Positions 1 through 64,000 of a DNA stretch of 64,000 bases are shown piece by piece (the first letter of the stretch is position 1; every line of letters starts with the position of its first letter). The stretch covers positions 1-64,000 of the forward strand of contig NC_089433.1 of assembly GCF_026210795.1 (NCBI RefSeq). The letters are read 5' to 3'. A model generated the notes under the pieces. The model did not search any database and was not told the origin of the DNA. It saw only the letters and a list, made by a program, of their open reading frames with translations. This DNA comes from Rhizophagus irregularis. Its lineage: Eukaryota. The translations under genes and the position numbers were made by a program.

Positions 1-20
1 AAAAACTAATCAGGACGAAG

Positions 21-311
21 ATGAGATTACCCCAGAGCTTCTTAAGAAAAATAGGAGCTAAACGCACCCGATGGTTCATGCCGGTCCAATCACACTTGAC
101 ATACGACAATCTTTCAGAAATCGCATTAAGACATAAAATTAACCGTCTTGATGCAGGAAAAAATTACGCTTTGGGTGATCCAAAATCGAAGAAGGAGCCC
201 ATATCTGATTCTGAAAATACACCAAGCCTGGTACCTCAGCTTAAAAATGATGATTATAACCCTTTCAAGGGACAGATAGCAGAAATAGATTCAATGTTAG
301 TTGGTTTCTAA
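21..311 (+). CDS. Unknown protein, probably the C-terminal part of an ORF running in from outside the window
   Basis: 96-aa ORF at the window edge; no motif recognised. Confidence 0.3.
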   Translation: MRLPQSFLRKIGAKRTRWFMPVQSHLTYDNLSEIALRHKINRLDAGKNYALGDPKSKKEPISDSENTPSLVPQLKNDDYNPFKGQIAEIDSMLVGF

Positions 312-588
312 AATTATGTAATTAATATATTATTCGAGATCCTGCCAAAATGGGGCAGGAGTTGCGCCTGAATTTCGTCAAGAAGCCTATATAATTGGTC
401 TTAAATTAACATTGGATAGATTGGCACGGGAGCTAGAGTTTGCGCTAAAAGATGATTATTCTAAGCCAGCCAGTCCAGAGTGATCACCAGCTCAGAAGAA
501 TTTGCTGAGCCATGCACAGCGCCTTCGGCCAGATTGTGCGACAATAACCTTATTTTTTTGACTGAAATAATCTAACCATATATAAAAA

Positions 589-978
589 ATGCATATAGTT
601 AATTTGCTAGAATGTCTTCCGCCAAAGTTAATACCATTTATTATAAAGGATCTTTCAAACCAGGATCTAAAAAATTTTCGCAGTATAAATGATATATGGG
701 TAAAGGAGGTAGACTTTGAATGGTCTAAAAGAAAGACTCTTTTTGATTTTCAGACTGGATCATTGGTTCAAAGCAACGATACGGTAAAAGACTTTTATTC
801 GAAACTAAAAGAGTACAACAAAAGTGTGGGCTATCATGAAGAACGGCTCAAATAGCTATTCCTCAAAGGAATATCGTCTGAAAATACATTTAAAGTTCTT
901 TTGGATGGGTTAGAAATACTTGCGTTAGATGAGATAATGAAAAGGCTCAGTCAGAGCAGTGATCTACCAGCAAACTAG
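589..978 (+). pseudogene. F-box-like N-terminus fused to a retrotransposon Gag capsid C-terminal-domain-like region (internal TAG at 853-855)
   Basis: LECLPPKLIPFIIKDLSNQDLKNFRSINDIW is F-box-like. GSLVQSNDTVKDFYSKL...YHEERLK*LFLKGI...LALDEIMKRL aligns with the Gag at 15210-15420. The frame stays open past the single stop to TAG at 976-978. Confidence 0.65.
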
Positions 979-1033
979 ATTCGGCTAACTTTATTTTTTC
1001 GTTTAAAGATACAACATATAAAATAGAATATTT

Positions 1034-2005
1034 ATGGCGCATTCAAGCATTTTTAATTTACCGGAACTATTAGAGCGAATTCTATATTTCTTAGCAATAG
1101 ATAAGTCACTATATCCCGCTCTATTTGTATCCCGATTGTGGTACAGATGCGGTGCCCTATTCTATGAAGACGCATTGAGCTAAAGGGAAATGAAGTAGAG
1201 GATAAATCTCGACTGGAAAAATTTATGAAATTAGTACATGGTGTGGTATACCACTCATGGGGAGGGCGAAAACCAATCTATAGCTCAAAATTAACTCATC
1301 TTAAAATATCACATTACCCACTTTCAAATAAAAAAATCAAAGGCATTGTACATACTTTCCAAAATATAATTCATTTAGATTTCGAAGGAAGTACGGACTG
1401 TATTGGTAAAACTCTAAAGCTAATAGCGAAATCATATCCAAATTTGGAGTATCTTAATATATCTGCTTTACGTTTAAGATTTAAATCAGAAAATGATATA
1501 GGTTTATCTGCAATTGCAAATTCATGCCATAGATTAGAATATCTAAATATCTCTAATCGCACAGAATTTTCTGAAATATCAATTTGTAATGTTATTCGCT
1601 CTTGCCCAAGGCTCCAGCATCTTGACCTTAGCTTTTGTAAAATTAGCAATATAACTATTGAAGAAATTGCCAGATCATGTCTTAATTTAAAATATCTTAA
1701 TTTGAGGGGTGTTATAAAATTAGTAAAGAAGCCGTAGATCAGCTGGTTTCTCGCTTAGTCCAAATATCAATATCGAGAATTTTGTGGATACTATAACGCC
1801 TCCTGATCTCATTGGGGTGGTTAGAAATCATCTTACACATAACAATGTTGCTAGTAGACAGATTTTAGCTCAGAGCCTTCAGAGCCTTTTAGACCTAAGT
1901 ATGCGAGATAATTTGCAGTGGTATTCCGATCCAGGGTTGGCTAGATCAACAGTCCGGAGCAATGATACAGTAGTTATATTTGAAGATCTATGTGCTGATC
2001 ATTAG
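1034..2005 (+). pseudogene. F-box/leucine-rich-repeat (FBXL-like) protein, frameshifted
   Basis: MAHSSIFNLPELLERILYFL...VSRLW F-box at 1034. LRR units ([29 protein letters not shown]) in 1225-1737. Frameshifts near 1160 and 1710. Confidence 0.8.
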
Positions 2006-2560
2006 CTCGGAAGACTTAGCACAGATTTCTGCGTAATGATATAATAGCCGATCACCGGACAGGGCCTGTACGACATAATAATTTTTGCATATATTCGAAA
2101 AACATATTAACCTTTATTCTTTATTTTTTCCCCAAATACAATCATGAGAAAATGTGAAAGAATGTCTACAAGCAACACAGGACCAACTCTAAAAGTAAAT
2201 AGTGACGACAAAAGCATATGTTATGAAAGGCTGAGGGACACGCAATTTCGAGATCGCCAGGCGTAAAACCAACTATGTCTTTCCGGTAGATCTACATGTG
2301 AAAAGGTATGAGAATTCTATTTGCATGTGCCTTCATAGAACTCTTGGCATCATACGACAATGCTAATCACTATTCTTATCTCCTTAACTTCGGCTTGGCG
2401 CTCTTTTTCCAGCAAGATATAAAGCATGTAGGAGTATGTGGAAGTTCAGCCAACTTTCCGCAAAAATAATATCCGTAAAATGTCACAAAATAAGGTATGT
2501 ATATGCTAAAAGTTTTGTATACATGCAAGCGAAAAGTTCTCACATTGGACCATGAATTTA

Positions 2561-2966
2561 GGAAAGTAAGAAGCCTAGCACCTTCACTTGCTTCGTTCGT
2601 AGTGAGGCCAACAAAGATATTTTTAATGTAATAATTGATAGGGATTTGACCGTTAGTGACCTGGAAGCTAAGATCAAAACTGACCGGCCAGATTTAGAAG
2701 AAATAAACATCGAACTATATAGGAAAGATTTCTTTCAAGAAAATAATGTTCTAATCAATACTGTGAATAGCGATAAACCTGAAAAAAGACAAGGGGTATG
2801 ATGGACCCGCAAAAAAAAATTTCTCAATGCTTTTCCTTGGGGGGAAGACTCTGCATCGCCTTTTCCTCTAGAAGAAGGTAAAATAGCCGGCTTAAAACCT
2901 ATTAACATCATCATATACCCCCAGGTGGAGTTGGAAAAAAAGCCTCCCTCGGATATTGGACTCTAG
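2561..2966 (+). pseudogene. Crinkler (CRN) N-terminal ubiquitin-like domain fragment, part of a spliced gene starting near 2144
   Basis: FTCFVRSEANKDIFNVIIDRDLTVSDLEAKIK...NIELYR...INIIIYP resembles the CRN/Ubl header. Flanked by a GT-AG intron. Confidence 0.5.
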
Positions 2967-3307
2967 CGAATCAGAAAGCAAACTTCGCGCGATCCCTACA
3001 GGAGATTCGCTTGCGCTGTCCATTTTCTGAAATAATTAGTATTTTTTATCATGCTATGTAATAGTTTTTATGTATTGTAGGCCGGCTACCGGCAACTATT
3101 TTATTTCATAAATAAAGTATTATTATCTTATCGAATGTACTGTATATGAGAAGCGGGTCACGTGTAATGATGCAATTCCTGTGCTACATAAAAACCTATA
3201 TTAACGCCCAGTATTCCCTTTCCCGAACAGATATAAAATTTTATCTCACTCCGAACGTAACACTATTTTTTTGTCCGAGCCTATTATCACTATAAAAACG
3301 TAACACT

Positions 3308-4515
3308 ATGTCTTCTGAAACCAGTACACCTTATACTCCAGCTTCCACCTCTACTACTGTTGCTGGAAATGAGACGGTCTCGTTGGCGGACGAAATTAAA
3401 AAATATGACACGGTCAAGCTTATAGAATTTTTGCAGGGACATGACTTAGGTCTTAGCGAGACGGCTATCAAATTTTAGAAGAAGAAGAGATTGATGGTCG
3501 TGCCTTCCTCAAAATGACCGAACAGAGGTTCAGAGATTATGGCATGAAGGGAGGACCAGCTGTAAAGCTTGTGGAATTTGCTAAGGAGTGTAAAGATAAA
3601 AAGTTGAGGTCGTTCTCCTCGTACAAGACTAAGAAAGAGTTGAGTGAGGTGTTGGAGAAATATGGGATTGTTAGCGGGGATATAACTCGCATTCCACAGT
3701 TCATACCACGTAAGTAATATCAGATTAAAGGAGTTCTTTTTTTTTATATATTTCGAGCTCACATATCATAATATAGCCATCCACACTATCAACGAAAGCG
3801 CCCCGAATTTAAGCTATGTATTGACGACATCCTTCGTAGAATAAAAAATATGGGTCCAGTTGTAGATAGTAACGAAGCTATGCGGTGCGAGTATATTTCA
3901 ACGATCTTACATACGGCTGTAAGTATTCTCAGCGACTTGGTAATCACACCTCAGGCAAATATAATTGGTGAAGAAAACACAGGCCGTGTCGACTATGCCA
4001 TCAAAAAAATTATCAGCGAGATGCTGGAGGAAATAATTTGCATAACCGAAGGCAAACAGAATCAAGCAACTATAGGTATCTGCCAAAACTTACTACAATG
4101 CCGAAGTGCTTGCGATGTAAGTATAACAGATTCTACTAGCTCGCTCGCTATAGGATGATCATGGGCTATTGCTAACTTACTTCTCTATTTCCCTCGATTT
4201 GAATATAAATATCAACAAAAAAAAAGAAAGGTGGATGATGCATTCGATCCCGACTACGACTACGTCTATGGTATAGTCAGTACTGGAACTGACTGGTACT
4301 TCATTCTTCACAGCACTGAAGGTATCTATAGTACGAGCAGGACCGAGTATCGAATTTCACTTACAGAAGACGCTCTCAAAGATGATACAGAATTGCGTAA
4401 GAATGTGAAGAGGGTTTTAGAAGTGATCGTAGGATTATTAAAGGATAGAGCAGTAGGTAGTGAGGAACCCGCAACTAAGAAGCACCGTGTAGAAGAGATA
4501 ATTAAGAAAAAATAA
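3308..4515 (+). pseudogene. SAM-like domain + PD-(D/E)XK-like nuclease protein (spliced, frameshifted)
   Basis: EEIDGRAFLKMTEQRFRDYGMKGGPAVKL is SAM-like. GRVDYAI...ICITEGKQ...QNLLQ...YVYGIVSTGTDWYF is restriction-endonuclease-like. Introns near 3710-3776 and 4117-4200. Confidence 0.7.
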
Positions 4516-4688
4516 TCATGTATATTAGATAGACGTCATGTATCACGGGCTAAGTCCCGATCTTGTATTTATTTTTGCATGTATTAATAAAAAAAAAATT
4601 GAATTTTGCAGGTATTTGATAAGCGAAAAAATATATAGTCACTCGAGTGGAGTCGAGGGGCTATAAACAATTTATTATATCATAATCC

Positions 4689-5240
4689 TTAGCATAATGC
4701 TCGCGCTAGAGCCAATATATGTTCTGACCCTAAAACAATAGTCTTGGTGAATGCATCGTATAAAGCACCTGGTTTGTGCTTTGAAGGGGCTAAATCCGGG
4801 TGATGGAGGAATTTCATAAGCACGTCGTTCCTCCAAGTTTTCATCTCTTCTTGCTCCCAAGTTATTCCTATTAACGTGGTCAAGTTATTAATGGAATAGT
4901 TCATTTGGATTAGATTCTGGAGCGAAGATCGTTTATTTTTTTCTAGAGTAAATAGACTCATTCCTCCCATAACAGCAGATTCTACACTAATAGGAACCCT
5001 TTTACAAATATCCGATCTACTCGCTAAGATAGATAAGGGTGGAATTAGAGCTGGGTGGTAGAAGTCGGCTAAGGGGTCCAATTCGAATTCGCCAACATAC
5101 AAAGTCCCAATATCTTCTAGGTAATCGGAAAGCCTATCCACATATTTATAGCCTTCTCGAATCAACTTCTGAAATAGCTTTCCATTTGGGTCGATCCATC
5201 GGTCTGTTAAAATATTGAATACTGTTTTTTGCTTGTCCAT
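4689..5240 (-). CDS. Hypothetical protein with N-terminal NxxTxRWIxxxGxxFxKL motif
   Basis: 183-aa intronless ORF. The N-terminal motif resembles a short adaptor motif of large DNA virus proteins. Confidence 0.5.
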   Translation of the reverse strand: MDKQKTVFNILTDRWIDPNGKLFQKLIREGYKYVDRLSDYLEDIGTLYVGEFELDPLADFYHPALIPPLSILASRSDICKRVPISVESAVMGGMSLFTLEKNKRSSLQNLIQMNYSINNLTTLIGITWEQEEMKTWRNDVLMKFLHHPDLAPSKHKPGALYDAFTKTIVLGSEHILALARALC

Positions 5241-5369
5241 AGAAATGAAGTAGTATGGTGTGGTATATATTTTTCGTTTATGTTATACTTTTTCCACCGA
5301 AGTTCAATTCGGATTTTTCCATAATTTGAAATCGGATTTTATAATGGAAGTGAAGAAAGAATATAATAA

Positions 5370-5597
5370 ATGGATCGTCTTACCTGCCCACATATTAGAA
5401 AGGATGGGAGTACTTGTGGCCGAGTCTGCACCCGCTTGGCAGGATGTTCGCTCCACTGGAAATCGGGTGCAAATAATATGCTAAAATCTCCATGCAGAAT
5501 ATGTGATAAACCTACATTATCTTATACGGGCTATTGTTCCAAACATGCCAAAAAAATCTATCGTCACCTCGAAAGAGAGAGACAACGAATAAATTGA
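5370..5597 (+). CDS. Small Cys/His zinc-finger protein
   Basis: CPHIRKDGSTCGRVCTRLAGCSLH and CRICDKPTLSYTGYCSKH in 75 aa. Confidence 0.6.
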   Translation: MDRLTCPHIRKDGSTCGRVCTRLAGCSLHWKSGANNMLKSPCRICDKPTLSYTGYCSKHAKKIYRHLERERQRIN

Positions 5598-5769
5598 TCC
5601 CAGCTGAAGGCACTCAGGGTAAGGGATCGTGCCTACTTGTATGATTGTCATAAACCCCTATTAATATTTTTTTTCTTGGCAAAAGAGATCAGCGTGAACA
5701 ATTGTTCACGATCAGCTTAAATATTTTCCGATTTTGAATACTAGCATTATAGAACATTAAAATATTATC

Positions 5770-7323
5770 ATGTCATCCGAACTTGATTCATTGAGACAAC
5801 GCATTATTGAGCTTGAGGCCGAGAATGCTGAGGTTAAGGCCAAATATATCAAGGTTATGGATGAGAATGCAGAGGTCAAGGCTGAGAATGCAAAGTTAAG
5901 GTGCGCTTTGGAAGAACGTGAAGCTAGGTTCACGAGACTAGAGCAGAGAGATAAAGAAAAGACCAACCTTATTGCCAAAATGGATGATGATATCAAGGAA
6001 ATCAAACAATCATCGGCCAATGCCAGCTCTGTCGAGAATCCCAACAATGTTGTTCGCCTGGGTAAACTAGAAAAGATGGCAAAGCCATCAAATACATCTG
6101 ATAGTACATTTAATTCTAATGCATGCAAACCTATTTGTACAGAAACTAAGTCATTGGAGGATAAAGAGACGGATGATTTATTGGATGAGGAGTATAGGAG
6201 AAAGGTTAGCGATGAGATCAGGCAGAGGAAGCGGGAAAAAAAGCTTCAGAGCGAATTGATTGTCCAGGAGTCATCACCAGCAATTAACACCAGTTGTATA
6301 ACAGACCTCTCTACGACTAGCACTGGACTTGTAACTCCCCCAGAACAGGTAGTTGAAGAATCGATTCCAAAGGAATCATCTGCAGAGTCAGCGATACCCT
6401 GTGAGTCTTTTGGAAACAAGCAGGACACTCCACCCCAAAAAATTCCCTATAATCAGAAAGTAGAACAAGATTTAATACGCGAACTACTTGAATTTATTAA
6501 ATGCCATAATTCCACATCCTTACCGAATTCTATATCTAGCAAACATATTCCAGATGTCCCAGTCAATGCTGACCTAACTCCAGGTTCTGTACTTCATTTA
6601 GCTCATTTATTTGACAAGGCTGAAAAGACCGGTCGGAAAGAAAAATTACGATGGTATTACTATAGTGAGGAATATGAAAAAAAGATTGTAACCCTTAGAT
6701 CCGAAAATGATATTAGCGATCAAATGGCAAGAACGCAGATTTATGATGAAATGGAGCTGTATCTTCCCGGTAAAAAGAGAGAGTATTTGCGTAAGATGAC
6801 ACAAAAGGCTAAAAACATCTATACCTTGTTTAAAGGAATAGGAATAGATAAAATTGGAGTGGTTACATCTAGTGCTGATGCAATCTCTGGACTAACTGAT
6901 GCACAAATCCAGAATATAATAAATCTTTATACTGATGAACTAACCAAATCTCAAAAATTGATCGGCGTGAACAATTGCTCACGCACACGTGGTCTGCCAG
7001 CTGAAGTACCAGCATTCTCTCAGCCAAATGCTCCATCGGAAATGATTTCATCAGACATGTCTCAAGCAAATGTACCATCTGCATCCCAATCTAAGCCCGA
7101 TCATTCTTATTTTCGCAACAAGATATTGGATCAATATTCTAATCTATATAGAGAATGTAGTAGTGAAAATTTTGATTATTATGGGATTACTGATGAGACA
7201 TCAGGGGACTATATCTGCCCATTATGCAAATTAGGTCATGATGATGAAGAAATAGAAGGTAGGTATAAAGCAGGATCTTACTTTATTAAATGTGAACAGC
7301 GTGAAATTGAGATAGTTGTGTAG
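5770..7323 (+). CDS. Coiled-coil protein with uncharacterised helical domain and C-terminal CxxC..H zinc finger
   Basis: 517-aa intronless ORF. Heptad-rich N-terminus, WYYYSEEYEKK...LRKMTQKAKNIYTLF domain, and CPLCKLGH...C. Confidence 0.75.
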   Translation: MSSELDSLRQRIIELEAENAEVKAKYIKVMDENAEVKAENAKLRCALEEREARFTRLEQRDKEKTNLIAKMDDDIKEIKQSSANASSVENPNNVVRLGKLEKMAKPSNTSDSTFNSNACKPICTETKSLEDKETDDLLDEEYRRKVSDEIRQRKREKKLQSELIVQESSPAINTSCITDLSTTSTGLVTPPEQVVEESIPKESSAESAIPCESFGNKQDTPPQKIPYNQKVEQDLIRELLEFIKCHNSTSLPNSISSKHIPDVPVNADLTPGSVLHLAHLFDKAEKTGRKEKLRWYYYSEEYEKKIVTLRSENDISDQMARTQIYDEMELYLPGKKREYLRKMTQKAKNIYTLFKGIGIDKIGVVTSSADAISGLTDAQIQNIINLYTDELTKSQKLIGVNNCSRTRGLPAEVPAFSQPNAPSEMISSDMSQANVPSASQSKPDHSYFRNKILDQYSNLYRECSSENFDYYGITDETSGDYICPLCKLGHDDEEIEGRYKAGSYFIKCEQREIEIVV

Positions 7324-7429
7324 TCTCATTGCTTTACAATAGTCTGGGAATTTTAATCTTTTTTTCGAATGAATAGGTCTATATGAGAAAAAAGGGATTT
7401 AAATTCTTTGCAGTCATATAAAAAGGAAA

Positions 7430-7969
7430 ATGACTGAGTCTGTTAAAATACTAACCGCCAATTATCTGGATTGGCATGCCAAATTAACTGGGTTACCAAG
7501 TATTTTGACAGATAAGATTCGTTCCAAATTATACAAAAGATATAAAAAAGAAACTGGAAATGAGCCATGGCAACTATCAGAAGTACATGAATCGGAAGTT
7601 ATAAATTCAAAGCCAGAAAAAGGGCCCATCACCTTCGAAGCCAGACCTGATCCAGAATTAATTATCAAATCCGTCTTAGAGCATTTCACATACTTGAAAT
7701 TCCGAAATAGTTTTAGGGGGATTGATAATTATAATTTTGCATCACTTCAGCCATGGAGCTCACCATGTCCTATTTGCAATGGAAAACATGGGAATTATGG
7801 ATTACATGGCTCATGGTACTGCGAAAATGGGAATCAGCTCCCTTATGACCCTGAATTAGCGAAGTTCTATTCTCAAGATAAGTTGGAATATTGTCTTACC
7901 TGCAACACTTCAAGCAATAAACTCAAGTTCGCGATCGTGAAAATGCGCAGTCGCAATGTGGTGATGTAA
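7430..7969 (+). CDS. Hypothetical zinc-finger protein
   Basis: 179-aa ORF with CPICNGKH...CLTC, similar in pattern to the C-terminus of the 5770 ORF. Confidence 0.6.
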   Translation: MTESVKILTANYLDWHAKLTGLPSILTDKIRSKLYKRYKKETGNEPWQLSEVHESEVINSKPEKGPITFEARPDPELIIKSVLEHFTYLKFRNSFRGIDNYNFASLQPWSSPCPICNGKHGNYGLHGSWYCENGNQLPYDPELAKFYSQDKLEYCLTCNTSSNKLKFAIVKMRSRNVVM

Positions 7970-8319
7970 TTATTGTCTTATTGATCCCGATTTGTGCGAA
8001 TCACATCCTCTAAAACATTATCCGAATATAGGTATTTTTTTCGTCAATCATCATTTCGTGATTTGGGGATAAGAATTGCAAGGGATGAAATGTCAGAATG
8101 CAAGTTCGTTATAACTGTTATAAAATAGTAATATTAAATGATGGGGATCGTTCATTCTGCAGAATTTACAAGCACGCATATGTAATAGAATTTTTATTTT
8201 GTATAACTTGCAATGTATAATCTATTATCTATTCATTCATCTACAACAGTATTTATGAAAAAAATATAATTATTTTAAATTTTCATAATCATGATTGGCA
8301 CCATAATAACTACATGGGG

Positions 8320-9303
8320 TTATGGTCTAGAAATCGTATCAAGTACAATATTTAGTTCCATTGTCCATCCACATAATAATACCAAGTGTTCATTCCAGTC
8401 TATTTTATAATAAACCGTATTGGTACCATTCCAGTAAACAAAATATGGTGCGCGAGAAGGTCTGACATTTGGAGGATTTAGAGGAGTAGCAGGGACCGAT
8501 GCTACTCCAGGATTCGGATTCTGGCGGACAGGACCTAGAGTATCCGGCAATGCGATTCCAATAAATTCTATCGCAAGAAGATTTTGTTGAATCACAGTAA
8601 GTTTTTCAAACGCGAATCCACGATCGGGGTCGCGATTATAAAAAACCTGTCAAGTATTTAGATCTGATGAGCAAAACCAATTTGCAATTCAAATTTTTTT
8701 ATGTAAGAATTTGATAAATTACCTCAATATACACATCCGGTGGCGGACATGCGTTAACGTATGGTTTAGATAATTGTGCATGAGTTGGCCAATTAAACCA
8801 GATACCAACATCTGATTTATATTTATTTTCCATCATCTTACAATCTGTACCTTGTGTTACGAACCAATTTGGATTATGTGTATCGGCTGAACTATTTAAT
8901 TTGAATTGAATTCGTGTTTTATGCCCTCCATCAATCTAATATAGAAAGTGGTCAGATTCAAATCAATGATACAGTATGTAGCTTGAAATAAAACTTACTT
9001 TGATGAACAAGTCCTTCCCAATCATTTCAGCGTGGTATCTATCAAATACCGCCTGCTGTACATATTCATTACATTCATCTAGCTCGGGAAGGGTAAACTT
9101 GACAAGGGTTTGGTTTTGTTTTTGCGTTAAGATTTTGTCAATTTTCGTGCAGATCTATTGTATATAGTCGTTAGCCACACTTCTTTGCTATTTTAAAACA
9201 GTCTTAAGCAACACTTAAATACTTGATTAATTTTAGAGGCCTGTCTGGTCTCTCGAGTAACTGAAACGGAGATTTCTTCTGAGCCTTCAGTCGTGACGCT
9301 CAT
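8320..9303 (-). CDS. Spliced gene, putative Uma2-like PD-(D/E)XK endonuclease-fold protein
   Basis: Exons joined across GT-AG introns give MSVTTEGSEE...YKSDVGIWF...PPPDVYIE|VFYNRDPD...IEFIGIALP. Confidence 0.5.
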
Positions 9304-10247
9304 TATTATTTGATAAATTGTTCCACGGTACAGGAAGCAAGAGAAACGCAGAAAACAAAAAAAAAAAAAAAAAAAAATACTACATACGTTTCCTTTATAG
9401 GGCGAATTTTCCAGAACTTCTTACATCATTACCGTTCCACAGTCACGTGATATTGGCTGACCGACGTACTCCCAATAATATCTAAGCATCTAGCGTGACA
9501 GTTACAAACCTTCCATCAACTAAGGATGAAAATTCTCGAGCAGAGCCATCATCAAAAATCTGCATGACAGCACGTTGACACCGAATGATTCAGTGTACAT
9601 CATTCAAGGTTAGATGCTTTGTTGTTGCAGACGATTCAGATGATGATGGATATAATGGATACGGTGGATATAAAGAATATGGTGAATGTGATAGAGGCTA
9701 TTATTATCGTGATGGAAGGTACGAAAGAAAAACCTCACCAATGATGAGTCCTATTATCTCTCCGGTGACCGCCTAAGAGAATTTCGCATATTTGGTACTC
9801 GATTGTCCTATAAGTTTATTACTACGTTTCTTTTTTTCGAATCACGTGGGTGGCTTATCCAAAAGAGACTGCGGTATTTTAAACCCGATCACCTGAAATG
9901 CGCAGAAGATATCGGGAAAATTCTTGCCGGAGAATAGGGGCTGTACGACGTAAGATTGGCATATATATTCTCATTATTATTTTTTTTGACTTTATTTTTG
10001 CGTCATGTCTCCGGCCACACTATTATCATATCAATAAACAATATTCGGATATAGGCATTTCTTCAAGCAATCCTTATTTCGCATATGAGATTGGGGGGAT
10101 ATCTATGCTAATCATGAAGTCATTTTTATCGATTTGCAGGGGGATTAACGAATGACGAAATTTACAAATGCTATAAAAACCCGTCTTTAGCTTTAGCCAT
10201 CAAGATAGCTATTTTTTCTGACCACCGAGAGTTATAAGTGGGTAGGT

Positions 10248-11636
10248 ATGGAGAACCAAGATAGCTCTGTTAATACGGAAGCGACCACTGTTGATGAAAT
10301 CAATATTGGCCCAATCGGCAACACGCAAAGTAGAGAAAAGAGCAGTATTCCGGAATCTGAGAGACCCTCTCTTGTTAATCTTAGAAACCTTGGATATAAT
10401 ATCCTCAAAAGTCTCGAAGATAAAACTGTTAGAGATATTGATTTCCCAGAACTAGGTTCATGCTCCGAATGTGGCAATGACATTTTAATGTCCCCTCTCA
10501 AGGCGTTCTCATACCTCACCTGCGGACATATTTTTCACAGACTTTGTATCGAAAAAAAACTTTTCCTTGGCACTCCAAGCGCATGTCCAGCCCCCAACTG
10601 TGGAAAGAGTGTGGACATCTTAGATCAAGCTGATGGCCTTAATATCATTTCCAATCCGCCAATACCCGATCCCAGAGTGACCTCTCAATCAAGTGGAATT
10701 TCACCTTTATCCAACTCAATGAGAACGTTTACCCTATCTTCACCACCTATATGGATGGGAGGGGTCGAGGGTACAGCAACTCAGCAAGTCAAAAGTGCTT
10801 TGAGATGCGCTAAATGTTCTGAAGACCTTTCTTCGTCCCTCCCTCCTCTGCGAAGCGCCTCAACGGCAGGCTTTCTTCGAATCGCCCCTCAACCTCAAGG
10901 TCCTTCGAAACCGCTCGTATATTTAACCTGCAAGCATATTGTCCATTACAACTGTATCGATAATCCACGAAAGTTGTGTCCTATATGCGCATCGGCTAAT
11001 ATGGAAATTGATGATTTGGAAACTCCAACAGAGCAGAGTTCAAGTACTGCACAGAAAAAACGTTCTAGCGAGTTTGCTTCTGAAAAAGATTCAAATAAAA
11101 AAGCGAAGCAGACCAGGAAGCAGATTGATCGAAATGATTCCCCTACATTGAAAAAACTAATTATGGAGTTGACTTCTCCTGAGTCCCTAGAAGATGGTCT
11201 CTCTCGAGATCCCCTCATCACTTTGCAGTCGAGTGTCTTTGAGATGGACGTAAACTCGCTTGATTTTCTCGATTTATATAATAAGATTGGTACTGCTGAA
11301 GACAATCTTCGAAGAACCACTCATGATTTGCTTCGATGCTATTATATTTTTGGCCAAGCCACTAAGCAGTTATTCGATCATTTTAGAAAAACTTGTAATG
11401 AGGATGCATCTAATGCTAAAGTTAACGATAGAATCATGAATCAGATTTCTGTACAAGATAAGCTTACCGAGACTAACCTTCGAAAAAGAAAGGAAAGGGG
11501 TAAAAAGGTTTTCAGGCTTTTTAGTAATGTTGGTGGTATAGAAGCAATAGAACGGTTAAAGTCTTTTAATGCTACTACAATCTTAAATCTATCCCCAGAT
11601 GATGTCGATTTTCTTATTGCTAGATTAAACGAATAA
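10248..11636 (+). CDS. Double RING-finger protein (putative E3 ligase) with C-terminal helical domain
   Basis: CSEC...LTCGHIFHRLCI...CPAPNC and CAKC...LTCKHIVHYNCI...CPIC. 462 aa, intronless. Confidence 0.8.
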   Translation: MENQDSSVNTEATTVDEINIGPIGNTQSREKSSIPESERPSLVNLRNLGYNILKSLEDKTVRDIDFPELGSCSECGNDILMSPLKAFSYLTCGHIFHRLCIEKKLFLGTPSACPAPNCGKSVDILDQADGLNIISNPPIPDPRVTSQSSGISPLSNSMRTFTLSSPPIWMGGVEGTATQQVKSALRCAKCSEDLSSSLPPLRSASTAGFLRIAPQPQGPSKPLVYLTCKHIVHYNCIDNPRKLCPICASANMEIDDLETPTEQSSSTAQKKRSSEFASEKDSNKKAKQTRKQIDRNDSPTLKKLIMELTSPESLEDGLSRDPLITLQSSVFEMDVNSLDFLDLYNKIGTAEDNLRRTTHDLLRCYYIFGQATKQLFDHFRKTCNEDASNAKVNDRIMNQISVQDKLTETNLRKRKERGKKVFRLFSNVGGIEAIERLKSFNATTILNLSPDDVDFLIARLNE

Positions 11637-12333
11637 ATAGTACTACTGCTACATGTATTTTGTGCAACTCTTGATAATAAAGGGTCCTTTTAGGACTGGC
11701 TACGGCCATTTTTGATTTTTTATTTGTAAAGTAGTGTGACACTAATGTCACGGCTCTCAGAGCAAAAATCATAAAGTTTCTGGTTTTCATTTCAGCATAT
11801 AAATTGTCATAACCCATAACTCTGTTCCAAAACTTTGCCAGATTTCATTGGTTTAGCTGTGACATTAATGTCACACTTCTCCCCAATAAGATTTCGAATA
11901 AGAATCCATATGACTAAATTAGCCGATCATCTCGAACATGTGCATTTTATTCGTAATCATTTTTCAGGCTATCCGGCTAAAGAAAAAATCTGAAATCTGA
12001 TTACGGCCAACCATCTCGTGATTTATCGAAACCCTAGAACTATTGAGGGAACTGGTAGAGATGTCATGTGATACGATATACAGTACATCATGCCACAAAC
12101 TGATTTAGCCGAAGACGCATGTAAATATAAGATTAGCTTAGCCCGAAAGATGAATTTGAGTTTAGTCTCTCTAAATTGGCTACAAATCGATAAAACCGCT
12201 ATAAATCATTAAAACTGCTTAACCGGCAAATTTGAAACATGTTATCCATTAGTATAAGATACTAAAAAGTTGCTAAAAACGCTATAAATCAATAAATTGC
12301 TATAAATCGTTATAATTCGTTCGAACAAGAAAT

Positions 12334-13375
12334 ATGTCCAGATTATCTTCTAATATTATTTTAGATGAGTGGTTTAATAAGATTGTGCCTAAACCTATTA
12401 ATAATCGTCCTGGATATGATATGAAATATGTTAGCGCATATATTGTAAAATACTGTTGTAGTACTGACCTCAAAAAAATAATCGGAATAGAGTGGGAGTA
12501 TGATACATTATCAGTTGTGAAACCAGGTCAGTCTCTAATTGCATGGGCCGTAAGTGTCAGAATTCGATTACAAGAATTATTAGCCAATCAGAGATTTAGT
12601 GTATATCACCTACATTGCTTGTTTGCAGGACAATGGTAAGATGGTTGATTCTGACTATCATCGGCCCAGAATCAATAAGAGTAATATGGCTATTTGTTTT
12701 GATTGCTGGAAATTGGTAAAGATTACCGATATAAAACCAAAAAAAACATATTTCAGTGGATGGTGCAGATATGGATATGAGATTAAATCCGAGGACTTGA
12801 TGAAATACCATTGGGATAATGAATGCTCCAAAGCTAAAACCCCAGATGGAAGTGCTCGGATTATCCAAAGAGCTTATAGGAACTATAAAAAGCAACCTGA
12901 AACTTTTGCAAAACGAGTTTGGGAGGCGGTTAGAAATGATAATACTCTTAAGGAAAAGAAGTTTCTTAATATGCCTAGTAGAGGAATTCGTTGCACTGTA
13001 AACTTGGATATATGGTATTCTATTGCTGGATTGTATAGACCTTATCATGTTCCGCAAGATCAACTTTATGATTATATAAGCTATTCAAAGCATAAGAGGC
13101 GCCAATTATCTGATAGATTGGCCATAGCAAGAAATAAAATACAATGCAACTATATCACGCCTAGTGCTCCAAATTTTGAGCCAGCTTATATTTCACCTGC
13201 CAAGCAAGAAATGATTCCACTAACTTCTTATCAGTTATCGAATTGCAAAAGTGATACAGGCGAAATTTTTATCTCATCTTGGTATGTAAAACAAAATAAC
13301 TTACTACCATCTATAAACCATTTTAATCAGCCCATATTAAGATTGAAAGATGGAACAAAAATCATGATTGTTTAA
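12334..13375 (+). CDS. Hypothetical protein(s) with Cys/His motif and IQ-like motif (two overlapping ORFs, possibly one frameshifted gene)
   Basis: CFDC...HWDNEC and SARIIQRAYRNYK (IQ calmodulin-binding-like). Confidence 0.5.
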
Positions 13376-13672
13376 CTGGCTTAACTGACTGATTCTGGGA
13401 AATATCTTAATTATAGACTATTGCTATTAACTGAAAATTAATATTATTTAGCCAAAGGTGCAATGTATAACTTATTCTTTATTTTTTACGCTAAATAATC
13501 TGTATACATGATCGCCTAGTAAAATTGGTCAAAGGCGCTATACATGAAAATGTATCACCTGCCAAATTTTTCAGATTAGTCCTTAACCCAGATCCCGGTT
13601 AAGATTATGCGCTTTCTGAGGATCAATATAAATCAAAGGTTCTCCCATTCTCTTTTATAATCACAAAAAAGA

Positions 13673-16128
13673 ATGGCATTTCGGAGGTCCCATCCAAGGC
13701 AGAGAAGAACATGTGAAGAATATAAAGCTGAACTGGAGGAGGAGAACTACCATCTTTGTAGTGAATTGCAAGCAGAAGTTGATAGTAACTGCCAAAATGA
13801 AAAGCAGATCAGGGAGCTGGTACGTGAATGTGTCCGTTGTGAACAAGAAATCCAAACTCTTAATGGTGAGATAGAACGTCTTGAGAATGCTTCGAAAGAG
13901 GAGATAGTAGAGCTAAAATCCGAAATTTCCAGCCTAAAAAAGCAACTATATCAAGCTAAGAAGGATATTCGTGATAATGAAAAACATATTTCTAGTATAG
14001 AGAGTCTGTTAGTAGATTCTGAGGAGCAGGTAGAGAAATTGCGATGCCGGATCAGAACCATCTCATCACGAAAAAATTCGCCAGAACGAGGAAATTCTCC
14101 AGACTTGTATAATCCTAATATTAACTTAGAAATGGCTACCATCACGGAGCTAGCAAATGCTATAGATGGTTATCTGAATAATACAACAATAGGTAGAGAA
14201 ATCTTAGCTGATCAAATAAAAAGGGCGACAAGGCAGATTCGCTGAAAAGAGAATAATTGGCATCAGGATTTAGTCCGTGAGCAACGAAGGCGATATGATG
14301 CAGAGGCTGAGCGTGATAATGAAATTATACGAAGGCAAAATGCTGAAGGAGTGGAACAAATGGTTATTGCTGACCTTTATCAGTTGCGGATCAATGCTCA
14401 AAATCAAGTAAATAGAATGTTAGACAATATAACAGGAAAGCGAACCCGTATTGGTATATTGCTACAGGAAAAATTTGCCTTACAATTGCTGTATCAGCGA
14501 AATGCCCATCACTTACAGCGCAGTAGAAAGGATATAGGTCTGTTAGAATTTAATCGTGACAGGCTCTATGAGTGATATGAGAAATGGAAAAATAAGACCC
14601 AAGCAGAGCGACAGAATAATTTAAATTTGCAAGGACAAATTTTGGCGCTTCAGAATAATCCACCTAATCAAGTAAACATGGCAGGAATACCTCATCCATA
14701 TTTTGACTGGGATGATAGTATCCCAGACTTTCTTGCGCAACTTAGACTAGACTTGCAAAATCGGGGAATAGATCCAGCAGGTGCAGGGGGCAATGGAAGA
14801 GCTCAGGCACTAGGACATTTAAGAGCATGTATGAGAGGAAGAACGCCTTAGAATGGTTTGATGAAGAGATTACTACAAAGACAAATTGGGAATTAACTAA
14901 TCTGACTGATGGTACAGGACAAGCCAATTTGGTAGCTGTAAACGGGCGTACAGCTATTCAGATCGGTGCTGATGGATTAAATGAGGCACTCTGACAACCT
15001 GGAAATGCAATAGTAAAATTAAGAGCTGTAGAAGGTCCATGGGACGAGGACTGGCGCATAGCAGGAGGTCGTCCTACTAATCTTCCTGTTAATTTACCGA
15101 ATGCTGGTAATGGAACTACAGTAGTTGTAGCTGGTATTCGATTTGGTCAAGCCGTATGGTGGCTAAAAACTCATTTTCCTACAGTAGAAGAGGAACTTCG
15201 GGATTTGATGTATGGAACAATCAGAAGGGAGACATGACTATAGATGAATTATATAGAAAAATATTACGAATAGGTAGACGAGCCAACTATAGACCTGAAG
15301 AATTACGTAGAAAGTTCTTAGATGCTTTACCACTTTTATGGCTTGAAAAAGCTGAAGATATTGGTGAACATTTGCCATTAGATGAATTAGCTAAAAAGCT
15401 TTATGAGATAGAATTACGCCGAATAGCTAGACATAAAAGAGATAGAATATCTGATCCACTAGTATCTAATCGAACATCTCGGCAAATATATGAACCTTCA
15501 CCTGTTTCAGCCTCACAACAGCATGGAATATCTTTAGAAGATATGCAAAAAGCAATCCAGAATGCATTAGCACAGCAAAAAACTGAATACCAGTCTTTAT
15601 TAGAAAAACAAAAAGCCGATTTCCAATCACAAATGGCCCAGCAAACTAAAAAGATACCTCCACCAGTTCCTCCTAAAAATATGGAACAGCTTCGATACAT
15701 ATGAAAGTGCTAATCCTTTCCCCGATACACTTACTAGGGAAGAAATAATGAGAGTGGTCGCAAAAGCTTATGGGCCACCTCCCCTCCACCGCAAAAAGCC
15801 AGAAAAGTTGCAATCATCTAGAATCGATAGATTAGAGTCAAAAATAGATGAAATTGGTCAAATGACATCTAAGTTTGGTAGGATATCACTTAATGATCAA
15901 TCTCGAAAGCCTTTTTATTGCAGTAATTGCGGACAGGAAGGGCATAAGAAAAACAATTGCCCAAGGTTAAATCCTGTAGCTAAATCCAATTTTACTCAAT
16001 GTTACTATCCTCAACTTCCATCTACACAGCCCCAATATACGCCTCCAGATTCAGATAATGAGGAAGATGGTTATGACAAAGTAGAAAATAGGTGGTATTA
16101 TGCACCGGAAAAAAAAACAGGTAAATGA
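13673..16128 (+). pseudogene. gag: Gag-like polyprotein: long N-terminal coiled coil, retrotransposon capsid, CCHC zinc knuckle
   Basis: Joined across stops (14243, 14573, ~14992) and frameshifts: PYFDWDDSIPDFLAQL...LRACMRGR..LEWF...WLKTHFP...Q(K)GDMTIDELYRKI...RRKFLDAL (major homology region-like), then CSNCGQEGHKKNNC. Confidence 0.8.
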
Positions 16129-16783
16129 TAAGTTGGCCAGTGATACTAATGCAATCTCACCCCTAGAATCTAGCCAACCTGAAACGTACGATCAGCTATT
16201 GTCTAAGCTCTCACCACTGATACGAAAAATGTGCTTGTCTCGAAAGGCTCGGGAGGAGGAATCGAAAGAATCAGATGAGTGGTTGTCATCTTTACAATAT
16301 CTGAATGCTAATATAAATGACTTAACTATTTCTGAATCTTTTTTAGATCCCGGCAGTGAGTTCGGTGGTATAAATGACCCAGCAATTAAGGTGCTTGGAT
16401 GGAAGGCTGATAAACCATCTAATTTTGCCATAAAGGGCAATTCTAAGCATATCACCGATTCATTAGGATGGTATACAGACGTGCCAGTTACTTTGAAGGA
16501 TAAAGAAGATAAGACGGTCACCATTATTGGAAATTTTGTTCGTATTGATAATGGTGAAACAGAACCAATGCTATTTTTTGGTATGTCAAACATTCGGAAG
16601 GTTCAAGGCGTCCCCGAGCCGAATAAAAATCAGTTTCGCATAAAGTTACATGGAAAGGCATATATTATCCCAACCTTTAGCAAGGCTCCGGTAGTCAAGG
16701 ATCTGCCAAAAAAAGATCAGGACCAAGTATCTACCGATTCTTCTAGTCTAACTGGTGAGAAGAACTTAAAAAAAAATGCATAA
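16100..16783 (+). CDS. Retropepsin-like aspartic protease
   Basis: SFLDPGSEFGGIN active-site-like motif, flap-like IKGNS...SLG, and MLFFGMSNI (ILG-like). Overlaps the end of gag at an A9C run. Confidence 0.7.
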   Translation: MHRKKKQVNDKLASDTNAISPLESSQPETYDQLLSKLSPLIRKMCLSRKAREEESKESDEWLSSLQYLNANINDLTISESFLDPGSEFGGINDPAIKVLGWKADKPSNFAIKGNSKHITDSLGWYTDVPVTLKDKEDKTVTIIGNFVRIDNGETEPMLFFGMSNIRKVQGVPEPNKNQFRIKLHGKAYIIPTFSKAPVVKDLPKKDQDQVSTDSSSLTGEKNLKKNA

Positions 16784-16917
16784 ATTGTATGAGTTATGAA
16801 GATATGGCAATTCGTATGAAAGAGCTCGAAAAGGCATTATTTTCTAGCATTCAATCGAATTTGGAAATCATAGAATACTATAATAGTTCGCGCAGTCAGA
16901 TTGAATAGGACGAATAA

Positions 16918-17388
16918 TTATTTGGAAATAAGAGGACGACCTGATGCTTTAATTTTTTCTAAAGTATTATCAGTTCTCTTATACAAATCCAAGACATCTT
17001 CAGAGGAGTCAGTAGGCGAAATAATTTCTTTTTTTGTTCCAGGTATTGATTGACCCCCTTGGGATCGTTTCTTTCCTCCAGTCTTTTTTGCCTTACTACC
17101 TGCACTTTCTTCTGAAACCGGATCAGTAGATTTGCTAATTTCAGCATCGTGTATCTTGTTTTCCAGTGCTGTAAAGGCAGTATTAAATTTATTTTGAAAA
17201 TCTCTTTCAGCTTGGTGCTCTTCATTCTGTTTATTTATAACATTCATACTTGATGTGACTGCTAAATCATTCCATTGAATCCTATTAAACTCTTGTCCTC
17301 TCCAAATTTGATATAAGCGACTATTCGATATATTATATTTTTTACTTAGCTGAGCTAAAGGTTTAGACTTCATATCACGATATTGCAT
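16918..17388 (-). CDS. Helix-turn-helix DNA-binding protein
   Basis: PLAQLSKKYNISNSRLYQIWRG is a classic HTH pattern. Confidence 0.6.
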   Translation of the reverse strand: MQYRDMKSKPLAQLSKKYNISNSRLYQIWRGQEFNRIQWNDLAVTSSMNVINKQNEEHQAERDFQNKFNTAFTALENKIHDAEISKSTDPVSEESAGSKAKKTGGKKRSQGGQSIPGTKKEIISPTDSSEDVLDLYKRTDNTLEKIKASGRPLISK

Positions 17389-17524
17389 GATATCTTTGTA
17401 ATGCAGCGGAGGATAAGTATCTAGCCCTGGAACTAATATGTGTTTTAAGCGGGGGTGTAATCATATTAGTAACTAATCTCTAAAGATTTTTTTTTCACTA
17501 TAAATAAAAAATCCACAAAAAATA

Positions 17525-17730
17525 TTGATACTATGGTAATATCAGTAATACAATAGTATCAGTACTATGCTAATATCGGTAGTATTGATAATATTAGTAT
17601 CAGTTATATGGTAGTATCAGTACTATGCTAGTGTCGATAATATAGTAGTATCGATAGTATCGGTAGTATTAGTATCAGTTATATGGTAGTATCAGTACTA
17701 TGCTAATATTGGTAATATGCTAGTATCCAT
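17525..17730. repeat. Degenerate short tandem repeats (TAGTATCAGT/TAGTATCGGT units) between divergent genes
   Basis: Repeated agtatcag/agtatcgg/tactatgcta motifs. Confidence 0.75.
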
Positions 17731-17852
17731 AAAAAATAAAGTGCTTACTGCGCAGTCTCAAAATTTTGCTCATATTTTTTTAGTATACTAATGATTAAGC
17801 CGAAAAAATATGCCCAACTGTACATACTTTAAGAGATATCGAAAATAGAGGG

Positions 17853-18910
17853 GTGGTTGAGGGTCCACTAAGTAAACACACCTCCTCAGGTAATCGGCTT
17901 GGTAGCATCCGCGAATCAGAACTTGAGAAAGCATTGCGCGGTAACATCAAAACTGCTTCTGATATTGCTAATGATTATAAAGACCTGCAGGACATATATT
18001 TAGAGCGAGTGAAGGATTTTAATCGTATCTGTTCGGGCTTTAACAATAAGTTTAGTCGGCTGAATACAGCTAATACTGAGCTCAAAGCCAAATATTCTGC
18101 TGAAATCAAATCGCTCAAATCCAATATTAAAATACTAGAGAGAGCAGCAACTTTGGCCCAGAAAACTTCGTCCGCCTGACAAGGTCCAGATTCTTTCTCT
18201 TGAAGTTAAAATACGTGAATTGGAAGGTAAGTTGGAGGACATAGATCTAGAGCGTACATATTATGATTTGGATGTAATGGGAGGAGTGATAGAAAAGCCG
18301 GTAGAAATGCCAAAGTTACCAGATTGGCTTCATGATAATTTAAGAAGTATTGTCTGTAAGTTCGGGCTCAAAGATAAAGTAATGGAACTTGATAAAAAAC
18401 TTGCTAAGGAAGATATATTGGAGGTGTTGCAAAAAGTAATATTAGAAAAAGACCACCACCTTCAAGATGCCAATGCTCGCCTAGAAAAGGCATTATCAGA
18501 GAAAGATTCCCTCCTTCATGAGGCCAATACTCATATAAAAAAACACTTAGCCAGTTTTGAAAAAAAAACCAGTCCCGATTCTTTTGAGACTCTGCAGGTA
18601 ATCAAAGTAACTGATATCTCCAATACTACTTTAGCATTACCCCACTTGCACTCTATTACTGGACCAGAAGCAGGTGAAACTAATTCCTTCTTTTTCAGTA
18701 TGCAATCATCTTCGTAATAGTATTACTAATCATATGCATTTTATGGTGTGTATTCTCTCGTAGAAATTCTTCTTACAATGAAGAAAAAAATATTTCGAAC
18801 TATAAAATACCCTTAAATAGAAATCAGAGTTATGCTTTCCCAATCCGATATACAGAAGAACCAAAAGACAGGACTGCCTCCTATGAAACTTCGTCTTTTG
18901 GATATGGATG
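17853..18910 (+). pseudogene. Coiled-coil protein with predicted C-terminal transmembrane helix
   Basis: ORFs 17853 and 18220 are coiled-coil rich. The -1 frame from 18696 reads QYAIIFVIVLLIICILWCVFSRRN. Confidence 0.5.
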
Positions 18911-19681
18911 AGGTCACTAAACATGAATCATCCCGAAATATTGGACATCCAGCAATGACATGGCCTTTCAGCATGTTGGTCATGGGGTAGAAGTGGTTCA
19001 GGTAAGACTAATTTACTTGCGAATCTTTTCTTCGGTAATAAGGATGAATATGTGCAAAGAGGGAAGAAAGGTGGGTCTCGCTACATCAAATGTGATGATC
19101 TAATTGTTTGTGGGTATCATCCTGATGAACCAAAGTGGGCATATGTGAGATACATATATAATATGATTTCGAAAGACCCAAGAGCACCTTACTATGAGAA
19201 TATTAGTTTCAGTTATATTCCACCCGAAAGAATTCCTAGTACAAGAACATTCTCACCCGAAAGAAGTAAATTATTTATTTTTGAGGATCTGTGCCTCGCT
19301 CCAGATCATATACAAAATCGTATTGGTCAGTTTTTTGGGAATGGGCGTCACCGAAATATTTCATGTATATATATTACGCAAAAGTATCATAAAGTCGATA
19401 CATTCAAACGTGAAAACTCGACTCATTTAGTATTATTTAACTCTGGTAGCAGTATCCAAGACGTGTCTAAGATTGTTGGACGATATATTGATGATGTAAA
19501 GGGTGCATCTATGGTTATTAATAGTTACCTTCGAAAAGGCGAGTTTGTTGTATTTGATCTCACTAGGCCAGAAGATGATCCTCTTGCAATCCGCCTAAGG
19601 TTTGACACTCCACTGAACTTACAAAAGGAGATAGAGGCTAGGCAGAAGCGCAAGAAAAAGAGTGCCTCAGCTAATGAGTAG
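18832..19681 (+). pseudogene. A32/FtsK-HerA-like DNA packaging ATPase (one frameshift just before Walker A)
   Basis: WPFSMLV.GRSGSGKTNLLANL (Walker A), KLFIFEDL (Walker B), and GRHRNISCIYITQKY...KREN (A32-family arginine/glutamine motifs). Extra base in ATGGGGTAGA near 18981. Confidence 0.88.
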
Positions 19682-19731
19682 AATCTAACTTCATAGATAC
19701 TAACTTTTTTTCGTAATTATAAAAAATTGGA

Positions 19732-20862
19732 ATGGGGGAACCAGTTATTTATATCGATCCTCAAAAAGCTCATGATTTAGACCAGCATCTTGCTTTGCAA
19801 AAAATATATTATCGTCCTGAAGGTCTTTATCAAAATGTTAAGGGATTATGGGATGCTTGTAAAAAAGCCGGCTACAGCTTTCCATTTATTGATATAAAAA
19901 AATGGCTTGAGGGCCAAGCAATGTATCAAATTTTTCGTCCTTCGCCAAAGCATATACCTTATGCCAGTTACTCTAAAATCACAAAGCCAAATACTGTGCA
20001 CCAATGTGATTTAATCGAAATACCATATGATGAAGATGTGGATACAAATTTACTAGATGATGGTCCAATATATTACTATGTACTATTGGTTATAGACTGC
20101 GCGACTAGATATAAAGATTTCATTTTTTTAACATCAAAGAGCAGTGAGGAAGTTGCGGAAGCATTTAAGAGTATATATAATAATCCCGATAAGCCTCTCA
20201 ACTGGCCTCGAAAATTGCAATGTGATAAGGGCACTGAGTTTATGGGATACGTAACTTTATTAATGGATGAACATGGCGTTGAGATCCGAAGAATTATAGC
20301 ACGTTTCAGGCATACAAGCTTGGCTATGGTCGACCGTTATGCTGGATTATTCGAATTAAGAGTTTTTAAAAATCAGTATTCAATAGAGTTTCTCCTGCCT
20401 ACTGGTAAGCGCTGTAGAGAATGTGAGCGGTTTGCAAGAAAAATTGTTGATAATATGAATGATAGCCCAACTCGATTGATTGGGATGAGTCCTAATGACG
20501 CCACAAAACTTGAGCAGATATATTCCAAACCATCAGTAAAATATAATCGCCCAATAGGTGTTGATGAACCACAACTACCAAAGGGTACTACTATCCAATT
20601 TTTGCTCGCTCCTGGAGAGTGGGAAAACGATCCTTTCGAACGACGCAGAATAACAGATCCGATATGGTCTCCCAGCCTGCATAAGATTCGGAAAATTGTT
20701 GTTGGAAAGAATCCTCCAATGCCTATTTTATATTATTTAGATGAATCAGGACCCCAACGCCCTTTCGTGAGAGAACAATTGATGCATATTAAGGAAGAGC
20801 CCATGTTACCTCCTAGGTGGATATTGGGAGATAACCGAATGCGTACAAGGCGCTCCTTATAA
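19732..20862 (+). CDS. Polinton/Maverick-type retroviral-like (rve) integrase
   Basis: LQKIYYRPEG...IKKWL..QAMYQI, HQCDL, LLVIDCATRY, LQCDKGTEF, AMVDRY, and C-terminal RRITDPIWS...LYYL...PFVREQL. Intact 376-aa ORF. Confidence 0.9.
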   Translation: MGEPVIYIDPQKAHDLDQHLALQKIYYRPEGLYQNVKGLWDACKKAGYSFPFIDIKKWLEGQAMYQIFRPSPKHIPYASYSKITKPNTVHQCDLIEIPYDEDVDTNLLDDGPIYYYVLLVIDCATRYKDFIFLTSKSSEEVAEAFKSIYNNPDKPLNWPRKLQCDKGTEFMGYVTLLMDEHGVEIRRIIARFRHTSLAMVDRYAGLFELRVFKNQYSIEFLLPTGKRCRECERFARKIVDNMNDSPTRLIGMSPNDATKLEQIYSKPSVKYNRPIGVDEPQLPKGTTIQFLLAPGEWENDPFERRRITDPIWSPSLHKIRKIVVGKNPPMPILYYLDESGPQRPFVREQLMHIKEEPMLPPRWILGDNRMRTRRSL

Positions 20863-21328
20863 AAGTTTCTAAGTCTACTACACAGTAAGGGATTGTAATA
20901 AGGATTACTCCTTCCCGATAGCATAACGCTTTCTTTTTCCAATCACGCCAGATTTGTGCGTCTAGATTCATCTGACCTTGTGGGTGAAAAAAAGGGACGA
21001 TTTGGTAATGTTGATTGCCACTATATTCAAAGGCCAAGCCTAACTCTTCATTGTATCCATCTAGATGTAATCCCTCCAAGAATTTAGGCTTTCGGGGTGG
21101 AAATTTTTTATGTAATAAATCCTCAAATATATACCGGCACGTTCTTTCTGGTATATTAGGACAAATATTGCACCATCTATAATTCTGTTTCATATTTTTA
21201 TATGGCGCCTCCCATTGATGGCCTTTTTTACATGCCCATAAATATGTATTAGAACTAACTTTAGCTAAGCATCTTCCTTCACGCTTTTGGGCATATGCCA
21301 AAGCTTTAGTGTTAATATCATCTTGCAT
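20813..21328 (-). CDS. Zinc-ribbon + Vsr/PD-(D/E)XK-type endonuclease
   Basis: WACKKGHQW...WCNIC zinc ribbon, LHLDGYNEELGLAFEYSGNQHY, and RDWKKKALC..EGVILITIPY. Confidence 0.8.
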   Translation of the reverse strand: MQDDINTKALAYAQKREGRCLAKVSSNTYLWACKKGHQWEAPYKNMKQNYRWCNICPNIPERTCRYIFEDLLHKKFPPRKPKFLEGLHLDGYNEELGLAFEYSGNQHYQIVPFFHPQGQMNLDAQIWRDWKKKALCYREGVILITIPYCVVDLETFIRSALYAFGYLPIST

Positions 21329-21690
21329 TTTATAGGTACAATAGAATATCACATACAGAAATTTGCGGTAGTGATCATTAGCTCTAGACTAGTTTGGTCA
21401 GAAGAATCGATCTGGATATATGCAAATCCAGGTGCAAGTTTGAAAGTAAAATTAAACTTGGCTACTACTATTGCATAAGTAAAAAAATAAATATCGCCAA
21501 TATTCTTAGCAGGAAGTGGCAATTTCGGCTAAGAGTACTTGACAATATAGCTCAACAATCTTGTCTATATATTCGCTCTTTTTATGTATTATTGATATTA
21601 TCAAGTAGATCGATATCTTTTAACAATTTTTTCGTTTGTTTATAAAGATTTTGCCATTGTACATGAAATTTGTTTCGTAAGACAGAAGAC

Positions 21691-22050
21691 TTAATAAGAC
21701 AGGGGAAGAATACTTGTAAGATTATTTATATGGGATTTGATTACTGCATGAACATTTGCAATTTCTTCTCCTGCTGTAATCCAATCATAACGCGGAGTAT
21801 AGAGAACTGTATAAATATGGGTTATTTCTTGTTCACTACAGTCTAGCCGATATTTGATAAAATCAAGATCTTCACGAAATTCCCTTTCTTTTTGCTTTAA
21901 AATAACTCGAAATGCTTCAGAATTCCATTGATGATTCACAATAAGACAGGAATATAGTATATCCTTAATCTTGAGATTACTAAAAATTAATTCAAGCAGT
22001 TCAGAACAAATAAATGGGCTAGGCCCAGCATTTTTTTGCGCAAGAAGCAT
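21691..22050 (-). CDS. F-box protein
   Basis: ICSELLELIFSNLKIKDILYSCLIVNHQWNSEA. Confidence 0.7.
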   Translation of the reverse strand: MLLAQKNAGPSPFICSELLELIFSNLKIKDILYSCLIVNHQWNSEAFRVILKQKEREFREDLDFIKYRLDCSEQEITHIYTVLYTPRYDWITAGEEIANVHAVIKSHINNLTSILPLSY

Positions 22051-22079
22051 GGTGTATATGCAAGAAAGCAGTATAAAAT

Positions 22080-23442
22080 AACAGAGAAACTAGCAAAGTT
22101 CAAAATAAAAATTCTATATAATTTTGAGCGAATATGCTTATAGCGCGGGCAAAATACTGGGTCAGTAGTAGTACCCCAAAGTAATCAATATAATAATGCC
22201 TAAAAGTAATCGATGTAGTAGTACTCCAAAGTATCCCAGAGTAGAAACTATACAGGAACAAGAGCTAGAAGGCGAAAACAAGCAAGTTTATGGTAACCCA
22301 CTCAAGCAGAATTATATATAGGAAAGAAAAGAGAAATTTCACTTGAGTGGCCTACCACCGATAGGCAGGAAAGAGACTGGAAAGGCAGAAAGGTTCAGGA
22401 GAATACACGAAAAAAGATATGAAAGCGATATAGCCTGAACCAATTCGACACTTCGCATGAGCCTCACACAGCAATCAGAAAGGGCATATAAAGGGCGGGA
22501 TTGCAAGAATGGGCATGAAACACCTTGCACTTCGTGCCTCATCCTCGGCAATCAAAAGGGTTATGGAAGGCAGGATTGCACATCTAGGTCACCAATTCGG
22601 CACTTCGTGCTTCATTCCTGGCAATCAAAAAGTGAGGAAATGGATTGTGAAATGTCTTCGGCAAATAGATGGATTGCAAATTCGGCACTTTGTGCTCATC
22701 CGAAACAATCGAAATGGGCATCTCCAAATCTCCGACCAACTGATACACCAGATCGAATCCTGAATATCCCTTGAAAGTTGCAAGAAGGTTGCGAGAAAGT
22801 GACGGGGAAGTGCCTGGAACTGGCGAGGAACTGGATCACATGATTAACGCAGTAGGCGCAGTAGAATTTCGTTAATTTCGGCCAGCACTATTCCATATTT
22901 TTTTTGCATAAATTTCAGGATGCAATATCTCAGCATCCAGGCATCCGATTCATGCGATCTTAGCATCATTGGAAAGCTCTCAACGCCCTCATCAGAACGA
23001 GCTTAAAACCGCACGAATCCAATCACAGGAAGCCAAGATATTCCGCCCTAAAGATTAGGTCAAAAATATAGCATAATGCCGGCCAAAATCTGATTAGCAA
23101 ATTTACTGCGCCACCCGATCACAACATGATTTTTAGCAATCAAGGCCGGCCAAGCATTTTGGCCACAAAAAGGCTACAGAGCAATGAAAACAAGCAAATA
23201 GTTACAAGGCAGTAAAAAGATAGCAGAACAATAAAATCAAGCAAATATCTATAAAGCAACCAAACAGTCACAGACCAGTGAAAACAGATGGATAGCAATA
23301 AAGCATTAGAAAGGGCATAGACATGTAAAAATAAGTAAGTAGGGATCAATATCTATAAGTAGGCATCACTATAGTGTAAGTAGATAGATTAAGTAGACAT
23401 CACTATATATATAGTGATGTCTACTTAATCTATCTACTTACT
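22080..23442. repeat. Putative terminal (TIR-like) non-coding region of the element
   Basis: No convincing ORF and strong A/purine skew. Three degenerate GCACTT(C/T)GTGC..CAT...CAATC repeats at 22525-22715. Terminal palindrome. Confidence 0.5.
23376..23441. repeat. Perfect 66-bp palindrome
   Basis: GTAAGTAGATAGATTAAGTAGACATCACTATAT|ATATAGTGATGTCTACTTAATCTATCTACTTAC. Confidence 0.97.
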
Positions 23443-23803
23443 ATTTTTTTTAAACAGACTTCTTTTTTTTGTGTAGCAGTAAAAAACTTTTATTTTTTTT
23501 AGGAATTTCATTTTGACTTTTAAGGTTTTCAACTTCGTCAAAATTTTTTTTAGGTTTACCTTTTGCATTTTCATATAAGGAAATATGTAAAATAAAACAA
23601 AAAGAACGAAATATGAAGCATGAATATCTATCTATTATTATAATAAAAATATAAATAATGTGTGAAATTACTATATTTGAAGAGAAATTTCATGTAAAAT
23701 GAATATCAAATTATCCCTTATGGTAAAAATTATCTTATAAAAATCTTCATTATATTTATAAAAAAGTTCATTATAAAAAAAATTCATTACAAAAAGAGTT
23801 ATC

Positions 23804-26502
23804 TATATATATTGTGCCTCAGATTGATTCTATCTGGCAGTCCAAACTGAAAATTAAGATTGGTCTAGTCTGGATTGATACTTTAACTCAGACTGAAATA
23901 TTTAGTTTGGTTCAGTTTGATCCAGAATTATAAATCTAACTTGGGCTGAATTAAACAGGTTAAAACTAGACTGAACTGAAAATTTACCAAAAATTTATCT
24001 GTATTCTAATTCTATAATTCTGACTTGATAATAATCTTTCTGATATGTATAGTTTTATTTTAAGCCTATATTTATTTTGTGTAATATTAATTCATAAAGA
24101 GTTAAAGACGCATAATTTTCTTATATAGTATATATATTATACAAAGCAAATATAAACTTAAATTGAAGCTATACATGTCAGGTAGATTGCTATAGAGCCA
24201 AAATTATGAAATTAGAATACAGTTATAATTTTGGTAAAAATTTTAATTTTGATCATGTGATATTATAATAGCCAATTAAAATTTCAAATTTTTTATTATA
24301 GGACTGAACCAGACTAAATTAAATATAAACTGGTCTGATTCAGTCCTGAATTATCTTTTTAACATAATTCAGATCGGGCTGAAATGAAGCAATTTTTTTT
24401 AGTCTGGTACTAGGTTACTCCTTAACCTGGACAAATGTGAACCATTTAGAGCTTTATTCTTGCCTTAGCTGATAGTTAATGCTATACTTTTCGTCAAAAT
24501 GACAAAATACTAATTAAATTTATTTTGACAAATGTTATGTATTTTAACAGACGTAATTAATTTATAGTAATTTTATAATAACATATGTGCCGATTTTTGG
24601 AATTAGTCTAAATTAAGATTTTTATAAAAATTTAATATTTTAGTAAGATTAACATTACACAAATCTAAATTAAATATGTGTTACATATTTACGTGACTCA
24701 GATTTAATAAAAAATAAAAAAAATTTTTTTAATCAATATTCAAAAATAACGGTAATAACCACTTCTTTTTCCCCATCACTCCCATAACTTTTCCATCATT
24801 TTTCTATTCACTTTTATTAAATATGACAAAAAAGTTTATAAGCAAATATAGCAGTTATTTTTAAGTGGTAAGTAAAAGAAAAAACTTAATATTTTATATA
24901 CATAGATAAGACATAGTTTTTCATAATTTTTAACTTTAATTTATTGTTTTTTCTTTGTAAAAAATACATGCAAATAAAAAATAATTATGATGTAAAATAG
25001 TTGTAAAATGAATAATAAGATATTTTTTTTTCAAAATAACTAATTATATATTTGTTTTTTATCTTTTAAAATTATTTTATTAGATTTATTCTACTAAAAT
25101 CCTTAAATGGCAAATAAAATCTTTTAAATAAAGTAAAAGAATTTGGGATTTTCTTATGAAAGCATTTTTTGGTAAGAAATAAAATTTTCAGATCAGACTT
25201 TATACAGGTGACAAAATCGTGCATTATTATTCCTGGAGATATGCTAACATCATCATTTTATATTTATTTGAAAGTTGAGAATTTGCTCTATCGTAAGAGT
25301 CAACGATCAGGAAAATTGGATCACTGGATGAGGTGTAATTAACGATCAAAGTCAAATCAAATTTAAAAATTGAAAATAAATATATTAGACGTAATTATTC
25401 ACAATCCAGTGATTCAATTCATTCAATTTTAGGCTTATTAGATAGACCTCAATTTTCTCTTTCAAATGAATATAATTTCATTCATGTAACTTGCATCTAC
25501 AGGTATTTAATAAATTTTTTTATATCAGATTTTATCAAATTTATAAAATTTTATATTAATAATATAATTGATGATTCCTAAACATCTACATATATTAAAC
25601 GAATTATTTTAAATTTATTTTAAAGATAAAAGTTGGCATCACCTTAGGGAGCAAATCATTCAAATTGAATCACTATATGTGAAGTAATTAATGATCAAAT
25701 TTAGATAAAATTCAATAATATACTGAACGTGATTACTGAACAACTAGTGATTCGATTCACTTGATTTTAGATTCATTAGATAGATCTCGATTTTTTCTTT
25801 CAAATGAATGTAAATTTATTTGTATAGCTTATTTCTACGAAGAATTATCAATGATTTTGTCATGAGAGTTATATTTGATCTTTTAAATTTTAATGATATC
25901 TTATATTAAAAAAAAATTAAAAATTATATAATTAATTAGTTTTTTTTGCATTATCTGGTATAAATTTATTATTCTTATATAAATGATAATTTATATTTGC
26001 TTTAATAAAATTATTTTTGTGTAAAAAATTAGATTCCAAGGATCAGCCCATATGAATAGTGAATTAGTCTGTTCACCGAAATATGACATAATTAATTAGC
26101 GAAGAAGTATAGTTAACACATCTCAAATTAAAATTGTTACCTGGCACATCTCACTTTACAATAAAAAATTGATTATAATTAAACATTAAATTTTCTAATC
26201 TAATGTACATTTAATTATTAATAAAACTTATTTGCTGTATTTTCAAATATTCAATCCAAAAATTTTAGATCAATTGGATTCATGCTTACTTTTGAAATCT
26301 TCATTTAAAAATATATTTATAATGCAAATTTTTTCAAATAAATATTTACATTGTATATTTAATAGGAATTAAAATTGTGGTTTATTTATAGTAGACTAAA
26401 TTTATACAATTCAAATGAGATGTGTCAGGTGACGATTTTATTAATTTAAGATATGTCAGCTGTCAGCTGAGGCAAAAATCGATCTGAGGTACAACATATA
26501 TA
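23804..26502. mobile_element. Old TIR element/MITE with nested insertions
   Basis: TATATATATTGTGCCTCAGATTGATT matches the reverse complement of AATCGATCTGAGGTACAACATATATA. The inner arm (cacatctc...acctggcacatctc vs gagatgtgtcaggt) is split by later insertions. Confidence 0.55.
24483..26111. mobile_element. Non-autonomous DNA transposon (1.6 kb) with TATACTT termini
   Basis: Ends TATACTTTTCG...GAAGAAGTATA. Imperfect 8-bp TSD GTTAATGC/GTTAACAC. Both ends match the 155-bp element at 48766-48920. Confidence 0.75.
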
Positions 26503-26965
26503 TGGATTTATGTACTATACTTTGTTAAACGTTATATTATATTTAATTAGTAAAATTCAGTATAACAAAAAATTTTTTATATATAAATTTCTGTACCATA
26601 TTGAAGGTTTGTTTTATTGTGAAATTCATTATATCAAAATTCACTATAAGAAAAGTTAACTGTACACCTACGTTAAATAAATTTATTATCATTATAAAAT
26701 AATAAAAATTAATAGGTGATATCATCTAGGCGATTTCACCCCAAGTGAAAATTAGTTATAATCAATAAACTATATTAAATAAACTATCTAAAATAAATTG
26801 TATATATAAATAAATAAAGAAAATAGACTATATATAAAAAAAATTCCCATGTCTAAAATTCCCATAACACTGTATTTGCAAAAAAAAAAATATAAATCCC
26901 ATAAAAGAGTTTCTGATAATATACTTAATCAAATTACTTTAAATAATAATAATAAATAAGTATTA

Positions 26966-27053
26966 GTTATTTACTAATCTAGTAGTATATAAATAGATTA
27001 TCATCTGAAGGATGATGACCCATTTATATACTAAACTAGATCAGTAAATAACT
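26966..27053. repeat. Imperfect hairpin (MITE remnant)
   Basis: AGTTATTTACTAATCTAGT..AGTATATAAAT ... ATTTATATACT..ACTAGATCAGTAAATAACT. Confidence 0.6.
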
Positions 27054-27487
27054 TTTTTATCATCCTGGATATACTAATTGGTCTGCCAGTTTATAACTGG
27101 TGGAAAAAATCCTAAATACCAATTAGTAGCCAGGTGTTAATAAATTATATATAAATAATTCTAATTGATATTAAGTATTGCATTAGCCAACCAAATTTAT
27201 TTTAAGTCATGTGATTTTGTATTATGTTAGCAAAAAAAAAGTTTTAAAATTCTAGCTATTAGATTACAAGATATAAGGGTACCTATTATAGAGGTACCAC
27301 ACTGTTGCATAGATTTTTATATTATGCTATTATTTAGACAAACAGTATTCCTGAAGTGGAACATCTGTCAGTAGTACGGATACGGGCAAAAAAAAGGTAC
27401 TGTACTGTATATTAAATTTTGTCAGTAATCAGACTTGAAAATTGCGAAATTTAATGTAATTGTCTAATTGACCTTTCCCAGTTTATT

Positions 27488-27844
27488 TCGAAATAATTTT
27501 TTAATTTCGGACCAATTTCAGCTTTGTGGCATAACTCCACAGTGTGTAAACGTAATCATCAGAAGATTTCATTGGATTTCAGAGAGTGTAGAGAATTTCT
27601 TAAATAATTTCGACTTTATTGGCAACAATTTCAGCCAGGTTTGTGTATATTTCGGACATATAAAGTTAATTAATGGGACGATGGTAAATAAGCTTAGCTG
27701 AAATTGTTGCTAATAAGAACAAAATTATCTCTATTTTCTCTGGGTTCTGGCAAAAATTTCTGCCAAGTTTCAGCTGGCTACTCTCGTACACTTTGGAGTT
27801 ATGCCACAAAGCCGAAATTGGTCCGAAATTAAACAATTATTTCG
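27488..27844. mobile_element. Foldback MITE
   Basis: Long inverted arms TTAATTTCGGACCAATTTCAGCTTTGTGGCATAACTCCA / TGGAGTTATGCCACAAAGCCGAAATTGGTCCGAAATTAA. Confidence 0.75.
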
Positions 27845-28246
27845 GCAGCATGTATATCACATCCGTTCATCCTGGGTAAACGTTTGGCTGTAGAAGAACG
27901 TCAATTCTTAATTAAAGATTACTAAATTTGTAATAGTCCGCGATGGCTGAGTTGTAATATAGTGGGCAACAATAATAGTGTAACATAATCAAATAATTGA
28001 GAATTTTGGCCGGAATTTTCTAAACTTCTATGATAAACGACAAATAAACTTATATGATTAGTTCCGCGTTAATACGTTTAATAAGCTAATAAAACGTCAT
28101 GCAAACATAACAATAAGAGTAGATCAAGTACATAGATATTTTACTTTTAGATATTTCCGCCACTTGTCTAAAATATATAATATGGGTTAAAAGTGTTTGC
28201 GTTTTCTTTATTACTTTTTCTTAGCATATATACAGTTATTACAGTT

Positions 28247-31200
28247 ATGACAGTTATACATAGTCGAAAGACGTTTTTTGTATTATTATGTTTATTATTT
28301 TTTTTTAATGGTATCGGTTTAATATGGAAAAGGCGTATAACTGAAAAGAATAGCGGTTGGATTTCTGAGTTTAGTATCAAGAACAACATTCAAACCGCGG
28401 AGAGCCTTTCAAATTGGAAAGGAAGTGTATTGGAAACAAAAACAAATACGTTTGTTATCGAAGGGAATAATAGTTTTATTGACTTTAATAATGAGGTGAG
28501 GTTAACAAGATATTTTAATTAAATGTTCGCTAAACTATATAATAATTAATTAATATATGAATCGAATTTTATTCTGAATTTTTATTTTTTATTTAATAAT
28601 CGAAACATTTGCTGATCCAAAATTAATTATTAAGCCTGATCAAAAAATTTTTCACTTTTATTAGTGTGCCGAAATATATGACCACGAAAATAAATGCGAA
28701 TTTGTTCGACAATATTGTCGGGATTATTCTTCTGGTTTAATCAACTATTTACAGTTCTATTTTTGTTCGAAAAAATGGCGATTTTTGATTATGATACTAC
28801 TGGTATATTTTACTTCAATAAAGTTGTGATTATTAGTTTATGATTGGAGGTCTTTATCAAAAAAAAATTTTTACTTCAGTTTTTATGGCTGTTATTCTTG
28901 TTCGGCTTTACTGGCATTGCCGCATCCGAATTCTTTTGTCCTAATTTAAATACGATTGCATCAAAATTGAGATTATCCGAAAGTATGGTAAATAATTTAC
29001 ATATCTTCATTATTGACTAATTTAAATGATTTATTTATAAAACATCTTGTCAACGACCGTAAAGGCCGGCATGACTTTTTTAGCTTTTGGAAATGGATCA
29101 CCTGACCTGTTTAGTACCTTTAGTGCTATATCACACGAATCTGGATCGCTAGCTATAGGAGAGCTTATTGGTGCAGCTAGTTTTATAACTTCAGTTGTTG
29201 CTGGATCTGTGGCCATTGTGTCACCATTTCGCATTAAAAAAGCACCTTTTCTTCGCGATGTCATTTTTTTCTTATTAGCAATCTGTGTTGTTCTTGCCAT
29301 AATCTGGGATGGAAAAATTTTTCTATGGGAGAGTATCATCTTAGTGTTATTCTACTTTATCTATGTATGTACAGTTGCCATAGGATCTTGGTGGGCAAAG
29401 AATCAAAAAAGGCGTAAATGGCAAGAACGAAGAGCAAGGGATGAATATACACCAGCACTATTAATCAATGATGATACAGAAAACGTTCGCGAACATAATG
29501 AAGATGAAATTGGTAATTTTATTGAACTCACCTGCTTTCTTTTCTTATTTTCACGTATTAATCTGATAAAAATTTTAGATACATATAATGAAACCGATTT
29601 TTTGATATCTGAAAATGAAAGCTATGGGAGTCGTGATGTTTCAGTACCTTTAGGAGCAGAATCATATAATCTACCCCCTTATCGTCATCCATCTTTTACA
29701 AGGTCTGCTCGACCAATCTACCATAGAATGAGACCTTCATTATTTGGGGCGATTGAGGTAAAATTAAGAAATAAATTATCTAATGAGTTTGTAATAAAAT
29801 TATTTACTTTAACCTATAGTTTTACAGTTTAGGGATGTTATCAATTCTCTTAAATCAGATAGTAATGCGAGGGCTTTAGGTGTATTTGGACGAAACTATA
29901 CAACAGATTTTTATAATACACGTTCAGGCAGGCCGCGAAGTAGAACAATGCCAATGGATAGACCATTACTTAGTAGATCTTGGGCTAGTGATAACGGCGG
30001 AATTATGTCAATACCTATAATAAATTTTGATAATCCTAATGGTGATTCCAATGTGGATATGATCGATCAAGAGGTTACAAGTGAAAGAAACGCTGAGTCA
30101 TTATCAAATGATCCAATTTCAACTCCTGTATCAAAACAAGAACTCAGTCGGTCGGACGCGTTAAGTATACCACATCTTATGTTGATACCTCCAACCTCGG
30201 ATCAAGAAGCCACTTCGCCTGATAGGATATCGTCATCATCATCATTGTTGTCGCCTCGTTCTCCTGTGCTTCCACCACTAAATTTGAGTGATTTAAATTA
30301 CATATTAGATGGTTCATTGCACTCATCTCCCAGAAATTCCCCATTACAAACTCCTTTGCATTCGCCTGATTTTCCTCCTGTCATGTCCTTTTGGGATAAA
30401 GTCCGCGTACTTTTATTCCCGTGTTTAGAAGGATTCTCTCAAAAATCATTTATTGCAAAACTTATTGCATTATTAGCAACACCAGGATTTTTACTATTAA
30501 TACTCACCTTGCCTGTTGTAGAATCGGAAGAAACTGATTCTGACGATATTGAAAACAAAAATTATGGTACATCTGAAAATCAATTACAAACTCCCACTAT
30601 TGTTGTAGAAAATGACCTTGCTATAACGAATTATGAAGAGAGAAAAGGAACTAGATGGAATCGATGGTTGACTGCCGCTCAACTTGTATTTGCACCTTTA
30701 TTTGTCTCGTTTGTTTTATTCCGTAAGTATTATTATTACTTCTAAAAAAAATTGGTTTGTTAATAACATGGAATGTTAACTATAATTATTATAATTAAAA
30801 TTATTGTTTAGCTGGAGATTATAAGATTTTATTATTTTTTGTCCTTGGGGGTTCCATAGCATCTATAATGTGTATTTTATTTACACGTGACGATAAACCA
30901 CCAAGATTTCATTCATTATTATGCTATATTGGATTTGGTATCGCTATAGTCTGGATTTACCTTGTAGCAAACGAGGTTGTAGGTTTGCTTCAGGTGTGTG
31001 AATATTTTTATTGATCAACGTTTTAAATATAAGTGTTCTTACATATTTTATTATAGGCAATTGGATTGATTATGGGATTAAGCGATGCAATAATTGGATT
31101 GACTATTTTTGCAATGGTGTGTATTTTATCATTATTTTATATATGTACTTTTAAATCACTAATTATACTATTCATGATCTTAAAGGGTAATAGTCTTGGT

Positions 31201-31605
31201 GATTTTGTTGCCAATATTACTATCGCTAAAATGGGATTTCCAACGATGGCGGTGAGCGCATGTTTTGGTGGGCCTATGTTAAGTAAGTTCATACATTTTT
31301 ATTTATTTATTTTGTATCGTTTCATCCGTAACTAAATAATCTTAATTTATTCAGATATTCTTCTTGGAATTGGTATTGCAGGAACATATACAACAATACA
31401 TCTTGGACATGCTATTGATATAACGATAGAACCTACGTTATTTATTTCATCGATGGGATTATTAATAACATTATTTTCTTTCCTAATCTTTTTACCACGA
31501 AATGACTTTCATATGACTCGCGGATGGGGATGTTATATAATATCTGTATATTTAATTTGTATGATTATTAATGTAATATTAGAATTAATAAAAATATACC
31601 ATTAA
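28247..31605 (+). CDS. Cation/Ca2+ exchanger, CCX (Ecm27-like) family, multi-exon
   Basis: Alpha-1 repeat TFLAFGNGSPD, alpha-2 repeat AMGNSLGDFVAN...SACFGGPMLN, many TM segments, GT-AG introns. Confidence 0.9.
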
Positions 31606-31837
31606 ATAATAGTTTGTAATTTTTAAAAAACACAGAAATGATTTTTACACGTGTTTCGTTTACTCGTCGTTATCAATTGATTAATGGATTATGTTATGTG
31701 AGACATATAGTAAGATGATTTCTCTATCCACCCTAGCATCGCCTCATTTTGCCGGGAACGACAATTAGAGTTTTTTTTATAAAAATTTTCTAAATCCACA
31801 GAATAATTATACTACGTGACAAATTACTAGCCCCAAT

Positions 31838-31894
31838 ATCCTAATCCTAATCCCCTTACCCTAAACCTAACTCTAATCCTAACCCTAATTCTAA
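31838..31894. repeat. Degenerate CCCTAA-like (telomere-like) tract
   Basis: cctaat cctaat cccctta ccctaa acctaa ctctaa tcctaa ccctaa ttctaa. Confidence 0.5.
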
Positions 31895-32468
31895 GAACCG
31901 GCAAATGACGATATACTAATCCAGGCTAAAGTTATAGTGCCGGCCAGGATTATCGTTAATTTTTTCGAAAAATTTATGTCAAACGAAATTATTATTCTGG
32001 CCGGCACTACAAATTTGGTCTAAATTGTCCAGAAGTTCGGTATATTATATAACGAATTCACTATATACCGGACTAAACCTCCTGTTCATTATATCCGGTG
32101 GCAACTGTAATATCAAAATTATAGAACTCCTATTTCATATATAGCCGAACGATTGTTTTAAGAATCTCATTACGATGATAATATAACTATCAATGTGTAT
32201 TTACTAAACTATTTATTGGTGCGTTACTTGAAGAAATGAAAAAATTAGATAGTTTAATTAAAGAATCTTTTAGTCTTTACTTTCTCGAATTCAATTATCA
32301 AAGGATCACGAGGTTTATTTTATGTTGAATCTTCCATTACTTACAGGTCCAAATGACGCACATGAATATCAAGCTATTTTGTCCGACTGTAGCGTGGCGC
32401 AGTAAAAATTATCCATATAAAAAATCAACGTTTTTTTTCTTGTTTAATATCTCTTCAAATCAATTAAA

Positions 32469-35400
32469 ATGAACAATAAGAACCAAAATCCTACTAACTT
32501 TGATAAATATCATGAACCAGATATTTCTAATGTTCTTCAAAATTCGCTCGTTTCCCGTGTTTCTGATGAAAATGACGAAAATCAAGATCTTGTGACTACT
32601 TTTAATGGTTTGACGGAAAATAATATAGGTAAGCTTTTACTGTTTTATAAAAGTATCGTGATTCGTTAACTTATTGTAATGTATATAGGGAAAAAAGTCT
32701 CGATACGTGGTTTAGTAACTCATGCTTCTGGTATAAAACTGTTCACGCTTAAAGTTAGCTTCAGATGTATCGAATGCCAAGAAATTCAAACACTTGAATA
32801 CAATAATGGGGGAAGATATTATTATCTTCCATTAAGATGTAAATCCGGATGTAAAAGTAAACAGTTTACTCCTATAATACCTACGATGGAATTCGACGAA
32901 AAAGAAGAAAATACTACTTTTTCTTATTTGAATAAATTTAGGTATAAATTCACTATTATATTTGAATTCAGAAAATTTAGATTTATGTGTATATATATAT
33001 TTCATAGAATGCAAGAAGTTTGGAATGAAAGTGAAAATGAATATAATGAAGATAATTTCCCCAAGATTATTGACTGCGAAGTACGTAATGACTTGGTGGA
33101 TAAAGTTAAAGCAGGCGACTTTGTAGTTGTTAAAGGAAAACTTCAAGTTCATGAAATTTCTGGTGAATCAACTTTTCTTTTTTCCCCCTATATAATTCAA
33201 TTCTAGTCATTCTAGTCACTAAAATTAAAAGTTCCGTTTAGAAACTAATAATAAGAATAATAAAGACAATTCAATGATGCATCATCTTTACATAGACATT
33301 ATGGAGATAAAAAAAGTATCAATATCTAATATCTATGCTGAAAGTGACAAAACGGAAGAAACTATCTTTTCGTTAAGAGATTTATATAACATTAAACAAG
33401 CCACAATTACAACTCATGACCTTTTCAAAGTTGGTTTTTTTTTAAGGAAAAATCTTATTATCTTTCCTTACAAATAACATTAATTTAATTTATTCGACAT
33501 AAAATAGCGCATTGTAAATTCGTTTTGTCCTTCAGTTTATGGACACGAAATCGTTAAAGGTATGGTATTTGGCATTATTTCAAAATTGAATTACATTGGC
33601 AAATGCGAGGTTATATTTAAGTTCTTTGTAATCAGCTGGAATATTACTTTCAATATTTGGGAAAGATGATAATGGTGCAATCCATATTCTTATAGTCGGT
33701 TAGTTTGCTGTTTAATAAGCGCCTTGTATTTTATAATTTTTTTTTAACTTAATATTCTTTAAAGGTGATCCTGGGACAGATAAAATAAATTTGCTTTTAG
33801 CAGCTAATTCCATATCGCCAAACACGGTATTTACGCCAATCAATCAAGGCGATAATCCTTCAATTTTACCTACTTTGAAATATGATAGATATTTTAACGA
33901 ATGGATCCTCGAAGCTGGTATAGTTATAAGTTCATACATTTAAATTGATAGTAGATTAAAATACTTTATTTAGGTTCATTGGCATTGAGCAATAAAGGAA
34001 TCTGTCGAATTGACGACTTTGAAAAAATTGGCAAATTCGATGCTTTAGCTGAAGCTATAACTAGGAAATCATATCCGTAAGTCAATTTTTTTTTTAAAAA
34101 AAAAAAAAATTTCGCTAAATCATTCAATTGCATACAGCGTTAGCAAATATGGAGTTAAATGTACGCTCAAAACTCAAACAAATATTATGTAAGCATAGAT
34201 TAAACAAAATTTTATTAGTATTTCGTTTTTTTAACTGTATTTTCCGGTATAGAGCCTCTGCTAATCCGATCGATGGACACTATAAGTATACTTTGAAATT
34301 TTTTTCTCAAGAAAAAAAAAAAAGATAATAAACTTTAGTATTTAATATTACTTAGCAAAAGCAAAACACTGTCAGAGAATTTGAATGTGAATAATGCTCT
34401 GTTATCAAATTTTGATCTCGTTTTCTTATTGCTGGATATTCCGGATGAAGAGATGGATAGTTATCTTTCAGAACGCGTTATGACAGTTTGTAGTGTTTTT
34501 TTTTTAACTTATTTTATTTAAAAAAAAAATTAAAAAAATTGAGTAAGATTGTGATGCTTTTAAACAAATAATTTAGGTACATTCTGGATTGTGTCCCGAA
34601 GACGGATCACAAAGATATGGTATATTAATTAGTGCAAGATGATTTGTAGTTTCATCCCAAAATTAATTTATTTTTAGTACCTGCAATAAATAGAAACCAT
34701 ACGACAGATGTTCCATTATCTGAACGTTTAAGGCGCGATTTAGATGACGAAAATATGGAAAATCTTCCTAAAGAATTTATTCAAAAATATATTGCTTATG
34801 CACACAAATATGTTCATCCACGGTATATAATAATAATATAATTCTGAAAAAAAGCGAATTTTAAATTGTTCATTTTTAATCGTTTCATTATAGGTTATCA
34901 GAGGAGGCTCGCAGGATGATAAAACTTTTTTACGTTAATATGGGTCGTAAATATCTTTCTATGGATGAAACAAATATTACGATTCGTCAACTAGAAACGA
35001 TGATTAAATTGGCGCAAGCTCGAGCAAGAATGGAATTGCGGGATATAGTAACGTGTTCTGATGTTGAAGAAGTTGCCGAAATTATGTAAATGAAATATCA
35101 TTTTTTCTAGTCTTTGGTTTTATTAATAAAATAATTTTCCTCTAGTCTTTGATTTATTAATGAATTTTCGTTTTCTAGTGAATTCTGTTTATTCAGAATT
35201 CAAAGAGATGAACTTGGAAATTCTCGTTCTCAGTCGAGAAAAGGTGGGAGATCAGGAAAGCAGATTGAAGCAAGGAGGTGAAAAATATTGACAGATTTTA
35301 TTAAATAATAATCTCACTTGAACTATCGCTAATATATTTGTTAATATCACTTTTATCAATAGATTCTTAGGAGAATTACAAAAACGTGGAAATGCTAAAG

Positions 35401-35625
35401 AAAGCGATATATTTACTATGCAGGAAATGCAACAAATCGCGACAGGTAGCAAATTTGAACAATGAAACTTCTTTCAGCACAATGTTATATGAATTAAATT
35501 ATTTATCATTCCTATTTATAGATTATAAAATTCAATTTGATAATTTTCAAGGCTTTATCGATTTTCTTAATGAGCAGAGCTTGTTGCTTAAAAAGGGACC
35601 GGGAACATTTCAATTAAGGTCATAA
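32469..35625 (+). CDS. MCM8-like helicase-family protein with degenerate ATPase motifs, multi-exon
   Basis: Zn finger CIEC...C..GC, SFCPSVYGHEIVKAG, HILIVGDPG, SANPIDGHY, TIRQLETMIKLAQARAR, and an MCM8-like C-terminus FIDFLNEQSLLLKKGPGTFQL. Confidence 0.85.
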
Positions 35626-35904
35626 GATTATTATAATTCCATAGGAGAGAAATTAATCGTTTTCGGACTTTTCGGTAGTGAATGCATGCAGTTTTATCGT
35701 TTAATTGGTACATCAATTAATGAGAAAATCATTTATTATAAGAATAAATTTTCCATTTAAAGACCACGCAGCAATCATTGAATTCAAAAAAAAAGTCGTC
35801 ATTTTCTTTCTTCGAATCTACCAATCCCCCTCGTGCTAGTCGTGAGGAGCTTTATAAAGTTGTTAGAATCATAATAATATTTCTTTGAAAGAAATTATCA
35901 AAAA

Positions 35905-38335
35905 ATGGCGACTTTTTTATCACCAACTATCACTATTAGAATTTCTCAGAATGTCTCAAGACATTTCATTTCTATTCGAGAAGCAATTTTCCTCACTAAA
36001 AATCATAATCTCGGTTCAATGCTACCGTTATATTCAACACCAAATCCGAAATCCTATTTACATACATTATCTTCAAAACGTGCAAACTTGAATTTTATAA
36101 ACGAAAATTCGTACATTAGCATAGAAAATTTTCGAAGAATATCAATTTCAAGTCTTCGTGCATTTCCTCCAAATGCAGAAGTACCGAAATTTCAACCAAA
36201 TATTGGTACTGTTAGATATTTGCCTCCGCCATCAGACTCTTTGGGCGGTTAGTATAGTTTGTATTTATTGGTATAAATAAGTATATTATATGTTAATTCT
36301 TGGTCTCTTTTAGGATCACAAATATCTCCTGAGGCCGAGGAAACAGAGGTTCAAAGGTATAAACTAATGATTTTTTTTTTTTGTTTTGTTTGTGAATTCA
36401 ATACGAATGCTACAAATTTATTGTGCAATTATTTAGAGTTAATGATAGAATTAATGAAATTAAGAATGCAAAATTAATATTCAACCAATCTTGGAAGAAT
36501 ATCGAGGACGAATATGGACGTGATAAACTCTGGTAAATATGATGTTGTTTGATTATGTCAATTTATTTTAACTATCAAATTCATATCATATTTTCAATTC
36601 AAACTCAGGCTACCGAGGGAGATTATATGGCTGATGGGAGCGCCAGCATCAGGAAAGGTGAGAACCTAATCATAGTTCTTATTCTTTTTTTTTTTAGTTC
36701 ATTATACTATGATGATTTTTTTAATTATATTCGTAGGGAACACACACTAAATCATTATTAAAAGCACGTGGCATTGACAATCCGGCTATCAGTATGTCAA
36801 AACTTTTAACATCCCCTGAATGTCAAGAGTTGATTAATAAAGGGCAAATGATCAGTAAGTAAATAAGTTTTAATTTTATACAAGATCTTTATTTGTTTTT
36901 TTTTTCTTATTTCTCTGTCCATCGTATGTTCGTATGTTAGGTGATGGAAAAGTTCTCGAAAGTCTATTTCGAGCACTTCTTAACTGTGATCCAACAATTG
37001 GTTGTCTTGTTGATGGATTTCCGCGAACAGAAATTCAAGTTGAATGTTTGAAATTGTTGTATGATAAAATGCACGAATTACGGCGAGAATTTTGGGACAC
37101 GCCTCAGAGAGATAAATTCCCGTAAGTTGATATTAAGATATTTAGTTTTCTTGTTTTTTTTCTTCTTTTTTATTTTTTTTTTAAAAAAAAAGAAGTATAT
37201 ATATTTTAGACGACCTACATTCCGGATTTGCGTCTTATATGTAGATGAGGAAGTATCAGTGGAACGCCAATTAATGCGCGGAAAACAAATCCGAGAACAC
37301 AATGCCAGGGTTCGACAAACTGGCCAAGATGAACTTATTGAAGAAAGAGTTACTGACTATGATGAAATGGTATATGTGTTCTTTTTATTTCATTGAATTA
37401 AAATTTCTTTTCTGACTATATTAATTTAAAATTATTGTAGCTAATCAGAGCTCGTTATAGAATATTTAAAGAGCATTTTGGTGCTTTGATGAAACTTGCA
37501 AAGATCTTTCCTTTTCGTAAGTCCAACATCTTATTTGAAATAGCTTAGTAAATATTGCTTAGTAAATATAACGGAATAATACTTTTAATTCGTTAATTTA
37601 TTTTAGATTTGATTAATGCTGTTGGAACAATTGAGGAAGTAATGTTTTTGATTCTTAAAGAGTTTGAGTATCAAAGTTCGCTTGAACTTGGTATGGTTAA
37701 ATTTTTAAATAATAGCATTTTTTTTATATGAATTCAAAGAGCTTGATGGTTTTTTTTATTTTGTTAAATAGATCATGACACATATGATGCGATTGCACAC
37801 ATACCTTTAGCTACAAAGATTAGTATACATGCAAGACAAGATTTGATCAGTCGACTTGAACATTATCAAGATACTGAGCCAGAATTATTTTTAAAAGCTA
37901 TACAATTCGTGAACAGCCAAGTTATCCCTATGGTTCAAAGGCATGCAATTAGTGGACACGCACTTGTTCGAACGTACTTACGATAAACTTATTTTTGTTA
38001 TGAGAGTTTTTTTTTTTGGTAAATTATGTAAATATCATTATTTTTTTTTAGGGCATCACAAGAATTAGGGAATCAACATCTTGTAGATATGATTATGGAT
38101 GTTTTATCAGAACGAGGATATCATGTTATGTTTGATGTCCGAGTTCAAGAAATTCCTGCTAGAATTAATCCTGAAACATGGGAAATCATTTTGGAAAAGT
38201 AAATTATCTTTTCTTTTTGCTCAATTAAATAATATATGTAAAAACTAATTTTATTTTTTTTTTAGGCGACACGATTATATGTTTAGTTTACGCTTTCCTA
38301 AACATATTATCCAACCACTTGAGCAGAAATTTTAA
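35905..38335 (+). CDS. Adenylate kinase-like nucleoside monophosphate kinase with N-terminal presequence-like and C-terminal extensions, multi-exon
   Basis: IIWLMGAPASGKGT P-loop (across an intron) and CLVDGFPRTEIQ motif. Confidence 0.85.
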
Positions 38336-38569
38336 ATGTATTATTATATTAATCTTTATAGTAAAATTTGGGACTTATTAATATGTAGAGTATGTAGAGC
38401 ATGTAACCAATATTTATTGAAGTTAGAAATTCATAGAGAGCATTATGATATATTACGAATAGTATATCATAAGCTTCATAAAAATTCAAAATACTACAAT
38501 GTAAATCCATAAAATAAATAAAATAAACAATATGAATTTGTTACTTATTTAGTAATAGTTTCTTCTTAA

Positions 38570-40478
38570 TCACCCAACATTATTTGCATAAAAAGGGTGT
38601 TCAGTCTTAATCCTATCTCTTAATGATCTCCTCAAAATTTTACCAGAAGTACTTTTAGGAATTTGATCAATAAATAAAACACCGCCACGTAATCTTTTAT
38701 AATTTGCAACTTTTTGAGCAATAAAATCTTCAATTTCCTTCTTTAACTGATCAGATTGAGGGACATTTGGTTGTAATTTGACATAAGCAGTCGGATATTC
38801 GGTCGCATGTTCTTCAGAATAAACACCAATTACAGCAGCATCAGCGATTGATGTATGAGTAAGTAAGATTGATTCTAATTCGGCAGGTGGAACTTGGAAA
38901 CCCTATGAGAATGATAGTACGAATGAAAAAAATAAATTGTTGTAAGAAATGTAAAGTATACGCCAGTGCACATCCCATATTAAAGGTATAGGATTAGGAA
39001 TAAATTTAACAAATTAAAAATATTTTAATATACTTTGTATTTAATTAATTCTTTGGCACGATCTATAAGGTAAAAATTTCCTATTATAGAATAAGGAAAA
39101 GAATTAGAAATTATTCAAGAAACATAAAGTATACACTATTAAGAAAATTAATTATTGCTCACCAAATTTATCAACAGTTACTATATCACCGGTATGTAAC
39201 CACCCCTCGCCATCAATACACGCATCAGTAGCTTCTTTGTTATTAAGGTAACCTTTCATGATATTTGGACCACGAACACAAAGTTCTCCAGGTTGATCAA
39301 CTCCAAGTTCTTTTCCGTCTTCAGAAAGAATCTTGCTTTCCAAATTTGAAATTAGTTTTCCAACAGAACCAGGAACGATATTATCAATTTTAGCGAGATG
39401 AGTTGCAGGAGAAGCTTCAGTCAAACCATATCCTTGTATAATAGGTACATTATATATTTTGGTGAATTCATCGGATAATTCTTTACTTAAAGGAGCGGCG
39501 GCACATAAACATACTAGTAAACTTGACAAATCATAATTTTTAACAATTGGATCCTTAACTAATGATAATATTATTGGAGGTACAACCGTGATTCTATTAA
39601 CACTATAATCTTGAATAATTCTACAAAATGTTGACAATTCATATTTTGGAATTACAATAACTGATGCTCCTTTAATAATTGGGAAATGAATGATACAACT
39701 TAATCCATAAATATGAAAGAAAGGTAATAAACCAAGATAAATAGCATCAGAATTAACATCATCTTCGTGAGCGTAAATTTGAGACAAATTAGCTACAATA
39801 TTATAATGAGTTGTTTCAACCCCTTTACTCTTCCCTGTTGTACCAGAACTATAGCATAAATATGCCGTTGTTGATTTTGCCTCTTCTTGTGAATATTCAA
39901 TTGGATTTGCTTCCTTTTCAGAAATAAGTGAAGAATAAGGTTTAATTCCATTAATTTCTGCATCACCAAATAAAAATATGTTTGATTCATGAATATTTGC
40001 TGCAGCTGCCGCTTTAATCACGTTTGAGAGAAGTAATGGAAATGCAATAATATATTTTGCACCCGAATCTTTTAATTGGTAGGTAAGCTCATCAACTGTA
40101 TACATAGGGTTAACAAAAGTCACAATTCCACCTGCTACAATTGTTCCGAATGAAACAATCGCGTAATCGACCTAATAATAATGAATAAAGAGAACATTTT
40201 ATTATAATATAAAATAAACAACATATATATTGTCGACATACCTGATTTGGAGAAATAATTGCTAATACATCGCCACGTTTAAATCCTGCTTTATCAATTA
40301 ATCCTGCTGCCAATTTCTTTGAGTTACTTTTAAGTTCACCATAAGTTAATTTTTTGTCAGTTATACCGTCGGTGAATATTACTTTATCATCGCTAATTCC
40401 ATTCGGATTACTTGTAACATATTGATAAATTCCCATTGCAGGAATTTCAATATCCGGTAATAAAGATTTGAAAATCAT
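38570..40478 (-). CDS. 4-coumarate-CoA ligase-like acyl-CoA synthetase, multi-exon
   Basis: YSSGTTGKSKG AMP-binding motif, QGYGLTE, GELCVRGPNIMKGY, WLHTGD, PKSTSGKILRR. Confidence 0.93.
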
Positions 40479-40742
40479 GATGAATAAGTAAAATAAAATA
40501 TTTTTGTTTGAAAAAAGAAGAGAGAAATTTCATGTTTATTTATATTTCGATTTATTTGATATTGTACGACCGTGCAACATTCACGGTAATTTATTTATAA
40601 GTAAAACAATAACCAAAAGTAAATCATTAAATCTGCCTTAAAAGTGACACTTAATCAAAAAAAAAAATAAATGGTAAACAAATAAAAATATGAAAATAAA
40701 AACAACTTATATATGATAAAAATACATGAAAAGATTAATAAA

Positions 40743-42640
40743 TTATTTAAATCTTCTTTCAAAAATGATTCCACTAGTACTTGGAAATGTTATGGGACCT
40801 AATCTCAATTTGTTTTCAATTTTACCACTTTCTGTACGGAAATTATATTTTAATATAGCGTTATGCATAAAAAATTTAATTTCATTTACGGCAAAAAACC
40901 TTCCGGGGCAACTAAGAATAATTTATAATAAATTATCAGTTTAGATTATTTTATAATTTATTTATAAATAATAATTATAATAAGAATATTAAAATACTTA
41001 CGCGTGTTTACCACCTCCGAATACTATGAAATTTTTACTAACTTTTGATGCTGAAGAGTTTTTATTTAAATGTCTAAATGGTTCAAATAAATTTGGGTTT
41101 GGGCCTTGTGATGATTCATCTTGATAAACATCATTAAAATAAATATCAACTACATGATCTTTTTGTACTTGCAATCCATTAGAAAATGTATAATCTTTTA
41201 ATACAAGATGTGGAAGGGCTGCTATATCCCCAGTTAATCTGAATGATTCTCTAATAAAACTATCCAATTTTTTCATTTCATTAAGAGCTTCAAATGGAAG
41301 TATATCATTTTCATTTGCTTTTTTATGAATTTCTAGTTGTTCTTCATATAATTCCTGCATATATTCAGGTCTAGATGCCAAATCCATAACAGCATTTGCG
41401 CAACTTCTTGATGTTGTATGGACTGATGCGAAAATAAATATACATAATTTATCTGCCATTGCTGCATAATTAATATTATTAGGATCAAAATCTTGTTCTT
41501 CCATAAAATCTTGAAGTAAATCATTAGGACGTTTCCACGAATCACCATATTCTTGTTTCTCCCGTAAACGTTTATCAACTTGATTTTTAATATGTTTAAC
41601 GAGTATATCACGATGTTTTGTAGCTGGATTATATAATCCTAATTTTATTGGAATACGATTGACATAATCTTGAAGTCCTGGAAAAATGAAATCCAAAATT
41701 GGTGGAATTGCAAAAAATATTGCTACATCAGTTGTAAATTCTGCGAATGTAGTTATAATTTCATCATATTTAGCTTCTTCCTAAAAAAATTAAAAAAAAA
41801 AGAGAATTTATATATATATATTCTTTTTCTTCCTAAGAAGAAACCAAATATTACTTACTTCACCAATAAAAATATTTGCAATAGGAGTAGAAATAATTTT
41901 TGCCATTAAATAACTAAAATTATAAATTGTTCGATCGTCATCACAATCACCAATATATTTTTTAGTAGCCGAATAAAGGCTTTTTTGCATACGTTCAGTA
42001 TATAAACCCAATTTATTTGAAATATACTCTCGGACTACTTTTGCATTATATTTTGGATCACCAAATCCATTTATATTTTTAAACATCGCATCACCTGGTA
42101 CTCTTCTTCTAAATTCTTCGGAGAAGTCAAAGGCATCATCTCTTGCGAATACTTCATATGAATGGTCTTTTCCTATAAGTTTAGTACAACATTTATGAGA
42201 ATTTATATGATTCAGGCCGAATTGCATTGAAATATTCGAACAAAAAAAAATACAGATAACTTTACCAACAAATGTTGTTACTTGACCCCATAAATATAGG
42301 CTGAAAATATCACCATACTGAATATAATAAAGTTATATTTAATAAATAACTAATTAATTGAATTTGATACATTATTCTACTTACCTCTTTTCTACATTGT
42401 TTAAAGAATTCCTCGCAATTAAACATATAACTTAAAGTATGTCCAATAATTGGAATTTTATAATGAACAAGTGGTGGCAGTTTCTAATAAAATAAATAAA
42501 GAAATTTATTACTTTTTTATATATAGAAAAAAAAAACGGAAAAAATTATAAATATATATTACCAAATTTGGATCACGTGAACGCTTTAAAACATAAAGCG
42601 TTATCAATAAAATACTTCCTAAAATAATAGTTTGATACAT
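40743..42640 (-). CDS. Cytochrome P450, multi-exon
   Basis: N-terminal membrane anchor, ASVHTT I-helix, ESFR (ExxR), PFRH, and heme motif FGGGKHACPGRFFA across an intron. Confidence 0.93.
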
Positions 42641-43967
42641 TTTGAAAAGGGATTGGTTTATCAATATATTATGATGGTTTTTTTGGTTTTTGTTTTTTTT
42701 TTAAAAAAAAATAATAAAATAAAATAAAGAGAAAATATTTTTTTTTTTTTCAGATGATAAATATGACAACCGTTTTATATGCTTAATTTTTTGTTAATCG
42801 CGGAAGCTCCGAGATTATTTCCATGGTATAATTACGTAATTAATATCTTTTTTATAAATTAGACGAGACAGTAATCTTTTTTCCTGTAGATCATGATTTA
42901 TATCTAAAGATCGAGAAATTTTATAATATTAAAAATTTACTTAAATAAGTTAATAAGCACAATTTATGCATCGGACCATCCGCAATAATTTTTAATTTTG
43001 ATTATTGCGCTAGAAAAGGACACAAGAAGGATCGATGGGCCTATATTGATTTTCGTAGATATAAAATGATCATGTGATTTCTGTTATATTTTCGGATTAT
43101 CCGAATTGACGGACTATCCGGATTATACATTAAATTATAAGCCTATTTCGTTATTGTGATCAATATTAATTGCATTTTATAATAACTTATTGGTCAGTCT
43201 ATTAGGATCATGCTGATTTTGACGGACTGATATTTTTTGTTACAAATTAATCCTTACTTTTCAACGGTATTACATCTTTCAATTTTCACGGGATCCGTTC
43301 AAATTCTGGTAATCTGTCCGTAATCACAATTTCATTAGGTTACAAAGCTGATATTTGTTTCATATACGAAATGGTTAAATCTTTATTTTTTGATTTTTTA
43401 AAGAAATTACAACTAAGAAAAAGTAATGATTTATACATATACAAAGCCTTTTTTTTTTGAAAAAATTTTTTGCCTTCACATGATTGACGTCGGTACTACC
43501 CTATGCCTGGATTCCATATTAAACCATGTGGCTTCTACTCACCTTCTAGTATAATACTGTATGCGGTTGATTGTGAAATTTTTTTTCCAATTATAGTAAT
43601 GATATGATATTTATATATATGTGAGATGCAAAAATCTAATTATTTATGAAAAAAAATTTTTCGCTTTTTTTTTCTCGTCAGGTATGTAATTAAATATATT
43701 TATAGTATTCTTCATTAGCCTAAGATGTAAAAAATTTTATCGTTCTGAATATTTATATGAATAATGATAATTTATTTAAAGTAACAGTCTCTGAGGCTGA
43801 TAATTCACTGAATATAAAAAAAAAATATTTTTTTTTCAACTACTCAAATTCTAATCATTCTTTCATTTATTTCATTTTAACCGAATTCTTCATTACGACA
43901 CGGATTTCACGATAATCTTAAATAGGTATATTTTATAGAATCTTGGACGTTATATAAGATAAAAGAA

Positions 43968-46070
43968 ATGAGTAACTATACCATACTTATCAAGAAACAT
44001 AATTATTATGATGTATCAAGATATTCAGAATCAAGTATGTAATAATAATAATATTATTATAATTAATTTTAAGATTAAAATTTGAAATCTTAATTATTGT
44101 TTTTATAATTAGGTGATAATGAGCTTGATAGTACTTCGGATATCTCACTTTCTGATCATGAGTTACAATTAAAAGAAATCGTAATATCTTCTGATTTTAA
44201 TAATAATCACTATGATGATGAAGAATTTGATAGTGAAGATTATAGTGAGGATTATGATCATTCTAACGATGATCGTTACGATTATAATGATCATAATAAA
44301 TCCTCATTTAAGATGCTTTCATTTGTTTGCAACGTAAAAGGATGTTTGAAAAAATATACGTTAAAAAGTAGTTTGAAACGTCATATTCAACATCATCACA
44401 TAGAAAAAAATCCTTTTATTTGTGTCGAACCTCAATGCTTTAATATGAAATTTTCAACTCTTGATTTATTGAAAAGACATCAACAAAAAGTTCATGAGAA
44501 TCAAATCTTACATAAACGCTCATATATTAGAGAAAATATAGAATTAGATAAAATTTTAGAGAATAATGAAATTAAAATTTATGAAAGAAAGTACCCTTGT
44601 AAAGTGTCTGGATGTAACAGAGTATTTGATAGTAAAAGTGCAGTAGCATCTCACAAACGATTTCATAACACTGAAAAAGAAAAGAAATCTAACAAATGTG
44701 ATGTTCCCGTCTGTGATAAGATATCTGATAGTTTATATGAATTATGGGATCATGATCTGTTTCACCTTGAAAATAATAGAAAAATTTGTGATGAAACCGA
44801 ATATTCTCAACCATTTCAAAATTTACAAGAATTAAATGATGATCAACAAATATATACAAATGATAATTTAGGTGAAACTGAATTTAATTGTGATGTGCAA
44901 GGTTGTAACTTTAAAATTGGGCAATTTGAAGCTTTGAAACAACATCTAAATGACTATCATAACGTGAAGAATTATTATGTATGTAATAAAGAAGGTTGTA
45001 ATTTTTGCTGTACAAATGATTCAAACTTTTATAATCATCAACAAATTCATGTTGATAATAATGTTAATAATATAATTCATGATAAAAATGAATTATTCAA
45101 ATGTGAAAACCCTGGATGTGATAAAGTTTATAAACGTTTATGTCATTTAAGAGCTCATCAAAATCGAAGAAAACATCATTCTCAAGTTGAAGAAAAGAAT
45201 TATATTTGTGATGAACCTGGATGTGATAATGTTTATAAAAGTTTATATTATCTTAAAAAACATAAGGATCTTAATCACATAAAAATTTTATTACCTTATG
45301 TTTATATTGATAATGTAAACTTTGATATTAAACAAGAAAATACTTATTATTGTAATCATTCAGGATGTTCTTATACAACTAATCAAATGGAAGATTTAAC
45401 AAATCATAAGATGATTCATACTGAAGAAAAGAATTTAGTTTCATGCAATATTATAGATATATCAGAAAATAAGATTCATAATTTACGGAAAATTAATCAG
45501 ATTAATTATAAAAAAGATCAAGTTTTTATGAATAATACAAAAATCAATAGTCATTTATTAATTAAATCAAAGAAAAAGATCTTTTCATGTAATGATCAAG
45601 GATGTAATAAAAGGTTTATTACATTAAAAAACTTGAAAAAGCATAAGGCTAAAGCTCATTCAAAAAGTGCAAATAGTTTGTTTACTTTAAAATCTCAATC
45701 AAAAAATTATAATATATGCAAATATATAAAAAAGATTCAAATTCCTACTAGAGTATCATATGATTTTGTAAATAAAAAGCAATTAGATATAAGTAATGAT
45801 ATATCAAAAGGAAATGAATTAGATACTTATAGATTACGAAAACGTCCAAGAATTAATAAAATTAGAATATTGGATGATGATGATAATGATTGTCTTTGTA
45901 AATTTACTGGATGCAGAAAAATTTTCAATTCTGTGTATTCTTTAAAAATTCATCAGCAAAAGTTTCATATGATTACTAAAACTTATCCATGTAATAAATC
46001 TGAATGTAATTTTAGAACTAAATTTTTTGAAAAATTAAAAAAACATCAATTAGAAAAACATGGATATTAG
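43968..46070 (+). CDS. Multi-C2H2 zinc-finger protein (Cx4C type)
   Basis: More than ten CxxxGC..F.....L..H...H fingers. An upstream exon from ATG 43968 splices in frame at 44113. Confidence 0.88.
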
Positions 46071-46364
46071 ATTATTACTATTTGTTTTTTTTACTAAATA
46101 AATTTTTTTTTTTTTACAAAAATTAATAAAAATAAACAAGTATTTTTTTTTTGTAATAATATTTTTTTTAAATTTTATTTTTATTTTTATATTATTAATA
46201 CTTATTGTTATAACGCTTTTCAGAACTTTGCTACCTTTTATATAAACTGCTTAATAAAAAAGATTATTAGATTATTAGATTATTACTTAGATTACTAAAC
46301 ACTTATTAGTTATAATCTTTAATAATCTAATAATCTTTTTATTAGATAATTTATACAGGAACAT

Positions 46365-47382
46365 CAATAATGTTGGTCAAAGTAATTTATTAATATTTAT
46401 TATTAGCACTTATTAAATATAAGGTATGTTGGTAAAATGCATTTAAGTATTTACTTAAAATATTAATAAAATGCTCAAAAAATTAAATGGTTAATAAATA
46501 TTAAATTTTAATACTTATTTAATATATGGCCAAAGAAATAAAATTATTCGTTTCTCATGAAAAAAAATTGCTAAATTTGACCCGGCCGCCCGGAAAAAAA
46601 ATTTATTTTCAAAAAAAAATTTAGCCGATTCCTAGAAGATGATTGGTTGATTTAATAAATTTTTTGCCCGGTTGCAGGGGTGGAAAAAAAAATTATTTTT
46701 TTATGATTATGATTGGTCAAAACCAAAATCACATGACCAAATAAAATAAATTTTTTTATCTTTTCGCAACATTTACATGACCCGCCGGTCATGAGAAACG
46801 AATAAATTTATTTACTTGGCCTATTATGCATTTATTACTTAATAAATATAAAATTTTAATGCTTATTAAATATTGTTATTTAATAAATATTAGGTTTCAG
46901 TTGGTCTAATATCATGATGATGAAGTAGCAGAATTTTGAAAAGTGTGATAATAATTTAAATTATTTGATTAATTTATACTGATATAATCTAAATATAATT
47001 AAATTTTTATTATATAATTATCATAATGTTGGTTAAAGTAATAATTTATTAATATTTATTATTAGTGTTTATTAAGTATAAGGTATGTTAATAAAATGCA
47101 TTTAAGTATTATTTAAAATACTAAAAAATGCTTAAAAAATTAAATAGTTAATAAATATTTTTTTTTTTTTTTTCTGCAGCGCATTTGCAGTTTTATTAAA
47201 GTAAAAAAAATAAAGAAAATATATACAAAGTAAAATTCCCTAATATAGTTAATAAATATTAAAATTTAGTACTTATTTAATACATTAAGCATTTATTTTA
47301 CTTAATAAATATAAAATTTTAATGCTTATTAAATATTACTATTTAGTAAACATAAGGTTTCAGTTGATTCAATGTCATGATG
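46365..47382. repeat. AT-rich direct duplication (46365-46920 vs 47024-47382)
   Basis: TAATGTTGGT.AAAGTAAT...GGTTTCAGTTG..CATGATGAT occurs twice. The first copy is interrupted by a MITE. Confidence 0.65.
46527..46823. mobile_element. MITE with ~33-bp TIRs
   Basis: GGCCAAAGAAATAAAATTATTCGTTTCTCATGA ... TCATGAGAAACGAATAAATTTATTTACTTGGCC. Confidence 0.7.
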
Positions 47383-48765
47383 ATATCTTTAATAAATTAC
47401 AATAAAAATAACTAATCAAAAATAACTATCATATATAAAATTTAGAAATTTTGTTTAGAAATATGTTTTTTTTCACACTTGCAATATGTTACATTTCCCC
47501 TTTTTAGTAATTTTTATATATTAATATATCAATCATTTTAATTACATAGGATAAGTGTTGGAAAAAGAGACCAAATTGACAAAAATTTTTTTTTAAAATA
47601 ACAAATATTTTGAATCAGATAATTAGATTTATATTTATTTTACTTATAAACTTTTTTTTTTGAAAAAAATTTCAATTTGGTTTTTTTTTTAGTATTTATT
47701 CCACATGACTTTATTAAAATTTTTTATTTTTTAAAAAATTCTAATATAAGACCTTATGCATTTAGTTACTATACAGTATATTATAAAAAACTTTATATTA
47801 TGTGTATTTTTAATCACTTTATAAATTTTTTTATACTGTATATTAAAAAGGATTTAAAATATTATTTTTGATTTTTATATATAACATATTAAATAATACA
47901 AGTGCGATAAAAAATAAACTCCTTTTGTTTATTTTAAAATAGAAAATTAATAATTAAATAAGATTTTAAATATTTCAGTTTTAATAAAAATTACTTTTAT
48001 TTTTAATAAATAATAAAACTAAAATAATAAAATTATTACTATTAGAGTTTAGATCTGTATATCTGTTATCTGTAATATTCTGTATATCTACATGGATTAC
48101 AGATTATAGATATCCATTTTATTATTTCAAATAATATCTATAGATAAATAATTTAATATAAATAATCTGTAAATAATTTGTAGATAATCCTTATATTTGC
48201 AAATATATGAGTAATAATACTTGTATTCAAATAATCTTATTAAATAATCTTTAAAATTATATATAAATTCATTAATAAAATCAATTATTAATATGTGATA
48301 TTATTTAAAATACAAATTAAAAAAGTTGAATATATAAAAAATACTTTTTCTTTAAAAACTGTGATTATTATAATATTTTAGTTTAGTTTAAAAGTTTAGA
48401 TTTTAAAAATAAACTTTAGATATTAAAATATTAATAAAGTAAAAAAATATAAAAAACATTGTTAATTATTTAATTAATTAATATACAAAATTTGATATTT
48501 TATTTGAATAATTTATATTATTTATAATTATTATCTGTATAATTTGAATTATCCATTAATAATTTAGATATATGGATTATTCATTTAATTTTTTAAAATT
48601 ATCTGTATCTGGATTTATTACAGTGTTACAGATTTTTCTTCTATTTTAGTAAAGTCTCATACTTCTCCAACTGCTTTTCAAATCTATGATCCTACTCTTC
48701 TGCTTCTTTGACTTTGTTTGCTAACAGTTCTAGAAGTAATTCATCAATTTTCATTTAAATTAAAG

Positions 48766-48920
48766 TATACTTCTCCGCTAATTAATTACGTCGTATTTCG
48801 GTGAACGGACCAATTCACTATTTATTATAAAATTACTATGAATTAATTACGTCTGTTAAAATACATTACGTCTGTCAAAATAAATTTAATTAGTATTTAG
48901 TCATTTTGACGAAAAGTATA
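48766..48920. mobile_element. 155-bp MITE, internal-deletion derivative of the 24483-26111 element
   Basis: TATACTTCTC...GAAAAGTATA termini with perfect 8-bp TSD AATTAAAG. Confidence 0.85.
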
Positions 48921-49034
48921 AATTAAAGCATCAGCATTAGCATTTATTAGCATTAATTCTATTTTAAAATCTATTAATATGTGATATTAAGTCACATAAT
49001 ATTTACTAGCATATTTTTTACAAAGGCGAAGTTT

Positions 49035-49396
49035 AGAACTATTCTTTTCATATAACTCAAATATTACAATACAATTCTTAACTATCAAAACTATTTGTAA
49101 AACTGACTACTCCTTCAACTTGGTAAAATCCTAATACTATTTATAATAAAATAAAAAAATAAGAATATTTAATAAAATAAATAAACTAAATATAATAAAT
49201 AAATAAAATAAAATAAATATAACAAATAAAATTAATAAAATAAATAAATCAAATTTATCAGATTATCAAATAAATCAAGAAAATCAAGAAAATTGAAAAA
49301 ATCAAGAGATCTGCAAAATGATCAAATCAATAAAAAAAATAAAATCAAATAAAAAAAAAGACATAAAAATTACTGCACTACATTTCTACTTTAATA
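49035..49396 (-). repeat. Diverged partial LTR copy in inverted orientation
   Basis: The reverse complement aligns with 49401-49980 (e.g. CTTTTCATATAACTC...TACAATACAATTCTTAACTA). Confidence 0.7.
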
Positions 49397-49400
49397 ATAC

Positions 49401-50215
49401 TGTTAAAATAGAAATGTGGCGCAGTAATTTTATGTAGATCAATTTTGTAGATCATTTCATAAATCCCTTGATTTTTTCGATTTTCTTGATTTTCTTGATT
49501 TATTTGATAAATCTGATAAATCTGATAAATTTGATAAATTTGATATATTTGATTGAAATAATTTATTTATCGCACGTGCGATGCAAATTTTTATGTTTAT
49601 CATTGCCATTTTAAGGGGGGTGGCGATGTATAAGCAGGTTGATCAACATAAATAATTTACAAAAAAGGAAAGTGGCGATGCATCGCACGTGCGATGAATA
49701 AATTTACTCTATTTGATTTATTTATTTTATTTTATTTATTTATTTTATTTTATTTATTTTATTTGTTTGATTTATTTATTTTATTTTATTTATTTATTTT
49801 ATTTTATTTATTTATTTTATTTTATTTATTTATTATATTTGATTTATTTATTTTATCAAATATTCTTGATTTTTACTTATTATAAATAGTGATAGGATTT
49901 TACTAAGTAGAAGGGGGAGGTCAGTCAGTTAGTTAAGAATTGTATTGTAGTTTTCGAGTTATATGAAAAGAGTATTATTCCCAGTAGTATAATTCAAGAT
50001 AGTTAATTTCGCAACCAAGAGATTATCTATATTTTTCGTCGTATCTAAAATCTTACATTATTTTAATAAAAACCTATTTTCTTTAACTGAACATCCAACG
50101 TTATTTCACATGATTATTTGTGATCAACTTAAGACTCTCCTATTAAGTTAAACTCCAGTTAACCTGTTAAAGCGTTAAAGTTTTTCAGTCGGCTTTAATT
50201 GTTGACAGGATAACA
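49401..50215 (+). repeat. 5' LTR of Ty3/gypsy element
   Basis: Begins TGTTA and ends TAACA, and is followed after 3 nt by a TGG primer-binding site. Confidence 0.75.
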
Positions 50216-50218
50216 ATT

Positions 50219-50236
50219 TGGTGCGAGTTGGGTGGA
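50219..50236 (+). promoter_or_regulatory. Primer-binding site, tRNA-Phe-like
   Basis: TGGTGCGAGTTGGGTGGA is complementary to a tRNA ending ...CCACCCAACUCGCACCA, which resembles the yeast tRNA-Phe 3' end (CCACAGAAUUCGCACCA). Confidence 0.65.
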
Positions 50237-50258
50237 ATCTAAAGAAAAATAGTAACCG

Positions 50259-52519
50259 TGAATAAATAAGGAATTCCAGTATTTACAACAGATTTTTCAG
50301 CATATAGAAGATCATAACCAAGGAAAACAGGATTTAATTGAAGATTTATCGTGTGCAGATTGCTATCCAGAAGATCAGAATTTAGGATTATTAGAGAATC
50401 TCAGATTTAGAGAATTTTGGCAATTCATTATTTCACCCAGGTATCCAGATAGTGTTTTTACTCAAAACACTATACGAATCTTTAGGAAATTACAGCGACA
50501 ACGAGATAGCTAAGGTTGCTTGCCGAAACCTTCTTAATAACTGCTGAAACCTATACGGAAAATGCTGAAACTATATTAAATCATATTAAAAATCCTGCCG
50601 AAACTTTGCCGAAATGCCGAAACCCCCATTTGCCAAAACTGCCGAAACCCTGCCGAAACTATAGTAAACATATAGTAAAATCTTGCCAAAATTTATCGCA
50701 GGATTTTGGAGAGGTTTTGGCAAGCAACCTTAGACATAGCTAAGAAGTTTACAGATTAATTCAGGAGTTAGTTCAAACTATTAGGTATATAGTAATACCG
50801 GCATTTGATACATTAGTAGAAACGATACAATTCTATTGGGAAGTCACAGACCGATTCAATAATTGGGAAGCATATTATTCAGAACAATTATCAGATACAG
50901 CCAGTAATACAAGTAAGATGTCAGGAAACCAAAATAAGACAAATAAAAATGATGAAAGTTCAAGTAGTGAACAACAATTTGGAGGAACTGAATCTACAAC
51001 AAATATACAAGACAAAGCATGGCAAGACCAACAAAATGAAGAAGGTGAAAACGAAGAAGCAGAAAGTATAATATCACATGATACAGTACTCAAAAATGGT
51101 GAAGATAGTAGTTTCAGTCAATTAAGTATAGCCGATACATCAAACAACCATATTTATGATCCAAGAAAGGATAAGAAGGATAAGCAAAAGGCTAAAACTG
51201 GTGGTAGTTCAAATAAATGGAGTACAGAACCATTTTCAACTTATAAACCATATTCTGGTATTGGATTATCATCAAATCCTAAATCATTTGTAACTATAAA
51301 GCCATTTCAGGATTCATTCAGTTCTCCTAGTATTAGAACATCAACCTTGAAAACTTCTCGACAGAATGATCTTCTTGATTTTTCTAGTAATAATTTACAA
51401 GATGATGAGGAACCAGAAGAACAAACTCCTATTAGTGAAGCTGAACAAAATAAGATCATGTTACAGTTTTTTCAACAAGCCCAAAAATTTTATGCAAAAG
51501 GAGTTGAACCTAGAGAATTTAGACTGGTTGATTTTCCAGTTTTTAAAGGAGGAAATCAGGATCCTGTTGAATGGATTGAAGCTTTTAGTAAAGCTTGTAT
51601 AGCTAATAGAATTAGCGAAGAACGAGCGATTGTTTTAGTAGCATCATATCTAAAAGGGACAGCATTAACTTGGTACAATCGTCAAAATATTACTTTTTGG
51701 GAGAATGATAATAGCCCTCAATGATCATTTACGCATTTATTTAAGAATCATTTCTGTAACCCTTTCAGAATTAGCTAATGGAAACATCAATTGCGGAATA
51801 GAAAACAAAAGCAAGGTGAAACGATTGAAGAATATATCGCAGCAATTACAGAATTATGGAAAAGAGTAGATCCTACAGATAGACGAATGGAATTAGATAA
51901 AATCCATGAATTTATTGAAGGTTTAAGACCTGAATTTGTTGTACCTGTACAATCCGCTATGCCTCAAACAGTAGAAAAAGCAATGGAAAAAGCACAAGCA
52001 TTAGAAACTGCTTTTTCAATGGGAATGGATTTATCGGTCTATTCAATGATGCCAGGATATTTATAAAATATGAATAGAGGAATAATCCCTGCTCGAACCA
52101 ACTTAGCCATGTATCAACCTGCCTATTCGATGAGTTATTCCCAACCAGAAAGTGTAGAAAAGATGGTTGAACGGAAAATCAGCGAAGGAATTACTGCAGC
52201 ATTAAGTCAAATGCGCATAGAAACTAAACCAACTAATTCTACTCCGAATAATAATAATAATAATCAAAACAGGAATAATGCAGGATGCTATGTCTGTGGA
52301 AGAATCGAACATATCGCAAAAAACTGTCGTTAAAGAAATAATCAACAAAACAATAATAATCGCAACAATAATGGGAGAGATTTAAGGAATGTTGATTGTT
52401 ATAATTGTGGTAGAAAAGGACATGTCTCTAGGAACTGCAGATCACCACCATCAAATAATAATAATAGTAACAATGGAACTAATAATGGTTTTCAAAATAA
52501 TGGTCGTTTAAACTACTAA
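50259..52519 (+). pseudogene. gag: Ty3/gypsy Gag (capsid + two CCHC knuckles)
   Basis: FPVFKGGNQDPVEWIEAF, YLKGTALTWY, KQKQGETIEEY, CYVCGRIEHIAKNC and CYNCGRKGHVSRNC. The N-terminal extension is interrupted by a MITE. Start position is approximate. Confidence 0.88.
50511..50732. mobile_element. hAT-like MITE (family A)
   Basis: TIR TAAGGTTGCTTGCC. 8-bp TSD GAGATAGC/GACATAGC. Internal GCCGAAAC motifs. Confidence 0.88.
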
Positions 52520-52565
52520 GCGCACCTCTAGAGGGGGAGAGTGCGAATTTTAGAAAACCCTCTAA
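52507..52565 (+). promoter_or_regulatory. -1 programmed ribosomal frameshift signal (T TTA AAC + predicted pseudoknot)
   Basis: Slippery heptamer just before the gag stop, with pol open in the -1 frame. Stems CGCAC/GTGCG and TAGAGGG/CCCTCTA. Confidence 0.8.
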
Positions 52566-52995
52566 CGAAATTGGTACTAAAAGAGTGAATTGGAAGGACC
52601 CATTAGAAGAAATCAGACCTATTGAAAAGCCAATTCAACTATTAAAAAGACCTACATATGTTCTCAATATTTTATATAATAACTTTGGAATTTATTTATC
52701 GAAACGGCTACAGAAAAGTAAAACAATATATAATTTATGGCAAGTAGCAGGAGGAAAAGTAGAAAATCGTGAATTTTCTCTTCAAGTTGTGCTTAGAGAA
52801 ACAAAAGAAGAAACAGCGCTAGATATTAAAAAAGATGAATGTGTATTTTTATTTAACGATCCAGCTTTTAATTGTGATGTTTATTTAACAAAAGTACCTG
52901 ATTATCAAGAGTAGTGTTCTGAACGGGTCGGGTCACAGTTTGACCTGACCCGTTGACCCATTTGACCCGACATAATATTTCTGGTCAGATGGGTC

Positions 52996-53239
52996 TAAGG
53001 TTGCTTGCCGAAACCTAGGGGTTTAGGCAAGATGGCGTTTTGCCGAAAAGCGAAATTCTGCCGAAACTATATTAAAGTTATATTAAAAAACTGGCAAAAC
53101 TTTGGAGAAAGGCGAAACTGCTGAAACTTATTATAAATGCTGAAACTGCCGAAACTCTGCCGAAACTATAATAAATCTATAGTAAAATTTTGACGAAACT
53201 AATCGTAGGATTTTGAAGAGGTTTAGACAAGCAACCTTA
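52996..53239. mobile_element. hAT-like MITE (family A) nested in the previous element
   Basis: TIR TAAGGTTGCTTG and perfect TSD GATGGGTC. Confidence 0.9.
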
Positions 53240-53254
53240 GATGGGTCAAATATG

Positions 53255-54425
53255 TAAAAAAAAATGCCGAAACGTTTTTTTTTGTATTATTATTAAGAAA
53301 AAACGTTTCGGCATTTTTTCATATAAAATTATTAGAAAAAAATGCCGAAACGTTTTTTTTGCATGATTATTAAGAAAAAATGTTTCGGCGTTTTTTCATA
53401 TAAAATTTAAAAAAAAACGCCAAAACGTTTTTTTTTAATATTACTTATTAAGAAAAAACATTTCGGCATTTTTTCATGTAAATTATATTTAAAAAAACGC
53501 CGAAAACATTTTTTTTTTGTATTAGTTGTTAAGAAAAAACGTTTCAGCGTTTTTTCATATAAAATTATTAAAAAAAATGCCGAAACATTTTTTTTTATAT
53601 TAATTATTATAGAAAAAACGTTTCGGCGTTTTTTCATATAAAATTATTAGAAAAAAATGCGAAACGTTTTTTTTTTGTATTAGTTGTTAAGAAAAAACGT
53701 TTCGGCATTTTTTCATATAAAATTATTAAAAAATAAACGCCGAAACGTTTTTTTTATATTAATTATTATAGAAAAAACGTTTCGGCGTTTTTTCATATAA
53801 AATTATTAAAAAAAAACGCTGAAACATTTTTTTTATATTAATTATTATAGAAAAAACGTTTCGGCGTTTTTTCATATAAAATTATTAGAAAAAAATGCGA
53901 AACGTTTTTTTTTGTATTAGTTGTTAAGAAAAAACGTTTCGGCATTTTTTCATATAAAATTATTAAAAAATAAACGCCGAAACGTTTTTTTTTATATTAA
54001 TTATTATAGAAAAAACGTTTCGGCGTTTTTTCATATAAAATTATTAGAAAAAAAATGCTGAAACGTTTTTTTTTGTATTAATTATTATAGAAAAAACGTT
54101 TCAGCATTTTTTCATATAAAATTATTAAAAAAAAATGCAGAAACGTTTTTTTTTTGCATTATTATTAAGAAAAAATGTTTCGGCGTTTTTTCATGTAAAT
54201 TATATTAAAAAAATGCTGAAAACGTTTTTTTTTTGTATTAGTTGTTAAGAAAAAACGTTTCAGCGTTTTTTCATATAAAATTATAAAAAAAAACGTTAAA
54301 ACGTTTTTTTTTTAGTATTAATTATTAAGAAAAAACGTTTCGGCGTTTTTTTATATAATAAATATTAAAAAAACGCCGAAACGTTACTTTTTTAACAGAA
54401 AAATGTCAAGTTTGGCGTTTTTTGT
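53255..54425. repeat. Tandem array of ~78-bp units built from inverted GCCGAAACGTTTT / AAAACGTTTCGGC motifs
   Basis: Directly visible repetition. Confidence 0.9.
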
Positions 54426-57400
54426 TTTTTTTTAACTAAAAAATGTCGGGTTGACATTTTCAATTAAAAACCCCGGGGTTTTTTAATTTTTTAATCATTT
54501 TTGATATACGGGTCAAACGGGTCAAACGGGTCAAACAGGTCGGGTCAGGTAAGACGGGTTACCCGACCCGACCCGACCCGATTTTTTTTTGTCGGGTTGG
54601 GTAAGACGGATTACCTGACCTGACCCGACCCGTTCAGAACACTAATCAAGAGTTACAGCGAACTGAACCTGAAAAACAAGGAGCTTAGACAATTACTTCT
54701 TTTGAACAATTCCAATTTATGGTGAAACATAATGAATTAACCCCAATATTAGTTAATTATTATACTGATATTCTTAACCAATTGATTAGAGAAGAACCAG
54801 CATATCTTAATCAAAAAGAAAGAGCTGAAGAAGCTTTGTATGGAGAAGCGATTGTATATGGACAACCTGTTAATGTCTTAATAGATTCAGGGGCTGTAGG
54901 TTGTATTATTTCTAAAAGATTCCTAGATAAAGTCAATAAAGGAATTGAATTACCTACGAATATTAAGATCATTGATGTAACAGGACAAAAATCATCACCG
55001 TTAGGGATGGTTCAGCAAGTCCCAGTGCAAATGAGGGATATTAAAGTCTATGTCAATATGATAGTCACAAACTCAGCTGAATATAATGTTCTGCTTGGTA
55101 ACGAATGGTTGAAGAAAGTTAATGCAAATATCGATTATGGACAGAATACCATCACCATTAAATATGAAGGAATTCAACAACAAATTCCTATCACATGTTC
55201 TCAAAAATTGGACCCAACAAAATATACAGTCATTGACCCAGTAGATAAACTAGAATTAAAAGATGAGTTAGAAGACACCATAGCCGTTCCATTTTACAAG
55301 GCAGAAATAACCAAAAGTACTTTTCAAATCAATGATCGAGAATATCACCCAGGGTATCTGGAATATATTAAGCAACAAAGTCACAATAGTACTGGCGTAA
55401 TTAATAGTAAAATACCAGGAAAATGCCTATGTAAAACCTTAGGAGATCAAGAAGTTTGTGATAATTGTCAAATAGTTCAAGAAGATTGGAATATTTATCA
55501 CGTGATGCAAGAATCAGAAAGTCCGAATGTATCTAATATTCAATTAGAACCAGAAAAAGTTGTTCCGATTGGAGAATTAGAGAAAAGTCAATATCAATCA
55601 CTCCATCAATTACTAGAAAAAAATAAAGACTTCAGCTATTCGCTAAATCATTGCAAGAGTTAAAACAAACTCCAGAAGGGGAACATATTATTATCACTGA
55701 AGAAGTGCCACCTATCAAAAAGCGAGCTTATAGGACAGCATCAAAGGAAAATGAATTTATTGAGAATGAAATTAATGACATGTTAGAACAAGGGCTAATA
55801 GAACCATCGACTAGTCCATGGTCATTTCCAGTAGTAGTAGTGAAAAAGAAGAATGGAAAACTTAGGTTTTGCGTTAATTATAAACCTCTTAACGATATTA
55901 CAAAAAAGGATAATTACCCACTTCCAAGGATTGATGAATTATTAGATTCTTTACAAGATGCACAATGGTTCACCACTTTAGATTTAGCGTCAGGGTATTG
56001 GCAAATAAAAGTAAGGGCAGAAGACCAGGAAAAAACAGCTTTTATCACAAAATTTGGAACCTACGAATTCAAAGTTATGCCTTTTGGACTTTGCAATACA
56101 CCTGCGACATTTCGGCGAACTATAGATAAAGTTTTACATGGAATAAAGGAAAAGTTCGTTTTAGTTTATCTTGACGATGTCATTATATATTCAAAAACTT
56201 TTAAAGATCATATCCAACATTTGGAAGAAGTTCTAAATAGAATTTGTAAGGTGAATTTAAGATTAAAAGCAGAGAAATGTCATTTTGCAGCAGCTGAATT
56301 TCAATTTTTAGGATATGTTGTGGAAAAAGAAGGTGTTAAACCTGATCCAGAAAAAGTCGATAAAATGGTTAATTACCCAGAGCCTCAAAATATTAGAGAA
56401 TTATGTGGAGTCCTAGGATTATTCTCTTATTATTGACACTTTATCAAAGATTTTGCTAAAGTTGCTGATCCAATGTACAAGTTATTAAAAAAAGATGCAC
56501 CCTATGAATGGACGAATTTACAACAAAAGGCATTCGAGAATTTAAGAGATAAATTAACAATGGCACCGATCGTACAATACCCAGATTTTTCAAAACCTTT
56601 CTTCTTATATACCGATGCTTCAATTATAGGGTTAGGCGCAGTACTTGCACAAAAAACTGATGATCAAGAGCATGTGATTGCCTATGCTAGTCGAACTTTA
56701 ATACCGGCGGAAAAGAATTATGCCATCACAGAATTGGAATGCCTTGCAATTGTATGGGCAGTTAAATATTTTCGACATTATCTTTATGGAAGTAAATTCA
56801 CCATCATCACCGACCATGCAGCGCTCAAGTGGTTGTTGAATTCAACAACAGAGAATAATAATAAAAGATTGGAAAGATGAAAGATTGCCTTATCGGAATA
56901 TAAATATGACATTGTATATCAGAAAGGAACTAAACATACGAATGCTGATGCATTATCTCGTCTCGACTCAACCTCAACTAATAATCACACCAATCCTTTA
57001 ACCTCACATAACGATCATGGATGAACAACCATATAAAGAATTAATTTTATTTTTAACAACTCTCACTTTTATGGATGGTATAACTGATAAACGGAAAACC
57101 CAAATTCGGAAAAACTCAACCCAATATATTTATCAAAACAATATTTTATTTAGGAAAACAAAGGATGGTATAAGAAAAGTAATTCTACGCGAACAAGTAG
57201 AACCTATTTTATATCACTTTCATACAGATATGAGCGGTACTCATTTAGGAATAGATGCTATAATTGGAAAAATCAAAGATCGATATTATTGGCCACAATT
57301 GGGAGAAGATGTAAAAGAATATATAAGAACTTGTGATATTTGTCAAAGAAGAGGACCTACTAATCGTTGAGAGGAACTGATACCAATACCAGTTAAGGGA

Positions 57401-57846
57401 CTATTTCACAGGATAGGAATTGACATTAAAGGACCATTACCGATCACCAGTAGTGGAAATAGATATATTATCGTCGCCATGGATTATTTTACAAAATGGC
57501 CAGAAGCAAGAGCGATATCCAATATTAAAGCAGAAACAGTAGCTAAATTTATTTATGAAGAAATTATTTGTAGACATGGAGTTCCACAAGAAATTCTATC
57601 AGATAGAGGAACATCATTTATGAATAAATTGATTGATGAATTATGTGAAAATTATCAAACTAAACATCATTTTACCTCAGCTTATAAACCTCAAACAAAT
57701 GGAATGGTTGAAAGATTTAATCGAACAATTGGTGAATATATTGCAAAATTAATTCAAGATAATAATAAGGAATGGGATCAATTAATCGATGCAGTACTTT
57801 TAGCGTATCGAACGAAGAAACATAATACTACAGGAAAAACACCATT

Positions 57847-58257
57847 CTCTCTATACTAGAAATATGTTTTTCATTATCACGAATATCCTTCTTAGTTCTT
57901 AGCTTGATATAGTTGCTTTTTTAGGCTGGAAATTTCAGATTTTAGCTCTACTATCTTCTCTTTCGAAGCATTCTCAAGACGTTCTATCTCACCATTAAGA
58001 GTTCAGATTTCTTGTTCACAACGGACACATTCACGTTCCAGCGCCCTGATCTGCTTTTCATTTTGGCAGTTACTATCAACTTCTGCTTGCAATTCACTAC
58101 GAAGATGATAGTTCTCTTCTTCCAGCTCAGCTTTATGTTCTTCATATGTTCTTCTCTGCCTTGGGTGAGATCTGCGAAATGACATTCTTTTTTCATAATT
58201 ATAAAAGAGAATGGGAGAACCTTATTGATCCTCAGAAAGCGCATAATCTTGACCAGG
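57847..58257 (-). repeat. Inverted second copy of the 5' part of the zone-1 gag gene and its leader
   Basis: The reverse complement matches about 13590-14004 (MSFRRSHPRQRRTYEEHKAELEEENYHL vs MAFRRSHPRQRRTCEEYKAELEEENYHL). Confidence 0.95.
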
Positions 58258-58304
58258 ATATTACTTTGCAGAAATACAAGGAAAAAAGTATCCCCAACCA
58301 AATT

Positions 58305-59181
58305 CTCACTAATGAATAGAATTCGACTTCATAGATGCCAGCTCCTTTTCTGCCTCCAGCACTTGCATCTTCAGATTTTTGATCTCATAGCGCATTTTCT
58401 TATTTGCAGTAATCCACTCTCTATATTCCTTTTCTATGTCATGCATAAATTTCTCAAAAGTTCATTTATTATAATCGATCAGATGTCTGAGATAGTACTT
58501 TAAGCTCATTCATAACCTGGCGATTATTCTCTTCTTCATAATCATGCTTTAGTGCCTCTGGCCAAGTAGTAACATTGGTTTGGGACCAATTATCTACAAC
58601 ATGTATAGTCAGTAATGCTGGGGATACATTACATTCTGGCCATCTTCAAGGGCGCAATATTTTTTCCTGAGTCATAGTTTTACGTTTCTTCTTATTTAAC
58701 GAATTCTCATAAACCTCTAATGTGCACCTCAAATAAGATTCAATTCGTTCAGACTTCTTGGAAATAGATTCTAATGGAACAGGGTCTTTAGAATGGTGCA
58801 AGAGTCTCTGGAGGACCCCGGATATCTAATATAAAGGTCATAATGGACTTTTGGCCAAAAACACCCCTTTTTGCTGAAACTCAAAAAATCGTTTTTTGTA
58901 AATATCTCAGCATCCAGTAATTCAATTTTAATGAACTTTTTTTTATTTTGTAGCCCTCATTTAGCTCTACAATTTAAAAAAAAGTTCATCAAAATTGGAC
59001 CACTGGATGCCGAGATATTTACAAAAAACGATTTTTTGAGCCCCTGAAAAATGGGCCAATCTGCCAAAAGTGTGACTTATGACCTGTTTTGGAGATATCC
59101 GGGGTCCTGTCTCTGGCAAGCTCTCTTGACAAGACTTTCAGGTAGTCTATCAATAATATGTTTATAGTCAGAATGGAACAT
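58305..59181 (-). pseudogene. Hypothetical protein (MFHSDYKHIIDRLPESLVKRACQRLLHHSKDP...), interrupted by a MITE
   Basis: The frame is restored on removing the 58812-59108 MITE plus one TSD. Further stops and frameshifts lie downstream. Confidence 0.5.
58812..59108. mobile_element. Foldback MITE
   Basis: TIR AGGACCCCGGATATCT, perfect TSD GTCTCTGG, internal 119-bp dyad. Confidence 0.92.
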
Positions 59182-59501
59182 TTTTATTAGATATAGGTTT
59201 GCACAAAAAAAGTTTGCATGCAAAATTCATTTATAGACTATAGTGGTACACGCCTATATCGCGGATTGTGTCATATCTGGTAAGGGATTGGTTTAGGCTC
59301 AGATCACGTGATCAATGATCACCAGAAGATCTTAACAGTTTTATATTGTTAGTGATTTTGGGCCAGGCCGTCGCTGAAATTTGCCAAGAAAATTTTCTGG
59401 GACATAATGTCTCAGAAAATACCAAGAATTTTTTTATTATCTAATACACTGCTTTATTAATAACATAACTTAATAAAAATTACATGTATGAAATCTCTAT
59501 T

Positions 59502-60905
59502 CTATGAATTTTTGGGGGTTGTAACTGTTACTACCATTTCACTAAAACTATGTTCACTATCCCCAGAGTCAGAACTATATAATATTTTGTGAATCGTACA
59601 TGCGACGGCCGTTCTCAGAGTCATCAATGCATGTATAAGTGGGTATACACCTATACGGCACTTGGGGAAGTCATATGCAATGGAATTGTCGCTTCCTCTA
59701 TTAAACAGTACTTATAAATACCTGATTCTTTCCGCATAGCATAAAGTTCTAAAACATCGCCTAGCAATAGATGAAGCAGAATATGAGCAATTTATAAATA
59801 TGTAAAAAAAATAGAAGTAATTTGTTATACCTGCGATATTAATAGTAAATATGGACAAATTCTGCCTTTTCAATAGTTGATTAAATATCCTTTTAAGCTT
59901 TAATATGCTTCTCGTAGTGTTGATAGAATCCTTGGAGAAACGTATTAATTTTTTATGATCACGAACCCGCTTATCTTGACTGGAATTAGGTCTACCGGTC
60001 TCAAGATAAACAATTTCAAGTTCAGCATTTTTTCCTAGCTGAACTACCATCATATAATCGGCTCTTCACGCAATTTTACGAGAACCTTTTCGTATGGCAC
60101 TAGCTGAACTTTCTTCTTCACCCTTAATTTAGAAAACATTAATTATAGCAAAAGATATGATAGTGTTGCAATGTAACCTTTTGAACTAATCCTACCATAT
60201 ATCCCATGCTATCAGGTTTTCTGGTAAATCGTTTATCACTATATTTAATAATGGCGCTAGCACCTCACAAACATATGATCCTTCATTTATCGATTTCCCC
60301 TTCTTTATATATGCTTCGTATTTTGGCGACTTCCAAACCTTGAGCCTATAATTATTTATCAGTTAATGAGCAAAGTAAAAAATCGCATAAACGGATTTTA
60401 GTAAGAATTGCTTGCCGGTTACTCACATTGATTCTAACATCCGTTTTGTTAGATCTTGCAATTCTTCGGGCTTGTCCAATTATTCTCCATAATTAATATT
60501 ACCCAAAACCTCATCCATGTTAATTTTCGATTCTTCGTTTTGGATAAATTCTTTACAAGCTTCCATTATTTCATGATTCTGTTCTAACTTATATTTTCAA
60601 AATGGTTCCTTAAAAATATCAGAAACCGACCCAGGCATATTTGAAAAGGGTTCTGACTTGATATCTAGAACACCTGAACAAATTGGATGATTGAATCCAA
60701 GATTCTCTACATTTATTTCCTCAAGTTCCATTTCTATTCTCTCCCACATGGTTTTCTCATAACTAGCGCTCTCAGTTATACACTGTCCAACATCATGCTT
60801 CAAAGATCGTAAATTCGCATTTGCATTTTCATGCCAGGCTTTGGTGTCAATTATCAATGCTTTTATTTCTGAGAAGGAACATAGATCTTCAAATGCAGTA
60901 GTGAC
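59502..60905 (-). pseudogene. Spliced PD-(D/E)XK-like nuclease-domain gene, 5'-truncated by a MITE
   Basis: INEGSYVCEVLAPLL...GEEESSAS...RADYMMVV...EIVYLETG...DHKKLIRFSKD across GT-AG introns. Confidence 0.55.
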
Positions 60906-63003
60906 TAGAGCTCCGAATTTGACCTGACGGATTGGGTGACCTGACGGGTTGACCCGAAAAATTCAGGTCGGGTAGCAGATTTAATGACCCGACCTCAGGT
61001 CAGGTCAGTCAGAGTCGGGTACCCGACCTGACCCATTGACCTGACATATTTCGGTCAAAAATAAGACGTTTCAGCATTTTATATATATAAAAAAATGCCA
61101 AACTGACCTGAATCCGACGTTTTTTCATTAAAAATAATTACAAAAATGTCTTTTTTTATTAAAAATATCAGGTTCGATCAAAGAAACAAAAAAAAAATGT
61201 TTCTTTAATTAAAAAATGTCAGGTTTGATGTTTTTTCATTAAAAGAAACAAAAAAAATGTTTCTTTAATTAAAAAACGTCGGGTTTGACATTTTTTCATT
61301 AAAAGAAACAAAAAAAATGTTTCTTTAATTAAAAAACATCGGGTTTGACATTTTTTCATTAAAAGAAACAAAAAAAATGTTTCTTTAATTAAAAAACATC
61401 GGGTTTGACGTTTTTTCATTAAAAGAAACAAAAAAATGTTTCTTTAATTAAAAAACGTCGGATTTGACATTTTTTCATTGAAAGAAACAAAAAAAATGTT
61501 TCTTTAATTAAAAAACGTCGGGTTTGACATTTTTTCATTAAAAGAAACAAAAAAATGTTTCTTTAATTAAAAAACGTCGGGTTTGACATTTTTTCATTAA
61601 AAGAAACAAAAAAAATGTTTCTTTAATTAAAAAACGTCGGGTTTGACGTTTTTTCATTAAAAGAAACAAAAAAAAATGTTTCTTTAATTAAAAAACGTCA
61701 GGTTTGACGTTTTTTCATTAAAAGAAACAAAAAAAATGTTTCTTTAATTAAAAAACATCGGGTTTGACGTTTTTTCATTAAAAGAAACAAAAAAAATGTT
61801 TCTTTAATTAAAAAACGTCGGGTTTGACGTTTTTTCATTAAAAGAAACAAAAAAATGTTTCTTTAATTAAAAAACGTCGGGTTTGACGATTTTTCATTAA
61901 AAGAAACAAAAAAAAATGTTTCTTAAATTAAAAACGTCGGGTTTGACATTTTTTCATTAAAAGAAACAAAAAAAATGTTTCTTTAATAAAAAAACGTCGG
62001 GTTTGACGTTTTTTCATTAAAAGAAACAAAAAAAAGTTTCTTTAATTAAAAAACGTCGGGTTTGACGTTTTTTCATTAAAAGAAACAAAAAAAAAATGTT
62101 TCTTTATTAAAAAACGTCAGGTTTAACGTTTTTTCATTAAAAGAAACAAAAAAAATGTTTCTTAAATTAAAAACGTCGGGTTTGACATTTTTTTATTAAA
62201 AGAAATAAAAAAAATGTTTCTTTAATTAAAAAACGTCGGGTTTGACGTTTTTTTCATTAAAAGAAACAAAAAAAATGTTTCTTTAATTAAAAAACGTCGG
62301 GTTTGACGTTTTTTTCATTAAAAGAAATAAAAAAAAATGTTTCTTTAATTAAAAAACGTCGGGTTTGACGTTTTTTCATTAAAAGAAATAAAAAAAATGT
62401 TTCTTTAATTAAAAAACGTCGGGTTTGACGTTTTTTCATTAAAAGAAACAAAAAAAATGTTTCTTTAATTAAAAAACGTCGGGTTTGACATTTTTTTCAT
62501 TAAAAGAAACAAAAAAAAATGTTTCTTTAATTAAAAAACGTCGGGTTTGACGTTTTTTTCATTAAAAGAAATAAAAAAAATGTTTCTTTAATTAAAAAAC
62601 GTCAGGTTTGACGTTTTTTCATTAAAAGAAACAAAAGAAACAAAAGAAAACGTTTCTTTAATTAAAAAATGTCGAACCTGACGTTTTTTATTAAAAGAAA
62701 CAAAAGAAAATGTTTCTTTAATTAAAAAACCTCGAACCTGACGTTTTTTATTAAAAGAAACAAAAAAAAATTGTTTCTTTAATTTAAAAATGTCAGGTCC
62801 GACGTTTTTCATTAGAAGAAACAAAGTTTTGGCGTAATAAAAAGTGCCGAAACGTTTTTTTGATCTAAAATATATCGGGTCAATGGGTCGGGTCGGATAT
62901 CCGAACTGACCCGTGATATTCGGGTCGGGTCATCAAATTCATGACTTGCCTTGGGTCGAGTCAAGTCAATTACCCGACCTGACCCGACACATTCGGAGCT
63001 CTA
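60906..63003. mobile_element. hAT-like non-autonomous element
   Basis: TIR TAGAGCTCCGAAT/ATTCGGAGCTCTA and subterminal GACCCG/CGGGTC repeats. No 8-bp TSD visible. Confidence 0.8.
61110..62825. repeat. Tandem array of ~59-60-bp units (roughly 27 copies)
   Basis: Unit AAAAGAAACAAAAAAAATGTTTCTTTAATTAAAAAACGTCGGGTTTGACGTTTTTTCATT. Confidence 0.95.
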
Positions 63004-63226
63004 GACTAGCAACCTAGAATTTAGTTAAAAAAATTAGTCTTCCAAGACTCGTTTCACAAACACATTAAATTTTATATCGCGGGATCAGATTAGGTTTCCA
63101 TTTCACGGAGTCTCAAGTACCGGCAAAAGTTTGATATATAGCATATGGTATAAAACTAGTTACTACTGTGCGGGAAGTAATTATATTACAACGGACATCA
63201 GCCCTTCGCTAGCAATTATACCATAC

Positions 63227-63662
63227 TTTTTTTTTTTTTTTTTTTTTTAAAACTGTAATGCATCTTTATTAGGATTTAGAGTCAGTCAAATAAACTATCC
63301 TAAGTTACAAGACACTTAGAGCTGGTCATGCTAAACATGTAACAACCCTATAACAGAGTAATCGAACCAAACAAAAAGAAACATTACAGAAAAATAATAA
63401 AATAAATATACTACCTGAAAATAAAATATCTAAAACTAGCAAACTATACTATTTTTGAAACCTAACTATTTGAATTCTAAATTTTAAAATGTAGGATTAA
63501 AGATGAAATGTGTAATAATGTTCGAGTCTGCCATGTGCAGCTTCAAAAGATGAGTCCCAACGGTCCCACACCCAAACAGTATATTCCACCAAATCCCCTT
63601 TATACCTACGAAGAATAAAAGTTAGTATTCTAAACTAAATTGAACGAGTCAAAATAAAATAC
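63227..63662 (-). mobile_element. Polyadenylated 3' end of a non-LTR retroelement or retrocopy
   Basis: T22 run at 63227-63248, with AATAAA shortly upstream of the tail on the minus strand (TTTATT near 63265). Confidence 0.5.
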
Positions 63663-64000
63663 TTTTTTTTTTTTTTTTTTTTTATAATTTTGTTATCGGA
63701 ATCTTTTTTACGTGAATCACGTGACTTCGATTAAAAAAAAAAATAATTCATTTTTCCTCGTAAGTCTCTTCCTTCTCTCTTCACTTCTTGTTGTTCTTCT
63801 TCTTCTTCTTTTTCTTTCCACTATTCTTTTTTGATGGTGATGCCGTAGGTTCTGCTTCTTCTTCTTTTTCTTCATCAAACATCGTAAACTGGATTTTTTG
63901 TCCTTCCTCAAGTTGATAATTTGTTGTCCAGCACTCCTCAAGAATACTGTTCTCTTCATCAAACTGGTCAAGATCTGAAGGTTCCTCCTCTTTCTTCGGA
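63663..64000 (-). other. Second poly(A)-tailed segment with partial acidic/lysine-rich ORF (stop at 63781-63783)
   Basis: T21 run at 63663-63683. Minus-strand frame PKKEEEPSDLDQFDEENSILEECW...KKKKKKNNKK*. Confidence 0.4.

Follow-up and report, generated by a model that had tools for sequence, protein, structure and literature searches.

The question raised by this locus is whether an open reading frame at the left end of the window (the whole stretch of 64,000 nucleotides of Rhizophagus irregularis DNA that was analysed) encodes a genuine fusion between an F-box and the C-terminal domain (CTD) of a Gag capsid (CA), and, if so, which proteins such a fusion might act upon. The frame spans 589..978 of the forward strand and has 129 codons, broken by a single in-frame TAG (853..855, + strand) that is open in relatives; the frame, the stop and the motifs quoted in the earlier note on this DNA are all present in the sequence. 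The best homolog, P0002 of Rhizophagus irregularis, is 98% identical and has an open frame with W at the position of the stop, and a public DNA contig spanning 496-1019 has four differences from the window, one of them at 854. The tail of the window copy, SQSSDLPAN, corresponds to a 1-nt shift relative to the usual SPEQ-stop ending of the family. Rescue of the stop by a 72-nt GT..AG intron (784-855) was considered and rejected: it would delete two helices of the CTD and had 0 supporting reads. The gene models P0018 and P0207 use such an intron, skipping the stop. The window ORF is a broken copy of a conserved accessory gene of about 125 amino acids, carried by Maverick-like DNA elements of arbuscular mycorrhizal fungi.

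The fusion is not peculiar to the window copy, because it has 106 relatives and many of them are intact. A search with the stop read through as X returned 112 candidates, of which 106 proteins form the family. They are mostly 120-130 amino acids long, their named sources are Rhizophagus irregularis, R. clarus and Glomus cerebriforme, and 84 of them were aligned, the short or extended ones being omitted. A metagenome scan yielded 61 loci with a family member, most only 1-3 kb long; L061, a 26-residue match (E 1e-4), was excluded from the locus analyses. Of the 40 metagenomic copies that span the whole gene, 17 are intact and the other 23 broken. W or Q positions account for 55 of 77 stops, the pattern expected of decaying mobile-element copies. 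The intact homologs sought in the earlier note are thus present, in P0002 as in the metagenomic copies, and the fusion is no oddity of one decayed copy. The family keeps its length and stop down to about 53% identity, and a conserved leader of about 45 nt (545..588, + strand) marks the place where most related loci start being homologous to the window. This is a free-standing gene, because the family has its own conserved stop and its own conserved leader. Scans of IMG/VR with the family, the Gag and the integrase gave no match, and an Atlas search with P0002 gave no usable one.

Structure prediction supports the assignment of the C-terminal half (residues 49-123; 733..957, + strand) to the capsid CTD. 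The AlphaFold model has a mean pLDDT of 79.7, rising to 91-94 over residues 51-120, and in it this half has a predicted CA-CTD helical fold with four complete helices. When the model was compared with known structures by VIA-align, the first 38 rows were all capsid domains and the first non-capsid row came at rank 39 (Z 4.5). The best matches were the CTDs of PEG10 (Z 10.1, rmsd 3.9, 84 residues aligned) and MLV (Z 9.6, rmsd 3.0, 78 aligned), and Drt2 was also among them (Z 6.9). For helical bundles, Z values of this kind carry little weight by themselves, and it is the uniformity of the rows that counts as evidence. All Foldseek matches listed were capsid or Arc domains, with the PEG10 CTD first; none reached E<=0.001, either for the family model or for that of P0109, an intact relative of the window Gag. 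A sequence search of solved structures returned nothing useful for the family. Four residues, Q61, Y70, K72 and L73, are invariant in all 84 aligned members, an arrangement like that in the major homology region. Related CTD proteins score above the Retrotrans_gag threshold.

The F-box is degenerate and is the weaker-supported half of the fusion (residues 1-48; 589..732, + strand). Pfam F-box matches 50 of the 84 aligned members at E<=0.05 (best 8e-6), and in a second Pfam scan 11 of 32 members matched at E<=0.005 whereas 21 had no match; three members, P0059, P0070 and P0083, reach the Pfam cut-off. An F-box-like N-terminus is therefore borne out for the family as a whole but not for P0002 itself, the sequence type of the window copy, which has no Pfam F-box match. 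The AlphaFold model has a pLDDT of only 54-68 over residues 1-40, the fold-search matches are filled by the CTD, and the profile match between the family F-box and the element's other F-boxes (17.0) is barely above the maximum of shuffled profiles (15.6). In a wide protein search, the same F-box was also found fused to protease-like domains. Because it precedes these domains too, the segment behind it may be an exchangeable substrate slot, by analogy with the general architecture of F-box proteins.

Constraint on both halves is real but moderate, in line with the purifying selection that the earlier note proposed to look for. A codon model gave an omega of 0.57, and omega=1 was rejected overall (2dL 23.7), for the F-box (10.0) and for the CTD (14.0). 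NG86 estimates, for which the window copy was added to 16 intact loci, were 0.53 over the whole gene, 0.62 in its F-box half and 0.47 in its CTD. Column shuffling gave a null of 0.83 +/- 0.135 with a minimum of 0.519 in 60 shuffles, which lies below the observed 0.529, and this test is by itself borderline. RNA depth over 601-900 was 0 in all three RNA runs at 90% likeness, in samples that may or may not carry intact copies. At 80% likeness the bin of the fusion gene was near 1 and those from 13740 on (Gag, ATPase, integrase) were below 2, whereas families at 1.7-5 kb reached 135-304. The passenger genes at 2149-11700 (SAM-domain, RING and other ORFs) have well-expressed relatives, and the core genes are near-silent.

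The earlier note had implied an LTR-element setting, and here our results depart from it: the carrier is a Maverick-like DNA element, with an integrase of Maverick type, an A32 ATPase and a gene for Gag and protease, and with no reverse transcriptase (RT) or LTR pair seen. The GC content is 35-39% over the first ~23 kb of the window and 17-35% beyond, so that the fusion gene and the Gag share one GC-distinct region. We infer that the Gag 13 kb away is part of the same element copy as the fusion gene; the left end of that copy lies outside the window. The window opens with the broken 3' part of a gene resembling tyrosine recombinases in its motifs only (1..483, + strand; no Pfam or PHROG match); an ORF of related type in the metagenomic locus L008 resembles protelomerase/integrase in the Atlas. 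Behind the fusion gene lies a separate F-box-LRR gene, broken here (1034..2005, + strand), which is its usual downstream neighbour. A double RING-finger gene (10209..11636, + strand) is another passenger of the ubiquitin system, and a further small F-box gene lies at 21691..22089 (- strand), so that the element carries additional F-box, F-box-LRR and RING genes besides the fusion.

The core of the element includes an A32-like packaging ATPase (18959..19681, + strand; Pox_A32 E 4e-9) and an rve integrase (19723..20862, + strand; rve E 4e-7), which we take from its sequence features to be of the Maverick/Polinton type. A broken Gag (13673..16783, + strand; frameshifted at about 15225) comprises a coiled coil, a capsid, a CCHC knuckle and a protease-like end, with no RT behind; its capsid fold is predicted by the structure model of P0109, and a sequence search of solved structures returned only a Copia capsid (E 0.12). 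It lies head-to-head with the remnant of a Maverick-type integrase start (13590..13647, - strand), and the same layout recurs at 57847-58274. RT was found neither among the element ORFs nor in 24 long CTD-bearing proteins or five Gag relatives, and the full-length Gags stop after the protease. The long CTD-bearing proteins and related loci contained no LTR element with RT and a Gag of the window type, and 1-30 kb of the window contains no pair of long direct repeats, the element's left end being outside the window. A capsid was also sought by sequence among the scanned ORFs of the element, which is cut by the window edge, and gave no Pfam or PHROG match. A Gag-CCHC-protease gene lacking RT and twice found head-to-head with an integrase start is possibly a Gag that replaces the jelly-roll capsid in a Maverick-like element.

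The neighbours of the gene in the 61 related loci are the F-box-LRR gene (37 loci), the integrase (2), the ATPase (1) and a protein-primed PolB (1). The integrase and ATPase cases are L025, L032 and L010; the PolB lies 1.8 kb from the fusion gene in L020, and none was found in the part of the element within the window. A Gag adjoins the gene in 0 of the 61 loci, most of which are short. Several observations in these sequences stand apart from the fusion. In L020 (1-1917), a protein-primed PolB-like domain shares one frame with an F-box and an LRR-like tail. In L040 (3827-6837), large transposase-like frames, which we take to resemble those of Plavaka elements, lie directly upstream of a family member. 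A perfect 66-bp palindrome (23376-23441) lies close to the fall in GC content at the right end of the element; it is a lead as the site on which the protelomerase-like recombinases of related loci might act. Beyond the element, the window holds a further element, a decayed Ty3/gypsy one encoding protease, RT, RNase H and integrase (54689-57859), and a tandem repeat with a period of about 60 bp and about 26 copies (61231-62760).

Within the element, the fusion gene behaves as a movable cassette in an array. A gene-junction motif with the core GTCYRGAGCARTGATC (942..966, + strand) lies over the family's usual stop codon, another copy occurs at 1945-1969 in the F-box-LRR gene, and a degenerate one, recognised by eye only and with no PWM score, ends the upstream gene (467..490, + strand). 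Across 121 kb of locus sequence the motif has 80 matches, every one on the strand of the genes; it follows the fusion gene in 46 of 54 cases and precedes it in 13 of 38. These same loci served to train the matrix; one built from non-family sites alone gives the family sites a median of 24.6 bits. Upstream of the gene, 34 segments sort into 16 groups with no relation to one another; downstream, 46 segments sort into six. One public contig joins 544 to 2190, omitting both F-box genes. Across the loci (L001-L060), the oriented motif separates many unrelated element genes, and the gene order differs between copies. Reading the motif as an integron-like attC hairpin was rejected, only two of 16 folds being at z<=-2. 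A scan for a shared promoter motif found only one leader, poly-T runs and a tandem repeat.

The motif-for-motif resemblance to the element's own Gag CTD, from which the earlier note argued, is real but distant. Comparison of the family with the neighbouring Gag CTD, profile against profile, gave a score of 33.5 over 70 columns at 29% identity, against at most 16.7 in 40 column shuffles, and the alignment falls in the register first proposed. With a Gag HMM made from 47 of the 97 Gag relatives, family members reach up to 18.8 bits (reversed controls <=3.5, shuffled <=7.8). Pairwise BLASTP and tblastn against the neighbouring Gag gave no match. Within the 64-kb window, the CTD profile finds two places only, the fusion gene and the element's Gag. 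More widely, the domain occurs as solo proteins, as tandem pairs, as a protease plus a tandem pair (one with LRRs) and in a second, sister Gag family. Further shuffled architectures were seen in P0224, P0264, P0232, P0244, P0251 and P0238: a protease with two capsid CTDs, once with LRRs, and an F-box with a protease-like domain. The mean CTD identity of the family is 35% to the solo CTDs, 33% to the tandem ones, 28% to the sister Gag and 23% to the window-type Gag, the lowest of the four classes; the maxima are 57% to the closest CTD classes, 41% to the sister Gag and 37% to the window-type Gag. A tree was built on 69 columns from 68 representatives of the 240 domains: the F-box CTDs come out as a single clade (support 100), nested in a group made up of free tandem and solo CTDs (support 81) and separate from the two Gag families, and inner branches have supports of 42-66. 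Because the F-box CTDs group with the free CTDs and not with either Gag family, the fusion likely arose, judging from these sequences, from a free CTD module and not from the adjacent Gag.

Our preferred, though tentative, reading is that the protein would be an SCF adaptor that holds other capsid-fold proteins by its own domain of predicted capsid fold and delivers them for degradation. The F-box half would bind the host Skp1, and the CTD would pair with a partner through the usual CTD-CTD dimer surface. As partner, one of the free CTD proteins (single or tandem) or a sister lineage's Gag would be more probable than the Gag that lies 13 kb away, because Ty1 p18 and Drt2 depend on a matching dimer surface and show no cross-restriction. 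Turnover of capsid-type proteins might then serve competition between element lineages or the timing of particle assembly. Several observations weigh against the adaptor reading: the F-box is degenerate, constraint is weak, RNA depth over 601-900 is 0 and no Gag adjoins the gene in the 61 loci. The comparison with Ty1 restriction counts against it as well, since even the closest CTD classes average 33-35% where that restriction involves more than 90%. Of the earlier interpretation, the F-box/CTD architecture, the intact homologs and the purifying selection stand; the LTR setting is not supported, and co-assembly with the element's own Gag is weakened.

The CTD could instead be a self-pairing module like SCAN, which has been proposed to derive from Gag (available text of PMC11011659), and the dimer an F-box decoy that ties up Skp1 or alters SCF with no capsid as target. 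We regard this as somewhat doubtful, even if the low identity to every Gag found and the occurrence of the domain alone, in tandem, fused to proteases and fused to LRRs are as a general pairing domain would have them. Against it, the CTD occupies the exact place of the substrate domain in F-box proteins, and it keeps a complete predicted four-helix fold and the invariant residues like those of the major homology region.

The reading of the earlier note, in which the CTD joins the lattice of its own Gag and recruits SCF for uncoating or copy-number control in the manner of Ty1 p22, now seems improbable. It fits the shared fold and the significant profile match to the co-resident Gag, the presence of both genes in one GC-distinct region and their near-silence in the same RNA runs. 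Yet the window-type Gag is the most distant CTD class and branches apart in the tree; the low mean identity and the grouping with free CTDs therefore argue against p22-style poisoning of the own lattice. Moreover, no LTR element with RT and this type of Gag was found. A near-identical dimer surface, as p22 and Drt2 need, is absent for the two Gag families found, and further families may exist. Ty1 p18 and Drt2 are described as requiring such a surface, with no cross-restriction between subfamilies that differ at 17 CTD residues (available text of PMC13709905).

Equally hard to favour is the view that the gene is a by-product, under weak constraint, of the shuffling of domains in an array that changes fast, or that it is the first exon of longer F-box-CTD-LRR proteins. 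The many broken full-length copies, the variable neighbours, the near-zero RNA and public gene models that fuse the gene to LRRs (P0315, P0319, P0336 and P0339) would all suit it. On the other hand, omega is significantly below 1 in both halves, length and stop persist in distant relatives, the LRR gene that follows has an ATG and an F-box of its own and in L020 is an intact, separate gene, and the RNA joints listed include no spliced joint between the two genes. That the host domesticated the gene as a defence against LTR retrotransposons, in the manner of Drt2 or Fv1, is very improbable: Drt2, a CA-CTD endogenised from Ty1, is under purifying selection (available text of PMC13709905) and matches the fold, and a Ty3/gypsy element lies at 54-58 kb, but the gene is multi-copy, often broken and set among element genes with changing neighbours instead of at a fixed host locus, and the CTD profile finds in the window only the fusion gene and the element's Gag.

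Returning to the SCF adaptor, one can imagine a fungal Maverick-like family that swapped its jelly-roll capsid for an RT-less Gag-protease and encodes a capsid-derived, anti-capsid ubiquitin ligase recognising rival Gag by mimicry, within an array reshuffled at short oriented junctions; this wider synthesis is speculative and, in our judgement, rather unlikely. If the adaptor works as we propose, Gag-derived restriction by a capsid fragment and viral hijacking of SCF would meet in one protein of 125 residues, which would be a natural capsid-directed degrader. The system would also give a handle on how the capsid-less Mavericks of arbuscular mycorrhizal fungi, whose element here appears to carry a Gag instead, spread and are controlled. 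Since intact natural homologs of the adaptor and of the Gag exist, the main claims are directly testable in yeast or in vitro.

The carrier is akin to the Mavericks/Polintons of Glomerales in its integrase, A32 ATPase and protein-primed PolB (the last in L020), and differs from them in having an integrase-linked Gag-CCHC-protease gene and an array of F-box genes. According to the available parts of the sources, Mavericks have expanded in Glomerales (PMC11952901, in which the words Gag and F-box do not appear in those parts), the major capsid protein of the R. irregularis Polinton is not detectable (PMC7805220), and A32 ATPases are present in Rhizophagus and Glomus (10.64898/2026.06.19.733378). 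A Gag-bearing carrier may already be drawn in Fig. 5 of PMC8502044, the legend of which names a Gag and a retropepsin in a PolB-bearing element; neither the legend nor section 3.4 gives a host. In full-text literature searches, mostly without subscription papers, no title or abstract start held an F-box/capsid-CTD fusion. The F-box plus capsid CTD is thus a real, selected and apparently undescribed domain architecture in a Gag-bearing Maverick-like element.

Among known systems, some viral proteins act as F-box adaptors (poxvirus ankyrin-PRANC proteins, polerovirus P0 and nanovirus Clink), and TRIM5 is a capsid-binding E3. The fusion resembles them in the hijacking of SCF, or in the coupling of capsid recognition to ubiquitin, and we know of none in which the part that binds the substrate is itself a capsid domain. 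Closer in origin are Ty1 p22/p18 and Drt2 of yeast, which, like the fusion, are free Gag CA-CTDs made apart from Gag, with Drt2 also under purifying selection. They are near-identical to their target (91.5% between Drt2 and its target Gag) and poison its lattice, as far as the available text of PMC13709905 describes them; the words ubiquitin and proteasome are absent from that review. In contrast, the fusion is at most 41% identical to any Gag found and has an F-box attached. Finally, SCAN and RTL8, described as domesticated capsid-derived domains (available text of PMC11011659), and the lobes of PEG10 and Arc share with the fusion the reuse of a capsid-derived domain outside the particle, and the PEG10 CTD is its top fold match. 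Yet those are fixed vertebrate host genes with no F-box, whereas the fusion gene is multi-copy and travels in a mobile element.

What the first reader, a model, noticed from the sequence alone, without database searches (positions are those of the whole stretch)
13673..20862. Chimeric virus-like element: retrotransposon Gag + protease coupled to a DNA-packaging ATPase and Polinton integrase, with no reverse transcriptase
Seen: co-oriented Gag (capsid MHR-like motif, CCHC), aspartic protease, a TM-anchored coiled-coil protein, an A32-like ATPase and an rve integrase. No RT, RNase H, LTR or PBS is visible around gag. Established: Polintons/Mavericks pair this ATPase and integrase with double-jelly-roll capsids and an adenoviral-type cysteine protease, while Gag plus retropepsin belong to reverse-transcribing elements. 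Inference: a Maverick-like DNA element replaced its capsid/maturation module with a retroelement Gag-PR module, a hybrid virion design I do not recognise as described. The second gag copy at 57847-58257 also sits downstream of cargo-type genes rather than an LTR, which supports gag being a native part of this family.
Basis: partly seen in the sequence, partly recalled or inferred. Interest (0 to 1): 0.93.

Follow-up and report, generated by a model that had tools for sequence, protein, structure and literature searches.

The report
Maverick-like fungal element with retroviral capsid
Mycorrhizal fungi carry a large mobile DNA element in which a retrovirus-type capsid gene and protease, with no reverse transcriptase beside them, stay linked to a DNA-virus packaging ATPase and an integrase, so it likely packs its DNA into a borrowed retroviral shell instead of the usual DNA-virus capsid.

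Summary
The five genes are present, although the window copy is broken by stops and probable assembly indels. A close homolog of the Gag folds like retroelement capsids, and the protease has a retropepsin fold. No RT, RNase H or LTR lies nearby.

The linkage is native, not chance nesting:
- Protease > coiled-coil/TM > A32 ATPase > integrase recurs in an independent contig.
- Protease precedes the ATPase in five Cetraspora gene models (another fungal order).
- In a second arrangement gag sits head-to-head with the integrase, with 24-35 nt between start codons and no room for an LTR.
- All 38 pairwise dN/dS values are below 0.5.

Best reading: a Glomeromycota Maverick/Polinton-like element whose virion module is Gag-protease (-1 frameshift) rather than a jelly-roll capsid. 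This fits the published lack of a detectable capsid in Glomus Polintons.

Not shown: a full-length copy, terminal inverted repeats, a polymerase in this copy, particles, or DNA packaging.

Prior art is partial. A 2021 figure legend lists Gag/retropepsin genes in an unnamed PolB element, probably the deposited Rhizophagus MELD virus. None of the passages I read discusses it.

The parts
479..13375 (.). Left cargo arm (GC ~37%), running off position 1: F-box/LRR gene (~1035-2002), Crinkler-N/SAM gene pieces (2562-4512), coiled-coil orphan (5770-7323), RING protein (10248-11636), other orphans. Only the 479-1912 part is shown to be linked to the integrase elsewhere.
   Evidence: L024/L025 join the LRR gene to the integrase
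13590..13648 (-). Remnant of the first ~20 codons of the element's own integrase family, head-to-head with gag
   Evidence: 77% identical over 84 nt to the start of the intact integrase, E 1e-14; integrase homologs match it at 71-86%
13649..13672 (.). 24-nt spacer with a TATA-like ATTATAAAA between the divergent integrase and gag start codons; likely a shared bidirectional promoter region
   Evidence: sequence; 25 nt in L007, 35 nt in L009
13673..16128 (+). gag: ~330-aa N-terminal coiled coil, capsid domain (~14680-15450) with a ~100-aa low-confidence insert, CCHC knuckle (15916-15963). Broken in this assembly by 3 stops and several indels.
   Evidence: indels absent from 2 of 2 runs laid, stops absent from 1 of 2
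16109..16121 (+). A-run at the gag/protease overlap: 9 A here, 10 A in both runs laid, giving an A AAA AAC heptamer with the protease in the -1 frame
   Evidence: homologous Gags P0005, P0007, P0009, P0021 stop just after KKN
16085..16783 (+). Retropepsin-fold aspartic protease (D-P-G at 16346-16354; D-S-G in other subfamilies), ending in a stop with no RT after it
16918..17460 (-). HTH-like ORF, probably a regulator; a diverged counterpart sits at the same place in L017
   Evidence: Pfam Mor E 0.02; 24% identity, E 0.002 to the L017 ORF
17810..18911 (+). Coiled-coil protein with one C-terminal transmembrane helix and no hydrophobic N-terminus (tail-anchored topology); frameshifted here, one 345-aa ORF in L020
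18820..19681 (+). A32-like packaging ATPase (Walker A GRSGSGKT, Walker B FED, GRH motif); one extra base just before Walker A relative to L017
19732..20862 (+). Stand-alone rve integrase, open 376-aa ORF, D93-D165-D201 (DD35D in this subfamily)
20813..21388 (-). Zinc-ribbon/endonuclease-like ORF; fused in frame to the integrase C-terminus in another subfamily
21981..23294 (.). Conserved right-end region shared with other copies; GC falls to ~24% beyond ~23450. Candidate terminal repeat, type (TIR or LTR) not determined.
   Evidence: L008, L022, L026
57847..59181 (-). Second, inverted remnant: 5' ~410 bp of gag, integrase 5' remnant (58212-58274, +), and cargo that also precedes gag in a Rhizophagus clarus gene model
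   Evidence: (P0012)

Best explanation
This is one copy of a Glomeromycota mobile element family in which a retroelement Gag-protease gene pair without reverse transcriptase is conserved next to an A32 ATPase and a stand-alone integrase, and it most likely works as a Maverick/Polinton-type DNA element whose Gag would replace the jelly-roll capsid as the shell for its DNA.

Shown: the folds (by prediction), the linkage in two gene orders, purifying selection, and no room for an LTR or PBS before gag.

Inferred steps:
(1) Gag is made in excess and Gag-PR by a -1 frameshift at A AAA AAC.
(2) The protease matures Gag in place of the adenoviral cysteine protease.
(3) The shell forms at a membrane through the tail-anchored coiled-coil protein.
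(4) The ATPase loads or condenses linear dsDNA copied by a protein-primed PolB (seen next to the ATPase in one Gigaspora gene model, absent from this window).
(5) The rve integrase inserts the DNA.
Modules reshuffle and carry variable host-like cargo.
For: Capsid fold: the top 21 of 274 re-aligned chains are all retroelement or retroviral capsid proteins, best PEG10 Z 10.5, rmsd 3.4, 86 aligned. Protease fold E 1.3e-5.

Synteny: L017 has PR > HTH > coiled-coil/TM > ATPase > INT. 4 of 28 long ATPase gene models begin with PR or Gag-end + PR, all Cetraspora pellucida; P0324 from another search is a fifth.

Of 13 loci with at least 200 bp upstream of the integrase, 9 have the ATPase, 2 a divergent gag, 2 LRR cargo. 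Gag and integrase have consecutive accessions in 2 of 5 same-contig pairs.

RT/RNase H matched 0 of 344 stored proteins and 0 of 27 loci. dN/dS was below 0.5 in 38 of 38 pairs.

Glomus Polintons are published as lacking MCP, penton and protease, one of them with the ATPase.
Against: No full-length copy, TIR pair or target-site duplication was seen.
No PolB in the window or in 27 loci. The PolB link rests on one fused gene model (P0116), and the Glomeromycota relatives seen carry an F-box/LRR tail, so it could be cargo.
A divergent jelly-roll gene beyond position 1, or among the orphan ORFs, is not excluded.
Recalled: Gag shells normally co-assemble on RNA, and no A32 pump is known to dock on one.
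No stable stem-loop follows the slippery site (z 0.36).
3 of 5 same-contig gag/integrase pairs were 5, 38 and over 100 accessions apart.
Foldseek E-values for the capsid match were weak (0.05), and BFVD gave no match at E<=0.001.
Confidence: 0.55

Rival explanations
1. The element is a capsid-less or cryptic-capsid Maverick-type transposon. Gag-PR is a fixed accessory module (an intracellular nucleoprotein shell, an mRNA carrier, or a restriction factor against Ty3/Gypsy competitors) and does not package the DNA genome with the ATPase.
For: The element carries much variable cargo. The capsid domain has an unusual ~100-aa insert and a long coiled coil in front. Arc, PEG10, PNMA2 and Ty1 p22, among the fold matches, are Gag derivatives with such roles (recalled).
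Against: Gag-PR keeps the frameshift layout and the CCHC knuckle. It stays next to the ATPase or integrase in both gene orders and in two fungal orders, whereas the gene beyond the core varies between loci. An A32 ATPase under purifying selection (dN/dS 0.11-0.43) is otherwise left without a capsid; Krupovic 2014 reports that nine capsid-less Polintons also lacked ATPase and protease.
Confidence: 0.27
2. It is a giant non-autonomous retroelement. Gag packages element RNA, an RT from a helper Ty3/Gypsy copies it in trans, and the captured Polinton integrase inserts it; the 21981-23294 region is an LTR.
For: Gag has a CCHC knuckle and a Ty3-like protease. RT-bearing Ty3/Gypsy sequence exists in the same window. 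The terminal region's type is undetermined.
Against: Gag starts 24-35 nt from a divergent integrase start, so no 5' LTR, PBS or leader fits. Genes lie on both strands over more than 23 kb. No direct repeat of the right end occurs in the window. An A32 ATPase has no role in this model.
Confidence: 0.13
3. A degraded LTR retrotransposon happened to insert into a Maverick at this locus, and the combination means nothing.
For: The window is a nest of broken elements, and the second gag piece does abut a Ty3/Gypsy.
Against: The same linkage recurs in independent contigs and in gene models from Rhizophagus, Glomus and Cetraspora, with diverged intervening genes and two gene orders. The 14 of 27 Gag models that include the protease show no RT.
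Confidence: 0.03

Closest known systems
Glomus/Rhizophagus Polintons (Polinton-1_GI = P_Gi1.1, and P_Gi1.2)
   Same: Same host group. Krupovic 2014 Table S1 lists P_Gi1.2 with an ATPase but no MCP, penton or protease. Bellas 2021 still found no MCP. Mavericks are reported as expanded in Glomerales.
   Different: No Gag is mentioned for them in the passages I read. I had no Repbase sequence, so identity with this family is untested. This copy is over 23 kb against 11-12 kb.
Rhizophagus glomeromycete fungus MELD virus (taxid 2707321) and the unnamed Gag-bearing element of Starrett et al. 2021, Fig. 5
   Same: A PolB-bearing Rhizophagus element is on record, and the Fig. 5 legend defines 'Matrix/Capsid/NC/Pro'. 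Probably the same family (my estimate about 0.7).
   Different: The figure and record could not be seen. The term Gag occurs once in the paper, in that legend. No synteny survey, selection test, fold comparison or mechanism appears in the parts read.
Canonical Mavericks/Polintons and adintoviruses (Polintoviricetes)
   Same: A32 ATPase, stand-alone ~355-400 aa rve integrase, multi-gene element of tens of kb. The integrase's nearest ESM Atlas clusters are 300-370 aa rve proteins, one with Chromo on 21% of members.
   Different: No jelly-roll major or minor capsid, cysteine protease or PolB was detected in this copy; it has Gag and retropepsin instead.
Ty3/Gypsy (Metaviridae) and Gag-only non-autonomous LTR elements
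   Same: CA fold, CCHC knuckle, retropepsin, slippery site between gag and protease.
   Different: The protease ORF stops with no RT, RNase H or fused integrase. There is no LTR or PBS before gag, and the integrase is a separate gene, often on the opposite strand.
Domesticated Gag-PR genes (PEG10, Arc, PNMA2)
   Same: Best structural matches; Gag with or without protease, without RT.
   Different: Those are host genes (recalled). This is a multi-copy mobile family with its own integrase and ATPase.

Membership tests
Maverick/Polinton | Retroviral-like (rve) integrase as a separate gene | tested here: met
   rve E 4e-7; 16 of 21 aligned homologs hit rve; DD35E/D triad. No tree against reference Polinton integrases was built.
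Maverick/Polinton | A32/FtsK-like packaging ATPase | tested here: met
   Pox_A32 E 4e-9; Walker A/B and GRH motifs conserved
Maverick/Polinton | Protein-primed PolB | tested here: inconclusive
   None in the window or 27 loci. One Gigaspora gene model joins a PF03175-related polymerase to the coiled-coil and ATPase genes. The element runs off position 1.
Maverick/Polinton | Terminal inverted repeats and 5-6 bp target-site duplication | not testable with these tools
Polintovirus/adintovirus | Double-jelly-roll major capsid, penton and adenain-type cysteine protease | tested here: inconclusive
   No such Pfam hit in the flanking stop-to-stop ORFs of 58 aa or more (80 of 84 scanned, the other 4). 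Divergent capsids escape Pfam, orphan ORFs were not folded, and the left part is missing.
Ty3/Gypsy LTR retrotransposon | Gag with CA fold and nucleocapsid knuckle | tested here: met
   (fold tested on homolog P0009, 65-74% identical over this region)
Ty3/Gypsy LTR retrotransposon | Retropepsin protease after gag | tested here: met
Ty3/Gypsy LTR retrotransposon | RT and RNase H in pol | tested here: not met
   No match in window 1-24000, in 27 loci or in 344 stored proteins
Ty3/Gypsy LTR retrotransposon | LTR and primer-binding site upstream of gag | tested here: not met
   No flanking direct repeat; the integrase start lies 24-35 nt from the gag start

The most novel reading that the evidence does not exclude
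A lineage of integrating dsDNA viruses in mycorrhizal fungi that swapped the whole jelly-roll morphogenesis module for a retrotransposon Gag-protease, and pumps or condenses its DNA genome into a retroviral-type capsid with an A32 ATPase and a membrane-tethered coiled-coil adaptor. It would be a working chimera between DNA-virus and retroelement realms, the missing capsid of Glomus Polintons, and a vehicle for F-box, Crinkler and RING genes.
Probability: 0.45. Interest if true: 0.92.

Novelty: new variant of a known kind. Interest (0 to 1): 0.76.

Why it matters
Glomus Polintons have been cited as lacking any detectable capsid. This gives a concrete, testable candidate: a retroelement Gag-protease that sits where the capsid module should be and is under purifying selection. 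If it packages DNA, a retroviral-type shell serves a DNA genome and an A32 pump works with a non-jelly-roll capsid, neither of which I know of (recalled; ten literature searches found only the Starrett legend). The element also carries F-box/LRR, Crinkler and RING genes, so it may help spread expanded gene families in mycorrhizal fungi (inferred).

Tried and rejected
Access limits:
- Six IMG/VR scans with integrase, Gag, ATPase and polymerase queries found no relative; one polymerase alignment was too diverse to scan.
- The ESM Atlas answered once, for the integrase; five tries for the ATPase did not complete.
- No RNA holder was listed for the stretch.
- Earlier-findings searches returned nothing.

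Searches with no useful result:
- Sequence searches of PDB with Gag gave only coiled-coil noise.
- BFVD gave no match at E<=0.001.
- A PolB profile from 41 proteins found nothing in the window or loci.
- No stem-loop beyond chance follows the slippery site; pseudoknots were not tested.
- The Starrett supplement was cut at 4 million characters before its accession table and gave no hit for Rhizophagus or gag. The bioRxiv supplements were not opened. Either may name the Gag-bearing element.

Considered and set aside:
- The 66-bp palindrome at 23376-23441 as the terminus: the window holds many palindromes, and L022 has a different one at its end.
- The TM protein as an envelope glycoprotein: no hydrophobic N-terminus.
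- No complex prediction was run.
Full report
Setting. All 24 named hits among the 27 Gag homologs, and all named hits among the 61 integrase homologs, are from Glomeromycota. The window is therefore from an arbuscular mycorrhizal fungus. Positions 1 to about 23,400 form one block of about 37% GC, against 24% in the right flank. Context therefore comes from short metagenome contigs, Logan contigs and public gene models.

Gag. The gene runs 13673-16128 in pieces. It has a ~330-aa coiled coil, a capsid region and a CCHC knuckle (Pfam E 2.8e-4). Pfam support for the capsid is weak: Retrotrans_gag matched 7 of 18 homologs, best E 8e-4. I folded homolog P0009 (65-74% identical over the capsid region; mean pLDDT 61.5). 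Foldseek ranked the PEG10 capsid C-terminal domain first (probability 1.0, TM 0.73, rmsd 2.5, E 0.05). On re-alignment of those 274 chains, the top 21 rows are all retroelement or retroviral capsid proteins, Z 10.5 down to 6.5. These Z values are modest for helical folds; the uniform ranking is what counts.

Protease, ATPase, integrase. The protease ORF has no Pfam protease hit, but its own model matches Ddi1 retropepsin (E 1.3e-5) and the family profile does too (E 2e-6). Its catalytic motif is DPG here and in P0025/P0027, and DSG elsewhere. The ATPase hits Pox_A32 (E 4e-9) and the integrase rve (E 4e-7). The integrase triad is D93-D165-D201. Its nearest ESM Atlas clusters are 300-370 aa rve proteins, which fits Polinton-type enzymes; no tree was built.

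The breaks. Logan contigs of two runs lack all six indels listed between 14844 and 16108, at full depth. A single-copy flanking contig also shows five gaps against the window. Many indels are therefore probably assembly errors. The three in-frame stops are present in run X1 and absent in run X5, so an open gag probably exists in X5; contigs mix copies, so continuity on one molecule is not shown. Both runs have ten A at the gag/protease overlap. That gives A AAA AAC with the protease in the -1 frame, and four homologous Gags end just after KKN. A programmed frameshift is inferred; no downstream stem-loop beyond chance was found (z 0.36).

No reverse-transcription module. The window's own Ty3 RT and RNase H matched nothing in 1-24000 (best E 0.75), in 27 loci, or among 344 stored proteins. 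14 of the 27 Gag gene models include protease sequence. There is no flanking direct repeat. Directly upstream of both gag starts lies a ~20-codon remnant of the integrase on the other strand, with 24 nt between the start codons. No LTR or PBS can fit there.

The linkage is native. Contig L017 carries protease, a diverged HTH ORF, a diverged coiled-coil/TM gene, ATPase and integrase in the window's order. Sixteen of the 27 loci include the integrase start, and 13 of these have at least 200 bp upstream. Nine have the ATPase there, 2 a divergent gag (25 and 35 nt spacing), and 2 the LRR cargo gene; 3 were too short to tell. Of 28 long ATPase gene models, 4 begin with the protease or Gag end plus protease, all from Cetraspora pellucida, a different order; P0324 is a fifth. 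A Rhizophagus diaphanus model runs from gag-protease to the ATPase N-terminus. Of five gag models chosen because an integrase shared their contig length, two have consecutive accessions with it, one is 5 apart, and two are 38 and over 100 apart. Loose ends in three runs match the start of another integrase subfamily head-to-head with gag. Two gene orders with the same partners argue for one functional unit. Pairwise dN/dS against the window is 0.17 and 0.37 for the gag 5' part, 0.36 for the protease, 0.11-0.43 for the ATPase (9 pairs) and 0.07-0.45 for the integrase (26 pairs). The pairs share the window sequence, so they are not independent, and the capsid domain itself was not covered.

Replicase and capsid. 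No PolB is in the window or loci. One Gigaspora rosea gene model joins a polymerase-like region to the coiled-coil and ATPase genes. Its relatives hit PF03175 (best E 1e-11) and a PDB DNA polymerase (1xhx, recalled as phi29; E 0.005). Several relatives carry an F-box/LRR tail, so replicase or cargo is open. No jelly-roll capsid or cysteine protease was detected among the flanking ORFs, but divergent capsids escape Pfam and the left end is outside the window. The right end is conserved between copies over 21981-23294; whether it is a TIR could not be tested.

Mechanism. The most likely reading (0.55) is a Maverick-type DNA element whose Gag-protease replaces the jelly-roll capsid and adenain. 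A tail-anchored coiled-coil protein (TM score 3.25, no hydrophobic N-terminus) would act as membrane tether, the A32 ATPase would load DNA, PolB would copy it and the integrase insert it. Folds, linkage and selection are shown; every step of particle function is inferred. The rivals are Gag as a non-packaging accessory (0.27), a helper-dependent giant retroelement (0.13) and chance nesting (0.03).

Literature. I read matched passages only, except where stated. Bellas 2021 (PMC7805220) says no major capsid was found in the Glomus intraradices Polinton. Krupovic 2014 (PMC4028283), supplementary table rows, lists P_Gi1.2 with an ATPase only. A 2026 preprint (10.64898/2026.06.19.733378) places Glomus and Rhizophagus A32 ATPases with Maverick-Polintons and has no occurrence of gag. 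AMF transposon papers report Maverick expansions without describing their genes in the passages seen. Starrett 2021 (PMC8502044; section 3.4 read whole) defines 'Matrix/Capsid/NC/Pro' in the Fig. 5 legend without naming the element. A Rhizophagus MELD virus with PolB is cited in 10.1101/2022.05.25.493380 and its taxid directly follows the Powellomyces MELD viruses. The combination has therefore probably been drawn once. Ten searches found no paper analysing it; subscription journals and Repbase are not covered.

Verdict. The feature is real, conserved and strange, and it makes the missing-capsid question testable. It is a new variant of a known kind with probable figure-level prior notice. Interest 0.76.

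Noticed in passing
window 50744-57856 (+): Degraded Ty3/Gypsy element (gag, protease, RT, RNase H, integrase) with a NUDIX-domain ORF (52501-52911) and a ~79-bp tandem array (53248-54393) between gag and protease; its integrase is cut off by the inverted second remnant.
   Followed up: partly
window 19732-20862: This integrase subfamily has DD35D instead of DD35E (5 of 21 aligned sequences) yet shows dN/dS 0.07-0.45.
   Followed up: partly
proteins P0116, P0192, P0209, P0219, P0224: A short protein-primed-PolB-like polymerase (IHTDG in place of YxDTDS in most) fused to an F-box or F-box/LRR tail; about 600-aa relatives without the tail are common in metagenomes.
   Followed up: partly
window 2562-4512: Pieces of a Crinkler-N + SAM domain gene inside the GC-rich block; with F-box/LRR and RING genes this suggests the elements may carry high-copy AMF gene families.
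   Followed up: no
window 23376-23441 and L022 ~2715-2755: A perfect 66-bp palindrome at the GC drop; another copy has a different perfect palindrome at the equivalent end.
   Followed up: partly
proteins P0131, P0141 versus window 20813-21388: The zinc-ribbon nuclease is a convergent separate gene here but is fused in frame to the integrase in another subfamily.
   Followed up: partly
window 16770-16909: A second A-run ends the protease ORF and overlaps a small ORF that two Rhizophagus clarus gene models append to Gag-PR; possibly a further frameshift extension.
   Followed up: no
window 17532-17731 and 61111-62809: A 75-bp (17-bp subunit) tandem repeat between the divergent HTH and coiled-coil genes, and a 60-bp tandem array beyond the second remnant.
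   Followed up: no
window 29041-46070: Host genes between the two remnants: a likely cation exchanger, an acyl-CoA ligase-like gene, a cytochrome P450 and a multi-C2H2 zinc-finger gene (read from the translations, names recalled from motifs).
   Followed up: no

Follow-up and report, generated by a model that had tools for sequence, protein, structure and literature searches.

The window analysed here is a stretch of 64,000 nucleotides of Rhizophagus irregularis (contig NC_089433.1, positions 1 to 64,000), and positions 1–23442 are the probable extent within it of one mobile element, with its continuity inferred from base composition. The GC content is 0.371 for 1–23442 and 0.262 for 23442–50000, and since a value of about 0.37 persists to the first base of the window, the left end of the element must lie outside it. 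The forward strand carries a gene for an A32-like packaging ATPase (18832–19681; PF04665, E = 4e-09, above the cut-off), which is frameshifted near Walker A and with which a homologue aligns in two frames, and an open frame for an rve integrase (19732–20862; PF00665, E = 4e-07, slightly below the curated cut-off) with 56 homologues. In the integrase alignment D92 and D164 are nearly invariant, and at the third acidic position the window and its closest relatives, Gigaspora proteins among them, have D and distant relatives have E. All named homologues of both proteins belong to Glomeromycota (Rhizophagus, Gigaspora, Diversispora, Cetraspora and others), which points to an arbuscular mycorrhizal fungus as the likely host. 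An initial annotation of this DNA had described the ORFs as decayed, a description that suits the frameshifted ATPase but not the integrase, whose frame is open. On the reverse strand there follow a homing-type endonuclease ORF (20813–21388; PHROG 559, E = 1.4e-12, with matches to further nuclease families) and, closest to the end, an F-box-like cargo ORF (21691–22089; a weak match to PF12937, E = 0.0045). Further cargo upstream of the terminus includes RING, LRR, SAM and Crinkler-like ORFs, and two orphan ORFs belong to unnamed Mucoromycota clusters.

Protein scans of 1–23.5 kb covered 78 of the 130 frames of at least 55 aa, the other 52 appearing to overlap longer frames. Among the scanned frames of this interval there was no match to pPolB; to a helicase, a D5 primase-helicase, PolA or a primase-polymerase; to a tyrosine recombinase or protelomerase; or to an HUH Rep/NS1 nickase. 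Nor did the same frames yield a Pfam or PHROG match to a double jelly-roll capsid protein, a penton or a cysteine protease, in libraries that divergent capsids can escape. Searches of viral contigs with the integrase and the ATPase, each as a single sequence and as an alignment, confirmed no relatives. On the evidence of the rve integrase, the A32 ATPase and the right tip described below, the element can be assigned provisionally to the Maverick/Polinton-like class, and we infer from continuity within this window that the terminus and the integrase are parts of one element. It resembles Mavericks and Polintons in these two genes, in a short-repeat AG..CT tip, in a GC content above that of the flank and in the presence of several copies; it is unlike them in that 23.4 kb, a length already near the 24.6-kb maximum given for intact vertebrate Mavericks in the accessible part of PMC8097293, gave no match to a pPolB, a capsid or an adenoviral protease.

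As far as the accessible parts of these sources go, Mavericks have expanded in Glomerales (PMC11952901) and recently so in R. irregularis (PMC8647823), fungal A32 ATPases cluster with Maverick-Polintons (10.64898/2026.06.19.733378), and D5-like helicase homologues are abundant in R. irregularis (PMC11296320). Within the accessible text of papers on fungal Mavericks palindromes are not mentioned for these elements, fungi are not treated in the corresponding part of PMC4028283, and the open literature searched, Repbase, subscription papers and supplements aside, does not describe how the Mavericks of Glomeromycota end. A literature search by name for a Glomus element gave only unrelated papers among the matches listed.

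Several other features of the window were noted. A broken gag-like block at 13661–16783 has a CCHC knuckle and a retropepsin-like ORF, the motif being recognised by eye with no library match, and the protease-like ORF had no match in a PDB sequence search. In the database protein P0093 the block is joined to the ATPase, and it may therefore belong to the family as a standing component, as opposed to being a nested retrotransposon. A relic of the family lies at 57847–58274, directly after a Ty3/Gypsy pol, and consists of a 91% match to 13592–14004 (inverted) and a piece of the integrase start. Two tandem arrays at 53245–54443 and 61116–62831 have units of about 78 and 60 bp, each unit being partly self-complementary in itself.

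Between the genes and the terminus extends a non-coding subterminal region (22232–23257) with 73-bp repeats, a hairpin at 22291–22357 (23-nt arms) and an imperfect inverted repeat at 22855–23112. The ends of the inverted repeat are like those of a host inverted-repeat family at 49040–49974 and 32394, and it is possibly an old MITE within the element. The hairpin has equivalents at 460–528 and 627–694 of L013, a second copy of the end from a soil metagenome, where the stem letters are different yet still paired (complementarity of 91–92%, against 78% in the window), a sign that further structure may be conserved in the non-coding part of the end. At 2–211 of L013, on the reverse strand, another ORF occupies the F-box slot; its first six codons are identical to those of 21691–22089 and the remainder differs, as if cargo had been swapped behind a fixed start in this end-proximal ORF.

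The terminus itself is composed of a conserved subterminal block (23258–23333), common to subfamilies that diverge further upstream, a degenerate extra arm (23334–23375, forward strand) and a perfect, spacer-less palindrome of 66 bp (23376–23441) with 33-bp arms and its centre between 23408 and 23409. The extra arm, whose position ahead of the palindrome agrees with the earlier description, holds two further TAAGTAG-GCAT units (at 23336 and 23356) of an 18-bp repeat (repeat family D5), and the units at the terminus number three direct and one inverted. The outer arm (23409–23442, reverse strand) is probably the TIR, or integrase end. Read inward from 23442 to 23434 this right end is AGTAAGTAG, as the initial annotation had it, with the amendment that the perfect palindrome stops short of the terminal T (23442), which does not pair with the inner arm; this last base of the tip is also present in element-free copies of the flank and only likely belongs to the element. 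The right end thus has a 5'-AG(T)..(A)CT-3' repeat tip, and another copy has the tip AGTAG. Leftward in the window there is no second copy of the terminal motif, which occurs once in the 64 kb.

A palindrome of this length stands apart from its surroundings: the runner-up within the 64-kb window measures 20 bp (10-bp arms), the longest arm in each of 20 base shuffles of the window was 8–12, and DNA folding of 23320–23450 gives −31.9 kcal/mol (z of −10), with none of 200 shuffles folding as well. It also lies where the initial annotation had placed it, at the composition boundary, the single best GC change point within 20–27 kb being 23403 (0.378 to 0.215), with 23291–23442 within 2 log units. 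A search of Rfam gave 14 matches, all under the gathering scores and 11 of them to miRNA precursor families, which were taken as generic hairpin matches.

Read support was sought in public sequencing runs, 20 of the 24 listed, from seven studies, containing 22000–24000. Six of them were aligned to the window, all as assembled contigs (X1, X3, X9, X11, X15 and X18); X1 is possibly the source sample of the window itself, and X15 and X18 come from other studies. If the contig graph was built with k = 31, a value taken from how the run finder describes its index, the window alone predicts a contig ending at 23405, a 48-nt piece at 23376–23423 and a contig starting at 23412. All three are present in X1 with 0 differences, X15 has a contig starting at 23412 (1 difference) and X18 one starting at 23413 (0 differences), so that the right junction is seen in three of the six runs, from three studies, and both junctions in X1; the window's own junction is absent among the matches listed for X3, X9 and X11. 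Since the contigs break where a real 66-bp palindrome with unlike sides must break a k = 31 graph, the palindrome is no assembly slip, and its perfection and lack of a spacer, both claimed at the outset, are read-supported. A 34-nt contig of X1 (record 5, 23392–23425) is symmetric about the centre, with 17 bases on each side and 2 differences. The length expected of a perfect palindrome is 32 nt, and the longer contig may reflect an asymmetric core present in two orientations.

The DNA beyond the palindrome (23443–23500, forward strand) is an AT-rich repeat. In four of four runs there are contigs that match this flank from 23441–23444 onward and have loose ends of non-element letters before it, at least two of them with 0 differences over 59–60 bases. 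Because the flank also exists without the element, it is a host repeat and the junction lies at 23440–23442, an interval that can be narrowed no further since the element-free flanks share the T at 23442 and one of them also the C at 23441. The palindrome therefore adjoins the insertion site of the element, and the claim that it marks an element terminus is upheld.

Other copies leave the terminal arm for at least three further flanks at nearby positions, namely after 23438 (X3 and X11), after 23440 (X18) and at about 23442–23451 (X1, record 7). The copy in X3 and X11 has the same flank in both runs and ends in CTACT at 23438, one 4-nt AGTA unit before the end of the copy in the window; its centre is crossed in a single contig with five differences, and this copy is thus imperfect. 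Record 7 of X1 matches 23417–23451 with four differences and joins about 25 bases of common arm to another flank and to another interior, the letters of which were not found anywhere in the window. This second end type shares just two outer units, and, judged from that one contig, it may be the left end of the family, that is, a short TIR of about 25 bp without the palindrome. At the other side of the terminus, loose contig ends occur at 23255 in X1, X3, X9 and X11, and the same end is common to subfamilies that differ upstream of this position. Every inner arm encountered, whether in L013 or among the contigs of four of four runs, was joined to the same upstream block over 120–170 bp. The palindrome thus recurs in other copies of the element, and this constant attachment, together with its single occurrence in the window, indicates that it is not an independent MITE.

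L013 is one of 14 loci from a motif scan of metagenomes and the sole other copy inspected letter by letter; the other 13 loci were chance matches with no BLAST match to the window. It is colinear with 22232–23441 over about 1.3 kb at 75–78% identity, and the identity climbs at the end, to 71/75 in the subterminal block, 39/42 in the extra arm and 62/66 in the palindrome, or about 94% over the last 184 bp. The four differences within the palindrome make up two mirrored pairs, both complementary, from A-T in the window to G-C in L013 at position 12 and from T-A to A-T at the centre. By a hand count, four changes fall as two mirror pairs in 528 of 720,720 placements; a shuffle control on the pair count reached the observed value in 124 of 500 cases, a control that is uninformative with two rows. 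As an assembler can mirror an arm after crossing the centre, only the central pair is secure from L013. The A-T of the window at position 12 is read-supported (X1, record 4), and since the other units have G there, the change is likely derived and carried by both arms.

Scans of other collections for the end motif gave candidates that were set aside. Two viral-contig scans produced one match each (L015 and L025) with no BLAST match to the window, a phage collection produced none, and of nine loci from a scan of prokaryote genomes, six (L017, L018, L020, L021, L023 and L024) were unrelated, with an empty tblastx against the window. These six are dispersed, AT-rich, small intergenic REP-like hairpins in GC-rich Verrucomicrobia/Victivallales genome bins and have an 18-base word in common with the arm.

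Some copies appear to carry the fold further than the window does. Past its outer arm L013 runs on to the end of the contig with a sequence exactly complementary to the extra arm, giving 60-bp arms and entering no flank, and this is the product expected from fold-back extension; taken alone, the continuation could be an assembler effect. A copy consisting of the arm and a flank forces a break at the arm base, so contigs of common variants in which that break is missing hint at longer fold-backs. Of these, X18 23367–23423 (6 differences) ends 15 bases past the centre, as a fold would, whereas X11 23259–23419 and X1 23255–23421 end 11 and 13 bases past it instead of the 15 of a pure fold-back and are also compatible with other termini whose perfect core has arms of just 19 or 17 bp. 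The depth figure of the X18 variant is 1035 and that of the window's junction 213, depth being no measure of copy number. Whether long fold-back forms exist in the common variants is, on this evidence, about evenly balanced.

The element, Maverick/Polinton-like in kind, ends in a palindrome that is real and shared across its family. Hairpin self-priming at this end, one of the readings suggested in the initial annotation, is plausible by analogy with published palindrome-ended elements. Our best explanation, to which we give an even chance, is a family-wide terminal hairpin that is renewed by copying from arm to arm and whose outer arm is also the integrase end. The outer arm would double as the TIR through which the integrase links the element to host DNA. 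Once a strand has been excised or displaced, its 3' end would fold back onto the inner arm, lose the last base, which is unpaired, and then prime synthesis; extension would yield either a duplex capped by a hairpin or a dimer joined tail to tail. The AGTA repeat would later serve as the site of a new end, made when the integrase cuts there or when protein priming jumps back by 4 nt. In each cycle one arm would be re-copied from the other, and such re-copying would keep the palindrome perfect while the genes decay and would also explain the mirrored changes and the fold-back contigs. For the copy in the window, polymerase and capsid functions would have to be provided in trans or be encoded further left in the element. 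A scheme that mixes hairpin and protein priming is possible, since a jump back would likewise account for a terminal base without a partner and for an end that is shorter by 4 nt. An extension of the hairpin reading, which we consider unlikely, is that these elements are asymmetric 'clothespin' replicons, with a plain TIR of about 25 bp at one end and at the other a self-priming hairpin that when opened is the 66-bp palindrome; they would multiply without a protein-primed polymerase of their own, through hairpin-capped or tail-to-tail dimers common enough to leave long fold-back contigs.

Against the hairpin, the AG..CT ends of Maverick type point to protein priming, which needs no hairpin. 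In adenovirus, protein priming proceeds with a jump back, and in a corresponding account the AGTAAGTAG tip would be a jump-back origin, served by a pPolB that acts in trans or is encoded further left in the element, and the palindrome a head-to-head pair in an array of TAAGTAG-GCAT binding units for the integrase or an initiator, kept by selection. The three direct and one inverted 18-bp units, the ends that differ by one AGTA unit and the second end type with just two outer units all fit this account. So do, in the accessible portions of the two papers, the end motifs of vertebrate Mavericks (PMC8097293) and the listing of Rhizophagus in a tree of pPolB (PMC4409740). The tips of vertebrate Mavericks are (AGT)2 or (AG)3, and these elements have 6-bp TSDs and TIRs of 46–1447 bp, as given in that part of PMC8097293, compared with a common end of seemingly only about 25 bp here. 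Slide-back priming, which the initial annotation had mentioned for the likeness of the tip to Polinton ends, draws modest support from the copy that leaves the arm one 4-nt unit earlier (two of four runs) and from the comparable vertebrate tips, and is weakened by the absence of a pPolB match among the scanned frames of the part of the element present. Binding sites, moreover, do not require a spacer-less, base-perfect dyad of 66 bp, and the centre has gone from TA to AT with its pairing kept, so that we regard a purely protein-primed end as rather unlikely. That the palindrome has no function at all is more doubtful still: an ancestral template switch would have copied an array like that of the left end backwards and so made a usable right TIR, the palindrome being afterwards homogenised by occasional arm-to-arm repair and the longer fold-backs being by-products. 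The inner and extra arms do resemble tandem copies of the terminal repeat, the second end type seems to lack the palindrome, and accidental annealing is offered as an alternative in the available text of 10.64898/2026.07.28.741278. What makes such a scar improbable is that the last 184 bp are conserved between the window and L013 well above the 75–78% of the wider region, and that the end is common to subfamilies differing upstream of 23255.

A telomere-resolution site, also raised in the initial annotation, would combine a perfect, spacer-less palindrome and an AT-rich centre with fold-back contigs, all of which are found here, and protelomerases turn palindromic dimer junctions into hairpins (PMC3558466, in the part available). 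A protelomerase or tyrosine recombinase would act on replicative dimers, cutting the palindrome at its centre and leaving covalently closed hairpin ends. The scanned frames gave no match to either enzyme, the central dinucleotide varies, and the integrated end at +30 to +34 would still need explaining, all of which makes such a site very improbable. Equally little weight falls on an independent palindromic MITE at the boundary or an artefact of assembly or amplification. The 66–67 bp unit does look like two fused TIRs, and library hairpins can generate fold-back chimeras; for the window's copy these possibilities are largely refuted by the one occurrence in 64 kb, by the upstream sequence shared by L013 and the contigs of all four runs, and by the right junction in X1, X15 and X18 with both junctions in X1. 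Two further ideas were rejected. Two TIRs meeting at a circle junction would put the tips at the centre, where CACTATA/TATAGTG stands instead, and a retroviral CA-3' end, for which the fold-back form of L013 reads TTACA, does not fit the window or the X3/X11 copy, which have T after AC.

The terminal hairpin that we favour has precedents. Terminal palindromes of parvoviruses, including AAV, and of poxvirus telomeres are able to self-prime, yield tail-to-tail dimers and have arms that are copied from one another. The present end is like them in having a terminal palindrome that could self-prime and arms that would be re-copied; it is unlike them in that the scanned frames hold no HUH Rep/NS1 match, the element is integrated and has a DDE-type integrase, and the hairpin is simple and perfect rather than T-shaped. 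The same viral hairpins are cited as precedent in the accessible part of a 2026 preprint on Halocafeteria seosinensis (10.64898/2026.07.28.741278), in which palindromes are described within TIRs beside TSDs in four virophage subtypes (1, 2, 5 and 6) and PLV subtype 4. They occur there preferentially in elements without pPolB, and a model of hairpin priming is proposed (10.64898/2026.07.28.741278). As far as that text goes, the likeness extends to palindrome size (52 nt in subtype 5), the position within the TIR and adjoining the target site, and rve-integrase elements mostly without pPolB, whereas the Halocafeteria elements have a protist host, intact capsid modules and palindromes at the TIR extremities. 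The element of the window, for its part, has a fungal host, a perfect palindrome of 66 bp with an extra arm, a second end type seemingly without a palindrome, and no identified capsid or replicase. A terminal palindrome beside the target site has thus already been described in protists, and what differs here is the fungal host, the perfect 66-bp palindrome with its extra arm and the apparent second end type.

By this analogy the element likely works like the palindrome-ended elements of protists, with hints of asymmetry between its ends and of fold-back dimers. For the replication of Polinton-like elements without pPolB, the model of hairpin priming comes so far, in the literature searched, from one protist and one 2026 preprint. 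That model becomes directly testable with a conserved, mirrored palindrome at the end of an element family that has recently expanded in culturable mycorrhizal fungi, for which there are chromosome-level genomes and long reads. If the element does carry a hairpin at one end and a plain TIR at the other, this would be a replication layout not found for this group in the literature searched, and it would also be a source of large inverted duplications in repeat-rich fungal genomes.

Follow-up and report, generated by a model that had tools for sequence, protein, structure and literature searches.

A Nudix hydrolase domain in the pol reading frame of Ty3/gypsy retrotransposons

A Ty3/gypsy copy with a split Nudix domain

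The window analyzed here, 64,000 nucleotides of Rhizophagus irregularis DNA (contig NC_089433.1, positions 1 to 64,000), contains a Ty3/gypsy (Metaviridae) element whose Pfam matches follow the order gag, then protease (PR), reverse transcriptase (RT), RNase H (RH), and integrase (IN). Its nearest protein relatives are those of Rhizophagus irregularis. Its features are listed below by window position.

50219..50236, + strand: putative primer-binding site, judged from its sequence; starts with TGG, just 3' of the CA that ends a probable 5' LTR
50262..52519, + strand: gag, with capsid and two CCHC knuckles (Pfam Retrotrans_gag, Ty3_capsid, and zf-CCHC; open reading frame list)
50511..50734, no strand assigned: MITE, a small inverted-repeat element inside gag
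52507..52564, + strand: TTTAAAC heptamer and a probable H-type pseudoknot, together forming a -1 frameshift cassette
52636..52911, + strand: Nudix domain, 5' two-thirds (family HMM positions 1-93)
52753-52821, + strand: Nudix box, G-KVENR-E-FSLQVVL-RETKEETAL
52912..54644, no strand assigned: non-autonomous hAT-like DNA transposon splitting the Nudix domain, with terminal inverted repeats, an 8-bp target site duplication (TSD), a 79-80-nt tandem array, and a nested MITE
54653..54793, + strand: Nudix domain, 3' third (TEPEK loop and closing helices), interrupted at 54686-54688 by a stop specific to this copy
54833..55138, + strand: aspartic protease (DSG; Pfam RVP_2, E 1.9e-15), in the frame of the Nudix 3' part
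55627..57024, + strand: RT and RNase H (Pfam RVT_1 and RT_RNaseH)
57017..57856, + strand: integrase, read in a separate frame from an ATG that overlaps the RNase H stop

This copy of the element is dead. Several stops and the MITE disrupt gag, the RT-RNase H region has internal stops and, near 55632, a 5-nt insertion specific to this copy, and an unrelated insertion interrupts the integrase at ~57850, from where the 3' end is missing. Of paired LTRs with a TSD, the window holds only the probable 5' LTR end and the primer-binding site; self-comparison of the window found neither a 3' LTR nor a second LTR copy. No tRNA gene to pair with the primer-binding site is present in the window. The interval 50507-50738, which spans the MITE in gag, is absent from one contig of run X13, and a second MITE copy (53059-53241, 78% match to the first) lies within the large insertion. 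In polyA RNA, no reads cover the Nudix 5' part in three runs, and two reads fall on 3.25 kb of pol, in one of two raw-read runs.

An earlier note on this DNA had placed a Nudix hydrolase domain directly after a -1 frameshift at the start of pol, upstream of the protease, and this placement is borne out. The open reading frame at 52501-52911 matches Pfam NUDIX (PF00293) at 33.6 bits, above the cut-off of 21.1 (E 4.5e-8), and the slippery heptamer TTTAAAC lies at 52507-52513, with the gag stop two codons downstream. Stem pairing (52521-25 with 52541-45, and 52529-35 with 52558-64) suggests a probable H-type pseudoknot. A linker (52514-52635) separates the frameshift site from the domain, so that the span of 52585..54790 in the earlier note is correct as to the presence of a domain and is refined in its limits to ~52636-52911 plus 54653-54793. 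Compared with the box GX5EX7REUXEEXGU, the window has the G, E, R, E, E, and E, with Thr at position U and Ala in place of the last Gly.

The 1.7-kb insertion between the two parts of the domain (52912-54644) has terminal inverted repeats, with 24 of the first 30 nt matching, and is flanked by a perfect 8-bp duplication (52904-52911 and 54645-54652). It is labeled hAT because of this 8-bp TSD, which we take to be a hallmark of such elements. Removal of the insertion and one TSD had been predicted to rejoin the domain in frame with the protease; the two parts are indeed in register when only one of the duplications is counted, and uninterrupted copies exist, as two X13 contigs diverge from the window at 52912 into the bases 3' of the right-hand duplication. 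The internal TAG at 54686-54688 is probably a mutated TGG, as suspected: all covering contigs from other copies (12 in X4 and one in X13) have G at 54687, and intact relatives have Trp at this position.

Three positions in pol among related elements

The earlier note would have been refuted by related elements without the domain, but relatives have it too, in the protease reading frame, and among them it occupies three slots in pol: before the protease (I), between PR and RT (II), and after RNase H (III). The 80 metagenome loci with a Nudix domain include 16 in slot I, nine in slot II, and 27 in slot III; a further seven fit slot I or III from one-sided context, and 21 have no pol neighbor, 17 of which are nearest to the slot-III family. 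Continuous open reading frames in raw DNA encode Nudix-PR-RT-RH (L006, 3501-6644) and gag-PR-Nudix-RT-RH (L017, 710-5026), and P0293 has the order RT-RH-Nudix. In these elements, pol includes the Nudix domain in frame. A chance motif or a mis-joined gene model is ruled out by the stop-free, unspliced Nudix-PR-RT-RH reading frames in metagenome DNA. The frameshift site recurs as well: TTTAAAC is present in the pol register in 16 of the 17 slot-I sequences examined, 15 of which have a stop immediately downstream of it.

Among 33 slot-typed domains, the catalytic residues are near-invariant although the domains are only about 40-55% identical. The box residues R15, E16, and E20 occur in all 33 domains, E7 and E19 in 32, and the loop Glu in 30. 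In 26 pairs compared, dN/dS was below 0.55 in all 20 that were unsaturated and 0.06-0.24 in 16 of these 20 measurable pairs, with all three slots covered. Judged by these ratios, the module is under purifying selection in all three slots.

The distribution of the domain was compared with an RT phylogeny (a quick tree) and an AU test on RT-RH with 13 Nudix carriers and 20 other elements. A single clade of carriers was rejected (p=0.00012), which rules out a single ancient capture with vertical inheritance along RT-RH; a single gain with later relocations and numerous losses may be compatible with the same result. Many related pols, including the close sister elements P0058 and P0070, are without the domain, and the Nudix module is therefore accessory and dispensable.

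This absence bears on a reading in which the domain is a passenger or non-catalytic spacer, either a host gene that joined a retrotransposon in a single fusion, as read in PMC12210691, or a folded linker. The sister lineages that do without it are in keeping with such a role, as are a Nudix dN/dS somewhat above that of PR and RT and the broken or partial state of 58 of the 80 metagenome loci. However, the near-invariance of the catalytic residues, the purifying selection in every slot, and the scatter of carriers across the RT-RH tree all count against a passenger, which we regard as improbable.

For the Nudix domains themselves, a tree with one clade per slot stood up to AU tests (p 0.56, 0.33, and 0.45), which gave no sign of repeated moves within a slot. 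All 33 typed domains group together with a support of 95 in a 92-row tree and 72 in a 47-row tree, and their weakly supported sister group includes P0220, a dNK-Nudix fusion. A search for a donor gave only weak, generic Nudix matches among viral contigs, with no close relative in a set of 80 viral-contig loci (best E 5e-12, 37% over part of the domain), and only generic bacterial clusters in the ESM Atlas.

Fold and candidate substrates

Structure modeling used P0007, an intact relative with 74% identity to the 5' part of the window Nudix domain. Its model has the alpha/beta/alpha Nudix fold (pLDDT 92.9; Foldseek E 1.6e-8; VIA Z 16.2 with an rmsd of 2.9 over 121 residues); the other finding that would have refuted the earlier note, a region that does not fold as Nudix, is thus not borne out. 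The module is minimal (139 aa) and is not basic, with a median net charge of -1.5, -1, and -5 by slot. It has no extra RNA-binding elements within the 139 aa; flanking nucleocapsid (NC) or Cys/His modules could substitute.

Nudix substrates are poorly predictable from sequence. We consider it slightly better than an even bet that the domain is a packaged sanitizer of the (d)NTP pool, predicted to hydrolyze damaged or non-canonical (d)NTPs, for example oxidized purines, beside the reverse transcriptase. In the window lineage the domain would be made only within Gag-Pol via -1 frameshifting, and it would therefore enter the virus-like particle at RT stoichiometry. The protease of the element probably trims it from the polyprotein, and the box glutamates would bind Mg2+, with the (d)NTP cut to (d)NMP and pyrophosphate. 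The best sequence matches among solved structures are MutT (1e-12), NudB (5.5e-10), AtNUDX1 (8.5e-8), and NUDT15 (3.3e-7), and supplement 2 of PMC12210691 has 8-oxo-dGTP docked in a NUDT15-like pocket of a fungal family to which the domain belongs (see below). The dNK-Nudix fusion P0220 in the weakly supported sister group and the small, non-basic build of the module point the same way. However, the structural comparisons do not separate substrates: Dcp2 and NUDT15 tie in Foldseek (1.6e-8 vs 2.1e-8), and the VIA Z-scores of MutT-like proteins, NrtR, and Dcp2 all lie within 1. Further, the column that we equate, as an assumption, with the 8-oxoG-reading Asn of MutT (Asn119 type) holds His or Leu in the element domains, which may also count against pool sanitation.

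Removal of an RNA 5' cap or pyrophosphate, as by Dcp2, RppH, and poxvirus-type decapping enzymes, is quite unlikely in our assessment; the target would be host mRNA or the genomic RNA of the element, which would thereby pass from translation to packaging. Dcp2 heads the Foldseek list, and RNA pyrophosphohydrolases lie near NUDT15 by sequence (3ees, 2.5e-7; 4jzu, 1.2e-6), a proximity that also weighs against a (d)NTP sanitizer. RNA binding could come from the NC knuckles in slot I or from a neighboring Cys/His module, found by pattern match at four loci and in one protein. However, the module is minimal and neutral to acidic, its sequence match to Dcp2 (5e-4) spans little beyond the box, the viral decapping enzyme g5Rp reaches only rank 50 in VIA (Z 12.9), and the 80 viral-contig loci include no close relative.

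The enzyme might instead hydrolyze another small nucleotide that acts as a signal of stress or defense, such as ApnA, ADP-ribose, NAD(H), or a host-made inhibitory nucleotide, and so shield the element from host restriction rather than from mutagenic dNTPs. The patchy gain and loss across RT lineages fits such conflict-driven cargo, and in VIA an NrtR domain with bound ADP-ribose shares the top of the list. The main text of PMC12210691 reports NADPH, NAD+, Ap3A, and Ap4A as the highest-ranking docking ligands across all new subfamilies, a result of little power because the same ligands come up for nearly all of them. Hydrolases of Ap4A, NADH, and ADP-ribose match the domain more weakly (1e-5 to 5e-4) than MutT and NudB do, and we consider this function unlikely.

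Relation to known families and retroelement dUTPases

The window Nudix domain belongs to the same protein family as fungal NUDIX "subfamily K" (Pasterny et al. 2025, PMC12210691). Two members of that subfamily recur here, RGB29190.1 (P0018; a direct match, 67% identity) and GES97325.1 (P0305; in the cluster of match P0012), and the subfamily K box given in that paper is identical to that of P0012. The authors note protease, zinc-knuckle, and RT domains in these Glomerales proteins and read them as a fusion; the available text on subfamily K contains no pol module, frameshift, three slots, selection, or RT phylogeny. What is added here is the in-frame pol module, its three slots, the spread of carriers beyond one RT clade, the Nudix-less sisters, the low dN/dS, and the kept glutamates. 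No other paper linking Nudix to retrotransposon domains was found in a search that judged other candidates by title and start of abstract; subscription journals, bioRxiv supplements, Repbase, or Dfam may include such elements.

Extra enzymes in pol are rare in the compact genomes of retroelements, with dUTPase as the textbook case. Ty3/gypsy elements with dUTPase have been described in Postia, Phanerochaete, and Tuber (PMC2864245) and in bdelloid rotifers (PMC5408684). In Postia the enzyme lies at the Pol N-terminus, between PR and RT, or at the C-terminus (PMC2864245), and retroviral dUTPases likewise occupy variable slots (PMC4531489, section 8). The Nudix module resembles them as a small nucleotide hydrolase, in frame in pol, in variable equivalent slots, and patchy across lineages, and in slot I it lies behind a -1 frameshift immediately downstream of NC, an arrangement shared with betaretroviruses. 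The dUTPase analogy drawn in the earlier note is thus strengthened by the three slots. It is an analogy of function and not of membership, as no dUTPase Pfam match was found in the window or its relatives, and the Nudix box, fold, and chemistry are unrelated to those of trimeric dUTPase. Postia-type dUTPases are reported from different sources (PMC2864245), whereas the element Nudix domains look like one family.

Among Nudix enzymes, the domains share the box with MutT, NudB, AtNUDX1, and NUDT15 (MTH2), and an "EPEK..W"-type loop with the NUDX1/R. felis MutT group, but are only 20-29% identical to these enzymes, have motifs of their own (WQ, ND.x.NCDxY, and TPTH/L), and are fused into a polyprotein. 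They have the same fold and box as Dcp2, RppH, and the viral decapping enzymes, and differ from these as a 139-aa module without extra RNA-binding domains. In a bolder and more doubtful form of the sanitizer reading, one MutT/NUDT15-like module spread among distant Ty3/gypsy lineages of arbuscular mycorrhizal fungi, as well as into non-retroelement mobile DNA, and came to lie in the slots used by dUTPase. It would act there as an antimutator that destroys oxidized dNTPs inside the virus-like particle, would be the first retroelement-encoded sanitizer of oxidized nucleotides, and would be part of the reason these fungi seem rich in Nudix genes.

A second, unrelated nucleotide hydrolase under selection in dUTPase slots of separate lineages would imply that nucleotide quality or a nucleotide-based host defense limits reverse transcription in these fungi. 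The module offers a 139-aa candidate enzyme that can be assayed directly. The finding also moves a fungal NUDIX subfamily, published as new, from the host enzymes (housekeeping or thiopurine) to the cargo of transposons, a reading that affects the annotation of mycorrhizal genomes, where such fragments already carry the UniRef label "8-oxo-dGTP diphosphatase".

The Nudix domain of a decayed Ty3/gypsy element

A decayed Ty3/gypsy element lies at ~50.2-57.85 kb of the window, with Pfam domains in the order capsid, two CCHC knuckles, NUDIX, aspartic protease (PR), RT, RNase H (RH) and integrase (IN). The ORF at 52501-52911 scores 33.6 bits against a NUDIX cut-off of 21.1, which, with this order, bears out the earlier note's placement of a Nudix domain at the start of pol, upstream of the protease. 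A 1,733-bp insertion splits this ORF; it ends in terminal inverted repeats and is flanked by an 8-bp target duplication without mismatch. Both halves are in the same register and contigs of other copies read straight across the site, so that removing the insertion and one target duplication does rejoin them in frame, as had been proposed; contigs of other copies also have Trp at the internal TAG, consistent with the suspected mutated TGG. The nearest named proteins among the matches listed are from Rhizophagus irregularis (91-95% identity), which makes that fungus or a near relative the probable host. The window's copy is dead: its gag holds stops and a MITE, its Nudix is split by the 1,733-bp insertion, the frame shifts before RT, further stops lie in RT/RH and IN, and the element is cut off at ~57850.

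Distribution and history of the domain in pol

A search of longer proteins with the 5' part of the window's Nudix listed 30 hits out of 92 candidates; besides NUDIX, most have a protease, RT or gag annotation, and their sources are R. irregularis, R. clarus, R. diaphanus and metagenomes. A 10-sequence Nudix profile recovered at least 80 metagenome loci, and 188 representatives (E < 1e-10) among 1.84 billion. Domain order in the best 80 loci places Nudix before PR (slot I) in 16, between PR and RT (slot II) in 9 and after RH (slot III) in 27, counts that are not independent, as most of the slot-III loci are degenerate copies of a single family. One-sided context fits slot I in 5 more and slot III in 2 more, and 21 loci are on contigs without a pol neighbour, 17 of them closest to the slot-III family. 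Separate slot-III lineages are represented by the proteins P0160 and P0293 (with locus L016), and a 60-aa fragment from Funneliformis caledonium falls in the same 90% cluster as one slot-II lineage. Each architecture is confirmed by an uninterrupted ORF with Nudix in frame with pol: Nudix-PR-RT-RH in locus L006, gag-PR-Nudix-RT-RH in locus L017 and RT-RH-Nudix in P0293.

The dUTPase of Postia Ty3/gypsy elements likewise stands at the start of Pol, between PR and RT, or at its end (PMC2864245), in keeping with the analogy drawn in the earlier note; dUTPase is also found in bdelloid elements (PMC5408684) and retroviruses (PMC4531489). These dUTPases serve as the working model. Nucleotide hydrolase cargo in pol is already known, and Nudix is a new variant of it, from a family glimpsed in print: a table and a supplement paragraph of PMC12210691 associate Nudix with retrotransposons, while the part available to us does not describe the domain at the level of pol or deal with its slots, selection or phylogeny. 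A literature search of limited reach found no further account of Nudix in retrotransposon pol.

NUDIX is present in 6 of the best 120 RT relatives, many of which are truncated; it had no match in 12 relatives with a continuous capsid-to-RH ORF or in 9 with a continuous PR-to-integrase ORF. Proteins P0058 and P0070, adjoining the slot-I clade, pass from a shared post-frameshift motif directly to the protease. The domain is therefore accessory, not core. Absence from related elements, which the earlier note named as something that would refute its reading, holds for these two proteins and the relatives with continuous ORFs but not for the in-frame carriers of the three slots, and the reading stands. 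On a quick RT-RH tree (85 rows) carriers are scattered in separate places, and their monophyly is rejected (AU p 0.00012, 33-row subset). The Nudix domains themselves group together (support 95 for 55 rows, 72 in a smaller set) and look like one family, and one clade per slot was not rejected in tests on them. The most economical reading is a single module moved at least twice between lineages and slots; one gain with relocations and many losses may also explain the pattern.

A small Cys/His module (H.H..CxxC...CxC) lies beside Nudix in several slots (loci L013, L014, L017 and L022, proteins P0154 and P0099; by eye only in P0293 and L006) and once after RH without Nudix. It is read as a second mobile module.

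Constraint, synthesis and substrate

Among 26 codon-aligned Nudix pairs, which are not independent, 20 were unsaturated; dN/dS was 0.06-0.24 in 16 and 0.35-0.54 in four (three near-identical copies and one partial domain). Values for PR and RT were mostly lower. All 33 slot-typed domains keep the Arg and two Glu of the Nudix box; the other two box Glu are kept in 32 and the loop Glu in 30. For the intact relative P0007, AlphaFold gives a confident model (pLDDT 92.9, pTM 0.87), which fold searches show to be a plain Nudix fold, as the earlier note's reading required. Ty3/gypsy pol carries a real, selected and mobile Nudix module.

TTTAAAC occurs at 52507-52513 of the window and, among 17 slot-I sequences examined, stands in the pol register in 16; the gag frame ends at the very next codon in 15 of these. 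Two short downstream stems could form a pseudoknot. Given this register and the adjacent gag stop, Nudix in the slot-I lineage would be made solely within Gag-Pol, where it comes first among the folded domains of pol, and at a level equal to that of PR and RT. The Nudix-bearing family is close to silent in the RNA samples examined: in three polyA runs, from two samples that bear one species label and each covered to about a quarter, the Nudix 5' part had no reads and the capsid region about two, and pol had 2 reads in run X19. Expression of subfamily K, the same protein family, is reported in one species only (PMC12210691).

The integrase has an ORF of its own, and in all 9 of the slot-I and slot-II junctions examined its ATG overlaps the RH stop (ATGGATGA/ATGGATAA/ATGGATAG or TAATG) (window 57017-57024; loci L001, L006, L008, L009, L013, L017, L058 and L069), which suggests termination-reinitiation. 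A literature search found no account of this overlap.

By sequence, the top solved relatives are MutT (1e-12), NudB, AtNUDX1 and NUDT15. The small stand-alone relative P0233 best matches AtNUDX1 and MTH1, and P0220, a fusion of a deoxynucleoside kinase with a related Nudix domain that resembles subfamilies C and F of PMC12210691, falls in the weakly supported sister group. We lean towards a (d)NTP sanitiser, although Dcp2, NUDT15 and others come out level in fold searches, and docking for the family is mixed (PMC12210691). Action on another signalling or defence nucleotide is unlikely. RNA decapping is slightly more doubtful: Dcp2 equals NUDT15 in fold searches and two RppH enzymes closely follow the MutT group by sequence, but Dcp2 ranks far down there and the domain is small and not basic. 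That it is a mere passenger seems least probable. The substrate question is easily assayed.

Other mobile elements and genes

The same Nudix family occurs outside a retroelement in locus L019 (916-2997; also L047), in a gene-dense stretch of 27% GC with F-box, Nudix and Mrr-type nuclease ORFs. This stretch may belong to a DNA virus or another kind of mobile element and offers a lead on the Nudix donor. Further features of the window are as follows.

~1-24238, higher-GC block, Polinton- or adintovirus-like element, which also encodes a RING protein
18959-19678, Pox_A32 packaging ATPase, in this block
19723-20859, integrase, in this block
23983-24238, terminal hairpin, in this block
44109-46070, multi-C2H2 zinc-finger ORF (653 aa), probably a host gene (Pfam)

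In the region 57847-59108, the Ty3/gypsy integrase is truncated by a piece with 91% identity to 13592-14004 on the opposite strand, after which comes a hairpin-like repeat of 300 bp (58812-59108). A second inverted-repeat element (~60980-63000), with a 60-nt tandem array, resembles in style the insertion splitting Nudix. The MITE, roughly 225-245 bp, has two copies (50511-50734 and ~52995-53241), both with apparent 6-bp target duplications; it has very high depth in sequencing run X13, and the few RNA reads of the Ty3/gypsy region come mainly from it.
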